Assembly: GCA_036446835.1 (NCBI GenBank)
Contig: JAZFTT010000038.1
Span: 1 to 46,754 of the forward strand
Direction of reading: 5' to 3'
Source of the DNA: Acidimicrobiia bacterium
Lineage (GTDB): Bacteria; Actinomycetota; Acidimicrobiia; Spongiisociales; ZC4RG35
DNA length: 46,754 bases
Position 1 is the first letter of the stretch; each line of letters starts with the position of its first letter. Made by a program: the position numbers and the translations under genes. The notes beneath the pieces are model-generated. The model was not told the DNA's origin. It did not search any database and saw nothing but the letters and a program-made list of their open reading frames with translations. Below, in pieces: positions 1-46,754 of this stretch.

Positions 1-120
1 TCGCCGTTGCGCCGACTCACCCATCTTCATAACTGCGCCTTTTCCAAATTGACGCTCTATCTGGCTCATCGCCATCTCGAGTGCTTTGTCACGTTCCACG
101 TTGCGTCCTTCCTGACTCAT
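1..120 (-). CDS. recA: RecA recombinase, 5' end only (gene runs off the left edge)
   Basis: The reverse complement of 1-120 translates to MSQEGRNVERDKALEMAMSQIERQFGKGAVMKMGESAQRR, the conserved RecA N-terminus (QIExQFGKG). ATG at 118-120. The + strand ORF 7..210 is its antisense shadow. Confidence 0.9.
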   Translation of the reverse strand, partial: MSQEGRNVERDKALEMAMSQIERQFGKGAVMKMGESAQRR

Positions 121-168
121 ATCACCAAAACCGTATCGGACCACCCTGACAGATTTGGTGATGCTAGA

Positions 169-184
169 TCGAACATGTGTTCGC
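169..184. promoter_or_regulatory. LexA / SOS box upstream of recA
   Basis: TCGAACATGTGTTCGC matches the actinobacterial/Gram-positive SOS operator TCGAAC-N4-GTTCGA at 11 of 12 positions. It lies about 50 nt upstream of the recA ATG, between the thpR stop and recA. Confidence 0.7.
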
Positions 185-193
185 AAGTTGGAT

Positions 194-742
194 TTACCCG
201 AAAAACGTGAAGGATTCAAGGGGTTCGTATCTGACACCACCTCCGTTGAAACGGCTTTCGTAGACCAAGATCTCATTGCACGACCATCGCAGGTCGAGTT
301 TTTCTGAGGTCAGAGGGCCGATATCCTCGGGTGGACGGATTCGTGACAGGGTGAGATGGGGTTGGTACGGACGCTCCTCCGGTTCGAGGCCGGCGGCTCG
401 GGCAGCCTCTTCGGCAATCTCGTTGAGCCGACCGAGTGTCTCCACACCCTCGATGACATCGACCCAGAGGACGGTCGCTCTTCGTTCGTTGGGAAAGCCT
501 CCCAACGAGCCGAGTCTGATCGGAAACGGGGACACACCTTCGACCCCGCTCATACCAGCGAGGAACCGTTCGTAGGTGACCTCGTCCACGACCCCCAGAA
601 ATCTCAGTGTCAGATGCCAGTTCTCCGGCGGGACCAGCTTGCCGGGAATGCCGAGAACCGATGTCCGGTCGGCCAGCGCCATCCGGATCTCGGGAGGCAG
701 CGGCACCGCGGCAAATACTCGCCCTAGTGGTCTGTCGCTCAA
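194..742 (-). CDS. thpR: RNA 2',3'-cyclic phosphodiesterase (2H phosphoesterase, LigT/ThpR family)
   Basis: Two H-x-T-x motifs are present (WHLTLRFLG and PHLTLSRI). The family normally starts near RVFAAVPLPPEIR, so I chose the in-frame TTG at 742 rather than the ORF maximum at 871. The start is uncertain. Confidence 0.8.
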   Translation of the reverse strand: MSDRPLGRVFAAVPLPPEIRMALADRTSVLGIPGKLVPPENWHLTLRFLGVVDEVTYERFLAGMSGVEGVSPFPIRLGSLGGFPNERRATVLWVDVIEGVETLGRLNEIAEEAARAAGLEPEERPYQPHLTLSRIRPPEDIGPLTSEKLDLRWSCNEILVYESRFNGGGVRYEPLESFTFFG

Positions 743-886
743 TTGATGCCGCGGTGTCACCGGGTAATCGGCGTCAACTGGCCAGGACGCACAACGAAGG
801 CGCAGCCATAGCTGCGTCGAGGCGGAGGACGCCGCCAGGGGCATCGAGGGCCGGTGAGACCGCGTAGCCACTTGGGCAACGGGCCA

Positions 887-2122
887 CTAGCGTCCCCACC
901 ATTTGCCGATCAGCGCCAGACGGATGAGATGCAACGCAGAAGTGACGGCGTAGGTGCGAACCCTTTCCCTATCCCCGACCATGCGCATCTCCTTTGCCTG
1001 TGTGTGCTCAGGAGTTGAGACACCGATGACCATGGTCCCGACCGGTTTCTCCAGCGGCTCCGGGCCCGCCGAACCGGTGACCGACACCACCACATCGGCG
1101 CCAAGCAACTCGCGTCCGCCCCGGGCCATCTCCTCCGCCGTCTCCAGGTCGACAACCGTCGATGCGTCCCTGACGCCGAGCAGACGCTCCTTCAATTCGG
1201 AGTGATAGGCAAGTATGCCACCGCGAGTAACGGCCGACTAGCCTGGCAGGGAGGTTAGTGGTGCGGTCACCAGGCCACCCGTCATCGACTCTGCCGCGGC
1301 GATGGTGTAGTCGAGTTCGGTGAGCAACTTGAAAATGACTCTCTCGATGGTTTCGTCATCGGTGCCAAACAGGACCGAGCCCATCCGGGACCTGACCTCG
1401 GTCTCCATCGGCTCGATCAGTTTCAATGCCGAGGCTCTGTCATCGGCCTTGGCGGTAATTCGAATCTTGATCTCGCCTCCGGAAGCGAGAAACGCAAGGG
1501 AGGGGTTGGTCGAGCTGCGATAGATGTCGTCCAGCGAATCGGCGATGTCCGACTCCGAGCGACCCCACGTGCGGAGGAGTCGGCTCGCCAGGACGGCCTT
1601 CTCGCCCGATGCGGCGGAGAGACGCGTAATCACCTCTTCGTGCAACAAGTGCTCCATCTCGGCAGGGACCCCGGGCACACAGAAGATCAGAGTGTCTTCG
1701 TGCTCGATCATCAGTCCCGGCGCGGTGCCCTTCGGGTTCGCCAGAAGCTCTGCACCGGCAGGATGCTCGGCCTGTTGGAGGTTGGACTCGGGCATCTCCC
1801 GGCCTCTGCGCTCCCACCACTCCCGCAGATGATCGGCGTACTCGTCACTGAACTCCATCTCGAGACCGGTAGCCAAACAAACCGCCTCCCTGGTGAGGTC
1901 ATCCTGGGTGGGGCCAATCCCCCCGGTGATGATCACCGCATCGGATCGTTTGATGGCAACTCTGATCGATTCCGCGACGCGAGCCTCATTGTCACCCACA
2001 ACCTGTTGGAAGTGAGCGTCAAAGCCGTGTTCGGCTAGAGCCGAGCCGATTGTCGATGCGTTGGTGTTCGTGATCTGGCCGAGCAGCAACTCGGTGCCGA
2101 CGGCGATTACCTCAACAATCAC
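887..2122 (-). pseudogene. cinA: CinA (MoCF-type N-domain plus PncC-type nicotinamide-nucleotide amidase C-domain), interrupted by an in-frame TAG at 1238-1240
   Basis: ORFs 1238..2179 and 887..1195 are in the same frame. Reading through gives ...AAAESMTGGLVTAPLTSLPG*SAVTRGGILAYHSELKERLLGV..., which is colinear with the PncC core (ESCTGG...GSS..F.GG..Y). The probable start, GTG at 2120-2122, overlaps the rimO stop TGA (GTGA). Confidence 0.8.
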
Positions 2123-3426
2123 AGAACAATGGCTTCCATGTCCGGGCCGTAGACCCCGGTGTACTCGACCTTGACCCATTCCCCCGGCTTGCCCCGGTCG
2201 ACGCGGACAACACCGTCGATCTCGGGAGCGTGCCGATATGAACGCCCCACCGGCACATCGTCTTCGACCTGATCGACGAGAATCTCATCGGCTCGACCCA
2301 GCCACGCCTCGTTGTGTGTGGTTGTGACCTCGTCCTGGATTCCGGAGAGATAGCGGAGTCGCTCCAGCGTCACCTCCCTCGGGACCTGATTGTCCATCGT
2401 GGCCGCAGGGGTGCCCGGTTCGGCCGAGTAGGGGAAGAACCCGGCCCAGTCGAGCCGGGCGTTGTCGAGGAAATCAGCAAGCTCGTCGACATTACCGTCG
2501 GTTTCGCCGGGGAAGCCGACAATGAAAGATGACCTAAGGGCCGACGACGGCTCGAGGTCGCGGATGCGGGACACCAGCGCAAGGTGCTTCTCCGTGTTCC
2601 CCGGACGTTTCATCGCCCTCAGCAACGGCTGGGAGACATGTTGAATGGAGAGATCGAAGTATGGGGCCACCATGACGTTGGACGTCATCTCGTCGAGGAG
2701 ACGGTCGCTGATCTCCCGCGGGTGCAGATAGAGCAGTCGGAGACGACGCAGACCGTCGACATCGGAAAGGAAGGCGAGAAGATCCGGAAGCCCGCCGGGG
2801 GCGTCGATGTCGCGTCCATAGGCTGCGAGATCCTGAGCGACCAGCACCACCTCGCTCACCCCGGAACTCACCAGGCCAACGAGCTCATTCCTGATCTCGG
2901 TCGGGCGTCGTGAACGTTGCTTGCCCCGAATCAGTGGGATAGCGCAGAAGGTGCACGGTTTGTTACATCCTTCGGCCACTTTGAGATACGCGTACGGCAG
3001 GTTTGAAACGGGGCGACCTGTGGCGTGCAGGATGTCCATGATCGGGCGCCGTTTGATGTCTACAGGATGCCAACGCGTCAGGTCATCGAGAACTCCCACC
3101 AGTTCGCCGTAGCGGTCGATCCCGAGAACGGCGTCGACTTCGGGTAGGGCCGACGACACCTCTGTACCGAAACGTTGAGCCATGCAACCGATCACGATCG
3201 ACCGGGCGTCGTCGCGCTTGCGATCTTGGAGGTCGAGGATGGTGTCAACCGACTCGGCCCGGGCCTCTTCAATGAATGCACAGGTGTTGACCATGACCAC
3301 GTCGGCGGTCTCGGGTGAGTCGGCCCAGACGTAACCGGCTTCGGAAAGCATCGCCGTGACCTTTTCCGAGTCGACCTGATTTTTTGCACAGCCAAGCGTT
3401 GTGAGCCATAGGGAAGGGACAGTCAT
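2119..3426 (-). CDS. rimO: Ribosomal protein S12 methylthiotransferase RimO (radical SAM plus TRAM domain)
   Basis: N-terminal LGCAKNQVDSE (UPF0004 domain), radical-SAM motif CNKPCTFCAIP, and a C-terminal TRAM-like domain. Start chosen at MTVPSLWLTTLGC (ATG 3424-3426). Confidence 0.9.
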   Translation of the reverse strand: MTVPSLWLTTLGCAKNQVDSEKVTAMLSEAGYVWADSPETADVVMVNTCAFIEEARAESVDTILDLQDRKRDDARSIVIGCMAQRFGTEVSSALPEVDAVLGIDRYGELVGVLDDLTRWHPVDIKRRPIMDILHATGRPVSNLPYAYLKVAEGCNKPCTFCAIPLIRGKQRSRRPTEIRNELVGLVSSGVSEVVLVAQDLAAYGRDIDAPGGLPDLLAFLSDVDGLRRLRLLYLHPREISDRLLDEMTSNVMVAPYFDLSIQHVSQPLLRAMKRPGNTEKHLALVSRIRDLEPSSALRSSFIVGFPGETDGNVDELADFLDNARLDWAGFFPYSAEPGTPAATMDNQVPREVTLERLRYLSGIQDEVTTTHNEAWLGRADEILVDQVEDDVPVGRSYRHAPEIDGVVRVDRGKPGEWVKVEYTGVYGPDMEAIVL

Positions 3427-3443
3427 CACCGGAGAGCATAAAT

Positions 3444-3463
3444 GCGTGTGCACTTACACACGC
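3444..3463 (-). terminator. Short hairpin between the 84-aa ORF and rimO
   Basis: GCGTGTG-cactta-CACACGC forms a 7-bp stem. On the minus-strand RNA it is followed by AUUUAU. It lies about 20 nt upstream of the rimO ATG and could be a weak terminator or attenuator. Confidence 0.3.
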
Positions 3464-3470
3464 CTGCAAC

Positions 3471-3725
3471 TCAGGAGCGACTCCCTTCGACCACCGCCAG
3501 GAGGTCTGGCGAGTCGACGGCGTCGGCGAGGGTATTCCAGGTGGCGGTGCTCACTCCGCCCTCCTCTTCGATCTCCGCACAGGCCAAATAGATGGCGTCG
3601 GCGAGGGGGCCGACCGCGTGATCGGCGTCGAACGCCTCGGAAACACAGGTGCGAGCCAAGGGGACGTCGCGTCGTCCGATGGCGCGAATCGCTTCTTCGG
3701 CGGAAGCCCTGGCCTTCGCCTCCAC
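3471..3725 (-). CDS. Hypothetical acidic 84-aa protein
   Basis: The ORF has a GTG start 2 nt after the stop of the upstream gene. Composition looks coding-like. No recognisable motif. Confidence 0.45.
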   Translation of the reverse strand: MEAKARASAEEAIRAIGRRDVPLARTCVSEAFDADHAVGPLADAIYLACAEIEEEGGVSTATWNTLADAVDSPDLLAVVEGSRS

Positions 3726-3727
3726 TT

Positions 3728-4783
3728 CTATATCTCGGCGAACAGATACCGGCGGAGAATGTCGAGCTTCTCCTCGCGGTGGGAGGGGTCCAGATACCAG
3801 AGCAGCGCTGCCACCGTGGAAAGAAGAGGGTTACCGTCCTGAGGAGTGAAAGAGAAACCCACGACCTCGTTGCCACTGCGCACCGCCAGGGTTTCCAGGG
3901 CAACAACAGCCTGGCTCATGATCCTTCCGTAGTAGCCGTGGTCGCGGCCAAACGAGAACACCTGATTCGCCGACTTCTTGTGGGTGACCGCGATCCGGGT
4001 ATTGGCCATCAGGCGCTCCCTCACCTCGTCCAACGTGATGTCGTGGTCAAGGATCAGAGAGAAGTGCAACGAGTGCATGTATTGCGAGTTCAGCTTGATC
4101 GCAGACGAGAACACGTTCAGGTCGTATCCCAGCGTGCTGAAGATGTCATGGGCGTCACGGGCGTGATGGGTGCCGAACCTCTCATCGCTATGCGCTCCCA
4201 CCGTCGGACTCGCCACATAGCCCGTGTCCTGGGAAATGTCGTTGGCTCTGCGCATGCACATGAAGCGTCCGTCGATGAGATGATTGGTCCCGTCGGTGTC
4301 CATGCCCAACGCCTTGATGAGCACCGAGATGTTGTGGGTGTTGCAACTCACGATCTGGAGAAACTTGTCGTCCTCCCGAGCCAGCGCCGAGTCGTTGATA
4401 CCCCTTGCGTACTTCTTACCGAAACCGTGCTCTGAGCCCTGGGCCATGAATCCGACGGGCCCGATCGCATCCAGATAGAAATCCTGCTTGTTCTGGTTAC
4501 CGACTGGGGTGCAGTCGATCACCACCGAAGCGCGTTCGATTGCCTCTCGCTTCTCGAACTTCGGCGTGTGACCCAACTCTTCAAAGGTCGACTTCTTGTC
4601 GTCGTCGACGCAGAGAACGGCCCCGCGGCGCACCAGATCCGCTACCTTGGCCCTCTCGGTGATCAGCGGAGTGCGTTTGTGAAAAGTGACCTCATCAAGT
4701 CCGAAGTGGTCTTTGTTGTCGGCCAGGAGACCGATCAGGGGCTCACCGATGGTCCCGGTTCCCACTACGTGGACGATGTTCAT
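3728..4783 (-). CDS. Type II (archaeal-type) glyceraldehyde-3-phosphate / semialdehyde dehydrogenase-like NAD(P) oxidoreductase
   Basis: N-terminal Rossmann motif VVGTGTIGEPL, plus the catalytic-Cys motif IVSCNTHN that resembles the archaeal GAPDH SCNT motif. Length 351 aa. Confidence 0.55.
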   Translation of the reverse strand: MNIVHVVGTGTIGEPLIGLLADNKDHFGLDEVTFHKRTPLITERAKVADLVRRGAVLCVDDDKKSTFEELGHTPKFEKREAIERASVVIDCTPVGNQNKQDFYLDAIGPVGFMAQGSEHGFGKKYARGINDSALAREDDKFLQIVSCNTHNISVLIKALGMDTDGTNHLIDGRFMCMRRANDISQDTGYVASPTVGAHSDERFGTHHARDAHDIFSTLGYDLNVFSSAIKLNSQYMHSLHFSLILDHDITLDEVRERLMANTRIAVTHKKSANQVFSFGRDHGYYGRIMSQAVVALETLAVRSGNEVVGFSFTPQDGNPLLSTVAALLWYLDPSHREEKLDILRRYLFAEI

Positions 4784-4866
4784 GACGGATCCCTCCGGAG
4801 CGGCTGTCGTTTGTTGTCCGGAGAGGAATGATACCTCTCACTCCAGTACCGGGCCGAAACTCTTCC

Positions 4867-4911
4867 TTTGTGAAGATCTACGCGGCCTATGCCCGCGTAG
4901 ATCTTCACAAA
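4867..4911 (-). terminator. Long perfect hairpin immediately after the Rieske-TPP gene stop
   Basis: Arms TTTGTGAAGATCTACGCGG (4867-4885) and CCGCGTAGATCTTCACAAA (4893-4911) surround a 7-nt loop. The hairpin starts 6 nt after the TGA at 4917-4919. There is no U-tract, which fits the I-shaped terminators common in high-GC actinobacteria. Confidence 0.6.
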
Positions 4912-4916
4912 ACGGT

Positions 4917-6869
4917 TCAGACGAGGAGCGGGTCGGTGTCGATGTGCACAAGTGAGGGCCCTTCGTAAGCAAGGGCCGCCATGATGGCCTCGTCCAGACC
5001 CGAAGTGTCCCTCGCCCGGAATCCTCGGCCGCCACATAGCTCGGCGAACCCGGCGAAGTCCGGGTTGTTGAGACTCGTCTGCCACACATCGAACTCGCCA
5101 CCACGCTGCTCCTTGCTGATCTTTCCCAACTCGTCGTTGACAAGGAGAATCAGGGTGATGTCCATCTTGTGTTTCACCGCGGTCGTGAACTCCATGGCGT
5201 ATTGGCCAAATCCGCCGTCACCTGCAATGGCAACCACCTGGCGCTCCCCGCCAACCGCAGCCCACAGACCCATCGCCGCCGGAAAGGCGAAGCCGATCGA
5301 CCCCAGATAACCCGACATCACCACCGACTGGTTCTCCACCTCGAAGTAGCGGCCAAACGAGTAGGTATTGTTGCCGACGTCGACAGCCATCACCGCGTCG
5401 GAGTCGATCAGTCCGGACAGACTGTCGAAGATCGCCGCCGAGTTGACGCCCCGACCCGAATCATCGACCCGGCGGCTGGCTTTCTCCCTCCGCCAGATGT
5501 CCCGGCGCTCCGCCACCTCTTCGGTGCGATCCTCGAATCCACCGCCCCCGGTCATTCGGTTTGCCAGCAGCTCAGCAGTCACCCCGACGTGTCCGAGGAT
5601 CGGAATCTCAACGGGGTGGAATCGGCCAAGGGCCATCGGGTCGTAGTCGATCTGAATAATCGGCTTGTAGTCGGCTATCCCGGTGTGATCCGAAAAAGAG
5701 GCCCCGAACACGATCAGCAGATCGCTCTCATTCATGAACCACGAGGCAACCGGCGTGCCACTTCTCCCGAGGACACCGCACCCGAGCGGATGAGAATCGC
5801 TGATCTGACCTTTTGCCTTGAAAGTGGTGACAACGGGAGCGCCCATGCTTTGGGCGCAGTTGATGATGCGGTCCATCTCGAAACGCGCCCCGGCACCCAC
5901 GATGAAAAGAGGCCTTTCAGATTCGGCGATCTTCGCAGCGGCCGAGTCGAGTACGTCTTCTGGTGGCGCAATCTCGCGCTTGCCTGTTCGCCCGGCGGGA
6001 CCCCCCGCCGGCTCGTTGCTCGGTATCACCTGCACCTCATCAGGAAGCACCAGATGTGCCACGTCGCGTTCGACCAAAGCTGTCTTGCAGGCCAAAGTCA
6101 TGATCTCGGCGTAGTTGCCCCCCGGCAGGACGGTCTCTGAGTAGCGGGCGACATCGGTGAACGCACCTTCCAGGTCGAGATCCTGAAAAGCTCCACGCCC
6201 CTTGGTCTTCGAAGGGACCTGCCCGGAGATGGCGAGAATCGGGGCACGATCCACCTTGGCGTCGTACAGGCCGGTCAACAGGTTCGTCGAGCCAGGGCCG
6301 GCGATTCCGAAACAGGCTGCGAGCTCACCGGTGAGCTTTCCGTAGGCGCTCGCCGCGAAGGACGCTGCACCCTCATGGCGTATCCCGATATAGGTCAGGT
6401 CGCCCCTCGTCTCAGCTTCTCTCATAGCGTCGGCAAAACCGAGGTTGGAGTGGCCGACCATGCCGAAGACATGGGTGACTCCCCAGTTGACCATCGTCTC
6501 CACAAGGACATCGCTGACAGTCCTCTCCCGTTCGTGGTGTGGGGGGAGCGCCACGTAGACGCCGTCGTCGCGGACCTCGGTGGCAAAACATGAGGGGCTG
6601 TCAGAGAACCCCTCCGGGGGCTTCCCGTCTAGTGGGTCGTAGTCGTATCCATGCCATGGGCAGCGAAGCCAACCCTTTTCGATCGATCCCTCGCCAAGCG
6701 GACCACCCTGATGGGGACAGCGGTTGTCAAGAGCGCCGTAGGTTCCGTCGACGTTGGTCAGGGCAAGGCTTCGTCTGCCGACGGTGACCGTCTTCACCCG
6801 TCCCTCAGGGAGATCATCGAGTTCGGCAACTTTGTGCCAGGTGGTGTCGGGATGCAGGCATTGGGTCAT
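4917..6869 (-). CDS. Rieske [2Fe-2S] domain fused to a thiamine-pyrophosphate enzyme (pyruvate oxidase/PoxB- or acetolactate-synthase-like)
   Basis: The N-terminal ~105 aa carry the Rieske motifs CPHQGGPL...CPWHGYDY. The remainder has the ALS/PoxB family layout, including the TPP-binding motif GDGGFGQYAMEF...LLVNDELG. Confidence 0.85.
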   Translation of the reverse strand: MTQCLHPDTTWHKVAELDDLPEGRVKTVTVGRRSLALTNVDGTYGALDNRCPHQGGPLGEGSIEKGWLRCPWHGYDYDPLDGKPPEGFSDSPSCFATEVRDDGVYVALPPHHERERTVSDVLVETMVNWGVTHVFGMVGHSNLGFADAMREAETRGDLTYIGIRHEGAASFAASAYGKLTGELAACFGIAGPGSTNLLTGLYDAKVDRAPILAISGQVPSKTKGRGAFQDLDLEGAFTDVARYSETVLPGGNYAEIMTLACKTALVERDVAHLVLPDEVQVIPSNEPAGGPAGRTGKREIAPPEDVLDSAAAKIAESERPLFIVGAGARFEMDRIINCAQSMGAPVVTTFKAKGQISDSHPLGCGVLGRSGTPVASWFMNESDLLIVFGASFSDHTGIADYKPIIQIDYDPMALGRFHPVEIPILGHVGVTAELLANRMTGGGGFEDRTEEVAERRDIWRREKASRRVDDSGRGVNSAAIFDSLSGLIDSDAVMAVDVGNNTYSFGRYFEVENQSVVMSGYLGSIGFAFPAAMGLWAAVGGERQVVAIAGDGGFGQYAMEFTTAVKHKMDITLILLVNDELGKISKEQRGGEFDVWQTSLNNPDFAGFAELCGGRGFRARDTSGLDEAIMAALAYEGPSLVHIDTDPLLV

Positions 6870-6920
6870 GTCGTGGAAACTAGTGCCCCGACCACCAACG
6901 CTTGCCGCATCCAGAACGGT

Positions 6921-8198
6921 CTAGAACTGGTCCTCTTCGGTGGAGCCGGTGAGGGCGAGGGTTGAGGAGGTGCCGCCGGATATTGCTTGGGAGACCAGGT
7001 CGAAATAGCCGGCGCCCACCTCACGCTGGTGCTTGGTGGCGGTGTACCCCTGCTCCTCCATGGCAAACTCCTGGTTCTGGAGCTCCACGTACGCACTCAT
7101 CCCCGACTCGTTATAGCCGTGCGCCAGTTGGAACATCGAGGCGTTGAGAGTGTGGAATCCGGCCAAAGTGATGAACTGGTAGCGGTATCCCATGATGCCC
7201 AGTTCCTTCTGGAACATGGCGATCGTGTCCTCGTCGAGTTGGGCAGACCAATTGAACGACGGAGAGCAGTTGTAGGCCAGCATCTTGGCAGGGAACTCGG
7301 CATGAATGGCCCCGGCGAACCTTCGAGCCTCGTCGAGGTCGGGCTTGGCAGTCTCACACCAGATCAGGTCGGCGTACGGGGCGTAGGCCAATCCTCTGGC
7401 GATCGCCGAGTCGAGTCCGTCACGAACCTCGAAGAAGCCTTCGGCGGTGCGGACGCCTGTGGTGAACTCGCGGTCGCGGGGATCGACGTCCGAGGTGAGC
7501 AAGGTTGCCGAGTTGGCGTCTGTGCGGGCGACGATGAGGGTCGACACACCGGCAACGTCCGCTGCCAGTCGGGCCGAGCGAAGCGTTCGGACATGCTGGC
7601 TGGTCGGCACTAACACCTTTCCGCCCATGTGGCCGCACTTCTTCTCGGCGGCGAGTTGATCCTCGAAGTGCACACCCGCAGCTCCAGCTTCGATGAAAGA
7701 CTTGGTCAACTCGAATACGCTGAGGGCACCGCCAAAGCCCGCCTCGCCGTCGGCCACGATGGGGACAAACCAATCCATCTCGATGTCTCCCTCGGCCCAA
7801 TGGATCTGGTCGGCGCGACGCAAGGCATTGTTGATCCGCTTCACCATCGCCGACGCCGAGTTGGCCGGGTAGAGCGATTGGTCGGGGTAGACCTCACCCG
7901 CCAGGTTTCCGTCGCCCGCCACCTGCCATCCGGACAGGTAGATCGACTTGAGCCCGGCCTTCACCATCTGAACGGCCTGTCCCCCGCTGAGTGCTCCGAG
8001 GGCGCTTATGTAGTCCTCCGTGGTCAGGAGTCGCCACAGCTTCTGAGACATCCGGTTGGCCAGTGTGTGCTGCTCGCGGATACTGCCCCTCAGACGAACC
8101 ACCTCCTCGGCGGTATAATCGCGAGTGATGCCGTCCCAGCGCGGATTGGTCTTCCAGTCATCGGCTAGGCGGGCAGCCTCATTTGCGAAATGCGACAC
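6921..8198 (-). CDS. aceA: Isocitrate lyase
   Basis: ICL signature KKCGHMGGK. Start is GTG at 8196-8198, preceded by GAAGGAGAG. The resulting 425 aa is a typical length. The longer ORF (to 8510) overlaps aceB and is Arg/Gly-rich. Confidence 0.95.
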
Positions 8199-8209
8199 AG
8201 GTCTCTCCT

Positions 8210-9769
8210 TCAGGTGATGAGCTCGTACGCTGGCAAGGTGAGAAAGTCGACAAAGCTCTCGTCGAGCGCAACTTCCTCGAAGATCTTCCGGGCGTATTCG
8301 CATTGACCCGGGTGGGGGTGTTCTTCCTCCTCGATCTGGCGAACAACGTCGCCACCGATCGACCTGACCAGCTCCTCGGTGACCGGAGTGCCGTCGGAAG
8401 TGATCACCCCGTGGTGGACCCACTGCCAGATCTGGGACCTGGAGATCTCCGCCGTGGCCACGTCCTCCATCAGGTTGTTGATGGCAACCGCGCCGATCCC
8501 GGAGAGCCACGAGGTTAGATATCGAATCCCGACCGACACGTTGGTGTGGACGCCGTCGATTGTTACGTCACCTGAAAAATCAACATCGAGCAAGTCTCCG
8601 GCGCCGACCTCCACGTCCCCGCGCAGTCGATCGATTTGGTTCGGGTTGCTGCCCAGCATCAGGTCAAACTCTCTCATGGCAATCGGCACCAGATCCGGAT
8701 GCGCTACCCAGGTGCCGTCGCAACCCGCGTCCGCCTCCCTGGCCTTGTCGGCGGACACCGCAGCCACCGCCTTTTTCGTCACCTCGTGGTCGCGTCGGTT
8801 GGGAATGAACGCCGCCATTCCACCAATCGCGTGAGTCCCTCTCCGGTGACATGTCTTGATCATCAACTCCGTGTAGGCATGCATGAAAGGCACGGTCATC
8901 GTCACCTGGGACCGGTCCGGAAGGACAAAGTCAGACCTGTTCCTGAACTTCTTGATCATTGAGAAGATGTAATCCCATCGTCCGGCGTTGAGGCCGGCGG
9001 CATGCTCTCTGAGCTCGTAGAGGATCTCGTCCATCTCGAATGCCGCCAGAACGTTCTCGATGAGAACGGTGGCCTTGATGGTTCCTTGCGGCATGTCGAG
9101 ATTGGCTTGTGTCCAGACGAACACGTCGTTCCAGAGCCGGGCTTCATGATGGGACTCCAGCTTGGGAAGGTAGAGGTAGGGCCCTGTCCCGTTGTGAATA
9201 GCGGCCCCGGCGCCGTGGAACATGTAGAGCCCGAAGTCGAAGAGCGATGCCGACATCGGTCGCCCGTCAACCAGAAAGTGCTTCTCGGTGAGATGCCAAC
9301 CGCGGGGCCGGACCATGAGGGTGGCGACCTCGGTGTTGAGCTTGTAGTGCTTCTTGTCCGTCTCCATCTCGAGGGTTCTCTCATAAGCCCCGACGATGTT
9401 GAGATGGCCCTCGAGAAGGTTGTTCCACCGGGGAGAGGTGGCGTCCTCGAAGTCCGCCATGAACACCTTCGCCCCCGAGTTGAGGGCGTTGATCATCATC
9501 TTGGCGTCCACCGGACCGGTGATCTCGACCCTCCGGTCCTCGAGATCCTCGGGGACCGGTGCGACCGTCCAGTCACCATCCCGGATTTGGCTGGTCGCCG
9601 GGTCGAAGTCAGGAATCTCACCGCCGTCGATCGCGTGCTGGCGAACCTCTCGTCGGGTCAGGATCTGTCCACGCCGCCAACCAAACTCGTTCTCCAGATC
9701 GATGAGAAAGGCGACCGCATCGGGTGTGAGCATCTTTCGCTCCGTGGCGGTCTGCTTGAATTGATTCAC
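8210..9769 (-). CDS. aceB: Malate synthase A
   Basis: 519 aa, colinear with AceB-type malate synthases (N-terminal [16 protein letters not shown], central [12 protein letters not shown]). GTG start. The stop lies inside the aceA Shine-Dalgarno sequence. Confidence 0.95.
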
Positions 9770-9852
9770 AAGACACTATCTTCTTCGCTCCTACACCAAG
9801 ATCAGTTCAATTCTGGGTATAAGATCGATCTATCTTTCGGATTGGAGGAGAT
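9770..9852. promoter_or_regulatory. Divergent aceB / ramB promoter-operator region
   Basis: 83-bp intergenic region containing AAGAcacTATCTT (9770-9782), AAGAtcgatcTATCTT (9821-9836) and the perfect 10-bp palindrome AGATCGATCT (9822-9831). The ramB Shine-Dalgarno GGAGGAG is at its right end. Confidence 0.4.
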
Positions 9853-11304
9853 ATGGTCGAACCTCGGCAATTGGATCCCCTGGTACTGGGACGACGGCTA
9901 CGTCACTACCGAAACGAAGCCGGACTCACTCTGGATCAGCTTGGACGACAAGTGGGAAAGCCCGCCCCCTATCTTTCGCTTCTCGAGAATGGCAAAAAGG
10001 AGCCCCGGGTAACCCTGGTGATGGACCTGGCGTCTGCGCTCGAAGTCGACGTCTCGGATCTCCTCGAGCCCACTCCCCCGAGCCGACGTGACTCGCTCGA
10101 GATCGCCCTCATCCGATCACAGGAGAGTGCTCTGTTCGAATCGCTCGATCTCCCCGCCGTAAAACCCAGCGCCAAGATGAGCACCGAGACCCTGACGCAC
10201 ATCGTTGGCCTCCATGCGGCTCTGCGTGACAAATCGGGTCTCGACTCGGCAGGTTCCGAAGACGTTCGACGTGCCAACGGCGCCGTTCACGCCTATCTGG
10301 CCGACAACGATGGACACCTCGAACATGTGGAAGCCGCGGCACGCAAGGCACTGGCCGCCTCCGGGTACGCCGGGGAAGGACCGTTCTCATCGCGAAACCT
10401 CCTCGACCTCGTCGCCGACTCCGGGTTCGATCTGACACCCATCGATGACATGCCCCTGTTCGCACGATCCATCATCGACACCGAGCACCACCGCATCTAC
10501 ATCGCCCAACGCAACGAACTACGCACCCGTCAAGCCCGAAAGGCGGTACTCCAGACCCTCGCCGGATCGCTTCTCGAGCACGAGACCAATCCCGATCTCG
10601 ACACTTTCCTACGACAGAGAATGGAGACCGCCTATTTCGCAGGAGCCGTACTCGTCCCGGAAGAGGCTGTGGTCGGCCGGCTCCGAACTTCCAGGGAGCA
10701 GCACGACATCGACGTCGAAGACGTGAAGGAGCTCTACTACGTCTCCTATGAGATGGCGGCATGGCGAATCGTCAATCTTCTCACCCGACACCTTGGAATC
10801 GAGTGTCATCTTCTCATCAGCGACCAGATGGGGACGATCGTCAAGGGGTACTCAAACGATGGACTGCCCGTCGATCGAGATGAGCACGGGGGTCTGGAGA
10901 CCCAGCGCATATGCCGCCGGTGGGGAGCCAGGGCCACGTTCGACTCGGTCGACCGCTTCGTGACCCACCACCAGTACACCGACACCTCCGCGGGTACCTT
11001 CTTCTGTACAACACACGTCGAAGCGGACCGGGATCCGTCCTACGCCACCACCCTGGGGGTCAAGTTCGCCGATGCCCGCTGGTTCCGAGGGCGGGACACC
11101 GAGAACCGGGAGACTTCAGGCTGTCCCGATCCCACTTGCTGTCGGAATCCAGCGGCTGACGCCGCCGAGAGGTGGGAGAACAAGGTGATCGTCTCGGCTC
11201 GGTCACAAGCCCGAATCTTGGGACTTCTCGCCCCTGACCCCTACCCCGAGCTGGACATGCCGGAGGTGCTTTCGGTTGTGGAACGTCACTCCGAGGACCG
11301 CTAG
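9853..11304 (+). CDS. ramB: XRE-family HTH plus ImmA/IrrE-like domain regulator, RamB/ScfR type (glyoxylate-shunt / acetate regulator)
   Basis: N-terminal HTH LGRRLRHYRNEAGLTLDQLGRQVGKPAPYLSLLENGKK. Length 483 aa. It is divergent from aceBA, as ramB is next to icl in Mycobacterium and Corynebacterium. Confidence 0.8.
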   Translation: MVEPRQLDPLVLGRRLRHYRNEAGLTLDQLGRQVGKPAPYLSLLENGKKEPRVTLVMDLASALEVDVSDLLEPTPPSRRDSLEIALIRSQESALFESLDLPAVKPSAKMSTETLTHIVGLHAALRDKSGLDSAGSEDVRRANGAVHAYLADNDGHLEHVEAAARKALAASGYAGEGPFSSRNLLDLVADSGFDLTPIDDMPLFARSIIDTEHHRIYIAQRNELRTRQARKAVLQTLAGSLLEHETNPDLDTFLRQRMETAYFAGAVLVPEEAVVGRLRTSREQHDIDVEDVKELYYVSYEMAAWRIVNLLTRHLGIECHLLISDQMGTIVKGYSNDGLPVDRDEHGGLETQRICRRWGARATFDSVDRFVTHHQYTDTSAGTFFCTTHVEADRDPSYATTLGVKFADARWFRGRDTENRETSGCPDPTCCRNPAADAAERWENKVIVSARSQARILGLLAPDPYPELDMPEVLSVVERHSEDR

Positions 11305-11407
11305 CTGGGGCGATCTCGAGGACATCGGAGGCGTTCTCGACATCACCGCCAACGCTGCCAAACAAAGAATTCATCGGGCCAGGCAAAACCTGGTTCGAGA
11401 ATACCTA
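11303..11407 (+). pseudogene. Remnant of an ECF sigma factor (region 4.2 only)
   Basis: SWGDLEDIGGVLDITANAAKQRIHRARQNLVREYL is a sigma-70 region-4 HTH. The frame opens only at 11189, inside ramB, so regions 2 and 3 are absent. Confidence 0.6.
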
Positions 11408-11458
11408 CGAGACCAAAAGAAGACAGTTTCCCCCGTTGCTCAGGAAGGATGGTGTGCC

Positions 11459-12238
11459 GTGAGCGTTGAGACTCAAGTCCTTGCTCTCTTCGAAAAGGGC
11501 AATCCGGTCCCAGAACTAGATGGTCTGGAGAGGATCGATCCCGATGCTGCTGCCTACCTCGCAACCCTGATTCAAGGGAGCAGCGAAGTGACACAAATAG
11601 AGACAGAGAAAGTCGAGGAGCAGGAAGAGAAGCGACCGATGATGCCGTGGCTGATAGCAGCGGTCCTGGCTGTGGTCGTCGGAGTCGCATTGTTGGTCAT
11701 CAACCACGGCGCCAAGGACGCTCCAGTCGCATCCGACAACGGTGGCTGATGCGGTGCCAACCACTACCGGTCCGCCGACCGCGACTGAGCAACCCGGTAC
11801 AACCATCGACGCGGCCGAGGCTGCCTAGGAGTCGATACCGATCTATTCCGGGGGGCCGGCCGGGCACTACCGGGTCTTGGGGTTCGTCCCCGCATTCTCG
11901 TTCGACGTCCCGGATGGGTGGATACCGGATGCGAATACGCCAGGAGAGGATGCCTTTGCGCTAACCCCCTTCGAGGGACGAAACGAAGATACGATCGCCG
12001 GAGGTGTCTTCTTCCGCGTCGATGAGTCCACCATCAGCGACCAAGTGAATCGTTTCGTGAACAGTGGGGGCCGGGAATCGGGACATGGATCCTCGGTCCC
12101 GAAGAAGACGCAGGTGAGTACGTCATTTACATTCTCGATGTAAACGGCGACACGGTCCTCATCGTTGGTGAGCTCGCCGCCGGTCGGCAAGCGATCGACA
12201 ACCTCGCCAACTCCATCGTCTGGAAAGACCTCAACTAG
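11459..12238 (+). pseudogene. Disrupted single-pass membrane protein in the anti-sigma position
   Basis: The coding signal switches from frame 2 (GTG 11459 to TGA 11747-11749; TM segment MMPWLIAAVLAVVVGVALLVI) to frame 0 (about 11745-12070, with an in-frame TAG at 11826-11828) and back to frame 2 (ending KDLN-TAG at 12236-12238). Adding one G to the G5 run at 12066-12070 restores ...VNSGGPGIGTWILGPEEDAGEYV... Confidence 0.5.
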
Positions 12239-12245
12239 GCCCAAT

Positions 12246-12288
12246 GCGTGTGCAGGAGTGTGGAATGGGTCCACGTTCCTGCACACGC
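12246..12288. terminator. Bidirectional terminator-like hairpin between convergent genes
   Basis: 12-bp arms GCGTGTGCAGGA (12246-12257) and TCCTGCACACGC (12277-12288) flank a 19-nt loop that contains an inner GTGG/CCAC stem. It lies between the pseudogene stop (12238) and the S10 peptidase stop (12295). Confidence 0.55.
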
Positions 12289-12294
12289 TCGGTA

Positions 12295-13773
12295 TCAGGT
12301 CGTGTCGGTGACGAACTCCCTCAGGTGACCGGCCAATGCGGCAAGTGATGGCTGATGCACGTACATCATGTGACCGGCTTCGTAGTACTCCATGCGCACG
12401 TTCTCTCTTACTTCAGGATCAAGTCCCATATGGGAGAACGTGTACTCGGTGGCAAAATGTGGCGTCGCCAGATCGAAATAACCGTTGGCGACAAAGACGT
12501 GGGTACCTTTCGACCGGGAAAGCACCTCACGCATGTTCTCCGAAGTGTCCACGTACTGATTCTTGAAGTCTTCGAACTCCCATCGCTCGTTGACTTTCAT
12601 CGACAGGATCTCGTAAATCTCTTTGGAGTCGAACCCGATCTCGTCTCTCAGATAGTGGTTCAGCGCCGAAGTCGCCACGGCTCCAGTGGCGTCCGTGCTT
12701 GGATCAGCCTCGATGATGTTTCCGTCGCTATCCCGGTCGATACCGACATAACGGGAGTCGATTCGACCAACCGTCCTTCTCTGATCACGCAGAAGTTCCT
12801 TGCAGAATCGAAGGATGTGGATGCGAAGGTCGTAGCGATCGATGTACTCGGCACCAAGACCCGTGTACTCACCAAGCTTCTCTGCCACCGACGCCCGCTC
12901 CGCGGTGTCTATCTGATCACCTGCAGCGAGAGCCGACCAGTAGTCCCTAAGGGCGAACTCCTCGACTTCATCGAGAAGCTCCCTGACCGATCTCGACTGA
13001 AGCTCGTCCGACAGCTGACCGTGGTACCAGGCCGTCGCTGCGTAAGTCGGCAGATAGAGCGCGTAAGGGAGGTCGTTGCCGGGGTGGAACATCAGGGACT
13101 TGCGATCGAGCCCCACCGTCTGATAGTTGAGAATCGAAGAGATCAGGACGATGCCGTTGAACTCGACGCCGTGGGTGGCGAACAGCTCACGGGCGATTGC
13201 CGCTCCTCGCAAGGTGCCGTAGCTCTCCCCCGCCAGATACTTCGGCGAGGCCCATCGACCGTTTCGGTTCAGGTAATGCACTATGAAGTGACTGAAAGCC
13301 TCGACATCGTGTTTGTAGTGGTGGAAATCCTTCTCGTCCTCTTTCTTGGCCGTGGTGCTGAACCCGGTGCCCATCGCATCGACACACACCACATCGGTCA
13401 CGTCGAGGATCGAGTGCTCGTTCTCGATGAGCTTGCCCTGCATGCCCGTTTTGAAGCCCTCCTCGTCAAACTCCATCCGCATCGGCCCGAAGAGACCGAG
13501 ATGAAGCCAGACCGTCGATGAGCCCGGGCCGCCGTTGAAGCAGAAGAGGATCGGTCGCGTTGCCGAGTCTGCCTCGTCTTTGGCGTAGGAAACGTAGAAG
13601 AACGAAGCCTTTTTCTCGTTGACCTCGAATACCTGGGTCGCCGCCGTCGCCGTGTAGGCAACCTTCTCCCCGCCAAACACACCCGTGTACTGCCGCGTTG
13701 CTTTCTTCTCCTTGAGTTCAGGAGATTTCGTCTTTGACTTATTCTTCTTTTTCTTGCTCTTGTCTTTTGCCAT
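12295..13773 (-). CDS. Serine carboxypeptidase, MEROPS S10 family
   Basis: Motifs FCFNGGPGSS and the catalytic-Ser motif LAGESYG. The N-terminus is Lys-rich (MAKDKSKKKKNKSKTKSPELKEKK) and there is no signal peptide. Confidence 0.85.
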   Translation of the reverse strand: MAKDKSKKKKNKSKTKSPELKEKKATRQYTGVFGGEKVAYTATAATQVFEVNEKKASFFYVSYAKDEADSATRPILFCFNGGPGSSTVWLHLGLFGPMRMEFDEEGFKTGMQGKLIENEHSILDVTDVVCVDAMGTGFSTTAKKEDEKDFHHYKHDVEAFSHFIVHYLNRNGRWASPKYLAGESYGTLRGAAIARELFATHGVEFNGIVLISSILNYQTVGLDRKSLMFHPGNDLPYALYLPTYAATAWYHGQLSDELQSRSVRELLDEVEEFALRDYWSALAAGDQIDTAERASVAEKLGEYTGLGAEYIDRYDLRIHILRFCKELLRDQRRTVGRIDSRYVGIDRDSDGNIIEADPSTDATGAVATSALNHYLRDEIGFDSKEIYEILSMKVNERWEFEDFKNQYVDTSENMREVLSRSKGTHVFVANGYFDLATPHFATEYTFSHMGLDPEVRENVRMEYYEAGHMMYVHQPSLAALAGHLREFVTDTT

Positions 13774-13782
13774 ACCCGGAGG

Positions 13783-14349
13783 CTAAACCGAGCGAGGTCG
13801 CCCGTCGTCACCAAGCCAGTCTTCGCCAGACACACCAAGACCCTCGGCTATTCGGTTGATGTAGTTGAAGTAAGCAACGACTTGAACACAGCTCGAAATA
13901 GCCTGGTCGTCGTATCCGTGGCGACGAAGACGTTCGACGTCGGCGGCGTCGACAGCGCCAGGCTTGGCGGTGATTCTCTCTGTGAACTCGAGCAATTCAC
14001 GGGTCGGGTCATCCAGTCGAGCGGTACGCCAACCGACCGCGAATCGATCAACCGTCTCCTGATCGTCGACCTCATCCCGGAGGTCGTGTAAATGCGCTGC
14101 TATTCAGTAGTGACACTCATTCGACTGAGACGTGACCACGGCGATCATCTCCCGTTGCGCGCGGGACAGGGGCGAAGGGCCATACATGATCGATTGGTAG
14201 AGACGCATCGAATCACGCATCACCTCGGGAAGTTGACTCTGGATCGAGACGATGTTCCAGATCCTCCCAGCCCGCCGTTGCGCTGCGTCGTACTCGCGAC
14301 GAGCAACTCCCGAAGTCTCGTCATATTCGAGAACGTGGACGTGTGGCAC
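13783..14349 (-). CDS. AhpD/carboxymuconolactone-decarboxylase-family peroxidase-related protein; candidate selenoprotein with an in-frame UGA at 14104-14106
   Basis: ORFs 14104..14349 and 13783..13995 share a frame, and the 36 codons between them are open. The joined 188-aa product reads SQSNECHY[TGA]IAAHLHDL, which is the CxxCxxxH motif with TGA at the second Cys. GTG start is 2 nt after the E2 stop. Confidence 0.7.
14067..14086 (-). other. SECIS-like hairpin downstream of the in-frame UGA
   Basis: The mRNA reads UGA, then 17 nt, then CGACCUC-CGGGAU-GAGGUCG, a perfect 7-bp stem with a 6-nt G-rich apical loop. Confidence 0.5.
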
Positions 14350-14351
14350 AG

Positions 14352-15596
14352 CTATCCGGCCAGAAAGAGAGCAGGCTCTTCGAGATTCTCCATCACCAGG
14401 GACATGAACCTCCTACCCAGACCGCCATCGATCACCCGGTGGTCATATGAGAGCGACAGTGGCATCACCGGGGCAATGGCCAGATCCCCGTCGTAAACGG
14501 TGGGCTTCGACTTTGCGCGACCGATCGACAGGATGGCCGTCGTCCCCGGAGGAACGATGGGCGTTCCATGCCCACCGCCTACTGCGCCAATATTGGAAAC
14601 GGTGAACGTTTGCCCCGTGAGCTCGTCGGGGGAGAGCTTGCGTTCCCGTGCGCCTTCTCCCAACCGTGCCACCTCGGTGGCGAGTTCGAGAACTCCCTTC
14701 GAGTCGGCGTCGCGGATCACCGCCACGAGAAGCCCATCGGGTGTGTCGACGGCGATCCCGATGTCATGTGAGCCATGCACCAACAGGTCATCACCCTCCA
14801 AGGTGGCGTTGAACTCCGGGAAAGCGCTCAAGGCGGGAAGCACCGCCCGTACCAGCAGAGCCTCGATGGGAATCTTGATTTGGTGTCGCTCACTCAGCGC
14901 GACGCGAACCTCGAGGAGCCTTGTCGCATCCACATCGTCGAAGGTCGTCACGTGGGGGATCTCGGCCCAACTCTTCGCCATGTTGGCTGCGATGGTGCGG
15001 CGCAGACGAGACATGGGACGACGCTCGTCCAGGCTCGTTGTGGTGGCTACAGAAGGTTTCGCCGGCTCGGTTTCTGACGGAGCCGCCTCTCTCGCGGTCG
15101 GAGGAGCGGTGGAGGCAATGGCGGCTTCGGCGTCCTCGCGGGTGACCCTTCCTCCCGTCCCGGTCCCGGTGACGGTCTCCAGGTCGAGCCCGGCGTCACG
15201 AGCCAGTTTGCGGACTACTGGCAGGGCTTTCACAGATGTCGCAACGGGCGCCACCGACTCGGTGACAGCCCCGATCACCTCCGCCTCTTCGCTGATTGTT
15301 CCGACTATGGGGGCAGCCTCGGATGTCTCAACCGGCGGTCTGCCGCCCGCTGTCTCGCCTTGGGTACCAATTACCACCAACACCGCGCCGACCTCGATGG
15401 TCTCTCCCTCGGCGCCGCCGTGACGGACCACGATTCCCTCGTAAGGCGACGGAATTTCGACAACCGCCTTGTCGGTCTCCACCTCGACGATGGGTTGATC
15501 GGCGGCAACCGGGTCGCCCTCAGCGATCAGCCAGCGGACAATCTCGGCCTCGGTGAGACCTTCGCCTATGTCGGGAAGTCTGAACTCGCGAGCCAC
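14352..15596 (-). CDS. Dihydrolipoamide acyltransferase (E2) of a 2-oxoacid (branched-chain/pyruvate) dehydrogenase complex
   Basis: Lipoyl domain PDIGEGLTEAEI...VETDKAVVEIPSP, subunit-binding domain ALPVVRKLARDAGLDL, and catalytic motif SYDHRVIDG. GTG start at 15594-15596 is preceded by GGAGGA and overlaps the E1 beta stop TAG by 1 nt. Confidence 0.9.
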   Translation of the reverse strand: MAREFRLPDIGEGLTEAEIVRWLIAEGDPVAADQPIVEVETDKAVVEIPSPYEGIVVRHGGAEGETIEVGAVLVVIGTQGETAGGRPPVETSEAAPIVGTISEEAEVIGAVTESVAPVATSVKALPVVRKLARDAGLDLETVTGTGTGGRVTREDAEAAIASTAPPTAREAAPSETEPAKPSVATTTSLDERRPMSRLRRTIAANMAKSWAEIPHVTTFDDVDATRLLEVRVALSERHQIKIPIEALLVRAVLPALSAFPEFNATLEGDDLLVHGSHDIGIAVDTPDGLLVAVIRDADSKGVLELATEVARLGEGARERKLSPDELTGQTFTVSNIGAVGGGHGTPIVPPGTTAILSIGRAKSKPTVYDGDLAIAPVMPLSLSYDHRVIDGGLGRRFMSLVMENLEEPALFLAG

Positions 15597-16585
15597 TATT
15601 CCTCCAATGTCCTTCTCGCTGCGGCAGTGATCCGATCCACAGATGGAAGGTAGTGGCCTTCTGAACGCTTGAGCGGGAAGACCGTGTCCCAACCGGTAAC
15701 ACGCTGCACCGGCGCCAGCAGCGAGTAAAGACACCGCTCCTGAATGGTGGCGGCGATCTCACCCCCAAACCCTCCGGTCAATGGAGCCTCGTGCACCACC
15801 ACGGCCCGACCGGTTTTCTCAACACTGGCCACGATCCCATCACGATCCAGCGGCGTCAATGTTCGGACATCGATCACCTCCACCGAGACGTCTTCCTCTT
15901 CGAGGGCAGAAGCCGCCCGTCGGGTCTCCCTCATCATCGCTCCCCAGCCAAACAGGGTGACATCGTCACCCGATCGCTCGACACGAACCGGGCCGATGTC
16001 AACCCGGTAGTAGATCTCGGGGATCTGCTCCTTGATGGCCCGATACAGCCTGATCGGTTCGAGAAACACGACTGGATCAGGGTCCTCGATGGCGGCAAGC
16101 AGCAATCCGCGGGCGTCTCGGGGCGTGGACGGCACAACGACCTTGACACCCGGGATGTGCGCGTAGATGGCCTCTGTCGACTCCGAATGGTGCTCGGCTG
16201 CTCCTATCCCGCCGCCGTAGGGGATGCGGATCACCAGCGGGGCAGTGAATCGGTGGTTGGAGCGGTTTCGGATCCGGGCAACATGATTGATGACCTGGTC
16301 ATATGCCGGATAGGAGAATCCCAGGAACTGAAGCTCGGCCACCGGCCTCATCCCGGCGATGGCCATGCCAAACGCTGCTCCGACGATGCCAGACTCGGCG
16401 ACCGGGGTATCGAACACCCGATTCGTCCCGTATTTGTCTGCAAGCCCATCTGTGATCCTGAAGACGCCTCCGGTACGCCCGATGTCCTCACCAAGCAAGA
16501 CCACCCGATCGTCGGAGGACAGCGCGGTGTCCAGCGCACCATTCAGGGCCTGAGCGAGGTTCAACTCATTCATCGGCAACCCCAT
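15596..16585 (-). CDS. 2-oxoacid dehydrogenase E1 component, beta subunit
   Basis: Typical E1 beta sequence (LNLAQALNGALD..., GEDIGRTGGVFR, C-terminal transketolase-like domain). An alternative ATG at 16573 (MNELNLAQAL) overlaps the E1 alpha stop. Confidence 0.95.
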   Translation of the reverse strand: MGLPMNELNLAQALNGALDTALSSDDRVVLLGEDIGRTGGVFRITDGLADKYGTNRVFDTPVAESGIVGAAFGMAIAGMRPVAELQFLGFSYPAYDQVINHVARIRNRSNHRFTAPLVIRIPYGGGIGAAEHHSESTEAIYAHIPGVKVVVPSTPRDARGLLLAAIEDPDPVVFLEPIRLYRAIKEQIPEIYYRVDIGPVRVERSGDDVTLFGWGAMMRETRRAASALEEEDVSVEVIDVRTLTPLDRDGIVASVEKTGRAVVVHEAPLTGGFGGEIAATIQERCLYSLLAPVQRVTGWDTVFPLKRSEGHYLPSVDRITAAARRTLEE

Positions 16586-17702
16586 CCGGTTGTTGGGTCA
16601 GAGACGGGGGTCTCTCCGCAAACACCCGGTCCACCATCTGCTCAAAGGTTGGCTCGGGCACGTTCTCGGCCCACTCAACAGCCTCCTCGATGACCTCAGA
16701 GGCATTCTTCTCCAGCTCCGTCTGCCACTCCTCGGTCCAGCCCGCGGCCTTCTCGAGAAGTCGTCGAACACGGAGGAGCGGGTCTCGGCCCTCCCAGTCC
16801 CTCGACTCGGCCTCGTCCCGATAACGGGTTGGATCGTCCGCGGTGGTGTGGGGGCCCATCCGATAGGTGACAGCCTCGATCAGACTTGGCCCCTCTCCCT
16901 TTCGAGCCCGATCCGCAGCCTCGCGGACGGCGACCAACACTCCCACTACATCGTTTCCATCGACGCGAACCCCCGGCATCCCGTATCCGTCTGCCTTTGC
17001 GGCGATCGTTTTCGATTTGGTCTGCTCCGCAGTCGGATAGGAGATCGCGTAACCATTGTTCTGACACAGAAAGACCGTCGGCGTCGCGAATACGGCAGCG
17101 AAGTTCATTGCCTCGTGGAAGTCACCCTCTGACGTGGCCCCGTCGCCGAAAGAGGTAAGTGCGATCCTGTTGCTTCCCTGGAGCTTTTCCGCCCATGCCA
17201 GCCCCACAGCATGGATCATGTGGCCGCCCACGGTGATCGACGGTGGCAGTACATTCACGCCCTGGGGCGGCTCTCCGCCGCGCTCGTCTCCTGTTCGACC
17301 CAGGAAAAGCAGACGCCACGGGTAGCCGGCGCGCCAGTTGAGGGCGGCGTCGCGGTAGGTCCCCACAACCCAATCGTCTTCGTGGAGGGCGGCCGCGGCG
17401 CCGATCTGGGCAGCCTCCTGGCCGCGAAACGGCGCGTAGGTGGCCAGTCGCCCTTGACGCTGCATCGCCATAGATTTCTCGTCGTATGTGCGGGCTTCCA
17501 CCATGTCGGCGTACAGATCCCGCATGTCCTCCACTGTTATCGGAAGACGATCACGAACCGATCCATCCGAATTCACCAGTCCAAACATCGAGGGATTCCC
17601 ATCGACCTGAGTCTGCCCTGATGATATGGTGCGCGTCGTCTCGGATGCAGATGGGATGAGGGCCTCGAGACCGCGGCCCAGCCCTGATTTGCGTGAAGTC
17701 AA
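16566..17702 (-). CDS. 2-oxoacid dehydrogenase E1 component, alpha subunit (TPP-dependent), with an unusual N-terminal extension
   Basis: TPP-binding region GDGATSEGDFHEAMNFAAVF...LCQNNGYAIS. The TTG start at 17702 has AAGGAA 6 nt upstream. An internal ATG (MFGLVNSDG, aa 39) is an alternative start. Confidence 0.9.
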   Translation of the reverse strand: MTSRKSGLGRGLEALIPSASETTRTISSGQTQVDGNPSMFGLVNSDGSVRDRLPITVEDMRDLYADMVEARTYDEKSMAMQRQGRLATYAPFRGQEAAQIGAAAALHEDDWVVGTYRDAALNWRAGYPWRLLFLGRTGDERGGEPPQGVNVLPPSITVGGHMIHAVGLAWAEKLQGSNRIALTSFGDGATSEGDFHEAMNFAAVFATPTVFLCQNNGYAISYPTAEQTKSKTIAAKADGYGMPGVRVDGNDVVGVLVAVREAADRARKGEGPSLIEAVTYRMGPHTTADDPTRYRDEAESRDWEGRDPLLRVRRLLEKAAGWTEEWQTELEKNASEVIEEAVEWAENVPEPTFEQMVDRVFAERPPSLTQQPDGVADE

Positions 17703-17807
17703 GCTCGTTCCTTGTACATGAAGTCAGAAGGGGGAGCTTGCGAGCATAAACCGTGTCGGAGGCACCTCAGCTGTGTCCCACCATGCCAGCTCCGCGCAGA
17801 CGACGGC

Positions 17808-20096
17808 TCAGACCCCGGCAGTCTCCGAGTTGAGAATCTCTTCAAGCTCCTCGACCGTCATCAGCACGTCGCGAGCCTTGCTCCCCACTGAGGGCCCCAC
17901 GACGCCCTTCCTCTCCAGGGCATCCATGACCCGGCCGGCGCGGGCAAAACCAATCCTGAGCTTGCGCTGCAACATCGAAGTCGAGCCGAGCTGTGAGCGA
18001 ACAACAAGATCCGTCGCCTGTCTGATCAGGTCGGCGTCGACGTCGTTCTCGTCTTCGGCCTGGGCGGCCGCGACACCGGCAGCCACCTCGAGAACCTCTT
18101 TGTCCTGATAGACGGCTTGGCGCTGTTCTTTGACCCAGTCGACGATCTCGTGGATTTCAGATTCGCGGACCCAAGCGCCTTGAATGCGTTGCGGTCGGGG
18201 CTCCTTGGCGGTCACGACAAGCATGTCGCCCATGCCGATGAGCTTCTCGGCCCCTGAACCGTCGATGATCACCCGGCTGTCGGTCTGGGAGGCAACGCTG
18301 AAGGCAAGACGGCTGGGGATGTTGGCCTTGATGACGCCGGTGATGACGTCAACAGACGGCCGCTGGGTGGCGATGACAAGATGGATGCCGACCGCCCGGG
18401 CCATTTGGGCGATCCGGACGATGGACTCCTCGACCTCGCGGCCGGCCACCATCATCAGATCATTGAGCTCGTCGATGAGGATCACAATGAATGGGAACCG
18501 ATCGAAACCGTCGGGGTCCAGCTCGCCGGCATCCCACTTCTCCCGGTAGCCCTCGATGTCGCGCGACTTGGAGTCGGCGAGTAGGTCGTAGCGCCGGTCC
18601 ATTTCGGCAACGGCCCACTTCAGGGCCTCGTTGGCCTTCTTCGGATGTGTGATGACCCGGGTGAGAAGATGGGGCACGCCGTTGTACTGGCCGAGCTCGA
18701 CACGTTTTGGGTCGACCATGATCAGACGCACGTCATCGGGATGGGTGCACATCAGCAGCGACGTGACGATCGAGTTGATGCAGGATGACTTTCCGGCGCC
18801 AGTGGCGCCGGCGATCAGGACGTGAGGCAGCTCGGCGAGGTCGAGAAACTTCGGTTGTCCTGAGATGTCCATGCCCAGACCGACCGACAGCAGTCCACCG
18901 TCACCGGTCTGTCTGTTCGAGAGTATGTCGCCGAGAGAGACGAGACGACGTTTCAGGTTCGGCACTTCGACGCCGATCGCTGACTTGCCGGGGATGGGCA
19001 CCAGGATCCTCACATCGGGTGTCGCCAGGGCGTAGGCGATGTCATGGGAGAGACTGGAGACCCGGTTGACCTTCACGCCGGGAGCGAGTTCGATCTCATA
19101 CCGGGTGACGGTGGGGCCGGGGACGATCTTGGTGAGCGTGGCGTCCACGCCGTGTTGGACAAGGGTGTCCTCGAGTTGGCGTGCGGTTTCCTCGAGGGAG
19201 CGCTTGCTCACCTCTCCACCGGTACCTCCTTCCAACAGATGAATCGGAGGCAACTGGTAGTCAGACTTTGTGAGGTCGATGGTCCGGGCCAACGGCGTAT
19301 CCGCTCTTCTCGTCCCGGTTGCGGCCCCGTCATCTGCTCGCTGATCTATCCTCGGGCGAGCGTGCTCGGGACGACCGCTCCTGATTTGCTTCGGACCTGC
19401 AACGGAAGGAACGGCCACAGCGACGTCTGGTTTCTTGTTCGCAGCTTTGGCGACGAACACCGAACCCGCCCAACGTCGAAGCGACTTCCACATGTCCCTG
19501 ATCCCATGAAAGAGCTCACGAACAGTGGTCGAGGTCATGATTAGCACACCCATCCCGATGACTGCGGCGAGGACGACAAAGGCACCCCAGCTGCCGAGGA
19601 CCCTGCGCAGGGGGAAAGCGATCAGCGCTCCAACCGCTCCACCGCGATCCTGCACCAGTTCGATGTTGGGCCGGAGGGCCATAGCCCCGGTGAGCAGGTG
19701 GAAAAGGGCAAGGGTTCCTACAAAGGTGGTTATTCCGCCGACGACCAATCGACGGGCGCCCTCACGTGGCTTGCCGATGATGAGAGCTACACCGACGCCT
19801 GTCAGAGCAACGGGAAGAGCAAACCGCCACACACCAAACAGAAAGACGGACCCCGACTCCATTCCGTCACCAATCGGTCCGGCCCGACCGAAGAAGGCCA
19901 GTGTGACCAGGATGGCGAGCACGACAAGAACAAGACCCCAGACGTCATCTGTCTGACGGCCCAGCGTCGAGCGCACCGAGTCACGAAAGGCGGCCAGCTT
20001 CTGCCGGATCGCACCTCGAGGTGCTTTCTTGTTCTTGTTCGACTGGGACACCCGTCTCCGCCCGGATCCCTTCCGGGTGGGTGTCCGGATTGCCAT
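17808..20096 (-). CDS. ftsK: DNA translocase FtsK/SpoIIIE
   Basis: N-terminal TM segments, Walker A GATGAGKS, motor domain, and a C-terminal gamma winged-helix domain (MLQRKLRIGFARAGRVMDALE). Confidence 0.95.
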   Translation of the reverse strand: MAIRTPTRKGSGRRRVSQSNKNKKAPRGAIRQKLAAFRDSVRSTLGRQTDDVWGLVLVVLAILVTLAFFGRAGPIGDGMESGSVFLFGVWRFALPVALTGVGVALIIGKPREGARRLVVGGITTFVGTLALFHLLTGAMALRPNIELVQDRGGAVGALIAFPLRRVLGSWGAFVVLAAVIGMGVLIMTSTTVRELFHGIRDMWKSLRRWAGSVFVAKAANKKPDVAVAVPSVAGPKQIRSGRPEHARPRIDQRADDGAATGTRRADTPLARTIDLTKSDYQLPPIHLLEGGTGGEVSKRSLEETARQLEDTLVQHGVDATLTKIVPGPTVTRYEIELAPGVKVNRVSSLSHDIAYALATPDVRILVPIPGKSAIGVEVPNLKRRLVSLGDILSNRQTGDGGLLSVGLGMDISGQPKFLDLAELPHVLIAGATGAGKSSCINSIVTSLLMCTHPDDVRLIMVDPKRVELGQYNGVPHLLTRVITHPKKANEALKWAVAEMDRRYDLLADSKSRDIEGYREKWDAGELDPDGFDRFPFIVILIDELNDLMMVAGREVEESIVRIAQMARAVGIHLVIATQRPSVDVITGVIKANIPSRLAFSVASQTDSRVIIDGSGAEKLIGMGDMLVVTAKEPRPQRIQGAWVRESEIHEIVDWVKEQRQAVYQDKEVLEVAAGVAAAQAEDENDVDADLIRQATDLVVRSQLGSTSMLQRKLRIGFARAGRVMDALERKGVVGPSVGSKARDVLMTVEELEEILNSETAGV

Positions 20097-20143
20097 GTGG
20101 ATCCAGACAATACCCGGAGTTTCGATTGAGTACGGTGCAATCG

Positions 20144-20833
20144 ATGCCGGCCCCGATGATTCCCTACGAGTTCGAGCGACTGGACCCGGTCAGCCAGCTC
20201 GACCGCGCCAACAGTTTCTACGAAGAAATGGACAGCCGACGCAGTGTTCGCTTCTTCTCGGACGACCCGGTGCCTCGGGAGTTGGTCGAAGAGGCCATCC
20301 GCACCGCCTCCACGGCCCCCTCAGGTGCGCACCGGCAACCATGGCGTTTTGTGGTGACCGGTGACCCTGAGGTGAAGCGTCAGATTCGTGTAGCTGCCGA
20401 GGAAGAGGAACGGATCAACTACGAGGAGGGCAGGCTGCCCCTTCACTGGCGCGAAGCGCTCGAGCCCTTGGGCACCGACTGGCGCAAGGAGTTTCTCCAG
20501 GCCGTTCCCTGGGTCGTGGTCATCTTCGAGGAGCGATACGGCGTGAACCCTGACGGCTCCAGGCAGCACAATTTCTACGTCAAGGAGTCGGCAGGGATAG
20601 CCGCGGGCATCTTCATCACGGCTCTACATCACATGGGCCTGGCCACTCTCACCCACACACCCAGTCCGATGGCTTTTCTGACGAAACTGCTGGGGCGTCC
20701 GGAAAACGAGCGCCCGTTCGCCATGTTCCCCATCGGCTACCCGGCCGACGATTGCGTGGTGCCCGACCTGAGACGGAAGAGCCTCGACGAGGTGATGGTG
20801 GAGGTCGGCGAGGCCCCAAATAGACGAACCTGA
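20144..20833 (+). CDS. Nitroreductase-family flavoprotein (iodotyrosine-dehalogenase-like subgroup)
   Basis: FYEEMDSRRSVRFF...APSGAHRQPWRFVV. Start chosen at MPAPMIPYEF. The longer ORF overlaps the ftsK 5' end. Confidence 0.8.
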   Translation: MPAPMIPYEFERLDPVSQLDRANSFYEEMDSRRSVRFFSDDPVPRELVEEAIRTASTAPSGAHRQPWRFVVTGDPEVKRQIRVAAEEEERINYEEGRLPLHWREALEPLGTDWRKEFLQAVPWVVVIFEERYGVNPDGSRQHNFYVKESAGIAAGIFITALHHMGLATLTHTPSPMAFLTKLLGRPENERPFAMFPIGYPADDCVVPDLRRKSLDEVMVEVGEAPNRRT

Positions 20834-20875
20834 GGTAGTTACGCCCATATATGGGCGTAACTACCTCAGGTTCGT
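20824..20875. terminator. 52-nt perfect palindrome between convergent genes (bidirectional terminator candidate)
   Basis: ACGAACCTGAGGTAGTTACGCCCATAT|ATATGGGCGTAACTACCTCAGGTTCGT. Every position from 20824 to 20875 pairs. The nitroreductase stop (20831-20833) lies inside the left arm, and the rnj stop is at 20880. Confidence 0.7.
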
Positions 20876-20879
20876 GGTT

Positions 20880-22514
20880 TTAGAGTTCCATGATGACCGG
20901 CACGATCACCGGTTTGCGTGCGGTTTCGGCGCGAAAGATGCGGCCGGTTGCCTGACGGACCCTCTTTTGCAACTCGGCGTGATCGGTGCGACCGGTCTTG
21001 TGCTCCCCGATCGCCGCCCTCACCGCGTCTGCGGCCTTGGCCAGGACCGCGCTCGGGTCGTCCATGACCCCGTGGCTGTCCATGTCAGGCCCGTAGAGAA
21101 GCTTGCCCGTATCATGGGCTACTCCGACCGTGACCACCACCACCCCGTCGTCGGCAAGGTGAGACCGGTCACGAAGAACCGCATTCTGGACGTCTCCCAC
21201 GGCTGACCCGTCGAGATAGACGTAGCCGGCGGGCACCGCCCTCCGCTTCACCGTTGTCTTCTTTCCCTCGATGGTGATCCGGTCGCCGTCCTCGAGGACT
21301 TCGACCGTCTTCACACCCATGACCTTCGCCAGCTCGGAGTGGGCATGAAGATGGCGGTACTCCCCGTGAATCGGTACGAAAGCCCTGGGGCGAAGGATAT
21401 TGAGGTAGGTGAGCAGCTCTTCTCGCGCGGCGTGTCCTGACACATGGACATGGGAGTTACGCCCGTGGACAACCGTAGCCCCGCGCCGTATGAGATTTGA
21501 GATCACCTTGGACACCGCAGTCTCGTTTCCCGGGATCGGCTTGGCCGAGATGAGAACGGTGTCGGTTCCATCGAGTTCGACATACTTGTGTCTGCCCTGT
21601 GACATCAGCGAGAGGGCGGCAAACGGCTCCCCCTGGCTCCCCGTGGTTATGAGCAGTTGTCGGTCGTCTGCCAGATCGACAAGCTCTTTGATGTCGACGA
21701 CCGATCCTTCGGGGATATCGAGAACGCCCAGGTCGGTGGCGATCGTGGTGTTGCGGTGCATCGAGCGACCGAAGAACGCGATTTTTCTTCCAGCGGCAAC
21801 ACCTGCATCTGCGATCTGCTGGACCCGGTGGATGTGTGACGAGAAACAGGCGGCGATGACCCGTCCGGGGGCATCGCGGACCACATCGGCGATCGGTTGC
21901 CCAACCGAGCTCTCCGAAGGCTCGAAACCCTCTTTCTCGGCGTTGGTGGAGTCGGAAAGGAGAAGTCTCACCCCTCGACGACCCAACGCCGCGAAAGCCG
22001 GCAGGTCGGTTGGTCGCCCGTCGATGGGTGTGGGGTCCAGCTTGAAGTCGCCCGAGTGCACGACGATGCCCTCCGGTGTCTCCAAAGCCACGGCCGATGC
22101 CTCCGGGACCGAATGGCTCACGGGAATGAGCATGAAGCGGAACGGCCCGTGATCTATCCACTTGCTGCGCGAAATGGTTCGGAGATCCGACTCGACGCCC
22201 AACTCGTCGACACGGCCGCTCGCCATCTCCATCGTCAGCCTGGACCCGTACACCGGGACCTGGATGTCCCTGAGGAAGTAGGCGAGAGCCCCCACGTGAT
22301 CCTCGTGACCGTGGGTGATGATCACGCATTCGACATCCCTCTTCCGCTTGGTCAGCCAGGACCAATCCGGAAAAACCAGATCGACACCCAACATGTCCTC
22401 CTCCGGAAACATCAGACCGACATCGATGAGTGCGATCTTTCCTTCGATCTCGATGGCGGCGCAATTGCGGCCGATCTCTCCGAGACCTCCCAGGAATGTG
22501 ATCGAGACGCTCAT
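20880..22514 (-). CDS. rnj: Ribonuclease J
   Basis: Metallo-beta-lactamase motif THGHEDHVGA with beta-CASP layout. 544 aa. Its ATG overlaps the dapA stop (ATGA), matching the conserved actinobacterial dapA-rnj pair. Confidence 0.95.
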   Translation of the reverse strand: MSVSITFLGGLGEIGRNCAAIEIEGKIALIDVGLMFPEEDMLGVDLVFPDWSWLTKRKRDVECVIITHGHEDHVGALAYFLRDIQVPVYGSRLTMEMASGRVDELGVESDLRTISRSKWIDHGPFRFMLIPVSHSVPEASAVALETPEGIVVHSGDFKLDPTPIDGRPTDLPAFAALGRRGVRLLLSDSTNAEKEGFEPSESSVGQPIADVVRDAPGRVIAACFSSHIHRVQQIADAGVAAGRKIAFFGRSMHRNTTIATDLGVLDIPEGSVVDIKELVDLADDRQLLITTGSQGEPFAALSLMSQGRHKYVELDGTDTVLISAKPIPGNETAVSKVISNLIRRGATVVHGRNSHVHVSGHAAREELLTYLNILRPRAFVPIHGEYRHLHAHSELAKVMGVKTVEVLEDGDRITIEGKKTTVKRRAVPAGYVYLDGSAVGDVQNAVLRDRSHLADDGVVVVTVGVAHDTGKLLYGPDMDSHGVMDDPSAVLAKAADAVRAAIGEHKTGRTDHAELQKRVRQATGRIFRAETARKPVIVPVIMEL

Positions 22515-23467
22515 AGGCCCTGAAGCGCCCCCAGTGCCTTCTCGATGACGGCAAGCGTGTCGGCAGAAGCGTTGACGAGAGGCAGCCTCACGTCACCGAC
22601 GGGCTCCCAGAACGAGTTCATGGCTCCCTTCACAGGTGTCGGGTTGGTTTCGAGGAAACACGCCTCGCACAAAGGCATGAGATCGTTGTGAAGACGTCTT
22701 GCCTCCGGCCAATCATCGGATTGGGTTGCGCTGATCATTGCTTTGATGACTCTCCCTGCGAGATGGGAGACCACCGAGACGACGCCGACAGCGCCCACCG
22801 CGAGCATGGGGAGCGTGAAGCTGTCCTGACCCGAGTAGACCGGAAGACTGGGGACACGCTGGATAGTCGCCGAAGTGAACTCGAGGTCGAGCACGGCGTC
22901 TTTCACCGCAACCACGCCAGGATACCTGGACAGCGTAGTCAGTGTCTCCAATTCGATGAGGGACCCGGTTCGTCCCGGGATGTTGTAGAGCATCACCGGC
23001 ACGCCGACATCGGCGATCGCGGTGAAATGGGCGATCAAACCTGTCTGAGAAGGCTTGTTGTAATAGGGGGTCACTGCGAGGACACCATCGACACCGGTTT
23101 CCTGCGCCCGTTGTGTCATCTCGATGGAGTGGGCGGTGTCGTAGGTTCCGGTGCCGGCAATGACCCGAGCGTCTTTTTCTTTCACTGCTTCGACGACGGT
23201 CCGATACAGGGCGATCTTCTCGTCGTCGGAAAGAGTTGGGGACTCCCCCGTCGTGCCGGTGACCACCAGTGTGTCTGTTCCCTGGTCCGAGAGATATCTG
23301 GCCAAACGCCAGGCGGTCTCATGATCCACTTCTCCCGATGAGGCGAAGGGCGTGATCATCGCCGTGGCCAGATGGCCGAACGGTGCGGATATTGTGTTGG
23401 TCACATCCACCACGTTACCGGCTGACCAACGAGAAACCCTCACCCAAGAGAACCGTTCCCGAGACAT
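22511..23467 (-). CDS. dapA: 4-hydroxy-tetrahydrodipicolinate synthase
   Basis: FGHLATAMITPF...TGTTGESPTLS...NIPGRTG... The start is uncertain: ATG at 23467, or one of the GTGs at 23404-23413. Confidence 0.9.
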   Translation of the reverse strand: MSRERFSWVRVSRWSAGNVVDVTNTISAPFGHLATAMITPFASSGEVDHETAWRLARYLSDQGTDTLVVTGTTGESPTLSDDEKIALYRTVVEAVKEKDARVIAGTGTYDTAHSIEMTQRAQETGVDGVLAVTPYYNKPSQTGLIAHFTAIADVGVPVMLYNIPGRTGSLIELETLTTLSRYPGVVAVKDAVLDLEFTSATIQRVPSLPVYSGQDSFTLPMLAVGAVGVVSVVSHLAGRVIKAMISATQSDDWPEARRLHNDLMPLCEACFLETNPTPVKGAMNSFWEPVGDVRLPLVNASADTLAVIEKALGALQGL

Positions 23468-23525
23468 GGCGCGTCGTAATGAACTTTCGCGCGTACAGAA
23501 GGCCTCCACTCGAAAGGACCCAACA

Positions 23526-24035
23526 ATGACCAAGCAGTATGACTCTCCGCCCGAGCTGACCATCGAGCTCGACAAGACCTACACGGCCACCCTGGAAACC
23601 AATCACGGTGAGGTGGTCATCGAACTCGACGCCGTCCGCTCACCGCAGACCGTGAACAACTTCGTCTTCCTCGCCCGGGACGGCTTCTACGACGGCGTCA
23701 TCTTCCACCGTGTGATCGAAGGTTTCATGATTCAGGGTGGCGACCCGACCGGAACAGGCCGCGGTGGGCCCGGATACAAGTTTCGCGACGAAATCGAAGG
23801 TGCCGCCAGCTACGACCGCGGGGTGGTTGCAATGGCCAACTCCGGACCGCACACCAACGGCAGCCAGTTCTTCATATGCCACGGTGACGCGGGGCTGCCA
23901 CACAGCTACACGATCTTTGGCAAAGTCGACTCGGGATTGGAGATTGTCGACTCGATCGCTGCTATAGCAACAGACCGGAGCGACCGGCCTCACGACGATG
24001 TCGTCATCAACAAGGTGACGATCAGGGAAAGCTGA
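23526..24035 (+). CDS. Peptidyl-prolyl cis-trans isomerase, cyclophilin type
   Basis: FHRVIEGFMIQGGDP...MANSGPHTNGSQFFI. Start chosen at MTKQYDSPPEL. Confidence 0.9.
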   Translation: MTKQYDSPPELTIELDKTYTATLETNHGEVVIELDAVRSPQTVNNFVFLARDGFYDGVIFHRVIEGFMIQGGDPTGTGRGGPGYKFRDEIEGAASYDRGVVAMANSGPHTNGSQFFICHGDAGLPHSYTIFGKVDSGLEIVDSIAAIATDRSDRPHDDVVINKVTIRES

Positions 24036-24049
24036 GCGAGAAGCAGCCG

Positions 24050-24979
24050 CTATCTGTGAAAGAACGGTGTGGCGATGGGCTCGTATTCGTCCGAGAGACT
24101 GTCGGTCAAGCGATCCGCCACCACACCAGATTCTTCGAACAACCTGAGAACCTCGGTGGGGTCCCGCTGAGCATTCGCCGCGGTGATGGCCACTGCCGTC
24201 TGATATTGCTCTTCGAAATACCGGACGAAAGCAGCGTTGTCTTCTACGAATTCGGAGGGCGGGTTGAGTTCAGCCATCCTCTCACCGGTGTCCTTCAGGG
24301 CCTTTTCGATATAGGACTGAACCTCGTTGAGTCTGACAGCTCGTTCCTCGGGTGAGAGATCCGGAGGGAAACCGAAGAAACCCTGGGTGTCCAGGGTGAA
24401 CCGGCGTAGAGCTTCATGGGCGTCTAACCCATACTGGCCTCCAGGCAGTCCATCGCCGGCAACGCAAAGTGCGCCTTCGTCAATTTGTCCAAATGCGAGG
24501 CAGAAGTCCCGGCTTGCATTTAACGCCAGGACGCTGACGCGCCGTAACATCGCATCATTCACCCCTAGTACCTCTTCCAGGTCTTGTTTCTCCAGGGCGG
24601 CAATCAACTCATCGGCCAGAGCGACAATCGCTATCCGATACTCGATCCATACCTGATGGTCCCTTTCGAACTCCTCAGGTGGTGACAATGCGTCGGCCCT
24701 GACAAGGGCACTCTCCGAAGCACCCGGTATCCCCGCGTCGGCGATCGCTGTCAGCAAAGCCTCGCGTGTCTGGTAGACCTGTTGCATCCTCTGATCGATG
24801 CTTTCAAAGACTGCGCCGAAGTTGCTGGAGATCTCGGCAACTGCCTCCAGATAGGCCTCGGCCTCCTCGCTGATCTCCGAGCCTGCGGGGTCGGCGGAAC
24901 CAGTGCCGCAGGCGGAAACCACAATCGCCATCGCGGCAACCAGTGCGATGAACGCTCCTCTCTGACCTGCTTCCAGCAT
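24050..24979 (-). CDS. Hypothetical lipoprotein
   Basis: Signal peptide plus lipobox AIVVSAC-GTGS. There is an internal duplication of an L-x-PP-x-EF...Y motif. No recognised family. Confidence 0.6.
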   Translation of the reverse strand: MLEAGQRGAFIALVAAMAIVVSACGTGSADPAGSEISEEAEAYLEAVAEISSNFGAVFESIDQRMQQVYQTREALLTAIADAGIPGASESALVRADALSPPEEFERDHQVWIEYRIAIVALADELIAALEKQDLEEVLGVNDAMLRRVSVLALNASRDFCLAFGQIDEGALCVAGDGLPGGQYGLDAHEALRRFTLDTQGFFGFPPDLSPEERAVRLNEVQSYIEKALKDTGERMAELNPPSEFVEDNAAFVRYFEEQYQTAVAITAANAQRDPTEVLRLFEESGVVADRLTDSLSDEYEPIATPFFHR

Positions 24980-25095
24980 CGATGTCACAATACGAAGCAC
25001 TATCGGCAACCCAGCCCTCCTGTGTCGCAATGACGACACACAATCCCACTCGACAACGCAGGCGCGCCGACAGTCATTCCTTAGGATCGACGACC

Positions 25096-25500
25096 ATGAG
25101 ACCCACTCCAGGGGATTCCGCCAATCGCACCAAGCTGGTCACCGAACGAGACATCGAGCTGTTCACCGAGATCACCGGTGATCGGAACCCACTTCACTAC
25201 GACGAAACGCTCGCCGGACAATCACGATTCGGAGGAATCGTGGTCCAGGGAGGGGTCACCAGCGGTTTGCTCAACGCGGTGGTTGCCGAGGATCTGCCCG
25301 GACCTGGCTCGGTGTTCCTCAACGTCAACTGGAATTTCCGTTCACCCGTGAAGCCGGGCGACACGATCACCGCTCGGGTCGAGGTGGTGAAGACGCGCAA
25401 GGACAAGCCGATGACAACACTCGATTGTCTGATCACGAATCAGGACGACGTGGTAGTGCTCGACGGCACAGCACTTGTCTGGACCGAGCCGCTCGGCTGA
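25096..25500 (+). CDS. MaoC-like (R)-specific enoyl-CoA hydratase / hot-dog fold dehydratase
   Basis: FTEITGDRNPLHYDE...GGIVVQGGVTSGLL, about 134 aa. Confidence 0.85.
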   Translation: MRPTPGDSANRTKLVTERDIELFTEITGDRNPLHYDETLAGQSRFGGIVVQGGVTSGLLNAVVAEDLPGPGSVFLNVNWNFRSPVKPGDTITARVEVVKTRKDKPMTTLDCLITNQDDVVVLDGTALVWTEPLG

Positions 25501-25519
25501 GATCTTCCCCAGACCCTCT

Positions 25520-26149
25520 TCAACCGAGAAGCCTCGGATTCTGGGTGTAGATGCCGGTGACGCTGGCCTCGGCCAGGGCGCGTCTTTTGATCTCCTTCCT
25601 CACGTCATGACCTCTGAAGTCGCCAAAGACCAGCAACGAACTCACATTGAGCGCGAAGAGGGTGAAGACATAATGATGAACGATGCTGTCGTTCCACGGG
25701 GGAGCCGGCCCGTCGTACCCGTAGTAACTGCCCTTCATGTCGGGGTCTTGGGCAAACCAGCCGGTGAAGTCGTTCAACCCCTGCTTGGTGCCATGCGGGC
25801 CGTCGGACGCCCGCTTGCCGCCTACGACGACACCGTCGGCGAACTCGGCTTCGGCGATGGCACGAAGATCGTCAGGCAGATCTACGAGAACCCAATGGAA
25901 GAAATCGATACGAGCCAGATCAGCCGGGACCTCACGATCCTCCTGGTTGACATCGTCTCCAACACTGGGCACGTCGGGGTCGTGACAGATCAACGCAAAT
26001 GACTTCGTTCCGTCGGGCACGTCCTCCCAGAACAAAGCCGGGTTGACATTTTCCGAGAAGACGACGTGCGTGTCCCGGTCGGCCTTGGCAAAGGCATAAC
26101 GAGATGGGATAACACCACCTTCTTCGAAGCTGCTGGTTGAGAGACGCAC
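25520..26149 (-). CDS. YbhB/YbcL-family PEBP (Raf kinase inhibitor-like) protein
   Basis: FALICHDPDVPS...FFHWVLVDLP...YYGYDGPAPPW...HHYVFTLFAL. Confidence 0.85.
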   Translation of the reverse strand: MRLSTSSFEEGGVIPSRYAFAKADRDTHVVFSENVNPALFWEDVPDGTKSFALICHDPDVPSVGDDVNQEDREVPADLARIDFFHWVLVDLPDDLRAIAEAEFADGVVVGGKRASDGPHGTKQGLNDFTGWFAQDPDMKGSYYGYDGPAPPWNDSIVHHYVFTLFALNVSSLLVFGDFRGHDVRKEIKRRALAEASVTGIYTQNPRLLG

Positions 26150-26183
26150 CCACTGACCCTACCCGGTGGCCGCCGCGGACCGA

Positions 26184-27068
26184 TCAGACCCGTCCGAGTA
26201 GGCCGGCAAGCTCCTCGACTGCTGTCACGTCGATCGGGTCGAGAACGACCTGGATGTGACCGACTCCGGCCTCGGTGAACTCGGCAAACCTCTCGAGGAC
26301 ATCCTCACCTGCCATCGGCTCGGCCCGAGGTCGGTCCTCGCTGCCGGCCACTCTTCCCTCACCACGGGACAGCTGCACATACACCGCAGCCGTCTTTTCG
26401 ATCTCACCCGGGTCACGTCCAACCTCGACACACGCCGCCTCCAACTCGGAGACGAGCGGTTGAAGACCCTCAGCCCGGTTCCCGAACCACACGTGCCAAC
26501 TGTTCCACATGTCGATGTGCGGAGCTGCGATGCGAAGCATGCGTGGCCCGTTGGACCCGACCATCAGCTTCATGTCCGATCTTGCCCGGGGCAGCAGTTC
26601 CATCTCCCGATGTGTGTAGAAGCGGCCTTCAAAGTCGATGGAGCCATCCCTAATCAGGGTTCGAATGATGGTGAAGGCCTCCTCGAATCGCGACACCCGG
26701 TTGTCATAGGGGAACCCGAAAGCGTGGTACTCAGGTTGGTTCCAGCCTGCTCCCAATCCGAGAATCAGCCGACCTCCGCTGATCTCGTCAACAGTCGACG
26801 CTTTCTTGGCGATCATCGCCGGTGAGTGAAAGGAAGTGGCAGCCACAAGGGGGCCCATCTCGACTCTCTCGGTGGCTTCGGCCAGCGCGGCCAACACCGA
26901 CCATGCCTCCCAGGGGCCTCGCGTGCCGGTCACGCCATCTCTGAAAATCAGGTGGTCGCCCACCCAGATCGAGTCGAAGCCACACTTCTCGGCGGTAGCG
27001 GCAATGTCGCGGAACTCGAGCCAGCCGACATCACGTTCCACTTCAGGCAGCTGGATTCCTATCTTCAT
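26184..27068 (-). CDS. LLM-class (luciferase-like) F420-dependent oxidoreductase
   Basis: MKIGIQLPE...FDSIWVGDHLIF...GRLILGLGAGW. Start at ATG 27066-27068. The upstream extension of the ORF overlaps the neighbouring gene. Confidence 0.85.
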   Translation of the reverse strand: MKIGIQLPEVERDVGWLEFRDIAATAEKCGFDSIWVGDHLIFRDGVTGTRGPWEAWSVLAALAEATERVEMGPLVAATSFHSPAMIAKKASTVDEISGGRLILGLGAGWNQPEYHAFGFPYDNRVSRFEEAFTIIRTLIRDGSIDFEGRFYTHREMELLPRARSDMKLMVGSNGPRMLRIAAPHIDMWNSWHVWFGNRAEGLQPLVSELEAACVEVGRDPGEIEKTAAVYVQLSRGEGRVAGSEDRPRAEPMAGEDVLERFAEFTEAGVGHIQVVLDPIDVTAVEELAGLLGRV

Positions 27069-27073
27069 CACGT

Positions 27074-28390
27074 CTACTCGCTGACCTCGTCCGATGCGGG
27101 CAGGGCGGCGCGATCGAAGTTGCTCCGCACGTTCCACAAGATCCAACCTACGTCCCTGTCCTCTGCCGCCTGAATCGACGCCCGGATCTGGCTGTTGGTC
27201 CACCAGAAGGCCTGAAGCCACGGTCGCAACCTCGCACCAGGCGCCATCCTGGGCAGCGCATCATCGATGGCGTCGGCGGTCACCGCATAAGGGTGATCGT
27301 TGGGATCGTCGAAACCAAGCCAACCGTCGGAATAGTGACTCGGGTAGACCATCGGACTCAGAGCGTCCAACTGCGCCGACAATTCCTCCGGTTTCTGACC
27401 GAGACCTTGATCATCAGGCACCGACACGACGATGGCGAAGATGGCGGCGCTCGTCGAGCAGCCCATCGGTGTCAACACACCCCTTGCTTCGGCGAGAAAG
27501 CCCTCGATGGCCGCGACCCGGTCGGCTTCGGTGAGTGAGAGTTGTCCGCTCACCCGGGCGGTTCGTCCGGCGGGATATCTGACATAGTCGAACTGGATCT
27601 CATCAAACCCCAGCCCGCAGGCTTCGATGGCCAGGTCGATGTTGTAGTCCCATGCCGTCTCCACCATCGGGTCGATCCATGGTCCGGCGAGCTTCTCGTC
27701 CGGACGGGCTTTGACTCGAAGGGCATCTTCGAATACGACAATCCTCGTTATCGCATAGAGATCCTGATCTCGCATTTGCGCAAGTCTCTCCACAGGGTCG
27801 TACCAAACCACCACTGCTCCGATATCGTGGGCTTCGTCGATCGTGGTGTCGTAGACGACCGTCCCTCCCTCCTGCTTGGTGTCGAACACGAAGGCATTCA
27901 CCGCGGTGTCGGCAGCCAACTTCAGGAGTCGCTCGAAGTGAGCGTCGTCGCCGGCGGCACCCGCGCCGACTCGTAGCCCTCTCACCTTCTTTGGCTCGAT
28001 GGTCACGAGGAAGAATGCCGAACCTTGCTCCCACGGCACCTCGGCCTCGGTCCAACCGCTCTTGGAGACTCGAAACGGCTCGGGCTCGGTGGCCTCAAAA
28101 GTGAAAGACCCATCAGAGCCGGTGGTGAGCTCGGCTGACCCAATCGTCACCGTCGCCCCGGACACCGCCGACCCGGAGGGGTCGACAACCTTGCCGAACA
28201 GGTTGAATACACGACGGATCGTTGTGACGGTCGATGGTGTCGTCGACGTGGTGATGGTTTCAGAGACAGTCGGCGGCGAGGCAACGACCGCACTTGTCGT
28301 TGGCCCACCCACCTGAGCAGCGACACAGCCAGACGAGACGAAACCTAGAGCCAGGAGGACGAGCAGGCGGGACCGCGGGATCAGATCCAC
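27074..28390 (-). CDS. Putative glycoside-hydrolase-like lipoprotein (GHL/DUF4015-type TIM barrel)
   Basis: Lipobox LGFVSSGC, a Thr/Ser-rich linker, then NAFVFDTKQEGG...IQFDYVRYP, which is typical of the putative glycosyl hydrolase domain family. Confidence 0.65.
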   Translation of the reverse strand: MDLIPRSRLLVLLALGFVSSGCVAAQVGGPTTSAVVASPPTVSETITTSTTPSTVTTIRRVFNLFGKVVDPSGSAVSGATVTIGSAELTTGSDGSFTFEATEPEPFRVSKSGWTEAEVPWEQGSAFFLVTIEPKKVRGLRVGAGAAGDDAHFERLLKLAADTAVNAFVFDTKQEGGTVVYDTTIDEAHDIGAVVVWYDPVERLAQMRDQDLYAITRIVVFEDALRVKARPDEKLAGPWIDPMVETAWDYNIDLAIEACGLGFDEIQFDYVRYPAGRTARVSGQLSLTEADRVAAIEGFLAEARGVLTPMGCSTSAAIFAIVVSVPDDQGLGQKPEELSAQLDALSPMVYPSHYSDGWLGFDDPNDHPYAVTADAIDDALPRMAPGARLRPWLQAFWWTNSQIRASIQAAEDRDVGWILWNVRSNFDRAALPASDEVSE

Positions 28391-28406
28391 CCCGGCATGG
28401 TATGTG

Positions 28407-28859
28407 TCAGGCCCAGCGTAAGACCATGGCTGTCATGGTGAACAGCAATAGCAATGTGTCGACAACCCCGAAGGTGGACATCCGAGCAGTTGTGGAATTG
28501 ATTCGGGCTTGATCTCCCGATTCCACGGCCTCGGCGACAGCCTCTGAGCCAGGGCCGAACACAAAGATGCCCAGCAGCGCTCCGATGACGATCATCCCGA
28601 AGCCAATGGTGACGAAAAGACTGCCAAAACTGAAGGAGTCGTCCTCAAGGACCATGACTATCCCGGTGATGAGAAGCAGGATCGAAGCCGGCATGTACAA
28701 CCTCTTGCTGAGTTGTCCTGCCACCCGGTACCACCCGGCGACAACCTCGACTCCCTGTGGGGCCGCCAGACCGGGGACGACGGCCTGAATGACGTTGGCA
28801 CCGAGCCAAACACCGGCACCGGCGATATGTAGGACAAGAATTATGTCGGGTACTTCCAT
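28407..28859 (-). CDS. Hypothetical integral membrane protein (about 4 TM)
   Basis: Hydrophobic segments are present throughout. ATG start. No catalytic motif recognised. Confidence 0.55.
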   Translation of the reverse strand: MEVPDIILVLHIAGAGVWLGANVIQAVVPGLAAPQGVEVVAGWYRVAGQLSKRLYMPASILLLITGIVMVLEDDSFSFGSLFVTIGFGMIVIGALLGIFVFGPGSEAVAEAVESGDQARINSTTARMSTFGVVDTLLLLFTMTAMVLRWA

Positions 28860-28913
28860 GGGCTCTCTTCCGAATCTTGAACCGGCAAGTTAGTCGCTCG
28901 CTCTCATTGGGTA

Positions 28914-29312
28914 GTGACACACTTACGATCGGCCGTCGTGGTCGACAACAAAGAACCCCCGGGCTGTCGCCAAGCAGCGATAGCGACGACATTTCTGCTC
29001 GCCTTTGCTGTGGTGTTCATGATCGGTGGCCTCTCTCTGATCAACGGCGACTCCTGCGAAGGCCTCTGTCAGACACTCGGTCTGACACTCCTTTACGCCG
29101 GTGGGCCTCTGTCGGCCGTCCTGGGCGTCGCTTTTGGCGGAGTGTGGTTGGCCTGGCCACTCGATGTGACACTCTGGGTGATTATCGGATTCGCCTCGGC
29201 TCGATGGGCTGAGCGCCGATCCCGGGGAGTCCTCGGTGTCGCCCTGGCGCTCATAATCCTGGCTCTCATCTACGGACTAGTCCTTTCGCAGTTCGTGGAA
29301 ATAGCCGTTTAG
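28914..29312 (+). CDS. Hypothetical integral membrane protein
   Basis: Several predicted TM segments (FLLAFAVVFMIGGLSLI, VLGVALALIILALIYGLVL). The start codon is uncertain. Confidence 0.45.
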   Translation: MTHLRSAVVVDNKEPPGCRQAAIATTFLLAFAVVFMIGGLSLINGDSCEGLCQTLGLTLLYAGGPLSAVLGVAFGGVWLAWPLDVTLWVIIGFASARWAERRSRGVLGVALALIILALIYGLVLSQFVEIAV

Positions 29313-29344
29313 ATTTCCTCGCCGTCACTTACCGTGAGCGGTGA

Positions 29345-29695
29345 ATGCCGAACACAATCACTGTCCGTCTCGTGGGTATCGGGCTGGCCGGTCTGTTGAC
29401 CGTGGCCGCCGCCTTCTCCACGACCGCCCTTTTCGAAGCATCGTCACCGGGCTCGGACCTCGAGGCTGTTGGTGGTGCCGAGATGATCATCGATCTGGTT
29501 CAGGGGCGGAAGACTCTGCTCTGGTCCTCTCTGTCGGGGATTGTCACCGGCTACACCGTGCTCGGCTGGCCGACGAGTGTCGACGGCCATGATCTCGGTG
29601 GCGCCGTGATGCTTGCCAAGCCGGAGAACGGATCGGCAGGCGTCATCGATTTCGGCGAGAAACCCATGTCAGCCAGTTTCGACCTGTCTTCCTAG
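29345..29695 (+). CDS. Hypothetical secreted/membrane-anchored 116-aa protein
   Basis: N-terminal signal/anchor VGIGLAGLLTVAAAFS. Its stop TAG shares the tetranucleotide CTAG with the convergent M16 peptidase stop. Confidence 0.45.
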   Translation: MPNTITVRLVGIGLAGLLTVAAAFSTTALFEASSPGSDLEAVGGAEMIIDLVQGRKTLLWSSLSGIVTGYTVLGWPTSVDGHDLGGAVMLAKPENGSAGVIDFGEKPMSASFDLSS

Positions 29696-30978
29696 ACCGC
29701 CAGATACTGCTCCAGGTCCGAGTCGTCGAAGGGACCGACCGCCCCGATCATCCGGGTGTCGGCGCCGTATAGGTCGACTGCCACCGACTGGACGTTCTCG
29801 AGAGTGATTGCCTCCAGCTTCTCCAGTCTCTCGTCGACCGAGAGATGAGGCATCCCCGCCAACTCGTCTCTTCCCAACCGCACCATCCTGCTGTTGGCGT
29901 CCTCGAGAGACAGAGCCAACCCGCCTCTCGCCGACCCTTTGGCGCGTTCGAGCTCTTCGGGTGTGATGCCGGAGTCAACGACTTTCGTTAATTCGTCGCG
30001 AATCAGGTTCAGGGCTGTATCCGTCTGACTAGGGGTCGTTCCCACATAGACACCCCAGGCTCCGGTGTCGGCGAACGACAGCTTGAACCCGTACACCGCG
30101 TATGCCAGGCCACGCTCTTCGCGCACCTCACGGAACAAACGCGACGACATGCCGGAGCCCATGATGTGGTTGAGCACATCAAACGCCCATCGGCGCTCGT
30201 CCATACGATCCAATCCCGGACCGCCCACCACGATGTGAGCTTGCTCGGTGTCCTTCTTCTTGACGTTGATCCGAGGCCGGCCGGCGGGATCGCTGTGCTC
30301 ATGATCGACCCTGTTGCCTGACCAGTCGCCGAAACGCTCGCTGATCATCTCGACAAGGGCTCCATGGTCGATTGAGCCTGCCGCTGCCACCACCATCGAC
30401 CCGGCCCCATAACGACGCCCCCAGTAGCCATTGATCTCGTCGCGTGACATGGCAAGGATCGAATCCCTGGTGCCCAGGACCGGGGCCTCGAGAGCATGGC
30501 CTGCAAAGACCGCCGTGGTGAAGTTCTCAAAGGCGACGTCGTTGGGATCGTCCTCATACATGTTGATCTCTTCGACCACCACGTGACGCTCGGCGTCTAT
30601 CTCATGTGGGCGGAATGCCGGACGCTGGATGATCTCGGAGAGAACGTCAAGCCCCGTCGTCAGTTCCTGGTCCAGGATCCGCGTCCAGAAGCAGGTGGCT
30701 TCCTTTGAGGTGAAGGCGTTGGACTCGGCGCCTATGGCGTCAAAGGTTTCCGACACGTCACGAGCGGAGAGCTTGTCGGATCCCTTGAAGAGAAGATGCT
30801 CGAGGAAGTGGGAAACCCCCTGTTCGTGAGTATCTTCGTCGCGGGTACCGGTGTCGATCCAACAGCCAAGGGCCACAGACCGCAATGAAGGCATCGTCTC
30901 CGAGATCACTCGGAGACCGTTGGGAAGGGTGGTCAGGTCGTAGTGCACAGACCGGATCGTATTACGGAACAACGCCAA
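29692..30978 (-). CDS. M16-family zinc peptidase (insulinase/PepR-like)
   Basis: Inverted zinc motif HFLEHLLFKG (HxxEH). 428 aa with a two-domain layout. TTG start at the ORF maximum; the true start may be slightly downstream. Confidence 0.9.
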   Translation of the reverse strand: MALFRNTIRSVHYDLTTLPNGLRVISETMPSLRSVALGCWIDTGTRDEDTHEQGVSHFLEHLLFKGSDKLSARDVSETFDAIGAESNAFTSKEATCFWTRILDQELTTGLDVLSEIIQRPAFRPHEIDAERHVVVEEINMYEDDPNDVAFENFTTAVFAGHALEAPVLGTRDSILAMSRDEINGYWGRRYGAGSMVVAAAGSIDHGALVEMISERFGDWSGNRVDHEHSDPAGRPRINVKKKDTEQAHIVVGGPGLDRMDERRWAFDVLNHIMGSGMSSRLFREVREERGLAYAVYGFKLSFADTGAWGVYVGTTPSQTDTALNLIRDELTKVVDSGITPEELERAKGSARGGLALSLEDANSRMVRLGRDELAGMPHLSVDERLEKLEAITLENVQSVAVDLYGADTRMIGAVGPFDDSDLEQYLAV

Positions 30979-31032
30979 CGCCGAAACACGCTTTCGCCTC
31001 GGTTTGACACGGCATGAGACAATTAGCGACTG

Positions 31033-33120
31033 ATGCGCGGACGAGACCAGACATTTCTTGCCGATCTCATCGGTCCTGAGGACAAAGCAATCGAGGCTGT
31101 CGTCAGCCGATACCAGCGGGTTGCCCCTGCGGTCACCAGGCTTGCCCGGAGTCTTTCGGACAATCCCAACCTCCGGGTGCGGCTTGGCTCGGAGAGCGCC
31201 GCCTCACCGGACGAGGTTGTCTGTGACCCGCGGATCTTTCAGGCCGCCTATCACCGCAATGCTCCGGTCACGCCCGACGAGGTTGCCCTCGCCTCGGCTC
31301 TCCATGAGGTGATGCACCTGGTCTCGACAAATCTCGATGAGAAGAGGCCTCTCCCCGACGAGTGGCCCATCGAAGGTGACGTTGCCGAGGGTGTTGAGAT
31401 CGACCTCCTGACGGCTCTGGAGCGGACCGGAAGACCGGTGGCCGAGATCATCTTCTTCAGTCTCGAGGACGCCCGACAGGAGGCACAGGGTCTTTCGACG
31501 TACCCGGGCGCCAGGTCCGTCCTAGAGGACCTCTACCTATCGTCACTGAGTCAGGCCATCTCCAAGTCGGGAGCGCTCAGCCAGTTTGTCCTGGGATGTT
31601 TCCTTCTCACCGGCGGCTACGTCGAACGCGAGGTGCTCGAGCGGCGCTTCGAGGCCCGAGCAGCCGTGGCCATCGATGATGCAACTGAGCACTGCCGTCT
31701 CGCCGCAGAGACAACGGACCCTTGGTATGTGGCCCAGCTCGCTCTTGAACTCGAGGCAATCGCCCGCACTCACGGTCTCATCACCGAAGTACCCGATACC
31801 GCGACGAAGACTCAGCGCAAACTGACCGAGGACGAAGACGCCGAGGAGGCTGCAAGCGGCGTCGATGCTGTCCGCCTGACTTCGCCCATTGTCTCGGACT
31901 CGGACTCATATCAGGACACCAAGCGCGCCGCGGAATCCCGCTCGGGTCTGTCCGATCGCAGAGGGGCCTCCGATATTGCCGGCGACGAACCAACCGATCA
32001 ACTGCTCCGTGTCAGCCAAGCACCTGAAGTGTTTCTGCCGACGGGTCAGAGCGGAAAGCTCCTGGTGACAGCCATCCCGCACTCCTTCAGTGCTTTCAGC
32101 ACGGAGGGTCTCGAGTCGATGGAGGCAGCGGCCAAACGCTGGGGGGTCGCCCAACGAAAGGTCTCCGGTGAGCTCTTTCCCCTTTTTGCCGCCAACCAAC
32201 GACGTGGTCTCCGCTCCGGATTCGACCAGGGTGATGTCTCTCCGCACGCTGCCCTCTTCATTGGGGCCGGGCTCTACGAGAGACTATACGAGCGACGGTC
32301 AGCAAGGACCAGACGTCGGTATGCGGTGTCGCTTCTCGTGGACGCGTCGGCGTCGATGCTCAGCCCTGGTCGCGGCCACGGTCCGGGAACATCGTGGGCT
32401 ATGCCTGCCGCTCTCCTCGGCGCCTGGACTATGGCTCGACTCTGCGATGAGCTCCAGATCGACTTCGAGGTCGCACTCTTCAACCGCGGTTTCGCCGCGA
32501 AGCCAGAGGATACCGAGGACAGCTTTCGCCGGGCCCGTTCCGCAGCGACCGCCGGTCTTCGCCAGACTCAGGGGACCGCAGCGGACAGACTCACAAGCAC
32601 AGTGAACCACTACATGGTCAAGCCGTTCGATCGGCGATGGCGCGACGCTCAACACGCTCTGGCCGGCCTCTTCTTCACGGCGGCTGAGCCAAAAAAGGCC
32701 GCCGCATTGGCAAGACGCAATGGCAGCTCTGCACCACCCGTGTCGCTGTTCGAGAAGGCCGCCAATGTCGATGAGTTCAACGTCATTCACGCCGCTGAGC
32801 GCATGGGACGTCTCGGTGCCGACGTCAGGCTTCTCATGGTTCTCGCTGATGGCATGACGCGTGGATCGATGGAATCTCTCGCCAAGTCCGTTTCGTCCGT
32901 TGAGGCTGGAGGTACCACCGTCATCGGGATAGGCATCGGCGACCACACCGTCGACCACGCCTATCAGCGTCATGAGGCGGTGGAGGAGCCCGACCAGTTG
33001 GCCAAGGCGATGGTCGACGGCACCCGGAGCGCGTTGCGACGAGGCCTGGCGATGTCGGGCATGGACAGTTGGTGGGCGCGTACACCCCAGTTTCTAGTCA
33101 AGGAGAAGACAAGTGCCTGA
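31033..33120 (+). CDS. HExxH metallopeptidase-like N-domain plus CobT-like von Willebrand factor A (VWA) C-domain protein
   Basis: HEVMH at 31303-31317, an acidic linker, the MIDAS motif DASAS at 32341-32355, and a CobT-C-like tail (RLLMVLADGM...VIGIGIGDH). Confidence 0.8.
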   Translation: MRGRDQTFLADLIGPEDKAIEAVVSRYQRVAPAVTRLARSLSDNPNLRVRLGSESAASPDEVVCDPRIFQAAYHRNAPVTPDEVALASALHEVMHLVSTNLDEKRPLPDEWPIEGDVAEGVEIDLLTALERTGRPVAEIIFFSLEDARQEAQGLSTYPGARSVLEDLYLSSLSQAISKSGALSQFVLGCFLLTGGYVEREVLERRFEARAAVAIDDATEHCRLAAETTDPWYVAQLALELEAIARTHGLITEVPDTATKTQRKLTEDEDAEEAASGVDAVRLTSPIVSDSDSYQDTKRAAESRSGLSDRRGASDIAGDEPTDQLLRVSQAPEVFLPTGQSGKLLVTAIPHSFSAFSTEGLESMEAAAKRWGVAQRKVSGELFPLFAANQRRGLRSGFDQGDVSPHAALFIGAGLYERLYERRSARTRRRYAVSLLVDASASMLSPGRGHGPGTSWAMPAALLGAWTMARLCDELQIDFEVALFNRGFAAKPEDTEDSFRRARSAATAGLRQTQGTAADRLTSTVNHYMVKPFDRRWRDAQHALAGLFFTAAEPKKAAALARRNGSSAPPVSLFEKAANVDEFNVIHAAERMGRLGADVRLLMVLADGMTRGSMESLAKSVSSVEAGGTTVIGIGIGDHTVDHAYQRHEAVEEPDQLAKAMVDGTRSALRRGLAMSGMDSWWARTPQFLVKEKTSA

Positions 33121-34102
33121 AACCGTGATCTTCGAGGATCCCACTGCCGAGGGGCGACCTATAGAGCTCGAGAAGTTCGAGATGCCCGACAACGTAGCCG
33201 ATGTCGAGTTCCGTCTTCGCAAGGTGCCCGAACCCGACCCGCACTACGTAGATCTCGGAATGCTCTACCGCTTCGCCCAACTCGAGAAGGCCCGTCGAGC
33301 CGAGGCTGAGGGTCTTGTGCCGCTCCACATCGCGGTTCGGGGACACATGGGAACCGGCAAGGACCACGACATCGAGCAGTTCGCCGCCGCGATGGGTCTC
33401 CCCTACTTCCGTGTCCCGCTCACGGGCGAGGTTCGCGATGTCACCCTCATTGGCTCGACCCATCTGCATGGTGACGGCAAGGGTGGAACCGAAAGTCGCT
33501 GGGAGGATGGCGACATAACCCGTGCTCTCCGTGGCCCCGCGCTGCTCAACCTCTCCGAACTGAACGCGGCCGGCGCCGAGACGCTTTTTGCCCTTCACGG
33601 GCTTCTCGACCGCTATGCCGCTCTCGATCTTCCCAACGGGGAGACCGTCCGCCTGAGAGACGACGTGCGAGTCTTCGGTACCATGAATCCAACCGACATC
33701 AGGGATTACGCGGGCACCCAGACGCTCAACAAGGCCTTCGCCGATCGCTGGGTGATCTGGGAAAAGAAGTTTCCCGAAGAAGACCAGGTCAAGGCGATGC
33801 TGGTGCGGCGTTATCCCAAGTTGAAGGACGAATACGTCGAGGCCATCGCCAGGCTCACGATTGAGATCAACGCCTCGTTCGAGGAGTCGGACACCGGTGT
33901 TCGTGTGGAGACACCTCTATCGCTCCGCTCGGTCCTCGATCGGATCCCCACCGGTCTGCTCGTCTACGCCGACCGCGACGACCCGTTGCGCAAGGCCTGG
34001 AACGAGTTTGTCCTTCCACAGGTAGACGCCTACGACCGCGACCACTACGAAACGGTGTGGAACGCCGTCGTTCGAAAAGGCCCATCCAAAACCCCCTTCT
34101 AG
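33113..34102 (+). CDS. AAA+ ATPase, CobS/MoxR (AAA_5) type, with non-canonical Walker A and B
   Basis: GHMGTGKDHDIEQFAAAMGLPYFRVPL resembles CobS (G.GKS..IEQ.A..L..P..RV.L). Walker B reads LLNLSELNAA and sensor 1 reads VFGTMNP. The GTG start has AAGGAGAAG upstream and overlaps the upstream gene by 8 nt. Confidence 0.85.
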   Translation: MPETVIFEDPTAEGRPIELEKFEMPDNVADVEFRLRKVPEPDPHYVDLGMLYRFAQLEKARRAEAEGLVPLHIAVRGHMGTGKDHDIEQFAAAMGLPYFRVPLTGEVRDVTLIGSTHLHGDGKGGTESRWEDGDITRALRGPALLNLSELNAAGAETLFALHGLLDRYAALDLPNGETVRLRDDVRVFGTMNPTDIRDYAGTQTLNKAFADRWVIWEKKFPEEDQVKAMLVRRYPKLKDEYVEAIARLTIEINASFEESDTGVRVETPLSLRSVLDRIPTGLLVYADRDDPLRKAWNEFVLPQVDAYDRDHYETVWNAVVRKGPSKTPF

Positions 34103-34146
34103 GACCGGAAGCGCGGAGTACGGCGACGGGACAGTACGTTACGGAC

Positions 34147-35229
34147 ATGGCCTATGACCTGGGCAATCCGGAACTGGAGAAAACCATCCGACAGTTGGTC
34201 GCCGCCGCGTCGGACAACGACAACCAGGACCTGATCGGAGAGCTGATCACGACTGTACTCAAGTTGCATCGAGACGGCGCCACCCGTGGAGACCTCAAGC
34301 TGCTCAATACCGCGGTGAAGGAGATCCGCTACTCCAACCTCGTCTTCTCACGTCACGACGAGCCCAAGGTGACCATCTACGGGTCGGCGCGTCTTGGTGA
34401 AGGCGACCCCAACTACGAGTTGACAGTGAAGTTCGCTCGATTGATGGCCCACCATGGTTGGGGTGTGATCACCGGGGCAGGCCCGGGAATCATGGAGGCA
34501 GGCAATCGTGGCGCCGGTATCGACAACTCATACGGCGTCAACATCCGTCTCCCCTTCGAAGCGGCAGCGAACCCCTATCTGTCCGAGGCACGCACCGTCA
34601 ATTTCAAATATTTCTTCACCCGAAAGCTCGGGTTTGTCAAAGAGTCACATGCGTTTGTGATCCTTCCCGGCGGATTCGGAACCCTCGACGAGGCCTTTGA
34701 GCTGCTCACATTGATCCAGACCGGCAAAAGCGATCTACACCCGATTGTACTTCTCGAAGCGGAAGGGGCGAGCTATTGGGACCCGGTTCTCGACTTCGTC
34801 GAGAACGTCCAACTCGCCAGAGGCCTGATCTCGGAAGCGGACCTCTCGCTGTTTCTGCACACGACCAGCCCGTCCGAGGCCTGCGACCACATCCGTCACT
34901 TCTACAACAACTACCACTCTCAGCGATATGCCTCAGGCAAGCTCATCCTGCGAGTACGGCAGGCGCCGTCCACAGAGGAGCTGGCTGCCTTGAACGACGA
35001 ATTCGCCGATATCGTCGTCGACGGGACAATCGAGATAGCCGAACCCTCACCACCCGAGATCGTTGACGACGATGCTCTCGACTGCAATCGCATCGCGTTT
35101 GTGTTCGACAGGAGACAATTCGGGCGTCTTCGACAACTGGTCGACCGGCTCAACGAGATCGCAGAACTCCCGGAGGCAACCCGCATTCCGACACCGATGA
35201 GCGAGGAGCAAGCCGAAAGATCGTGGTAA
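34147..35229 (+). CDS. LOG-family (TIGR00730, nucleotide 5'-monophosphate nucleosidase / lysine-decarboxylase-like) protein with N- and C-terminal extensions
   Basis: GAGPGIMEAGNRGA and PGGFGTLDEAFE motifs. An alternative GTG start at 34057 would overlap the AAA+ gene by 46 nt. Confidence 0.85.
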   Translation: MAYDLGNPELEKTIRQLVAAASDNDNQDLIGELITTVLKLHRDGATRGDLKLLNTAVKEIRYSNLVFSRHDEPKVTIYGSARLGEGDPNYELTVKFARLMAHHGWGVITGAGPGIMEAGNRGAGIDNSYGVNIRLPFEAAANPYLSEARTVNFKYFFTRKLGFVKESHAFVILPGGFGTLDEAFELLTLIQTGKSDLHPIVLLEAEGASYWDPVLDFVENVQLARGLISEADLSLFLHTTSPSEACDHIRHFYNNYHSQRYASGKLILRVRQAPSTEELAALNDEFADIVVDGTIEIAEPSPPEIVDDDALDCNRIAFVFDRRQFGRLRQLVDRLNEIAELPEATRIPTPMSEEQAERSW

Positions 35230-35270
35230 GCACTTAGTACTACAGCTGGGTTCACTATTAGAATCTGAGG

Positions 35271-36002
35271 GTGCGCGACATACTCTCTGATCTAGTAGCC
35301 GAGCAGCAGTTCCTCGACCAGTCCTTGCAGCGCATCCCGATCAAGGTCTGGGATCTCAAGACGCCCAACAAGCCGTGGACTGTCAGGGACACCATCGCCC
35401 ACCTGGCCGACTTCGAAGAGCTTGGCGCCGACGCAATCAACGGAGGCGAAAGGGTCAGGGAATGGCAGAGCACCTCGGACCTCGAAGCCTCGAAAAAGAA
35501 GGCAATCAAGAAAGGCCGCGCGATGCGCCCTCAAGATGTCATCGAGTGGTGGCGAGGCGGGCGCGCCAAGGTTGTGGAGCCACTGTCCCACATGAGCGGT
35601 GAGGACCGGATCAATTGGATCGCCGGCGACATGAGCGCCCGGACGTTCGCCACGTTTCGCTTGATGGAAACATGGATGCACGGTCTCGACATCTACGCCA
35701 CGCTCGGGATCGAGGTCGAAGACACACCGCGCATCCGTCACATCTGCTGGCTGGGATGGAAGACACTCCCCTACGCCTTCAGGGAAGCAGGCGAGGATTA
35801 CGAGCCGGTTCGGGTTGAGGTCATCGGCCCCGGTTACTCCAGGTGGATCTACGGGCCGGAGGACACCGATCAGTTGATCAAGGGGTCCGCTTCCGACTGG
35901 GCAAGGATCGTGGTTCGCCGTGCCAAGCCGAAAGACACCCGTCTGAAGGTGACAGGCGAGCGTGCGGAGACGGCGATTCAGGTAGCCAGGGCCTACCTGT
36001 GA
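35271..36002 (+). CDS. Maleylpyruvate-isomerase-family mycothiol-dependent (DinB/MDMPI_N, TIGR03084-like) protein
   Basis: N-terminus DLVAEQQFLDQSL...TPNKPWTVRDTIAHLADFEE matches the family layout. GTG start. Confidence 0.7.
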   Translation: MRDILSDLVAEQQFLDQSLQRIPIKVWDLKTPNKPWTVRDTIAHLADFEELGADAINGGERVREWQSTSDLEASKKKAIKKGRAMRPQDVIEWWRGGRAKVVEPLSHMSGEDRINWIAGDMSARTFATFRLMETWMHGLDIYATLGIEVEDTPRIRHICWLGWKTLPYAFREAGEDYEPVRVEVIGPGYSRWIYGPEDTDQLIKGSASDWARIVVRRAKPKDTRLKVTGERAETAIQVARAYL

Positions 36003-36790
36003 GTTCCATTCCCCACGTTGTGGGGATGGTCCATCTGCTCCCTCTTCCGGGCTCCCCCGAATTCAACGGCTCAATGGATGAGGTCGTCGAGACAGCAGTC
36101 TCCGACGCCTCCGCTCTGACAAAGGCCGGGTTTCCGGCTCTGATGGTAGAGAATTTTGGCGACACTCCATTCTTCGCCGACGGCGTTGCTTCGGAGACGA
36201 TCTCCGCCATGACGGTTGCCGTGACCGGCGTAATGGATGCGACCGGGGTGCCTATAGGCGTCAACGTCCTCCGCAATGACGCTCTTTCCGCCCTCGCTAT
36301 TGCAGCCGCGACCGGCGCCGCCTTCATAAGGGTCAACGTGTTGACAGGCATGATGTACACCGATCAGGGCCCGATCGTGGGCAGGGCGTCGGAGGTTCTT
36401 CGCAAACGCAGCGCACTGGCACCAGAAATCGAGATATGGGCGGATGTGATCGTCAAGCACGCTTCGGCACCGGCCGGGATCGACGCTCGACAAGCTGCCG
36501 CCGACACTGTTGAGCGCGGAGGGGCGGACGCTGTCATCGTCTCCGGTTCGGGCACCGGAGTGGAGCCCGACATCCATGAGGCCGGCGTGGTGAGGGCTGC
36601 GGTCCCAACCGAGACCCGCGTCGTGATCGGATCGGGTGCCAACGCAGACAATCTGTCGAGGCTCCTCAGAGCCGCTGACTCAGTGATCGTGGGATCGTCG
36701 ACAAAGGTCGACGGCGAAGCCCGCAACCGAGTTGACGCGCTCCGGGCTGCCCGATTCATCGAAGTCGCCCGCGACGAGGGGCTGCTGTGA
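35999..36790 (+). CDS. BtpA/SgcQ-family TIM-barrel protein
   Basis: VGMVHLLPLPGSPEF...ALMVENFGDTPFF...GVNVLRND. Start GTG at 35999 overlaps the upstream stop (GTGA). Confidence 0.75.
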   Translation: MSSIPHVVGMVHLLPLPGSPEFNGSMDEVVETAVSDASALTKAGFPALMVENFGDTPFFADGVASETISAMTVAVTGVMDATGVPIGVNVLRNDALSALAIAAATGAAFIRVNVLTGMMYTDQGPIVGRASEVLRKRSALAPEIEIWADVIVKHASAPAGIDARQAAADTVERGGADAVIVSGSGTGVEPDIHEAGVVRAAVPTETRVVIGSGANADNLSRLLRAADSVIVGSSTKVDGEARNRVDALRAARFIEVARDEGLL

Positions 36791-37575
36791 GCTCCGTCAA
36801 GACAAGCCACGCCGACGGAGTGGCCGTAGTGACACTCGCTGAGCCCGATACCCGCAACGCACTGACCGGCGGAGAGATGCTCGAGCAACTCATCGACGCC
36901 ATCGATGACGCCGAGACGGACCAGGACATCGGTGTGCTGGTTCTCCAGGCTGAGGGTCCTGCCTTTTCGGCGGGCGGCAATGTCAAGGACATGGCCGCCA
37001 AGGAGGGTCTTTTCGCCGGCAACCCGGCCCAGATCACGGAGAAATATCGGGAAACCATTCAGCAGCTGACACGGTTCATGGCCACGACCGACCTGGTCAC
37101 CATCGCCGCGGTCAACGGACCTGCTATCGGCGCCGGTTTCGATCTGGTTCTTGGCTGTGACCTTCGCGTCGGCACTCCACGAGCCCGTTTCGCCCATACG
37201 TTCATCGAAATGGGAATCCTCCCCGCTGACGGTGGCGCATGGCTGCTTCCCCGAGTAGTGGGCTGGCAGCGTGCCACAGAGCTCTCACTGACTGCCCGCT
37301 CCATAGACGCCGACGAAGCAGTCAGACTCGGTGTCCTCCTCAGCGTGGTCCCGGAGAACAAGATCGAAGACCACGTCATGAAACTGGCGAGATCCATCGC
37401 CTCGAAACCACGACCGGCAGTGGTATTGGCCAAACGTCTCCTCCGTCAGTCGAAAACCATGGATCTCGACGCTTTCCTAGAATTCTCGGCCGCGCTGCAG
37501 GCGGTTGCTCATTCAACGCCTGAGCACGAGACGGCAATCAATCAATACATCGAGCGGCTCACGGGTCGCGACTGA
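36787..37575 (+). CDS. Enoyl-CoA hydratase/isomerase (crotonase) family protein
   Basis: VAVVTLAEPDTRNAL...GPAFSAGGNVKDM...AAVNGPAIGAGFDL. The GTG start overlaps the btpA-like stop (GTGA). Confidence 0.9.
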   Translation: MSSVKTSHADGVAVVTLAEPDTRNALTGGEMLEQLIDAIDDAETDQDIGVLVLQAEGPAFSAGGNVKDMAAKEGLFAGNPAQITEKYRETIQQLTRFMATTDLVTIAAVNGPAIGAGFDLVLGCDLRVGTPRARFAHTFIEMGILPADGGAWLLPRVVGWQRATELSLTARSIDADEAVRLGVLLSVVPENKIEDHVMKLARSIASKPRPAVVLAKRLLRQSKTMDLDAFLEFSAALQAVAHSTPEHETAINQYIERLTGRD

Positions 37576-38221
37576 ATCGGAACCCTGTCTTGTGCAGAAG
37601 CTTCAGCATTGCCGCCGCGGGACTCGACGATCGAGCCGAACGAAGAAGGGCGTCGTGGCTCTCGAGAGCGCCGAATGCACGCTCGATGATCACCTGTAAC
37701 GGTATGACGTTCATGGTCACTTCGGACGCCTGACCAAAAGCGACAATGCGGGTTCGCACCGTGCCGCCCCCTCTCGCCGGTGTGTAGCACACACCTCTGT
37801 CCCGTAAGTCCTCGACAATCCGATCGAGATCACCATCGGAGTAGATCCAACTGAGCCGGTGCAACGCCGTGTGCAGCGTCTCGTGCTTGGTCAGCGACGG
37901 ATTGAATGCCGCCTCGCCTTGTTTCACCTCACCGACGATGACATCGACGGTGTCTTCTTCGAGGAAGAGCGGCACACCGGGAACTTCCAATTCGGCCGCA
38001 AGGGCCGGGTCGTGGGCATCGGCAATGAACACCCGCCCGGGGAACCGCAGTGCGAGAATGTCCACATCTGTGACGGTTTCCCAATCGCCCCTTTTGTTCA
38101 AGGACTGGATCTGAAGTTCCGACAATGTCAGATAGCCGTTCGACCGCAAAAAAACTTCCACCAGGTCTGTTGCCACATCCATGACGGCCATTAAACCAAT
38201 TGAGACGGGCGACCCATACAC
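37559..38221 (-). CDS. Hypothetical protein with a PD-(D/E)xK nuclease-like motif pattern
   Basis: E(VFLRSNGY)...DVDILAL...VDVIVGEVKQGE fits the E / D / ExK order of restriction-endonuclease-fold proteins. The probable start is MAVMDV (38191). The gene is lower in GC than its neighbours and overlaps the convergent crotonase gene by 17 nt. Confidence 0.5.
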   Translation of the reverse strand: MYGSPVSIGLMAVMDVATDLVEVFLRSNGYLTLSELQIQSLNKRGDWETVTDVDILALRFPGRVFIADAHDPALAAELEVPGVPLFLEEDTVDVIVGEVKQGEAAFNPSLTKHETLHTALHRLSWIYSDGDLDRIVEDLRDRGVCYTPARGGGTVRTRIVAFGQASEVTMNVIPLQVIIERAFGALESHDALLRSARSSSPAAAMLKLLHKTGFRFSRDP

Positions 38222-38264
38222 TGATCGCGTAGAGTGGGCAAACTAAGCGTTCTGTGGTGAGGAT

Positions 38265-38840
38265 ATGAAGGAAATACCAAGAGACATACTGATCGAGGTC
38301 ATGGAGGACGTGATAGAGGACCTCCACGGTCACGTTCATCGGGTTTCCGACCTCGCAGTCGACCTCGGCACCGGAATCGGACTCGGGGACACCGATCTCG
38401 ACCGACTCGCTCTGGCGGGCGTCCTTCACGATGTCGGAAAGATCCACCTCGATCCAGGAATTCTCGGCAAACCCGGCCCGCTGAACGAGGAGGAATTCGA
38501 GTTGATGAGAAGGCATCCCGAAATGGGATTCGCCATGACTCGGAATCGCCTCGAACCCAAGGTCGCCGAAGCAATCCTCTACCACCACGAACGTTATGAC
38601 GGTGGTGGCTATCCGTTTGGGCTCGCGGCCGACAACATTCCAATCCTGAGCCGCATTGTTCTCGTCGCCGACGCTTTCGACGCGATGACATCGGTTCGGG
38701 TCTACCAGCCGGCTCTCCCCGTCGAGTATGCGGTCGAGGAGATTCGCACAAACGCGGGCAGCCAGTTCGATCCGACGGTGGTCGACATCTTCCTGGAGCT
38801 TGCCGCCGTCGACAGACTCCCGCTGGAGCTCATCGCCTAA
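38265..38840 (+). CDS. Stand-alone HD-GYP domain protein (putative c-di-GMP phosphodiesterase)
   Basis: HGHVHRV, LHDVGKI and HHERYDGGGYPFGL motifs. No receiver or sensor domain. It uses AGA/ATA codons that are rare in its neighbours. Confidence 0.85.
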   Translation: MKEIPRDILIEVMEDVIEDLHGHVHRVSDLAVDLGTGIGLGDTDLDRLALAGVLHDVGKIHLDPGILGKPGPLNEEEFELMRRHPEMGFAMTRNRLEPKVAEAILYHHERYDGGGYPFGLAADNIPILSRIVLVADAFDAMTSVRVYQPALPVEYAVEEIRTNAGSQFDPTVVDIFLELAAVDRLPLELIA

Positions 38841-38967
38841 GACGCCTTCGATCCCTTGGCATTCCGCATGTACGTGGCACGCCTGGACTCTGCAAGCCAT
38901 CTGATCCGCGCGGTGATCTGTCGCCGTCGAGCTTGACTCAGGTCCGGGTCTAGTATTCCGGCCCGCA

Positions 38968-39162
38968 ATGAGAATCGCTTCTTACATCTTCTACGGTCTC
39001 GCCGCCCTGTCCGTGTTGGCCGGCATCTCGGCCGCTTCATTTCTCAAGGATGAGATAGGCAAGGTGTTTGGCACAGGGACAATCTTCGTATATGGCGGCG
39101 CAGCTGTTCTCTCTCTGCTCGTTGCCGTTGCCGCCCAGAGTCTCGCCAACCGGAGGGTCTGA
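38968..39162 (+). CDS. Hypothetical small two-TM membrane protein (64 aa)
   Basis: Two hydrophobic helices (IFYGLAALSVLAGISAASFL, GGAAVLSLLVAVAAQSL). ATG start. Confidence 0.4.
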   Translation: MRIASYIFYGLAALSVLAGISAASFLKDEIGKVFGTGTIFVYGGAAVLSLLVAVAAQSLANRRV

Positions 39163-39194
39163 CCGACCCCGGGCGAAGCCCGCTCACGAGGTTC

Positions 39195-42100
39195 TTGTCG
39201 CCACCCTCTGATACGTTAGGTGTCGTGGATCCGCTGAGGGCATTTACGCCGGCAACCAGGGCGTGGTTCGAGGCTTCGTTCAATGAGCCGACCAAAGCTC
39301 AGGATTTGGGTTGGCCGGCAATCGCCGACGGAGATCACACCCTGATCCACGCCCCGACGGGGTCAGGAAAGACGCTGGCCGCTTTCCTATGGACATTGGA
39401 TCGTCTGCTCACCGATCCTGTGCCGGAGAAGCTGGAACGCTGTCGTGTTCTCTATGTCTCACCGATGAAGGCCCTGGCCCACGACATCGACCGCAATCTG
39501 CGCGCGCCCCTCGCCGGGATCCGTCATGCAGCCGAGCGTCTCGGAGGTGACCCGCTACCCGAGCTGACGACTTTCCTAAGGACCGGCGACACCCCTCAAG
39601 AGGATCGTCGTCGAATGGAAAGACATCCACCCGACATCCTCATCACCACACCGGAGTCGCTCTATCTGATGCTGACCTCCGCCGTTCGATCGGTGTTCCG
39701 AAGCGTGAAATGGGTGATCGTCGACGAGATTCATGCCGTGGCCGGAACCAAACGCGGAGCCCACCTCACTCTCTCGATGGAGAGGCTCGAGGAGATCACC
39801 GACGAGTCGCCGCAACGGATCGGCCTATCGGCCACCCAGCGTCCCCTCGAGACCATCGCCCGATTCCTGGGAGGAGGCACTGTTGAGGGCGATGAGTGGG
39901 TTCCGAGGCCGGTCACCATCATCGACGTCCCCCACGATCGTGAGCTCGACCTGGAAATCGTTGTCCCCGTCGAGGATATGAGCGAGCCCGGTGAGCGTGA
40001 TCCTCTCGATCCTGACGACGCGCCCGTCCGGTCGATTTGGCCGGCCATCTACCCCCGACTGCTCAGGCACATCAGAGACCACAACAGCACGATCGTCTTT
40101 GCCAACTCGCGTCGTCTCGCCGAGCGAGTCTGCTCGGAGTTGAACAACCTTGCCGGAGAAGACCTCGCCCGTGCCCACCACGGATCGGTGGCAAGGGAGC
40201 AACGTCTCGAAATCGAAGAGGCGCTCAAGCGTGGAGAGATCAAGGCTGTCGTCGCCACATCGTCACTGGAGCTCGGGATCGATATGGGCGCCGTTGATCT
40301 CGTGCTCCAGGTGGAGGCTCCAATCTCTGTCGCGTCCGGGCTTCAGCGGGTTGGTCGATCCGGACATCATGTGGGTGGCGTTTCAAGGGCAAAGGTGTTT
40401 CCGAAATACCGCGGGGATCTACTCGTGGCAACCGTTGTTGCCGGGGAGATGGCCAAACGCCATGTCGAGAAGACGCGAGTGCCCACCAACCCTATTGACG
40501 TCCTTTGTCAGCAACTGGTGGCACAAACGGTCTCTGGAGACACAACAGCCGACGATCTCTACGAGATAACACGACGAGCGTCGCCCTACTCCGAACTGAG
40601 CCGCCAGGTCTTTGACGAGACCCTCGACATGCTGTCCGGCCGGTACCCGTCTGATCTATTCGCGGAGCTGAGACCCCGCATCACCTGGGATCGCGCCACC
40701 GGAGCGGTGACTGCGAGACCCGGGGCCAGACAACTCGCGGTGACCAACCCGGGGACGATTCCCGACCGTGGTCTCTACCGGGTGACACTTCCCGACGGAA
40801 GTCGGGTCGGCGAACTCGATGAGGAGATGGTCTATGAGTCTCGAGAGGGCGACAGTTTCCTCCTCGGCTCCAGCGCATGGCGCATCATACGGATAACCCA
40901 TGACAAGGTCGAAGTGGTTCCTGCACCGGGCAATGCCGCGGCGAAGATGCCCTTCTGGCATGGAGACATGTTCGGTCGACAGCTCGAAACCGGTCGCGCC
41001 ATAGGAAAGTTCATCCGAGAGATAGCGCGGCGCGATCAAGAAACTGCCGAAACGATCCTCGGAGACGAGTACGGCCTCGACGAGTTCGCTGCGCGCAATC
41101 TGATCTCATACATCCACGAGGAGAAGGATGCCACAGGAGTCCTTCCCACCGATCACACCATCGTCGTCGAGCGCTTCCAGGACGAGATCGGCGATTGGCG
41201 TGTTGTGCTCCTCTCGCCTCTTGGGGCCAGGATTCACGCTCCGTGGGGCATGGCCCTTCGCCATCGTTTCAAGAGTCGCTACGGGACCGACGTGGACGTG
41301 ATCTGGTCCGACGACGGCATCGCATTCCGATTTCCCGACTCCGACGATCCGCCAGAGGCTGACGATCTGGTACTCGACCCTGAAGAAGTCGAGGCGCTCC
41401 TGGTCGATCATCTCGCCGACACCGCACTGTTCGCAGCGCGGTTCCGCGAGGCCGCCGGTCGAGCCCTGCTTCTGCCCCGTCGACGGCCAGGTGAACGCAC
41501 TCCTCTGTGGTTGCAGCGACGCAAGTCGGCCGACCTCCTCGGCGTCGCTCGCCAATTCGGATCATTTCCGATCCTCCTCGAGGTCTACCGCGAGATTCTC
41601 CAAGACGACTTCGATCTCCCCTCGCTCCAGGAGGTCCTCGGGGAGATCCGATCACGGAAGATACGGGTGGCATCCATTGATACCCATGGGCCAAGTCCTT
41701 TCGCTTCTTCGCTCCTCTTCTCTTTCGTGGCCGCCTATCTGTACGAAGCCGACACCCCGCTCGCGGAGAGACGCGCCGCAGCACTCACGCTCGACCGCGA
41801 CCTGCTCAGACAGCTTCTTGGGGAGGGGGAGCTGAGGGAGCTGATCGATCCAGAGGTAGTTGCGGCGGTGGAACTCGAACTACAGCATCTGACGGACAAC
41901 CGAAGGGCGACAAACCCGGATCGACTCCATGACCTCCTCCGTGACCTGGGGCCGCTTTCGATCGTGGACATAGAGGTACGCACCTCGAGCATCGATGTTC
42001 TAGCTGCCCTGGAGGATCTCCGTGACGAGAGAAGGGCTGTCGAGGTCGTCATTGGCGGAGAGCCAAAATGGGCAGCCATCGAGGACATTGCCCGGCTCCG

Positions 42101-43598
42101 GGACGGTCTTGGCGTCCAACCTCCCCCCGGTGTTCCTCAGACATTCCTCGAGCCGGTTGAAGACCCTCTCGGTGACGTAGTCGGCCGTTACGCAAGGACT
42201 CATGGTCCCTTCACGTCAAAAGAGGCTTCGACAGCCTTGAATCTCCCAAGCGGCATTGTCGAAGCCGCGCTCGAGAAACTCGAGCGGACGGACCGAATCG
42301 CCGAAGGCGCGTTTCGACCAGGAGGTGAGGGGCGGGAGTGGGTTGACAGCTCGGTGCTTCGACGACTGAAGAGACGCTCGCTGGCGGTCTTGCGCAATGA
42401 GATCGAGCCTGTGGAGGCCTCTGCGCTGGCCCAATTCGGGCTCGCCTGGCAGGGAGTCACCGCTGACCCACCACGTGGAAGAAGCGCCCTCTCAGATGCC
42501 ACTCTCAGGCTGACCGGCGCGGCCGTGCCTGCCTCGGTCCTCGAGCGAGACGTGCTGGCATCCAGAGTTGCTCAGACCGGAAACGGCATCGATGCTCTCA
42601 TGATGGCCGGAGACCTCGTCTGGGTGGGAGAGGGCTCGCTTGGCTCCAGGGATGGAAGGGTGGCGCTCTACCCACGCGACACGCTCACCTCGCTCTGGAA
42701 AGGACCCGACGCAGATGCCGAGTTGAACTCCAAGGCAATCGAGATCCTGAGTGAGTTGGACAACTCCGGCGCCAGTTTCTTTCGGGACTTATACGAGGGG
42801 ACTGGAGGCGGAGATCCCGAGGAGACTCTCAAAGCCCTCTGGGATCTGGTCTGGGCCGGTCATCTCACCAACGACACGTTTGAGCCTGTTCGAGCGTTTG
42901 TCGCCAGACGCCGTAGTTCGAGCACGGGACGCGTTTCGCTCTCCAGTCGGTTTCCGGCTCATTCAGCCGGTCGATGGTCGCTCACCAAGGGTCTGATCCG
43001 ATCGGCTCCTTCAGAGACAGAGCGCCATGCAGCATGGGCGGAGTTGCTTCTCGACCGACATGGTGTGGTGACGAGAAGCACGGCGCTCGCCGAGGGCTAT
43101 CCCGGAGGTTTCACAACCCTCTATCCGGTCTTCAGTCGTCTCGAGGAGACCGGACGGATTCGTCGCGGCTACTTCGTCGAGGGACTCGGCGGCTCACAAT
43201 TCGCACTCCCCGGCGCCGTTGACCGTCTTCGCGGTGAATCAGATTCGTCCCTATTGGTTCTTGCCGCTACCGACCCTGCCAACCCTTACGGCGGAGTCCT
43301 TCCCTGGCCAGAACTCGCAGAGACCCGACTGGCTCGCGACGCCGGCGCTTATGTCCTCCTTTGGGGCGGTGATCTCATCGGCTATCTCGACAAAGGCCGC
43401 CGTGGGCTTACTCTGCTCAGCCCCTCGGTCGAACAGTTCAGCCTCGTATCCCGGGCCATGGCGGATGTCGCCGGGAAGTACAAACGTCTCACGCTGGTCA
43501 CGATCAACGGCGAGCCTGCATCGGCCTCTCCACTCGCTTCTCCCCTCTCTGAATGGGGCTTTGCCACAGCCCCTCGGGGCCTGACCTACCGCGGCTAG
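39195..43598 (+). CDS. lhr: Lhr-type large ATP-dependent DNA helicase (full length)
   Basis: 1467 aa. Walker A APTGSGKT, motif II VDEIH, and a long Lhr-type C-terminal extension. The exact start (TTG 39195 or a downstream GTG) is uncertain. Confidence 0.95.
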   Translation: MSPPSDTLGVVDPLRAFTPATRAWFEASFNEPTKAQDLGWPAIADGDHTLIHAPTGSGKTLAAFLWTLDRLLTDPVPEKLERCRVLYVSPMKALAHDIDRNLRAPLAGIRHAAERLGGDPLPELTTFLRTGDTPQEDRRRMERHPPDILITTPESLYLMLTSAVRSVFRSVKWVIVDEIHAVAGTKRGAHLTLSMERLEEITDESPQRIGLSATQRPLETIARFLGGGTVEGDEWVPRPVTIIDVPHDRELDLEIVVPVEDMSEPGERDPLDPDDAPVRSIWPAIYPRLLRHIRDHNSTIVFANSRRLAERVCSELNNLAGEDLARAHHGSVAREQRLEIEEALKRGEIKAVVATSSLELGIDMGAVDLVLQVEAPISVASGLQRVGRSGHHVGGVSRAKVFPKYRGDLLVATVVAGEMAKRHVEKTRVPTNPIDVLCQQLVAQTVSGDTTADDLYEITRRASPYSELSRQVFDETLDMLSGRYPSDLFAELRPRITWDRATGAVTARPGARQLAVTNPGTIPDRGLYRVTLPDGSRVGELDEEMVYESREGDSFLLGSSAWRIIRITHDKVEVVPAPGNAAAKMPFWHGDMFGRQLETGRAIGKFIREIARRDQETAETILGDEYGLDEFAARNLISYIHEEKDATGVLPTDHTIVVERFQDEIGDWRVVLLSPLGARIHAPWGMALRHRFKSRYGTDVDVIWSDDGIAFRFPDSDDPPEADDLVLDPEEVEALLVDHLADTALFAARFREAAGRALLLPRRRPGERTPLWLQRRKSADLLGVARQFGSFPILLEVYREILQDDFDLPSLQEVLGEIRSRKIRVASIDTHGPSPFASSLLFSFVAAYLYEADTPLAERRAAALTLDRDLLRQLLGEGELRELIDPEVVAAVELELQHLTDNRRATNPDRLHDLLRDLGPLSIVDIEVRTSSIDVLAALEDLRDERRAVEVVIGGEPKWAAIEDIARLRDGLGVQPPPGVPQTFLEPVEDPLGDVVGRYARTHGPFTSKEASTALNLPSGIVEAALEKLERTDRIAEGAFRPGGEGREWVDSSVLRRLKRRSLAVLRNEIEPVEASALAQFGLAWQGVTADPPRGRSALSDATLRLTGAAVPASVLERDVLASRVAQTGNGIDALMMAGDLVWVGEGSLGSRDGRVALYPRDTLTSLWKGPDADAELNSKAIEILSELDNSGASFFRDLYEGTGGGDPEETLKALWDLVWAGHLTNDTFEPVRAFVARRRSSSTGRVSLSSRFPAHSAGRWSLTKGLIRSAPSETERHAAWAELLLDRHGVVTRSTALAEGYPGGFTTLYPVFSRLEETGRIRRGYFVEGLGGSQFALPGAVDRLRGESDSSLLVLAATDPANPYGGVLPWPELAETRLARDAGAYVLLWGGDLIGYLDKGRRGLTLLSPSVEQFSLVSRAMADVAGKYKRLTLVTINGEPASASPLASPLSEWGFATAPRGLTYRG

Positions 43599-45454
43599 AC
43601 GCGATCGAGCACTTCGTAGGTCGTGTTGCGGAGTACCGGGGTCCGCCCGGCGGCCTCGATGACGGAGCGAAACTCTTCGGTCGTCACCTCCTGGCCATGC
43701 TCTGCTCCGGCGGCGCGAGTGATGATCTCACCCATGAGGGTCCCACCCAGATCGTTGCATCCTGCGTCGAGAAGACGCCGACCGCCGTCAAGGCCCAGCT
43801 TCACCCACGAAGCCTGAATGTTGTTGATCAGTCCATCGAAGGCAATGCGAGACACCGCGTGGATCAGCACCACTTCGTCCCAGGTCGGTCCCGGGCGCGA
43901 TCGTCCACGAAGATAGATCGGCGACCCCATGTGCACGAAGGGCAGTGGGACCATCTCGGTAAACCCGGCGGTGCGGCGCTGGATCTCGCGAATGACTTCG
44001 AGATGTCTTGCCCAAGAGCGTGGATGATCGATATGACCGAACATGATGGTGGAGGTCGTCCTGAGGCCGAGTTCGTGAGCGGTGATCATCACTTCGGCCC
44101 ACTGCGATGTCCGGATCTTGTCGGGGCAGAGATGGGTCCGAATCTCGTCGTCGAGAATCTCGGCTGCGGTCCCCGGCAACGTGCCCAACCCGGCTTCCTT
44201 CAACTCACTCAAGAACTGCCTCACCGATAGGCCAAGAGTCTCGGCGCCCTGCCAGACCTCCAAGGGGGTGAAACCATGGATGTGCATGTCAGGAAGCTCT
44301 TCCTTGATGGCCTTGACCACCTCGACGTAGAAATTGCCTGTGAAATCTGGGTGAATCCCACCCTGAAGGGTCACCTCGGTTGCGCCCCGGTCCCATGCCT
44401 CACGTGAGCGATCCACGATCTCGTCGAGACCCATCAGATAGGGCTCGCCACGCAGGTTCAAAGACTTGGGCCCTTTGGAGAAGGCGCAGAACCCACACTT
44501 GAAGTAGCAGAGATTGGTGTAGTTGATGTTCCGGTTGACCACGTAGGTCACCGTGTCTCCCACCGCTCTCTTCCGCAGATCGTCGGCCGTTCGAGCAACG
44601 GCGTCGATCTGATCGCCTCTCGCCATGAAGAGCTCTTCCAACTCGGTGACTGTGGGGACATGTCCATTCAGGGAGCGCTCGAGGATCGGAGCCAGATCAC
44701 CGGCGCCACCGAGACCTCCCACTCCCCTTCCGCCCACCCATGCTGCGTCCATCCACTCCGCAGACAAACGCCCGATCGGCACCGGAAGATCCATGTCCCT
44801 GCCCGGAGCCCATCCGTAACGCGGCCGCGCCGCGCCGGACCCATCAACCTGATTGAGCCACGTTGTGAATATGTCCTTGGGCAACACGCCCCTCGCCTCA
44901 TCGATCTCCACACCGGCTGGAAAGGCAGTGCGCTCCACGAACTGCACCTCGGGCAACGAGTCACGCAGCTCGCCGAGCCTCTCGCCGCTCCAGTCGCGGA
45001 GCAACAGGTCTGTGGCACCGTCCGAAATCGCCTTCCCAGCTTGAGTGACATCGTCTACAAACACTGAGACCGAGGTCTCGATGCCGGGCAAACCCGTGAT
45101 CTGTGTCGCTCCGACAACCGCCGAGCGGGTGGTCCTCAGATAGGCCGAGCGACTCCGCGCGATCGCGTCGAGCACTTTCTCTCTTGGGCCGTTGTCGACG
45201 ACCGTGAGACGCCACGACGCCACCCGTCTCGAGGCCAGCAGGAGAGCGTCGCCCGGGTCGACCACCCATGCCGCCGGGTCATGGTCGCCAATCTTGCGCG
45301 CCACCACCAGCACACCACCTTTGAAACCGGCTGCGACGTCGGCGGAGGTCGGGATGTCGACCTCGATGGTCGTCGTCCCTTCGCGTCGTCGACTGACTGC
45401 CGTCAGCTCGGCGAGCGTGTCGGCAGGGCGGACGCGGAGGTAGGTGACTCTCAT
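43595..45454 (-). CDS. cofH: FO synthase subunit CofH (radical SAM) with an N-terminal extension of about 250 aa and unknown function
   Basis: NINYTNLCYFKCGFCAF is at aa 309-325 rather than near the N-terminus. The C-terminal 370 aa are colinear with CofH and the FbiC C-half. The ATG overlaps the cofG stop (ATGA). Confidence 0.85.
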   Translation of the reverse strand: MRVTYLRVRPADTLAELTAVSRRREGTTTIEVDIPTSADVAAGFKGGVLVVARKIGDHDPAAWVVDPGDALLLASRRVASWRLTVVDNGPREKVLDAIARSRSAYLRTTRSAVVGATQITGLPGIETSVSVFVDDVTQAGKAISDGATDLLLRDWSGERLGELRDSLPEVQFVERTAFPAGVEIDEARGVLPKDIFTTWLNQVDGSGAARPRYGWAPGRDMDLPVPIGRLSAEWMDAAWVGGRGVGGLGGAGDLAPILERSLNGHVPTVTELEELFMARGDQIDAVARTADDLRKRAVGDTVTYVVNRNINYTNLCYFKCGFCAFSKGPKSLNLRGEPYLMGLDEIVDRSREAWDRGATEVTLQGGIHPDFTGNFYVEVVKAIKEELPDMHIHGFTPLEVWQGAETLGLSVRQFLSELKEAGLGTLPGTAAEILDDEIRTHLCPDKIRTSQWAEVMITAHELGLRTTSTIMFGHIDHPRSWARHLEVIREIQRRTAGFTEMVPLPFVHMGSPIYLRGRSRPGPTWDEVVLIHAVSRIAFDGLINNIQASWVKLGLDGGRRLLDAGCNDLGGTLMGEIITRAAGAEHGQEVTTEEFRSVIEAAGRTPVLRNTTYEVLDRV

Positions 45455-46590
45455 GCCACTCCAATCTTGGTCGTTATCGCCGCTAAACCGTCGTCATCGG
45501 CCGCGGCTTGTACGTCGGCGAGCAAACCTGGATCGATCCACTCCTCGTTGATGTACCCGGGATAGACGGGAAGACGGGGCCGGAGCTCGAAACCCGCGGC
45601 CTGCGTCCGGCTCTTCAGCTCCTCGAGCTGGGGCCAGGGAGCCTCGGGATTGACCCAGTCGATCGTCAACGGCGAAACACCACCCCAATCATTGATCCCG
45701 GCTTCGAGATAGATCTCATAACTCTCGGTGAGGTTCGGGGGCACCTGAATGCTCGTCTCGGCGCCCATGATCCAGCGGGCGATGGCGACCACCCGGACAA
45801 ACCAGCGTGGCACTGGTTCGGCGGAACGTCTCATCGGCGTGTCGTCCTTAGCCCGGAAGTTCTGGATGATCACTTCCTGTATGGCGCCCGTCGTTTCGGC
45901 GAGGTCGCTGAGCGCAAACAGCGAGTCAACGATCTCCTCGTGGTTCTCTCCGATGCCCACCAGGATCCCGGTTGTGAACGGCACCTTTTGTCGCCCGGCA
46001 GCCTCGATCGTCGCCACCCGCCGGGCGGGCTTCTTCGTCGGAGAGTTGTGATGCGCCATCCCCGGCTCGGTCAGTCGAGACGAGATGTTCTCCAGCATCA
46101 TTCCCATCGATGGATTGGTCGGTCTGAGAAGGGTCATCGCCGCATCGTCCATGAGACCAGGGTTGGCGTGAGGAAACAGCGATGTCTCCGACCTGACCAG
46201 CGATGACATCTCAGCTAAGTACTCGATGGTGGTGTGAAGACCCTTGCCCTCCAGGAATTCCCGAGCTTGGGGCCATCGGCGCTCGGGACGATCCCCCAAT
46301 GTGAACAGCGCCTCGGTGCAGTTGGCGGCGTCGCCTGCCCTGGCGACAGCGAGCACGTCCTCAGGTTCGAGGTAGAAACCGCCGGCACCCGGTGGCTTGG
46401 CAAAGGTGCAGTAGGTGCAACGGTCGTTGCAGAGCGTCGTCAGCGGGATGAAGACCTTCCGGCTGTACGTGACGACTCTCCCTCGCCCTTCATCGCGCAA
46501 TTGGGAGGCATGGGCGAACAACGACGCTTGGTCCGTCTCGCCGTTGAGATAGCGTAGGGCGAGGTCCGGGTCCGGAGAGGGATGAGTCAT
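45451..46590 (-). CDS. cofG: FO synthase subunit CofG (radical SAM)
   Basis: VTYSRKVFIPLTTLCNDRCTYCTF, 379 aa, colinear with CofG and the FbiC N-half. Confidence 0.9.
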   Translation of the reverse strand: MTHPSPDPDLALRYLNGETDQASLFAHASQLRDEGRGRVVTYSRKVFIPLTTLCNDRCTYCTFAKPPGAGGFYLEPEDVLAVARAGDAANCTEALFTLGDRPERRWPQAREFLEGKGLHTTIEYLAEMSSLVRSETSLFPHANPGLMDDAAMTLLRPTNPSMGMMLENISSRLTEPGMAHHNSPTKKPARRVATIEAAGRQKVPFTTGILVGIGENHEEIVDSLFALSDLAETTGAIQEVIIQNFRAKDDTPMRRSAEPVPRWFVRVVAIARWIMGAETSIQVPPNLTESYEIYLEAGINDWGGVSPLTIDWVNPEAPWPQLEELKSRTQAAGFELRPRLPVYPGYINEEWIDPGLLADVQAAADDDGLAAITTKIGVA

Positions 46591-46603
46591 TAGTGCCAGA
46601 CCA

Positions 46604-46754
46604 CTAGGAGATACCCGAAGAGCCGGCGCCGATCACACCTCCATCAACCGGCACGATGGCTCCCGTCATCCAAGAAGCCGCGTCGGACGAGAGAAACACG
46701 ATCAATCGTGCAACGTCTTCGGGCTCACCGACCCGGCCCAGCGGATGCATGCGC
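46604..46754 (-). CDS. Short-chain dehydrogenase/reductase (FabG-like), 3' end only
   Basis: The reverse complement translates to [49 protein letters not shown], a typical SDR C-terminus. The gene continues beyond the right edge. Confidence 0.75.

Follow-up and report, generated by a model that had tools for sequence, protein, structure and literature searches.

The closest described relatives of the gene reported here are the AhpD-like selenoproteins (COG2128/TIGR01926), which carry a CxxU motif and were recognized in Sargasso Sea sequences (Zhang, Fomenko & Gladyshev 2005, PMC1088965). The family was named "AhpD-like 1" in the GOS survey (PMC2398784) and is listed in a 2026 review (PMC13188914). 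A first-pass annotation of the present DNA had mentioned such reports, and the family has indeed been catalogued since 2005. A simple criterion for bacterial SECIS elements is a stable stem-loop within the coding region that lies just 3′ of the UGA codon and presents a small apical loop that includes a G (PMC1088965). The sole operon link mentioned in the papers found on AhpD-like selenoproteins is that between Prx-like and AhpD-like genes.

A second point of reference is the relay of Mycobacterium tuberculosis that runs from NADH through Lpd, DlaT (the E2 lipoamide), AhpD, and AhpC to ROOH, in which the E2 lipoamide reduces AhpD (PMC12028322). The relay residues are E118, C130, H132, C133, and H137 in M. 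tuberculosis AhpD, and E36, C48, Y50, C51, and H55 in PA0269 (PMC3141380).

The window analyzed here is the whole of a 46,754-nucleotide stretch of DNA from an Acidimicrobiia bacterium. On its minus strand, the list of open reading frames gives two pieces, 14104..14349 (81 aa, GTG start) and 13783..13995 (70 aa, TTG start), that the first-pass annotation had proposed to join. Translation of 14349..13783 bears this out, yielding 188 codons with a single internal stop, TGA at 14106..14104. The joined product reads ...SQSNECHY*IAAHLHDL..., such that the TGA falls, as had been claimed, at the second Cys of a CxxCxxxH motif. The features of the gene are as follows.

13783..14349, minus strand: AhpD-like (TIGR01926) gene, a very probable selenoprotein gene of 188 codons including Sec82, plus a terminal TAG (13783-13785)
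14347..14349, minus strand: GTG start codon, read from the sequence, 2 nt past the stop of the E2 gene
14104..14106, minus strand: UGA codon 82, read here as Sec, at the second position of C79-H-Y-U82-x3-H86
14092..14151, minus strand: relay codons E67 (14151-14149), C79 (14115-14113), Y81, U82, and H86 (14094-14092)
14067..14086, minus strand: bSECIS-type hairpin, present in the minimum-energy fold at -11.3 kcal/mol
14086-14080, 14079-14074, and 14073-14067, minus strand: 5′ arm CGACCUC, loop CGGGAU, and 3′ arm GAGGUCG of the hairpin

In a profile search, the product scores 138.3 bits against TIGR01926 (cut-off 81.8) over residues 3-174 of 188, and it also matches Pfam CMD. Its relatives in the PDB include 2pfx, 2oyo, and 6k40 (E down to 4e-24), and its orthologues begin, with M(P/A)HVHV, exactly where the start is assigned here. 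Relative to the catalogued AhpD-like family, the gene itself differs in nothing: the same HMM recognizes it, Sec would be the second redox residue of CxxU, the stem-loop has an apical G, and homologues with Cys occur widely. Among the relatives found in this analysis, those from marine Actinomarina probably correspond to the abundant marine sequences of the Sargasso Sea and GOS surveys. The family NF041238 (AhpD_rel_CFYUT, the Sargasso "hypothetical protein 1") likewise has an AhpD-related domain and a CxxU motif, in which Sec occupies the equivalent position. It is nevertheless a different and longer family, as only the C-terminal third of its 357-position profile aligns with the window protein (59.9 bits versus a cut-off of 175).

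Solved structures have Cys in the column of the UGA. The CxxC of five AhpD-like structures, 2pfx, 2oyo, 3c1l (Mlr4105), 2prr, and 6k40 (from D. radiodurans), aligns to C79/U82 (CFYC in 2pfx, CLYC in 2oyo). In each of them the second position is Cys, and there is no selenoprotein among the five. With the homologues included, the alignment matches the TGA to the redox-motif Cys, and among relatives E67 and H86 never vary and Y81 hardly does. A structure was modelled using a Cys orthologue (P0004, 67% identical to the window protein) as a stand-in; the model (pLDDT 96.8) superimposes on these five structures with TM 0.85-0.89, rmsd 1.6-2.6 Å, and 27-33% identity over about 176 columns.

The comparison with M. 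tuberculosis AhpD is one of shared architecture rather than subfamily. The all-helical AhpD/CMD fold is common to both proteins, and the relay spacing E-x11-C-x2-C/U-x3-H is identical, wherein E67, C79, U82, and H86 (intervals of 12, 3, and 4) correspond to E118, C130, C133, and H137. Sec would stand in place of Cys133, and the residue between the redox positions is Tyr, as in PA0269, whereas M. tuberculosis AhpD has His. The window protein does not belong to the TIGR00777 AhpD subfamily, as it scores 16.1 bits where the cut-off is 191.95, with only the active-site helix pair (61-100) aligned. The two systems also differ in their gene neighborhoods. The M. tuberculosis ahpD gene adjoins ahpC and not dlaT, whereas no adjacent ahpC was found for the window gene. 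Indeed, no AhpC/TSA domain (the mark of a peroxiredoxin/AhpC partner) was present among the approximately 36 window ORFs scanned. Proximity to a lipoylated E2, which invites comparison with DlaT and AhpD, exists in the window at the level of genes only.

That proximity is formed by the following neighbors.

16566..17702, minus strand: E1 alpha of the pyruvate dehydrogenase (PDH) type; E1_dh domain; TIGR03181 (PDH_E1_alph_x) 430.9 bits versus a cut-off of 411.35
15596..16585, minus strand: E1 beta; Transket_pyr and Transketolase_C domains; among NCBIfam models, PDH E1 beta matches best, with a score under its cut-off
14352..15596, minus strand: E2 dihydrolipoyl acyltransferase; Pfam Biotin_lipoyl, E3_binding, and 2-oxoacid_dh; lipoyl-lysine motif VETDKA
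12295..13773, minus strand: S10-like serine carboxypeptidase gene (Peptidase_S10), starting 9 nt past the stop of the AhpD-like gene

The E2 open reading frame reaches 15734, but translation probably begins at the GTG at 15596, which shares 1 nt with the E1 beta stop. The operon context had been described correctly, in that the E2 stop (14354..14352) and the GTG start (14349..14347) are 2 nt apart and the genes upstream are, in order, E2, E1 beta, and E1 alpha. The order E1α-E1β-E2-AhpD-like is kept in 15 Acidimicrobiia loci, including those of Cys-form orthologues. Because the AhpD-like start lies only -1 to +3 nt from the E2 stop in 10 of 14 loci measured within the clade, the AhpD-like gene is very probably co-transcribed with E2. 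The S10-like gene, which is conserved downstream of the AhpD-like gene within the clade, may form the end of this transcription unit; the minus-strand interval that separates them showed no terminator-like site.

We consider it highly probable that 14349..13783 on the minus strand is a single, undamaged gene whose product is an AhpD-like thiol/selenol oxidoreductase of 188 residues and of the TIGR01926 CxxU type, wherein UGA is read as Sec. The M. tuberculosis AhpD suggests how the protein would work: U82, standing in for the second Cys of the proton-relay site E67...C79-x-Y81-U82-x3-H86, would be the selenolate that attacks, and the selenenylsulfide it forms with C79 would then be re-reduced by a dithiol donor. 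The dihydrolipoyl arm of the adjoining E2 could be this reductant, as DlaT is for M. tuberculosis AhpD. We put forward this lipoamide-driven relay as a hypothesis drawn solely from gene order.

For the meaning of the E2 adjacency, we lean slightly toward a modest reading, namely that the protein is a selenoprotein and the gene sits in an inherited string where its position has no functional significance, with thioredoxin or a low-molecular-weight thiol, for example, as the reductant. The entire clade block is syntenic (FtsK, E1 alpha, E1 beta, E2, AhpD-like, S10-like peptidase, HTH regulator, malate synthase, isocitrate lyase), as such a string would be. Moreover, a prs gene lies between E2 and the AhpD-like gene in two species (L012 and L014), a gap of 335 nt separates them in L011, and the approximately 65 loci of other lineages lack an E2 neighbor, apart from one looser case in a Vicinamibacterales genome (Acidobacteriota; L078). 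Neighbor clustering over all loci found no family-wide partner gene, and conservation of the surroundings is lineage-specific. However, the gaps of -1 to +3 nt are typical of translationally coupled operon genes, the Vicinamibacterales case represents a second, independent association with E2, and the reduction of M. tuberculosis AhpD by E2 lipoamide provides a biochemical precedent (PMC12028322).

The more ambitious reading, which we regard as doubtful though worth stating, is that the AhpD-like protein of this clade is a dedicated accessory of a PDH-type complex. The dihydrolipoyl arm of the co-encoded E2 would directly reduce the U82-C79 bond, and the resulting selenol relay would, with no need of a thioredoxin system, detoxify peroxides or maintain lipoyl arms or other thiols in the reduced state. 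Three Cys orthologues of the clade (L019, L069, and L089), which have the same synteny and supply the Sec/Cys pairs that had been sought, have lost the first Cys (T-R-Y-C). These forms would depend on the second lipoamide thiol to resolve the mixed disulfide. If true, lipoamide dependence would explain why one-Cys forms are tolerated only in an E2-linked context.

Whatever the role of E2, the assignment of Sec to codon 82 is based on comparison with relatives. Among the best 80 related loci at species level, which span at least eight phyla, the codon-82 column holds TGA in 77, TGC in two, and AGC in one, and never TAA or TAG. The lineages represented are Acidimicrobiia, Candidatus Actinomarina, Thermoleophilia, Chloroflexota, Planctomycetota, Acidobacteriota, Gemmatimonadota, Latescibacterota, and others. 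The frame past the TGA is open for 98-125 codons in 80 of the 80 TGA loci parsed; the codons 3′ of the TGA, in which decay had been named as a warning sign, are intact. The downstream motif VVAYFNYINRIAEGLGV is highly conserved among relatives, and a 990-bp contig from a relative, with 80% identical DNA, likewise has the TGA and the hairpin. Cys-containing homologues P0003 and P0004 have CRYC. A separate search of the window for other TGA codons lying in frame between open stretches was uninformative, as its GC3 filter dropped even the AhpD-like gene.

The hairpin has the form that the first-pass annotation gave it, with a 7-bp stem that starts 17 nt past the UGA and is present in the minimum-energy fold. 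It lies within the coding sequence, where it encodes H-D-L-R-D-E-V, and its 6-nt loop CGGGAU contains G and begins 24 nt past the UGA, as in bacterial SECIS elements. Folding of the single sequence gave a divided result, in that the hairpin does appear in the minimum-energy fold but its stability alone is modest relative to shuffled sequences (z = -2.0 for 33 nt and -1.2 for 71 nt). Its significance derives from comparison with relatives. A scan of the window against Rfam at gathering thresholds gave no match; bacterial SECIS elements are poorly represented in Rfam.

Across 73 distinct sequences, 93.9% of cells in the stem are paired, versus 22-46% with a slid partner. Conservation of the stem alone would be ambiguous because the conserved peptide HDLRxEV also constrains much of it, and thus the argument for selection draws on compensatory changes, AT-rich genomes, and Cys-form controls. 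Changes on both sides occur in three of the seven stem pairs, and none of 500 shuffles reaches the observed covariation score. Double changes from C-G to U-A affect three pairs and occur in 10, 8, and 3 sequences, respectively, as in GAUCUC/GAGAUC (L012, L014) and GACUUC/GAAGUC (L054, L065). Actinomarina loci, at 32% GC, retain GATCTCCGGTCGGAGACA, which is 61% GC. In the Cys forms L019 and L069 the stem is weaker (-5.2 and -7.7 kcal/mol, versus -11.3) and folds no better than shuffled sequences, and the Ser form L074 has lost the hairpin. A hairpin that is kept with covariation in Sec forms, has a GC-rich core in AT-rich genomes, and is weakened or lost in Cys and Ser forms is under selection beyond the protein code.

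All of the checks suggested in the first-pass annotation that were run favor a selenoprotein. The data bear directly on its caveat that a nonsense mutation or assembly error might have split an ordinary Cys-type AhpD-like gene to leave a pseudogene. Genuine-looking damage does exist nearby, as cinA has an in-frame TAG at 1238-1240, and Sec machinery (selA, selB, selD, and tRNA-Sec) was not found in the 46.7-kb window. However, the TGA recurs in 77 of 80 diverged genomes, in which the frame beyond it is intact, and the hairpin is conserved and covaries. This excludes a simple nonsense mutation, and we hold a pseudogene of any such origin to be very improbable. The machinery adjoins the AhpD-like gene in relatives: tRNA-SeC is upstream in L043, L060, and L066, SelB and SelA are downstream in L060, and SelB is downstream in L043, whose SelB ORF represents a neighbor cluster spanning five loci. 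Thermoleophilia relatives have the AhpD-like gene beside tRNA-Sec, selB, and selA. In addition, selA, selB, selC, and selD are reported in 84 of 84 complete Actinomarina genomes (preprint).

Least probable of all, to the point of being negligible, is that UGA is a reassigned Trp or Gly codon in this organism. Its support is that W stands at the site in full-length entries P0001, P0002, P0015, P0018, P0022, and P0042. However, TGA underlies the W in the DNA of P0002 and P0022, and with table 11 neither entry's DNA translates to the query (W therefore being a gene-calling artefact), TGA terminates 9 of 23 window genes, and the column holds Cys, not Trp, in true homologues and solved structures. 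TGA also ends the AhpD-like gene itself in 34 relatives. Under the favored assignment of Sec, decoding would follow the known bacterial mechanism, wherein SelB·GTP·Sec-tRNA(Sec) would bind the G-containing apical loop when the ribosome reaches the UGA, and codon 82 would then be decoded as selenocysteine.

For annotation, the two ORF pieces should be joined and labelled as a selenoprotein. Standard gene callers split the gene into pieces of 81 and about 105 aa, and on short contigs the UGA is read as Trp. Such errors are common in public protein sets, wherein N-terminal halves end ...NECHY, C-terminal halves begin xAHLHDL, or W occupies the site.

The existence of an AhpD-like selenoprotein is not new. 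Its placement with E2 in one Acidimicrobiia clade, as read from the sequence, may be, as no description of a link to a 2-oxoacid dehydrogenase operon was found in the literature searched. These findings indicate that soil and sediment Acidimicrobiia related to the source genome use selenocysteine. The CxxU form of the AhpD-like protein, together with a SECIS that hardly varies, is common to at least eight phyla. By analogy with M. tuberculosis, the placement after E1 alpha, E1 beta, and E2 would offer this abundant family a testable candidate reductant, E2-bound dihydrolipoamide.

The first-pass annotation described two minus-strand open reading frames as pieces of a single AhpD-like gene, and both the ORF list and the translation place the pieces in one frame with only a TGA between them. 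The translation of 14349..13783 contains a single internal stop (...VVTSQSNECHY*IAAHLHDLRDEVDDQ...), and the frame closes with TAG. The features of the gene are as follows.

14104..14349, minus strand: N-terminal ORF of the AhpD-like gene, 81 aa with a GTG start
14349..14347, minus strand: GTG start codon, 2 nt past the E2 stop
14106..14104, minus strand: internal stop, TGA
14086..14067, minus strand: hairpin CGACCUC-CGGGAU-GAGGUCG, 17 nt past the UGA
13783..13995, minus strand: C-terminal ORF of the AhpD-like gene, 70 aa

When Cys was placed at the internal stop, the 188-residue product matched the NCBIfam model TIGR01926 ‘peroxidase-related enzyme’ (residues 3-174, 138.3 bits, cut-off 81.8) and Pfam CMD, whereas it falls outside TIGR00777, the subfamily of M. 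tuberculosis AhpD (16.1 bits versus a cut-off of 191.95). The nearest solved structures are 2pfx and 2oyo, both ‘peroxidase-related proteins’ from structural genomics, followed by 6k40, 3c1l, and 2prr (E 4e-24 to 5e-19). The alignments to 2pfx and 2oyo pair the stop with the second Cys of CxxC, which is where the sequence reading had placed it. A model of P0004, a Cys-type orthologue that is 67% identical to the window product, has a pLDDT of 96.8 and superposes on the same five structures with TM values of 0.85-0.89. The catalytic relay consists of Glu118, Cys130, His132, Cys133, and His137 in M. tuberculosis AhpD, and of Glu36, Cys48, Tyr50, Cys51, and His55 in P. aeruginosa PA0269 (PMC3141380). 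Residues E67, C79, Y81, [UGA]82, and H86 of the window gene have the same spacing, and E67 and H86 are invariant across the AhpD-like family alignments. No AhpC gene was found near the AhpD-like gene among the window ORFs scanned.

The possibility that UGA is a general sense codon was rejected because TGA terminates 9 of the 23 confident window genes. The worry of the first-pass annotation, that the stop is a simple nonsense mutation, is excluded by the relatives. A genome scan using one genome per species retained the best 80 of 550 relatives, which come from Acidimicrobiia, Ca. Actinomarina, Thermoleophilia/Gaiellaceae, Chloroflexota, Planctomycetota, Acidobacteriota, Gemmatimonadota, Latescibacterota, and others. 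Among these best 80, the codon in the Sec column is TGA in 77, TGC in two (L019 and L069), and AGC in one (L074); neither TAA nor TAG occurs. All 80 parsed TGA loci (the window, L001-L005, and 74 scan loci) keep 98-125 codons open beyond the TGA, with TGA ending the gene in 34, TAG in 29, and TAA in 16.

A search of the protein collection returned relatives of three kinds: full-length Cys forms carrying CRYC or TRYC, split fragments, and full-length entries that show Trp in place of Sec. Many N-terminal fragments stop precisely at ...NECHY or ...NDCHY, and many C-terminal fragments of ~105 aa start at xAHLHDL. The Trp is a gene-calling artefact, since the DNA of two such entries (P0002, L086:86-652; P0022, L087:1217-1777) has TGA at this site and the stored products disagree with the table-11 translation. 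Entries of this type in public protein sets include P0001, P0002, P0015, P0018, P0022, and P0042, and arise where a short metagenome contig had its TGA read as Trp. Elsewhere in these sets the AhpD-like selenoprotein is stored as two halves, and the affected clusters have hundreds of members. The Caldilineaceae homologue (L074, 8223-8225; P0046) has a naturally occurring Ser at the redox site, with AGC at the Sec/Cys column, the motif CHYS, and no hairpin.

The hairpin reported from the sequence was recovered in the minimum-energy fold. Across 73 distinct sequences (48 nt from the TGA onward), 93.9% of cells pair in the 7-pair helix, against 22-46% once the 3′ partner is shifted by 1-3 columns. 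Two-sided C-G to U-A changes occur at three helix pairs, in 10, 8, and 3 sequences, respectively, and the observed covariation score was reached by none of 500 column shuffles. Such compensation is seen in L012 and L014 (GAUCUC...GAGAUC, with Val changed to Ile in the protein) and in L054 and L065 (GACUUC...GAAGUC, Leu to Phe); in L046 the hairpin is largely recoded with pairing retained. The apical loop among relatives is CGGGNN or CGUGNN, and ‘RSE’ variants have one extra stem pair, closing on GGUC. Both forms carry a G in the loop, a feature given for bacterial SECIS elements (PMC1088965). Seven Actinomarina loci (32-35% GC overall, 30-33% in the AhpD-like genes) all retain GATCTCCGGTCGGAGACA at 61% GC, a pattern that shows nucleotide-level selection. 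In two Cys-form orthologues, Leu is replaced by Tyr or Phe, the stem falls to -5.2 and -7.7 kcal/mol versus -11.3 in the window, and neither fold outperforms shuffles. No hairpin remains in the Ser form, and the HDLRxEV peptide is entirely absent from more distantly related Cys forms. Judged from these comparisons, the hairpin is conserved and is a predicted SECIS-type element.

No tRNA gene was found in the window, and no SelA, SelB, or SelD domains were found among the window ORFs scanned. In L043, L060, and L066, a tRNA-SeC gene (anticodon UCA) lies 1.2-4.8 kb upstream of the AhpD-like gene. SelB and SelA follow 1.5 kb downstream in L060 and SelB lies downstream in L043, whose SelB ORF represents a neighbor cluster spanning five loci. 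Placed between tRNA-SeC and selB-selA, the Thermoleophilia/Gaiellaceae gene sits effectively within the sel locus. A 2026 preprint on Actinomarina, an order of Acidimicrobiia, reports selA, selB, selC, and selD in every one of 84 complete genomes. The sel-locus regions are as follows.

L060, 6566-12965
L043, 2649-8669
L066, 3212-3304

The operon context noted earlier also stands: E1 alpha, E1 beta, and E2 precede the AhpD-like gene, whose GTG begins 2 nt after the E2 stop. The E2 acyltransferase has lipoyl (lipoyl-lysine motif ETDKA), E3-binding, and catalytic domains, and E1 alpha scores above the cut-off of the PDH E1-alpha model TIGR03181. The order FtsK, E1 alpha, E1 beta, E2, AhpD-like, S10-like peptidase recurs in L006-L019, L069, and L089, where AhpD-like identity to the window is 59-87%, Cys-form orthologues included. 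The AhpD-like start lies -1 to +3 nt from the E2 stop in 10 of 14 loci. The exceptions are L011 (335 nt), L012 (954 nt), L014, where a PRPP synthetase (ribose-phosphate pyrophosphokinase, prs) gene at 6996-7946 lies within a 1,008-nt gap, and L018, whose assembly is rich in frameshifts; the L012 gap is similar in size and place to that of L014. No minus-strand terminator-like site was found between the E2, AhpD-like, and S10-like genes. The S10-like serine carboxypeptidase gene (12295-13773, minus strand) starts 9 nt past the AhpD-like stop; it keeps this position throughout the clade, and its product has a very Lys-rich N-terminus (MAKDKSKKKKNKSKTKSPELKEKK). Cys orthologues in this synteny (L019, L069, L089; P0005-P0014) have lost the first motif Cys (S-T-R-Y-C) and carry HWHD(F/Y) in place of HLHDL.

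Because the conserved block runs on to an HTH regulator, malate synthase, and isocitrate lyase, the E2 adjacency may owe as much to inherited synteny as to function. Loci beyond the clade have different neighbors: L001-L005 have a TetR-type gene, the Actinomarina loci show a synteny of their own, and in Thermoleophilia the gene lies at the sel locus. Neighbor clustering of the loci yielded no family-wide partner gene. In L078 (Vicinamibacterales, Acidobacteriota; 8001-12738), one strand carries the genes for AhpD-like(U), enoyl-CoA hydratase, E1 alpha, E1 beta, and E2, a second, independent case in which the selenoprotein gene accompanies a 2-oxoacid dehydrogenase cluster.

Elsewhere in the window, cinA (872-2179, minus strand) has an in-frame TAG at 1238-1240 in the CinA/PncC C-terminal domain (...LTSLPG*SAVTRGGILAYHSELK...), past which ~120 further codons are open and domain-like. 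The interruption is a true nonsense mutation or else a base error; Sec was rejected here because the codon is TAG. A 650-aa ORF (4917-6869, minus strand) joins an N-terminal Rieske [2Fe-2S] domain to the full N, M, and C domain set of a thiamine-diphosphate enzyme, an unusual architecture. Four ORFs of 323-695 aa gave no Pfam match at E <= 1e-3 or 1e-4.

24050-25039, minus strand
31033-33120, plus strand
3728-4783, minus strand
37929-38900, minus strand

An ‘AhpD-like protein’ (COG2128, CxxU) was described in 2005 as a new selenoprotein family of the Sargasso Sea with 27 sequences (PMC1088965), was detected in 2006 in a small number of complete genomes (PMC1794560), and, as AhpD-like 1, was among the most abundant families of the GOS survey with 299 sequences (PMC2398784). 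A 2026 review lists it as ‘AhpD-like protein, TIGR01926, CxxU’ (PMC13188914). The window gene has all the sequence-level characteristics of this family and is, on that basis, a further predicted member; the main interpretation of the first-pass annotation, an AhpD-like selenoprotein, was right.

By computation, the UGA lies in frame at the redox position, a hairpin that is conserved and covaries follows at the appropriate distance, the relay residues are conserved, and the gene is placed tightly behind E2. As in established bacterial Sec decoding, SelB with Sec-tRNA(Sec) would engage the hairpin loop, leading to Sec at codon 82. From knowledge of AhpD, the U82 selenolate would attack an oxidised substrate or partner, C79 would then resolve the adduct, giving a selenenylsulfide that would be re-reduced by a dithiol donor. 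We hypothesize that the E2 encoded alongside provides this donor in the form of its dihydrolipoyl arm. More speculatively, first-Cys loss (T-R-Y-C) in the clade Cys orthologues would be compatible with an external dithiol resolving the intermediate. A non-exhaustive literature search found no link between the AhpD-like selenoprotein and lipoamide or a 2-oxoacid dehydrogenase operon. The linkage to E2, conserved in a single Acidimicrobiia clade, is a modestly interesting and testable lead on the reductant of the AhpD-like family.

Follow-up and report, generated by a model that had tools for sequence, protein, structure and literature searches.

Three genes lie one behind another on the plus strand of the window, that is, the whole 46,754-nucleotide stretch of Acidimicrobiia DNA analysed here (GCA_036446835.1 JAZFTT010000038.1:1-46754); every feature described below is on this strand. 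Gene 1 (31033-33120) is an open reading frame (ORF) of 695 aa predicted to encode a divergent CobT-like adaptor, in which a linker connects an N-domain to a VWA domain with a MIDAS motif. Gene 2 (33113-34102) is an ORF of 329 aa with a GTG start for a predicted CobS-type AAA+ ATPase, translationally coupled to gene 1. Gene 3 (34147-35229) encodes a type-II LOG family protein of 360 aa, a neighbour rather than a demonstrated part of the motor. The three ORFs and all of the motifs named in the first-pass annotation (HEVMH, DASAS and PGGFGTLDE) were recovered where it had placed them. The coupling that it described was also borne out: at the junction of genes 1 and 2, AAGGAGAAGACAAGTGCCTGA, an AAGGAG Shine-Dalgarno sequence stands 7 nt ahead of the GTG, and gene 2 overlaps the stop of gene 1 by 8 nt. 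Gene 3 does follow gene 2 closely, but the spacer counts 44 nt rather than 45. The longest ORF for gene 3 spans 34057-35229; its start was set at the ATG at 34147 because homology begins there in every relative, and in the relative L018 the ORF itself begins at the equivalent of this ATG.

Gene 1 has no match of its own in Pfam or NCBIfam, and a search of 1.84 billion representative proteins gives only 166 matches at E<=1e-3. The remote matches that span the full length score in Pfam as CobT and CobT_C, and a profile of the gene 1 family and intermediates (A1) finds the solved CobT 9uka_G at E=3.2e-46, with both the N-domain and the VWA domain covered. Foldseek aligns the AF2 model of gene 1 from end to end with phage CobT-like proteins, the best match reaching 1.6e-12. 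Judged by profiles and intermediates, gene 1 is thus a predicted, divergent CobT homologue; the earlier description as CobT-like holds by this route, but not through a direct match to a curated family.

The N-domain (residues 1-250; 31033-31782) is mostly helical and homologous to the N-domain of CobT, whose role is docking on the CobS lid (bioRxiv 10.64898/2026.10.09.757910). Modelled alone with AF2, it reaches a pLDDT of 84.6 and a pTM of 0.82. Profile homology to CobT starts at the EDARQE helix (31465-31482), which aligns with EQARVE of true CobT. The linker (residues 251-330; 31783-32022) is modelled with low confidence (pLDDT 47-61 over residues 281-320); it had been called acidic, but with 18 D/E vs 10 K/R it is only mildly so. 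Foldseek pairs the VWA domain (residues about 429-675; 32317-33057) with the NorD VWA 9qhd_G (2.9e-6) and with MDN1/Rea1 MIDAS domains, and the gene 1 profile finds 21vt_A, a crystal chain of the CobT VWA, at 9e-35. In the MIDAS motif DASAS (residues 437-441; 32341-32355), D437, S439 and S441 are invariant in alignments A1 and A2, and D606 and G607 are likewise invariant.

The N-domain also carries HEVMH (residues 91-95; 31303-31317) in helix 81-98. H91, E92 and H95 proved invariant when their conservation among gene 1 orthologues was checked in alignments A1, A2 and A3, which include Pfam-positive CobT-like proteins and a clade of genomes of about 1 Mb (family f65; hereafter the 1-Mb clade). 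E150 of the EDARQE helix is invariant as well and is a candidate third metal ligand. The first-pass annotation regarded HExxH as foreign to canonical CobT. This is correct for CobT of S. meliloti, which has GDSMALRK at this place, but the motif is not new, as phage and Pfam-positive CobT-like proteins carry it. In the phage-type CobT-like branch the HExxH...E site is ancestral, and true CobT has lost it.

Gene 2 matches AAA_5 at 1.9e-13, the phage CobS family phrog_249 at 5.9e-27 and, in one single stretch, the solved CobS 9ujv_A at 1.8e-12; solved NorQ and CbbQ also match. Its score against the CobS equivalog TIGR01650 is 51 bits, where the cut-off is 558. The E value of 2.6e-27 against midasin combines matches to five AAA modules; taken singly, the best stretch gives 32.5 bits, vs 49.8 bits for CobS. 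The predicted product is therefore an AAA+ ATPase of the CobS type, with phage CobS as its closest relative. Identity is 65-88% across the order to which the window belongs and 55-60% to the 1-Mb clade, but only 25-29% to phage CobS. In Walker A, GHMGTGKD (33341-33364), Asp takes the place of Ser/Thr after the Lys, in alignment with GYHGTGKST of solved CobS; in Walker B, NLSELN (33548-33565), Ser takes the place of Asp and the Glu is kept, in alignment with LVFDEYD of solved CobS and LDELN of midasin. Both GKD and SE are invariant (GKD in 18 orthologues from both clades), whereas phage CobS retains the canonical GKT/GKS and DE. The two Mg-coordinating positions have thus undergone a fixed reciprocal exchange around a conserved catalytic Glu, which suggests that the ATP site is active but rewired; with its non-canonical Mg ligands, the protein could instead be inactive or a slow switch. 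In its own genome, which is 81% complete, gene 2 is the sole CobS-like gene.

The assignment of gene 3 to the LOG family was confirmed, with 105.9 bits against TIGR00730 (cut-off 96.35) and a match to Lysine_decarbox at 1.3e-27. Its profile finds 5wq3_A at 9.5e-58 over residues 68-251. This LOG core leaves about 67 aa on the N-terminal and about 110 aa on the C-terminal side, so that both of the extensions reported earlier exist but are shorter than the roughly 100 and 130 aa proposed. In the signature PGGFGTLDE (34666-34692), residues P174, G175, G176, G178, T179, D181 and E182 are invariant in A4. An assignment to PpnN was rejected (34 bits vs a cut-off of 450). The C-terminal domain (residues 252-343; 34900-35175) is conserved class-wide and recurs in ORFs of ~350 aa in other actinobacterial families (f15, 10/10; f17, 14/14), and no PDB sequence homologue or Pfam match was found for it. 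The C-terminal tail (35176-35226) ends in EEQAERSW and can be aligned among relatives in some of the order's families; it is missing from six orthologues in other orders.

Genes 1 and 2 are each present in 61/61 sampled genomes of this Acidimicrobiia order, and they adjoin in T-then-S order wherever both are on one contig. The neighbourhood of the two genes is thus conserved, and the gene order noted earlier, that of phage cobT-cobS and the reverse of cobS-cobT in S. meliloti, is confirmed. In a sample of the class, gene 2 orthologues occur in 36/36 genomes of the order and 34/35 of the 1-Mb clade, and in none of the other Acidimicrobiia families. The two groups share the layout dapB, gene 1 > gene 2 ... 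MDMPI_N > BtpA, and the pair occupies a fixed, syntenic core position beside M16/dapB; a search for a strictly linked gene as client candidate found none. The pair is a vertically inherited housekeeping motor of these two Acidimicrobiia lineages, which may be sisters, in which case the distribution could reflect a single gain.

The view that the locus is not related to cobalamin was sustained beyond the window. CobN was found in 0/61 genomes of the order, and neither CobN, CbiC nor CobD was found in the pair's own genome. CbiC was also found in 0/5 near-complete pair-bearing genomes. The pair is CobN-independent and stands outside cobalamin synthesis. A cryptic chelatase would be another matter, in which the pair drives metal insertion into a tetrapyrrole or other cofactor with a catalytic subunit unrelated to CobN/ChlH. 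Chelatase motors are the closest characterised relatives, and BtpA-family genes 2-3 kb downstream have the same distribution as the pair within the class. Nevertheless, we consider this very improbable: the CobN/ChlH family is found in 0/61 genomes, the search for CbiC found it in none of six genomes, and the pair has no chelatase-like gene linked to it. Seven genomes of the order have the pair without a BtpA match, and gene 1 is lacking in eight other actinobacterial genomes that do have BtpA. The lowest probability of all goes to a role in defence or counter-defence for a module domesticated from a phage or mobile element, for example as a VMAP-like conflict system, a flavour that the first-pass annotation had also entertained. 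Phage CobS and CobT-like proteins are indeed the nearest profile and fold relatives, with the same T-then-S order, but a pair that is universal in the order, fixed in its core position, very highly conserved and retained in streamlined 1-Mb genomes fits this idea poorly. Base composition of the locus is unremarkable, neither flanking mobile-element hallmarks nor a patchy strain-level distribution was seen, and PADLOC returned only two marginal, unrelated matches.

Two further alternatives concern the functions of gene 1 and gene 3. The HExxH...E N-domain might act under ATP control as a gluzincin-type peptidase, with the VWA/AAA+ module presenting the client for cleavage. An intact site that is invariant over lineages only about 30% identical is what a real zinc peptidase would show; short strands precede the HExxH helix, cyanophage and other CobT-like proteins keep the motif, and viral cobT genes are frequently annotated as peptidases, often mistakenly (PMC8651126). 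Yet a Foldseek search of the PDB with the confident N-domain model gave nothing at E<=1e-3 and placed no peptidase among the top matches, an outcome that a divergent zincin and a single AF2 model could accommodate, and neither Pfam nor NCBIfam gives a peptidase family for gene 1. The domain is moreover homologous to one that docks on CobS, and true CobT and phage nickie lack the His residues although the pair is kept. A protease is on balance unlikely, and we read HExxH...E as a putative metal-binding site rather than a proven protease centre. Somewhat less likely still is the original proposal of a three-gene, nucleotide-linked chaperone or activation system, with the LOG protein as client or regulator of the motor, captured, for example, through its acidic C-terminal tail. 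Of the order genomes that have both gene 2 and gene 3 on one contig, about 53/54 carry gene 3 downstream on the same strand, and the gap is below 200 nt in about 22 of these, as it is here, making co-transcription and a local functional tie conceivable; the tail EEQAER[PS]W is common to relatives from a subset of the order's families and absent in orders without the pair. Against this, the same extended LOG occurs in unrelated contexts in about 66/71 other Acidimicrobiia genera that have no pair, and its C-terminal domain reaches other actinobacterial families. The 1-Mb clade keeps the pair but has such a LOG in 0/35 genomes, and G237 (a single contig, estimated 96% complete) has the pair without a LOG orthologue. 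Only about 40% of order genomes have gene 3 directly after gene 2; in the others it lies behind inserted unrelated genes, in many relatives a glyoxalase-like gene or alpha/beta hydrolases. Most families of the order, moreover, have no such tail or a divergent one. Because LOG occurs without the pair, the pair without LOG, and unrelated genes often in between, the three-gene module is not supported. Gene 3 encodes a type-II LOG nucleotide phosphoribohydrolase that occurs widely and independently of the pair and has a C-terminal domain of its own; it is most likely a neighbour by shared synteny only.

The best explanation, to which we assign a probability of about 0.75, is that genes 1 and 2 form a CobN-independent motor-adaptor pair of the CobS/CobT type, a MoxR-class AAA+ ATPase with a VWA-MIDAS adaptor, next to an independent LOG gene. 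A mechanism can be modelled on the solved CobST, NorQD and CbbQO systems (bioRxiv 10.64898/2026.10.09.757910 and 10.64898/2026.07.21.739949). By analogy, gene 2 would assemble into a hexameric ring, and the helical N-domain of gene 1 would dock on the ATPase lid. The flexible linker would leave the VWA domain free to sit on the ring, where its MIDAS face may grip an acidic residue of a client protein, and ATP turnover would then remodel the client or load it with a cofactor. This motor, akin to the one that inserts cobalt in B12 synthesis, has been kept by bacteria that have no B12 pathway.

Among known systems, CobS-CobT of the aerobic cobaltochelatase CobNST (PDB 9ujv, 9uka series) has the same two-protein layout: the AAA+ ATPase has about 330 aa and the adaptor about 630-700 aa, and in the adaptor a flexible linker joins a helical N-domain to a VWA/MIDAS domain at the C-terminus. 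Both proteins are recognisably homologous, and the EQARVE-type helix is common to the adaptors. The pair described here differs in being without CobN and a corrin pathway, in its reversed gene order, in an intact HExxH where true CobT has GDSMALRK, in a much shorter and only mildly acidic linker, in GKD and SE where CobS has GKS and DE, and in a gene 2 score below the CobS equivalog cut-off. With NorQ-NorD, CbbQ-CbbO and midasin (Rea1/MDN1), the pair has the AAA_5-type ATPase and the MIDAS DxSxS in common, and the NorD VWA and MDN1/Rea1 MIDAS domains are the best fold matches for the gene 1 VWA domain among solved structures. These systems differ in that their clients are nearby or their partners known, namely nitric oxide reductase, Rubisco and pre-60S factors, respectively, and none is evident for the pair.

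The viral cobT-cobS genes of tailed phages and archaeal viruses (e.g., cyanophage CobS, phrog_249, and Pseudomonas phage nickie; PMC8651126) provide the best profile and fold matches for genes 1 and 2. They too have T before S and no CobN alongside, and in cyanophage P-RSM6 a protein with HExxH and VWA is encoded directly upstream of CobS. The pair differs from them in being chromosomal, core and vertically inherited, and in the divergence of gene 2 from the canonical phage CobS; the published proposal of host CobN being hijacked by viral CobST is inapplicable here because there is no CobN. Gene 3, for its part, resembles the type-II LOG proteins of C. glutamicum (5wq3, 5zi9) and T. thermophilus (TT1465, 1wek), which its core matches at 1e-48 to 1e-58 and whose GAGPG and PGGxGTxxE motifs are likewise invariant in it. 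Type-II LOG enzymes are cytokinin riboside 5'-monophosphate phosphoribohydrolases; to this core, gene 3 adds a conserved C-terminal domain of about 90 aa for which no homologue was found and, as in some relatives within the order, a short tail with a terminal Trp.

The three open reading frames delimited in the first-pass annotation are borne out: gene 1 at 31033-33120 (695 aa), gene 2 at 33113-34102 (329 aa) and gene 3 within a longest open reading frame of 34057-35229. The junction of genes 1 and 2, AAGGAGAAGACAAGTGCCTGA, contains the GTG start of gene 2, its strong Shine-Dalgarno sequence and the 8-nt overlap that had been described. For gene 3, homology with every relative starts at the ATG at 34147, and the open reading frame of a fetched locus from a relative (L018) opens at the same Met with other genes preceding it; gene 3 is thus a protein of 360 aa that begins 44 nt past gene 2. 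The motifs HEVMH (31303-31317) and DASAS (32341-32355) in gene 1 and PGGFGTLDE (34666-34692) in gene 3 all lie where they had been placed. The linker of gene 1, which had been called acidic, is so only mildly, with 18 D/E vs 10 K/R in residues 251-330. A scan for promoters and terminators gave counts not above those of shuffled sequence, and no terminator-like site was found on the plus strand between the genes.

Searched by itself, whole or in pieces, gene 1 has no useful match in Pfam, NCBIfam or PADLOC. The best Pfam-type scores were CobT 0.16, VWA_CoxE 0.018 and VWA 0.16, and there were no direct Pfam matches to CobT and CobT_C. Its relatives are few (just 166 matches at E<=1e-3 among 1.84 billion representative proteins searched) and include a set of 600-750-aa proteins that are Pfam-positive for CobT and CobT_C; a 650-aa protein from a marine Acidimicrobiia (P0131) is a full-length relative at 30% identity. 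A profile built from the gene 1 relatives and the CobT/CobT_C-positive proteins matches the solved CobT chain 9uka_G at 3.2e-46, and the alignment spans both domains, starting at the EDARQE/EQARVE helix of the N-domain and continuing across the VWA domain. By this profile, the CobT architecture of N-domain, linker and VWA domain with MIDAS is present in gene 1, and the DxSxS of the MIDAS is invariant in the family. The AF2 model of gene 1 has a mean pLDDT of 72.8, the structure models being built on shallow alignments of 20-27 sequences, and its best PDB matches are the VWA domain of NorD and the MIDAS domains of MDN1/Rea1. In the viral structure library BFVD, the same model matches full-length phage 'CobT-like' and VWFA proteins (1.6e-12 to 1e-8), while matches to PHROGs are weak (phrog_1576, 5298 and 17276). 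On the strength of the profile match to 9uka_G and the fold matches to NorD/MIDAS domains and phage CobT-like proteins, gene 1 is most reasonably classified among the CobT-like adaptors, as a divergent member. Residues 24-129 also gave restriction-enzyme matches, to NgoMIV (PDB 1fiu, E=0.0017) and PADLOC REase_II (6.5e-4); we put these down to chance, since they fall in the helical N-domain, a region of CobT homology, and no nuclease came up in the fold search. In family f3 and genome G160, the gene 1 open reading frames are longer (770-877 aa): an extra acidic stretch of ~45-80 aa is inserted after roughly residue 113-120 (gene 1 numbering), past the HExxH helix and ahead of the EDARQE helix (loci L006 and L008 from G160, L007 and L009 from genome G133, and protein P0121); this loop of the N-domain thus tolerates large inserts.

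Gene 2 is an AAA_5 ATPase (Pfam, 1.9e-13). Among solved structures, CobS heads the single-stretch alignments at 49.8 bits, with NorQ and CbbQ next; a midasin-like identity was rejected, since the midasin value of 2.6e-27 adds up five AAA modules. Against the CobS equivalog TIGR01650, gene 2 scores 51 bits with a cut-off of 558.55, and its match to the phage CobS family phrog_249 (5.9e-27) is better than that to the cellular equivalog. By these scores, we regard it as a CobS homologue and not a CobS equivalog. Aligned to solved CobS, the Walker A motif (33341-33364) reads GTGKD in place of GTGKS, and the Walker B motif (33548-33565) reads NLSE in place of VFDE. All 18 orthologues compared show this reciprocal GKD/SE exchange; they are drawn from both lineages that carry the pair of genes 1 and 2, namely the window's own order and family f65, a clade with genomes of ~1 Mb. 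The phage CobS proteins of P-RSM6 and nickie have canonical Walker residues without the exchange. The remainder of the gene 2 fold is intact, as are the catalytic Glu and sensor 1 (GTMNP), and the ATPase is predicted to be active with a rewired Mg site. Such a fixed swap of two Mg-coordinating residues would amount to a natural experiment on one of biology's most conserved active sites.

The HExxH motif of gene 1 is real. H91, E92, H95 and E150 are invariant in the window's family, in relatives from the 1-Mb clade and in the Pfam-positive CobT-like intermediates. The earlier statement that canonical CobT has no HExxH agrees with cobT of S. meliloti, from an annotated cobS-cobT pair, which shows GDSMALRK at the position of LHEVMHLV and retains the EQARVE helix. 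The motif is not peculiar to gene 1, since the CobT-like intermediates carry it, as does cyanophage P-RSM6, in which HEVGH and a MIDAS DWSGS occur in a 736-aa 'hypothetical' gene immediately upstream of its CobS; in the CobT of phage nickie, the His residues of HExxH are gone. HExxH would accordingly be a conserved trait of a wider CobT-like branch, as judged from these alignments, and no novelty of gene 1. As for a peptidase function, a separate model of the N-domain (residues 1-250; pLDDT 84.6, pTM 0.82) places H91, E92 and H95 together with E150 in helices 81-98 and 135-153, so that an HExxH on a helix and a downstream Glu as candidate ligand, as in gluzincins, are present. Foldseek found nothing at E<=1e-3 for this model in a PDB library that runs to April 2026 and apparently does not hold the new CobT structures, and its top hits include no peptidase; a zincin fold was rejected on this ground. 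Pfam and NCBIfam likewise offer no peptidase family for gene 1. A confident N-domain model that matches neither a PDB entry nor a peptidase family decides neither for nor against a protease role, and zinc binding and peptide hydrolysis may be regarded as putative.

The distribution of the pair was followed in samples of the phylum (201 genomes), the class (151) and the order (61); all relatives are uncultured MAGs, and since the samples hold related organisms, the counts represent non-independent events. In the phylum sample, gene 1 is confined to the window's order, where 5/5 genomes have it. Within the order sample, genes 1 and 2 each occur in 61/61 genomes, and every contig that carries both has them side by side, the T gene before the S gene. 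Orthologues of gene 2 in the class sample are found in 36/36 genomes of the order, 34/35 of the 1-Mb clade and 0/~79 of the others, with identities of 65-88% between order members and 55-60% when compared with the 1-Mb clade; among the database relatives of gene 1, the top 120 are all at least 77% identical. The order shares the synteny M16 peptidase (minus strand), gene 1, gene 2, a spacer of 0-2.6 kb, LOG, MDMPI_N and BtpA, and the 1-Mb clade has dapB (minus strand), gene 1, gene 2, two opposite-strand genes, MDMPI_N and BtpA. Both in the 1-Mb clade and in 61/61 order genomes, the pair thus sits at a fixed syntenic place in the chromosome and not on a virus or mobile element. One locus, L011 (CAXMMT010000055.1), encodes proteins 94-97% identical to the window's M16, gene 1, gene 2, LOG and MDMPI proteins under the record title 'uncultured Boseongicola sp.', an alphaproteobacterium; most likely, this MAG contig was mis-binned or mislabelled.

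Two roles had been considered for the pair at the outset, and the genomic setting bears on both. It had been placed outside cobalamin synthesis, and rightly so: the CobN/ChlH family (PF02514) was matched in 0/61 order genomes and not in the window's own genome, while control genomes do match; neither the own genome (81% complete) nor any of five near-complete pair-bearing genomes has CbiC; and CobD is absent from the own genome at the same completeness. Orthologues sitting with cobN in B12 clusters, the arrangement that would have argued the opposite, were not seen in the 61 genomes. The suggestion of a conflict system is not supported, as PADLOC returned two marginal, unrelated matches only (REase_II, 6.5e-4; MkoA, 8.6e-3) and the pair is universal in the order, not patchy or mobile. 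Because the pair is universal, syntenic and highly conserved, CobN and CbiC are absent and the defence models are empty, these genomes point to a vertically inherited housekeeping function; they fit neither a set of cobalamin genes nor mobile defence.

Gene 3 is a type-II LOG (TIGR00730, 105.9 bits; cut-off 96.35). Searched as a profile, its residues 68-251 match 5wq3 (9.5e-58), and its PGGxGTxxE and GxGxG motifs are invariant. It has ~67 extra N-terminal residues and a conserved C-terminal domain of ~90 aa, and no homologue of these extensions was found by Pfam on the pieces or by profile search of PDB sequences. Identity with the nucleotide 5'-monophosphate nucleosidase PpnN was rejected: gene 3 scores 34.2 bits against the equivalog NF038390 (cut-off 450), and the PpnN chains in PDB align with its core alone, leaving the flanking domains unaligned.

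The first-pass annotation had joined this LOG to the pair as a three-gene module, in which it would work with the motor. The tail EEQAER[PS]W at its C-terminus (window 35176-35226) speaks for such a link, being present in full-length alignments from families f1, f57, f59 and f63, that is, in relatives from part of the order, and absent from six LOG orthologues of other orders; yet it is missing or divergent in most of the families that have the pair. The wider distribution is decoupled from the pair. The extended LOG (aligned residues 3-~340) occurs in ~66/71 other Acidimicrobiia genera without the pair and in 0/35 genomes of the pair-bearing 1-Mb clade, and six genomes of other families have it in contexts without M16, gene 1 and gene 2. 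The C-terminal domain is also found in ~350-aa open reading frames of other actinobacterial families (e.g., f15, 10/10; f17, 14/14). In a hand tally of the ~54 order genomes where genes 2 and 3 share a contig, the two are separated by <200 nt in ~22; in most of the others the distance is 0.45-1.2 kb, and it reaches 1.7-2.6 kb in five genomes and 11 kb in a single one. The inserted genes that part them are unrelated and include two alpha/beta hydrolases (L018, 9103-10937) and a glyoxalase-like 141-aa open reading frame (L031, 9159-9584); among relatives this gap is a variable spot. Finally, G237, a single-contig genome with an estimated completeness of 96%, carries the pair but lacks a LOG orthologue. 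A joint function of LOG and motor is therefore improbable; the LOG is, on this comparative evidence, a neighbour with no demonstrated partnership, and its gene should not be labelled as part of the pair's system.

For the two-gene motor, the best-supported mechanism is the scheme of the solved CobST, NorQD and CbbQO systems, to which homology, architecture and conservation tie the pair; from this analogy we infer its assembly, activity and client. A hexamer of gene 2 would be the motor. The N-domain of gene 1 would bind the lid of the ATPase, much as the CobT N-domain docks on the CobS small domain in solved CobST (bioRxiv 10.64898/2026.10.09.757910), and the VWA domain would dock on the ring. 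The MIDAS face would then grip an acidic group of the client, which ATP turnover would remodel or load.

The sole lead to a client is the BtpA-family gene (PF03437, a TIM-barrel family) at 36017-36790. In the class sample, BtpA is present in 29/36 genomes of the order, 34/35 of the 1-Mb clade and 0/79 elsewhere, and in the order and the clade alike its gene follows gene 2 at a distance of 2-3 kb. If the order and the 1-Mb clade are sister lineages, as they may be, the shared pattern of BtpA and pair represents a single event. BtpA as an obligate partner was rejected, with seven pair-bearing order genomes lacking it and eight other actinobacterial genomes having it without gene 1. The MDMPI_N gene just upstream (35271-36002) was set aside as a co-distributed partner, as its paralogues are too many to discriminate. 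A more speculative reading is that the pair may be a housekeeping remodelling or metal-loading machine in which the Mg-site Asp now sits in Walker A and no longer in Walker B, the HExxH...E N-domain holds a metal or acts on the client, and the client is a conserved cellular protein, with BtpA the first candidate; we give this specific combination a probability of roughly 0.15. If it is true, CobS/CobT-type motors, the cyanophage and other viral cobST included, have a function without any CobN.

In phages, CobS/CobT-like genes without CobN are widespread and are routinely labelled 'cobalamin' or 'porphyrin biosynthesis'. In phage nickie (L045, 5974-9375), cobT-cobS lie among replication genes (primase, ligase and DNA polymerase III alpha), and in cyanophage P-RSM6 (L050, 417-3858) the HExxH-VWA partner is annotated just as 'hypothetical protein'; for both, the biosynthetic labels look unfounded. 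Our literature search found no paper on the cellular Acidimicrobiia pair, which provides a cellular counter-example: a set of core chromosomal genes in hosts with neither CobN nor the corrin pathway, among them the clade with streamlined 1-Mb genomes. Its core status there speaks for a function independent of CobN and against the annotation in customary use.

Among known systems, the pair differs from the MoxR-VWA conflict systems (VMAP-type; eLife 2020, PMC7159879) in having neither a defence-model match nor a patchy, mobile distribution. It differs from the cobaltochelatase CobNST in lacking CobN and the corrin pathway (own genome 81% complete), and from the cobaltochelatase CobS in that gene 2 scores far under the equivalog and carries Walker GKD/SE instead of the canonical GKS/T and DE, whereas the adaptor architecture of gene 1 is like that of CobST. 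The closest likeness, in sequence, fold, gene order and HExxH, is to the viral cobT-cobS clusters, with which both proteins group (phrog_249; BFVD). The Acidimicrobiia pair is a variant of the CobS/CobT-type motor systems, but one that is chromosomal and core, where its nearest counterparts are viral.
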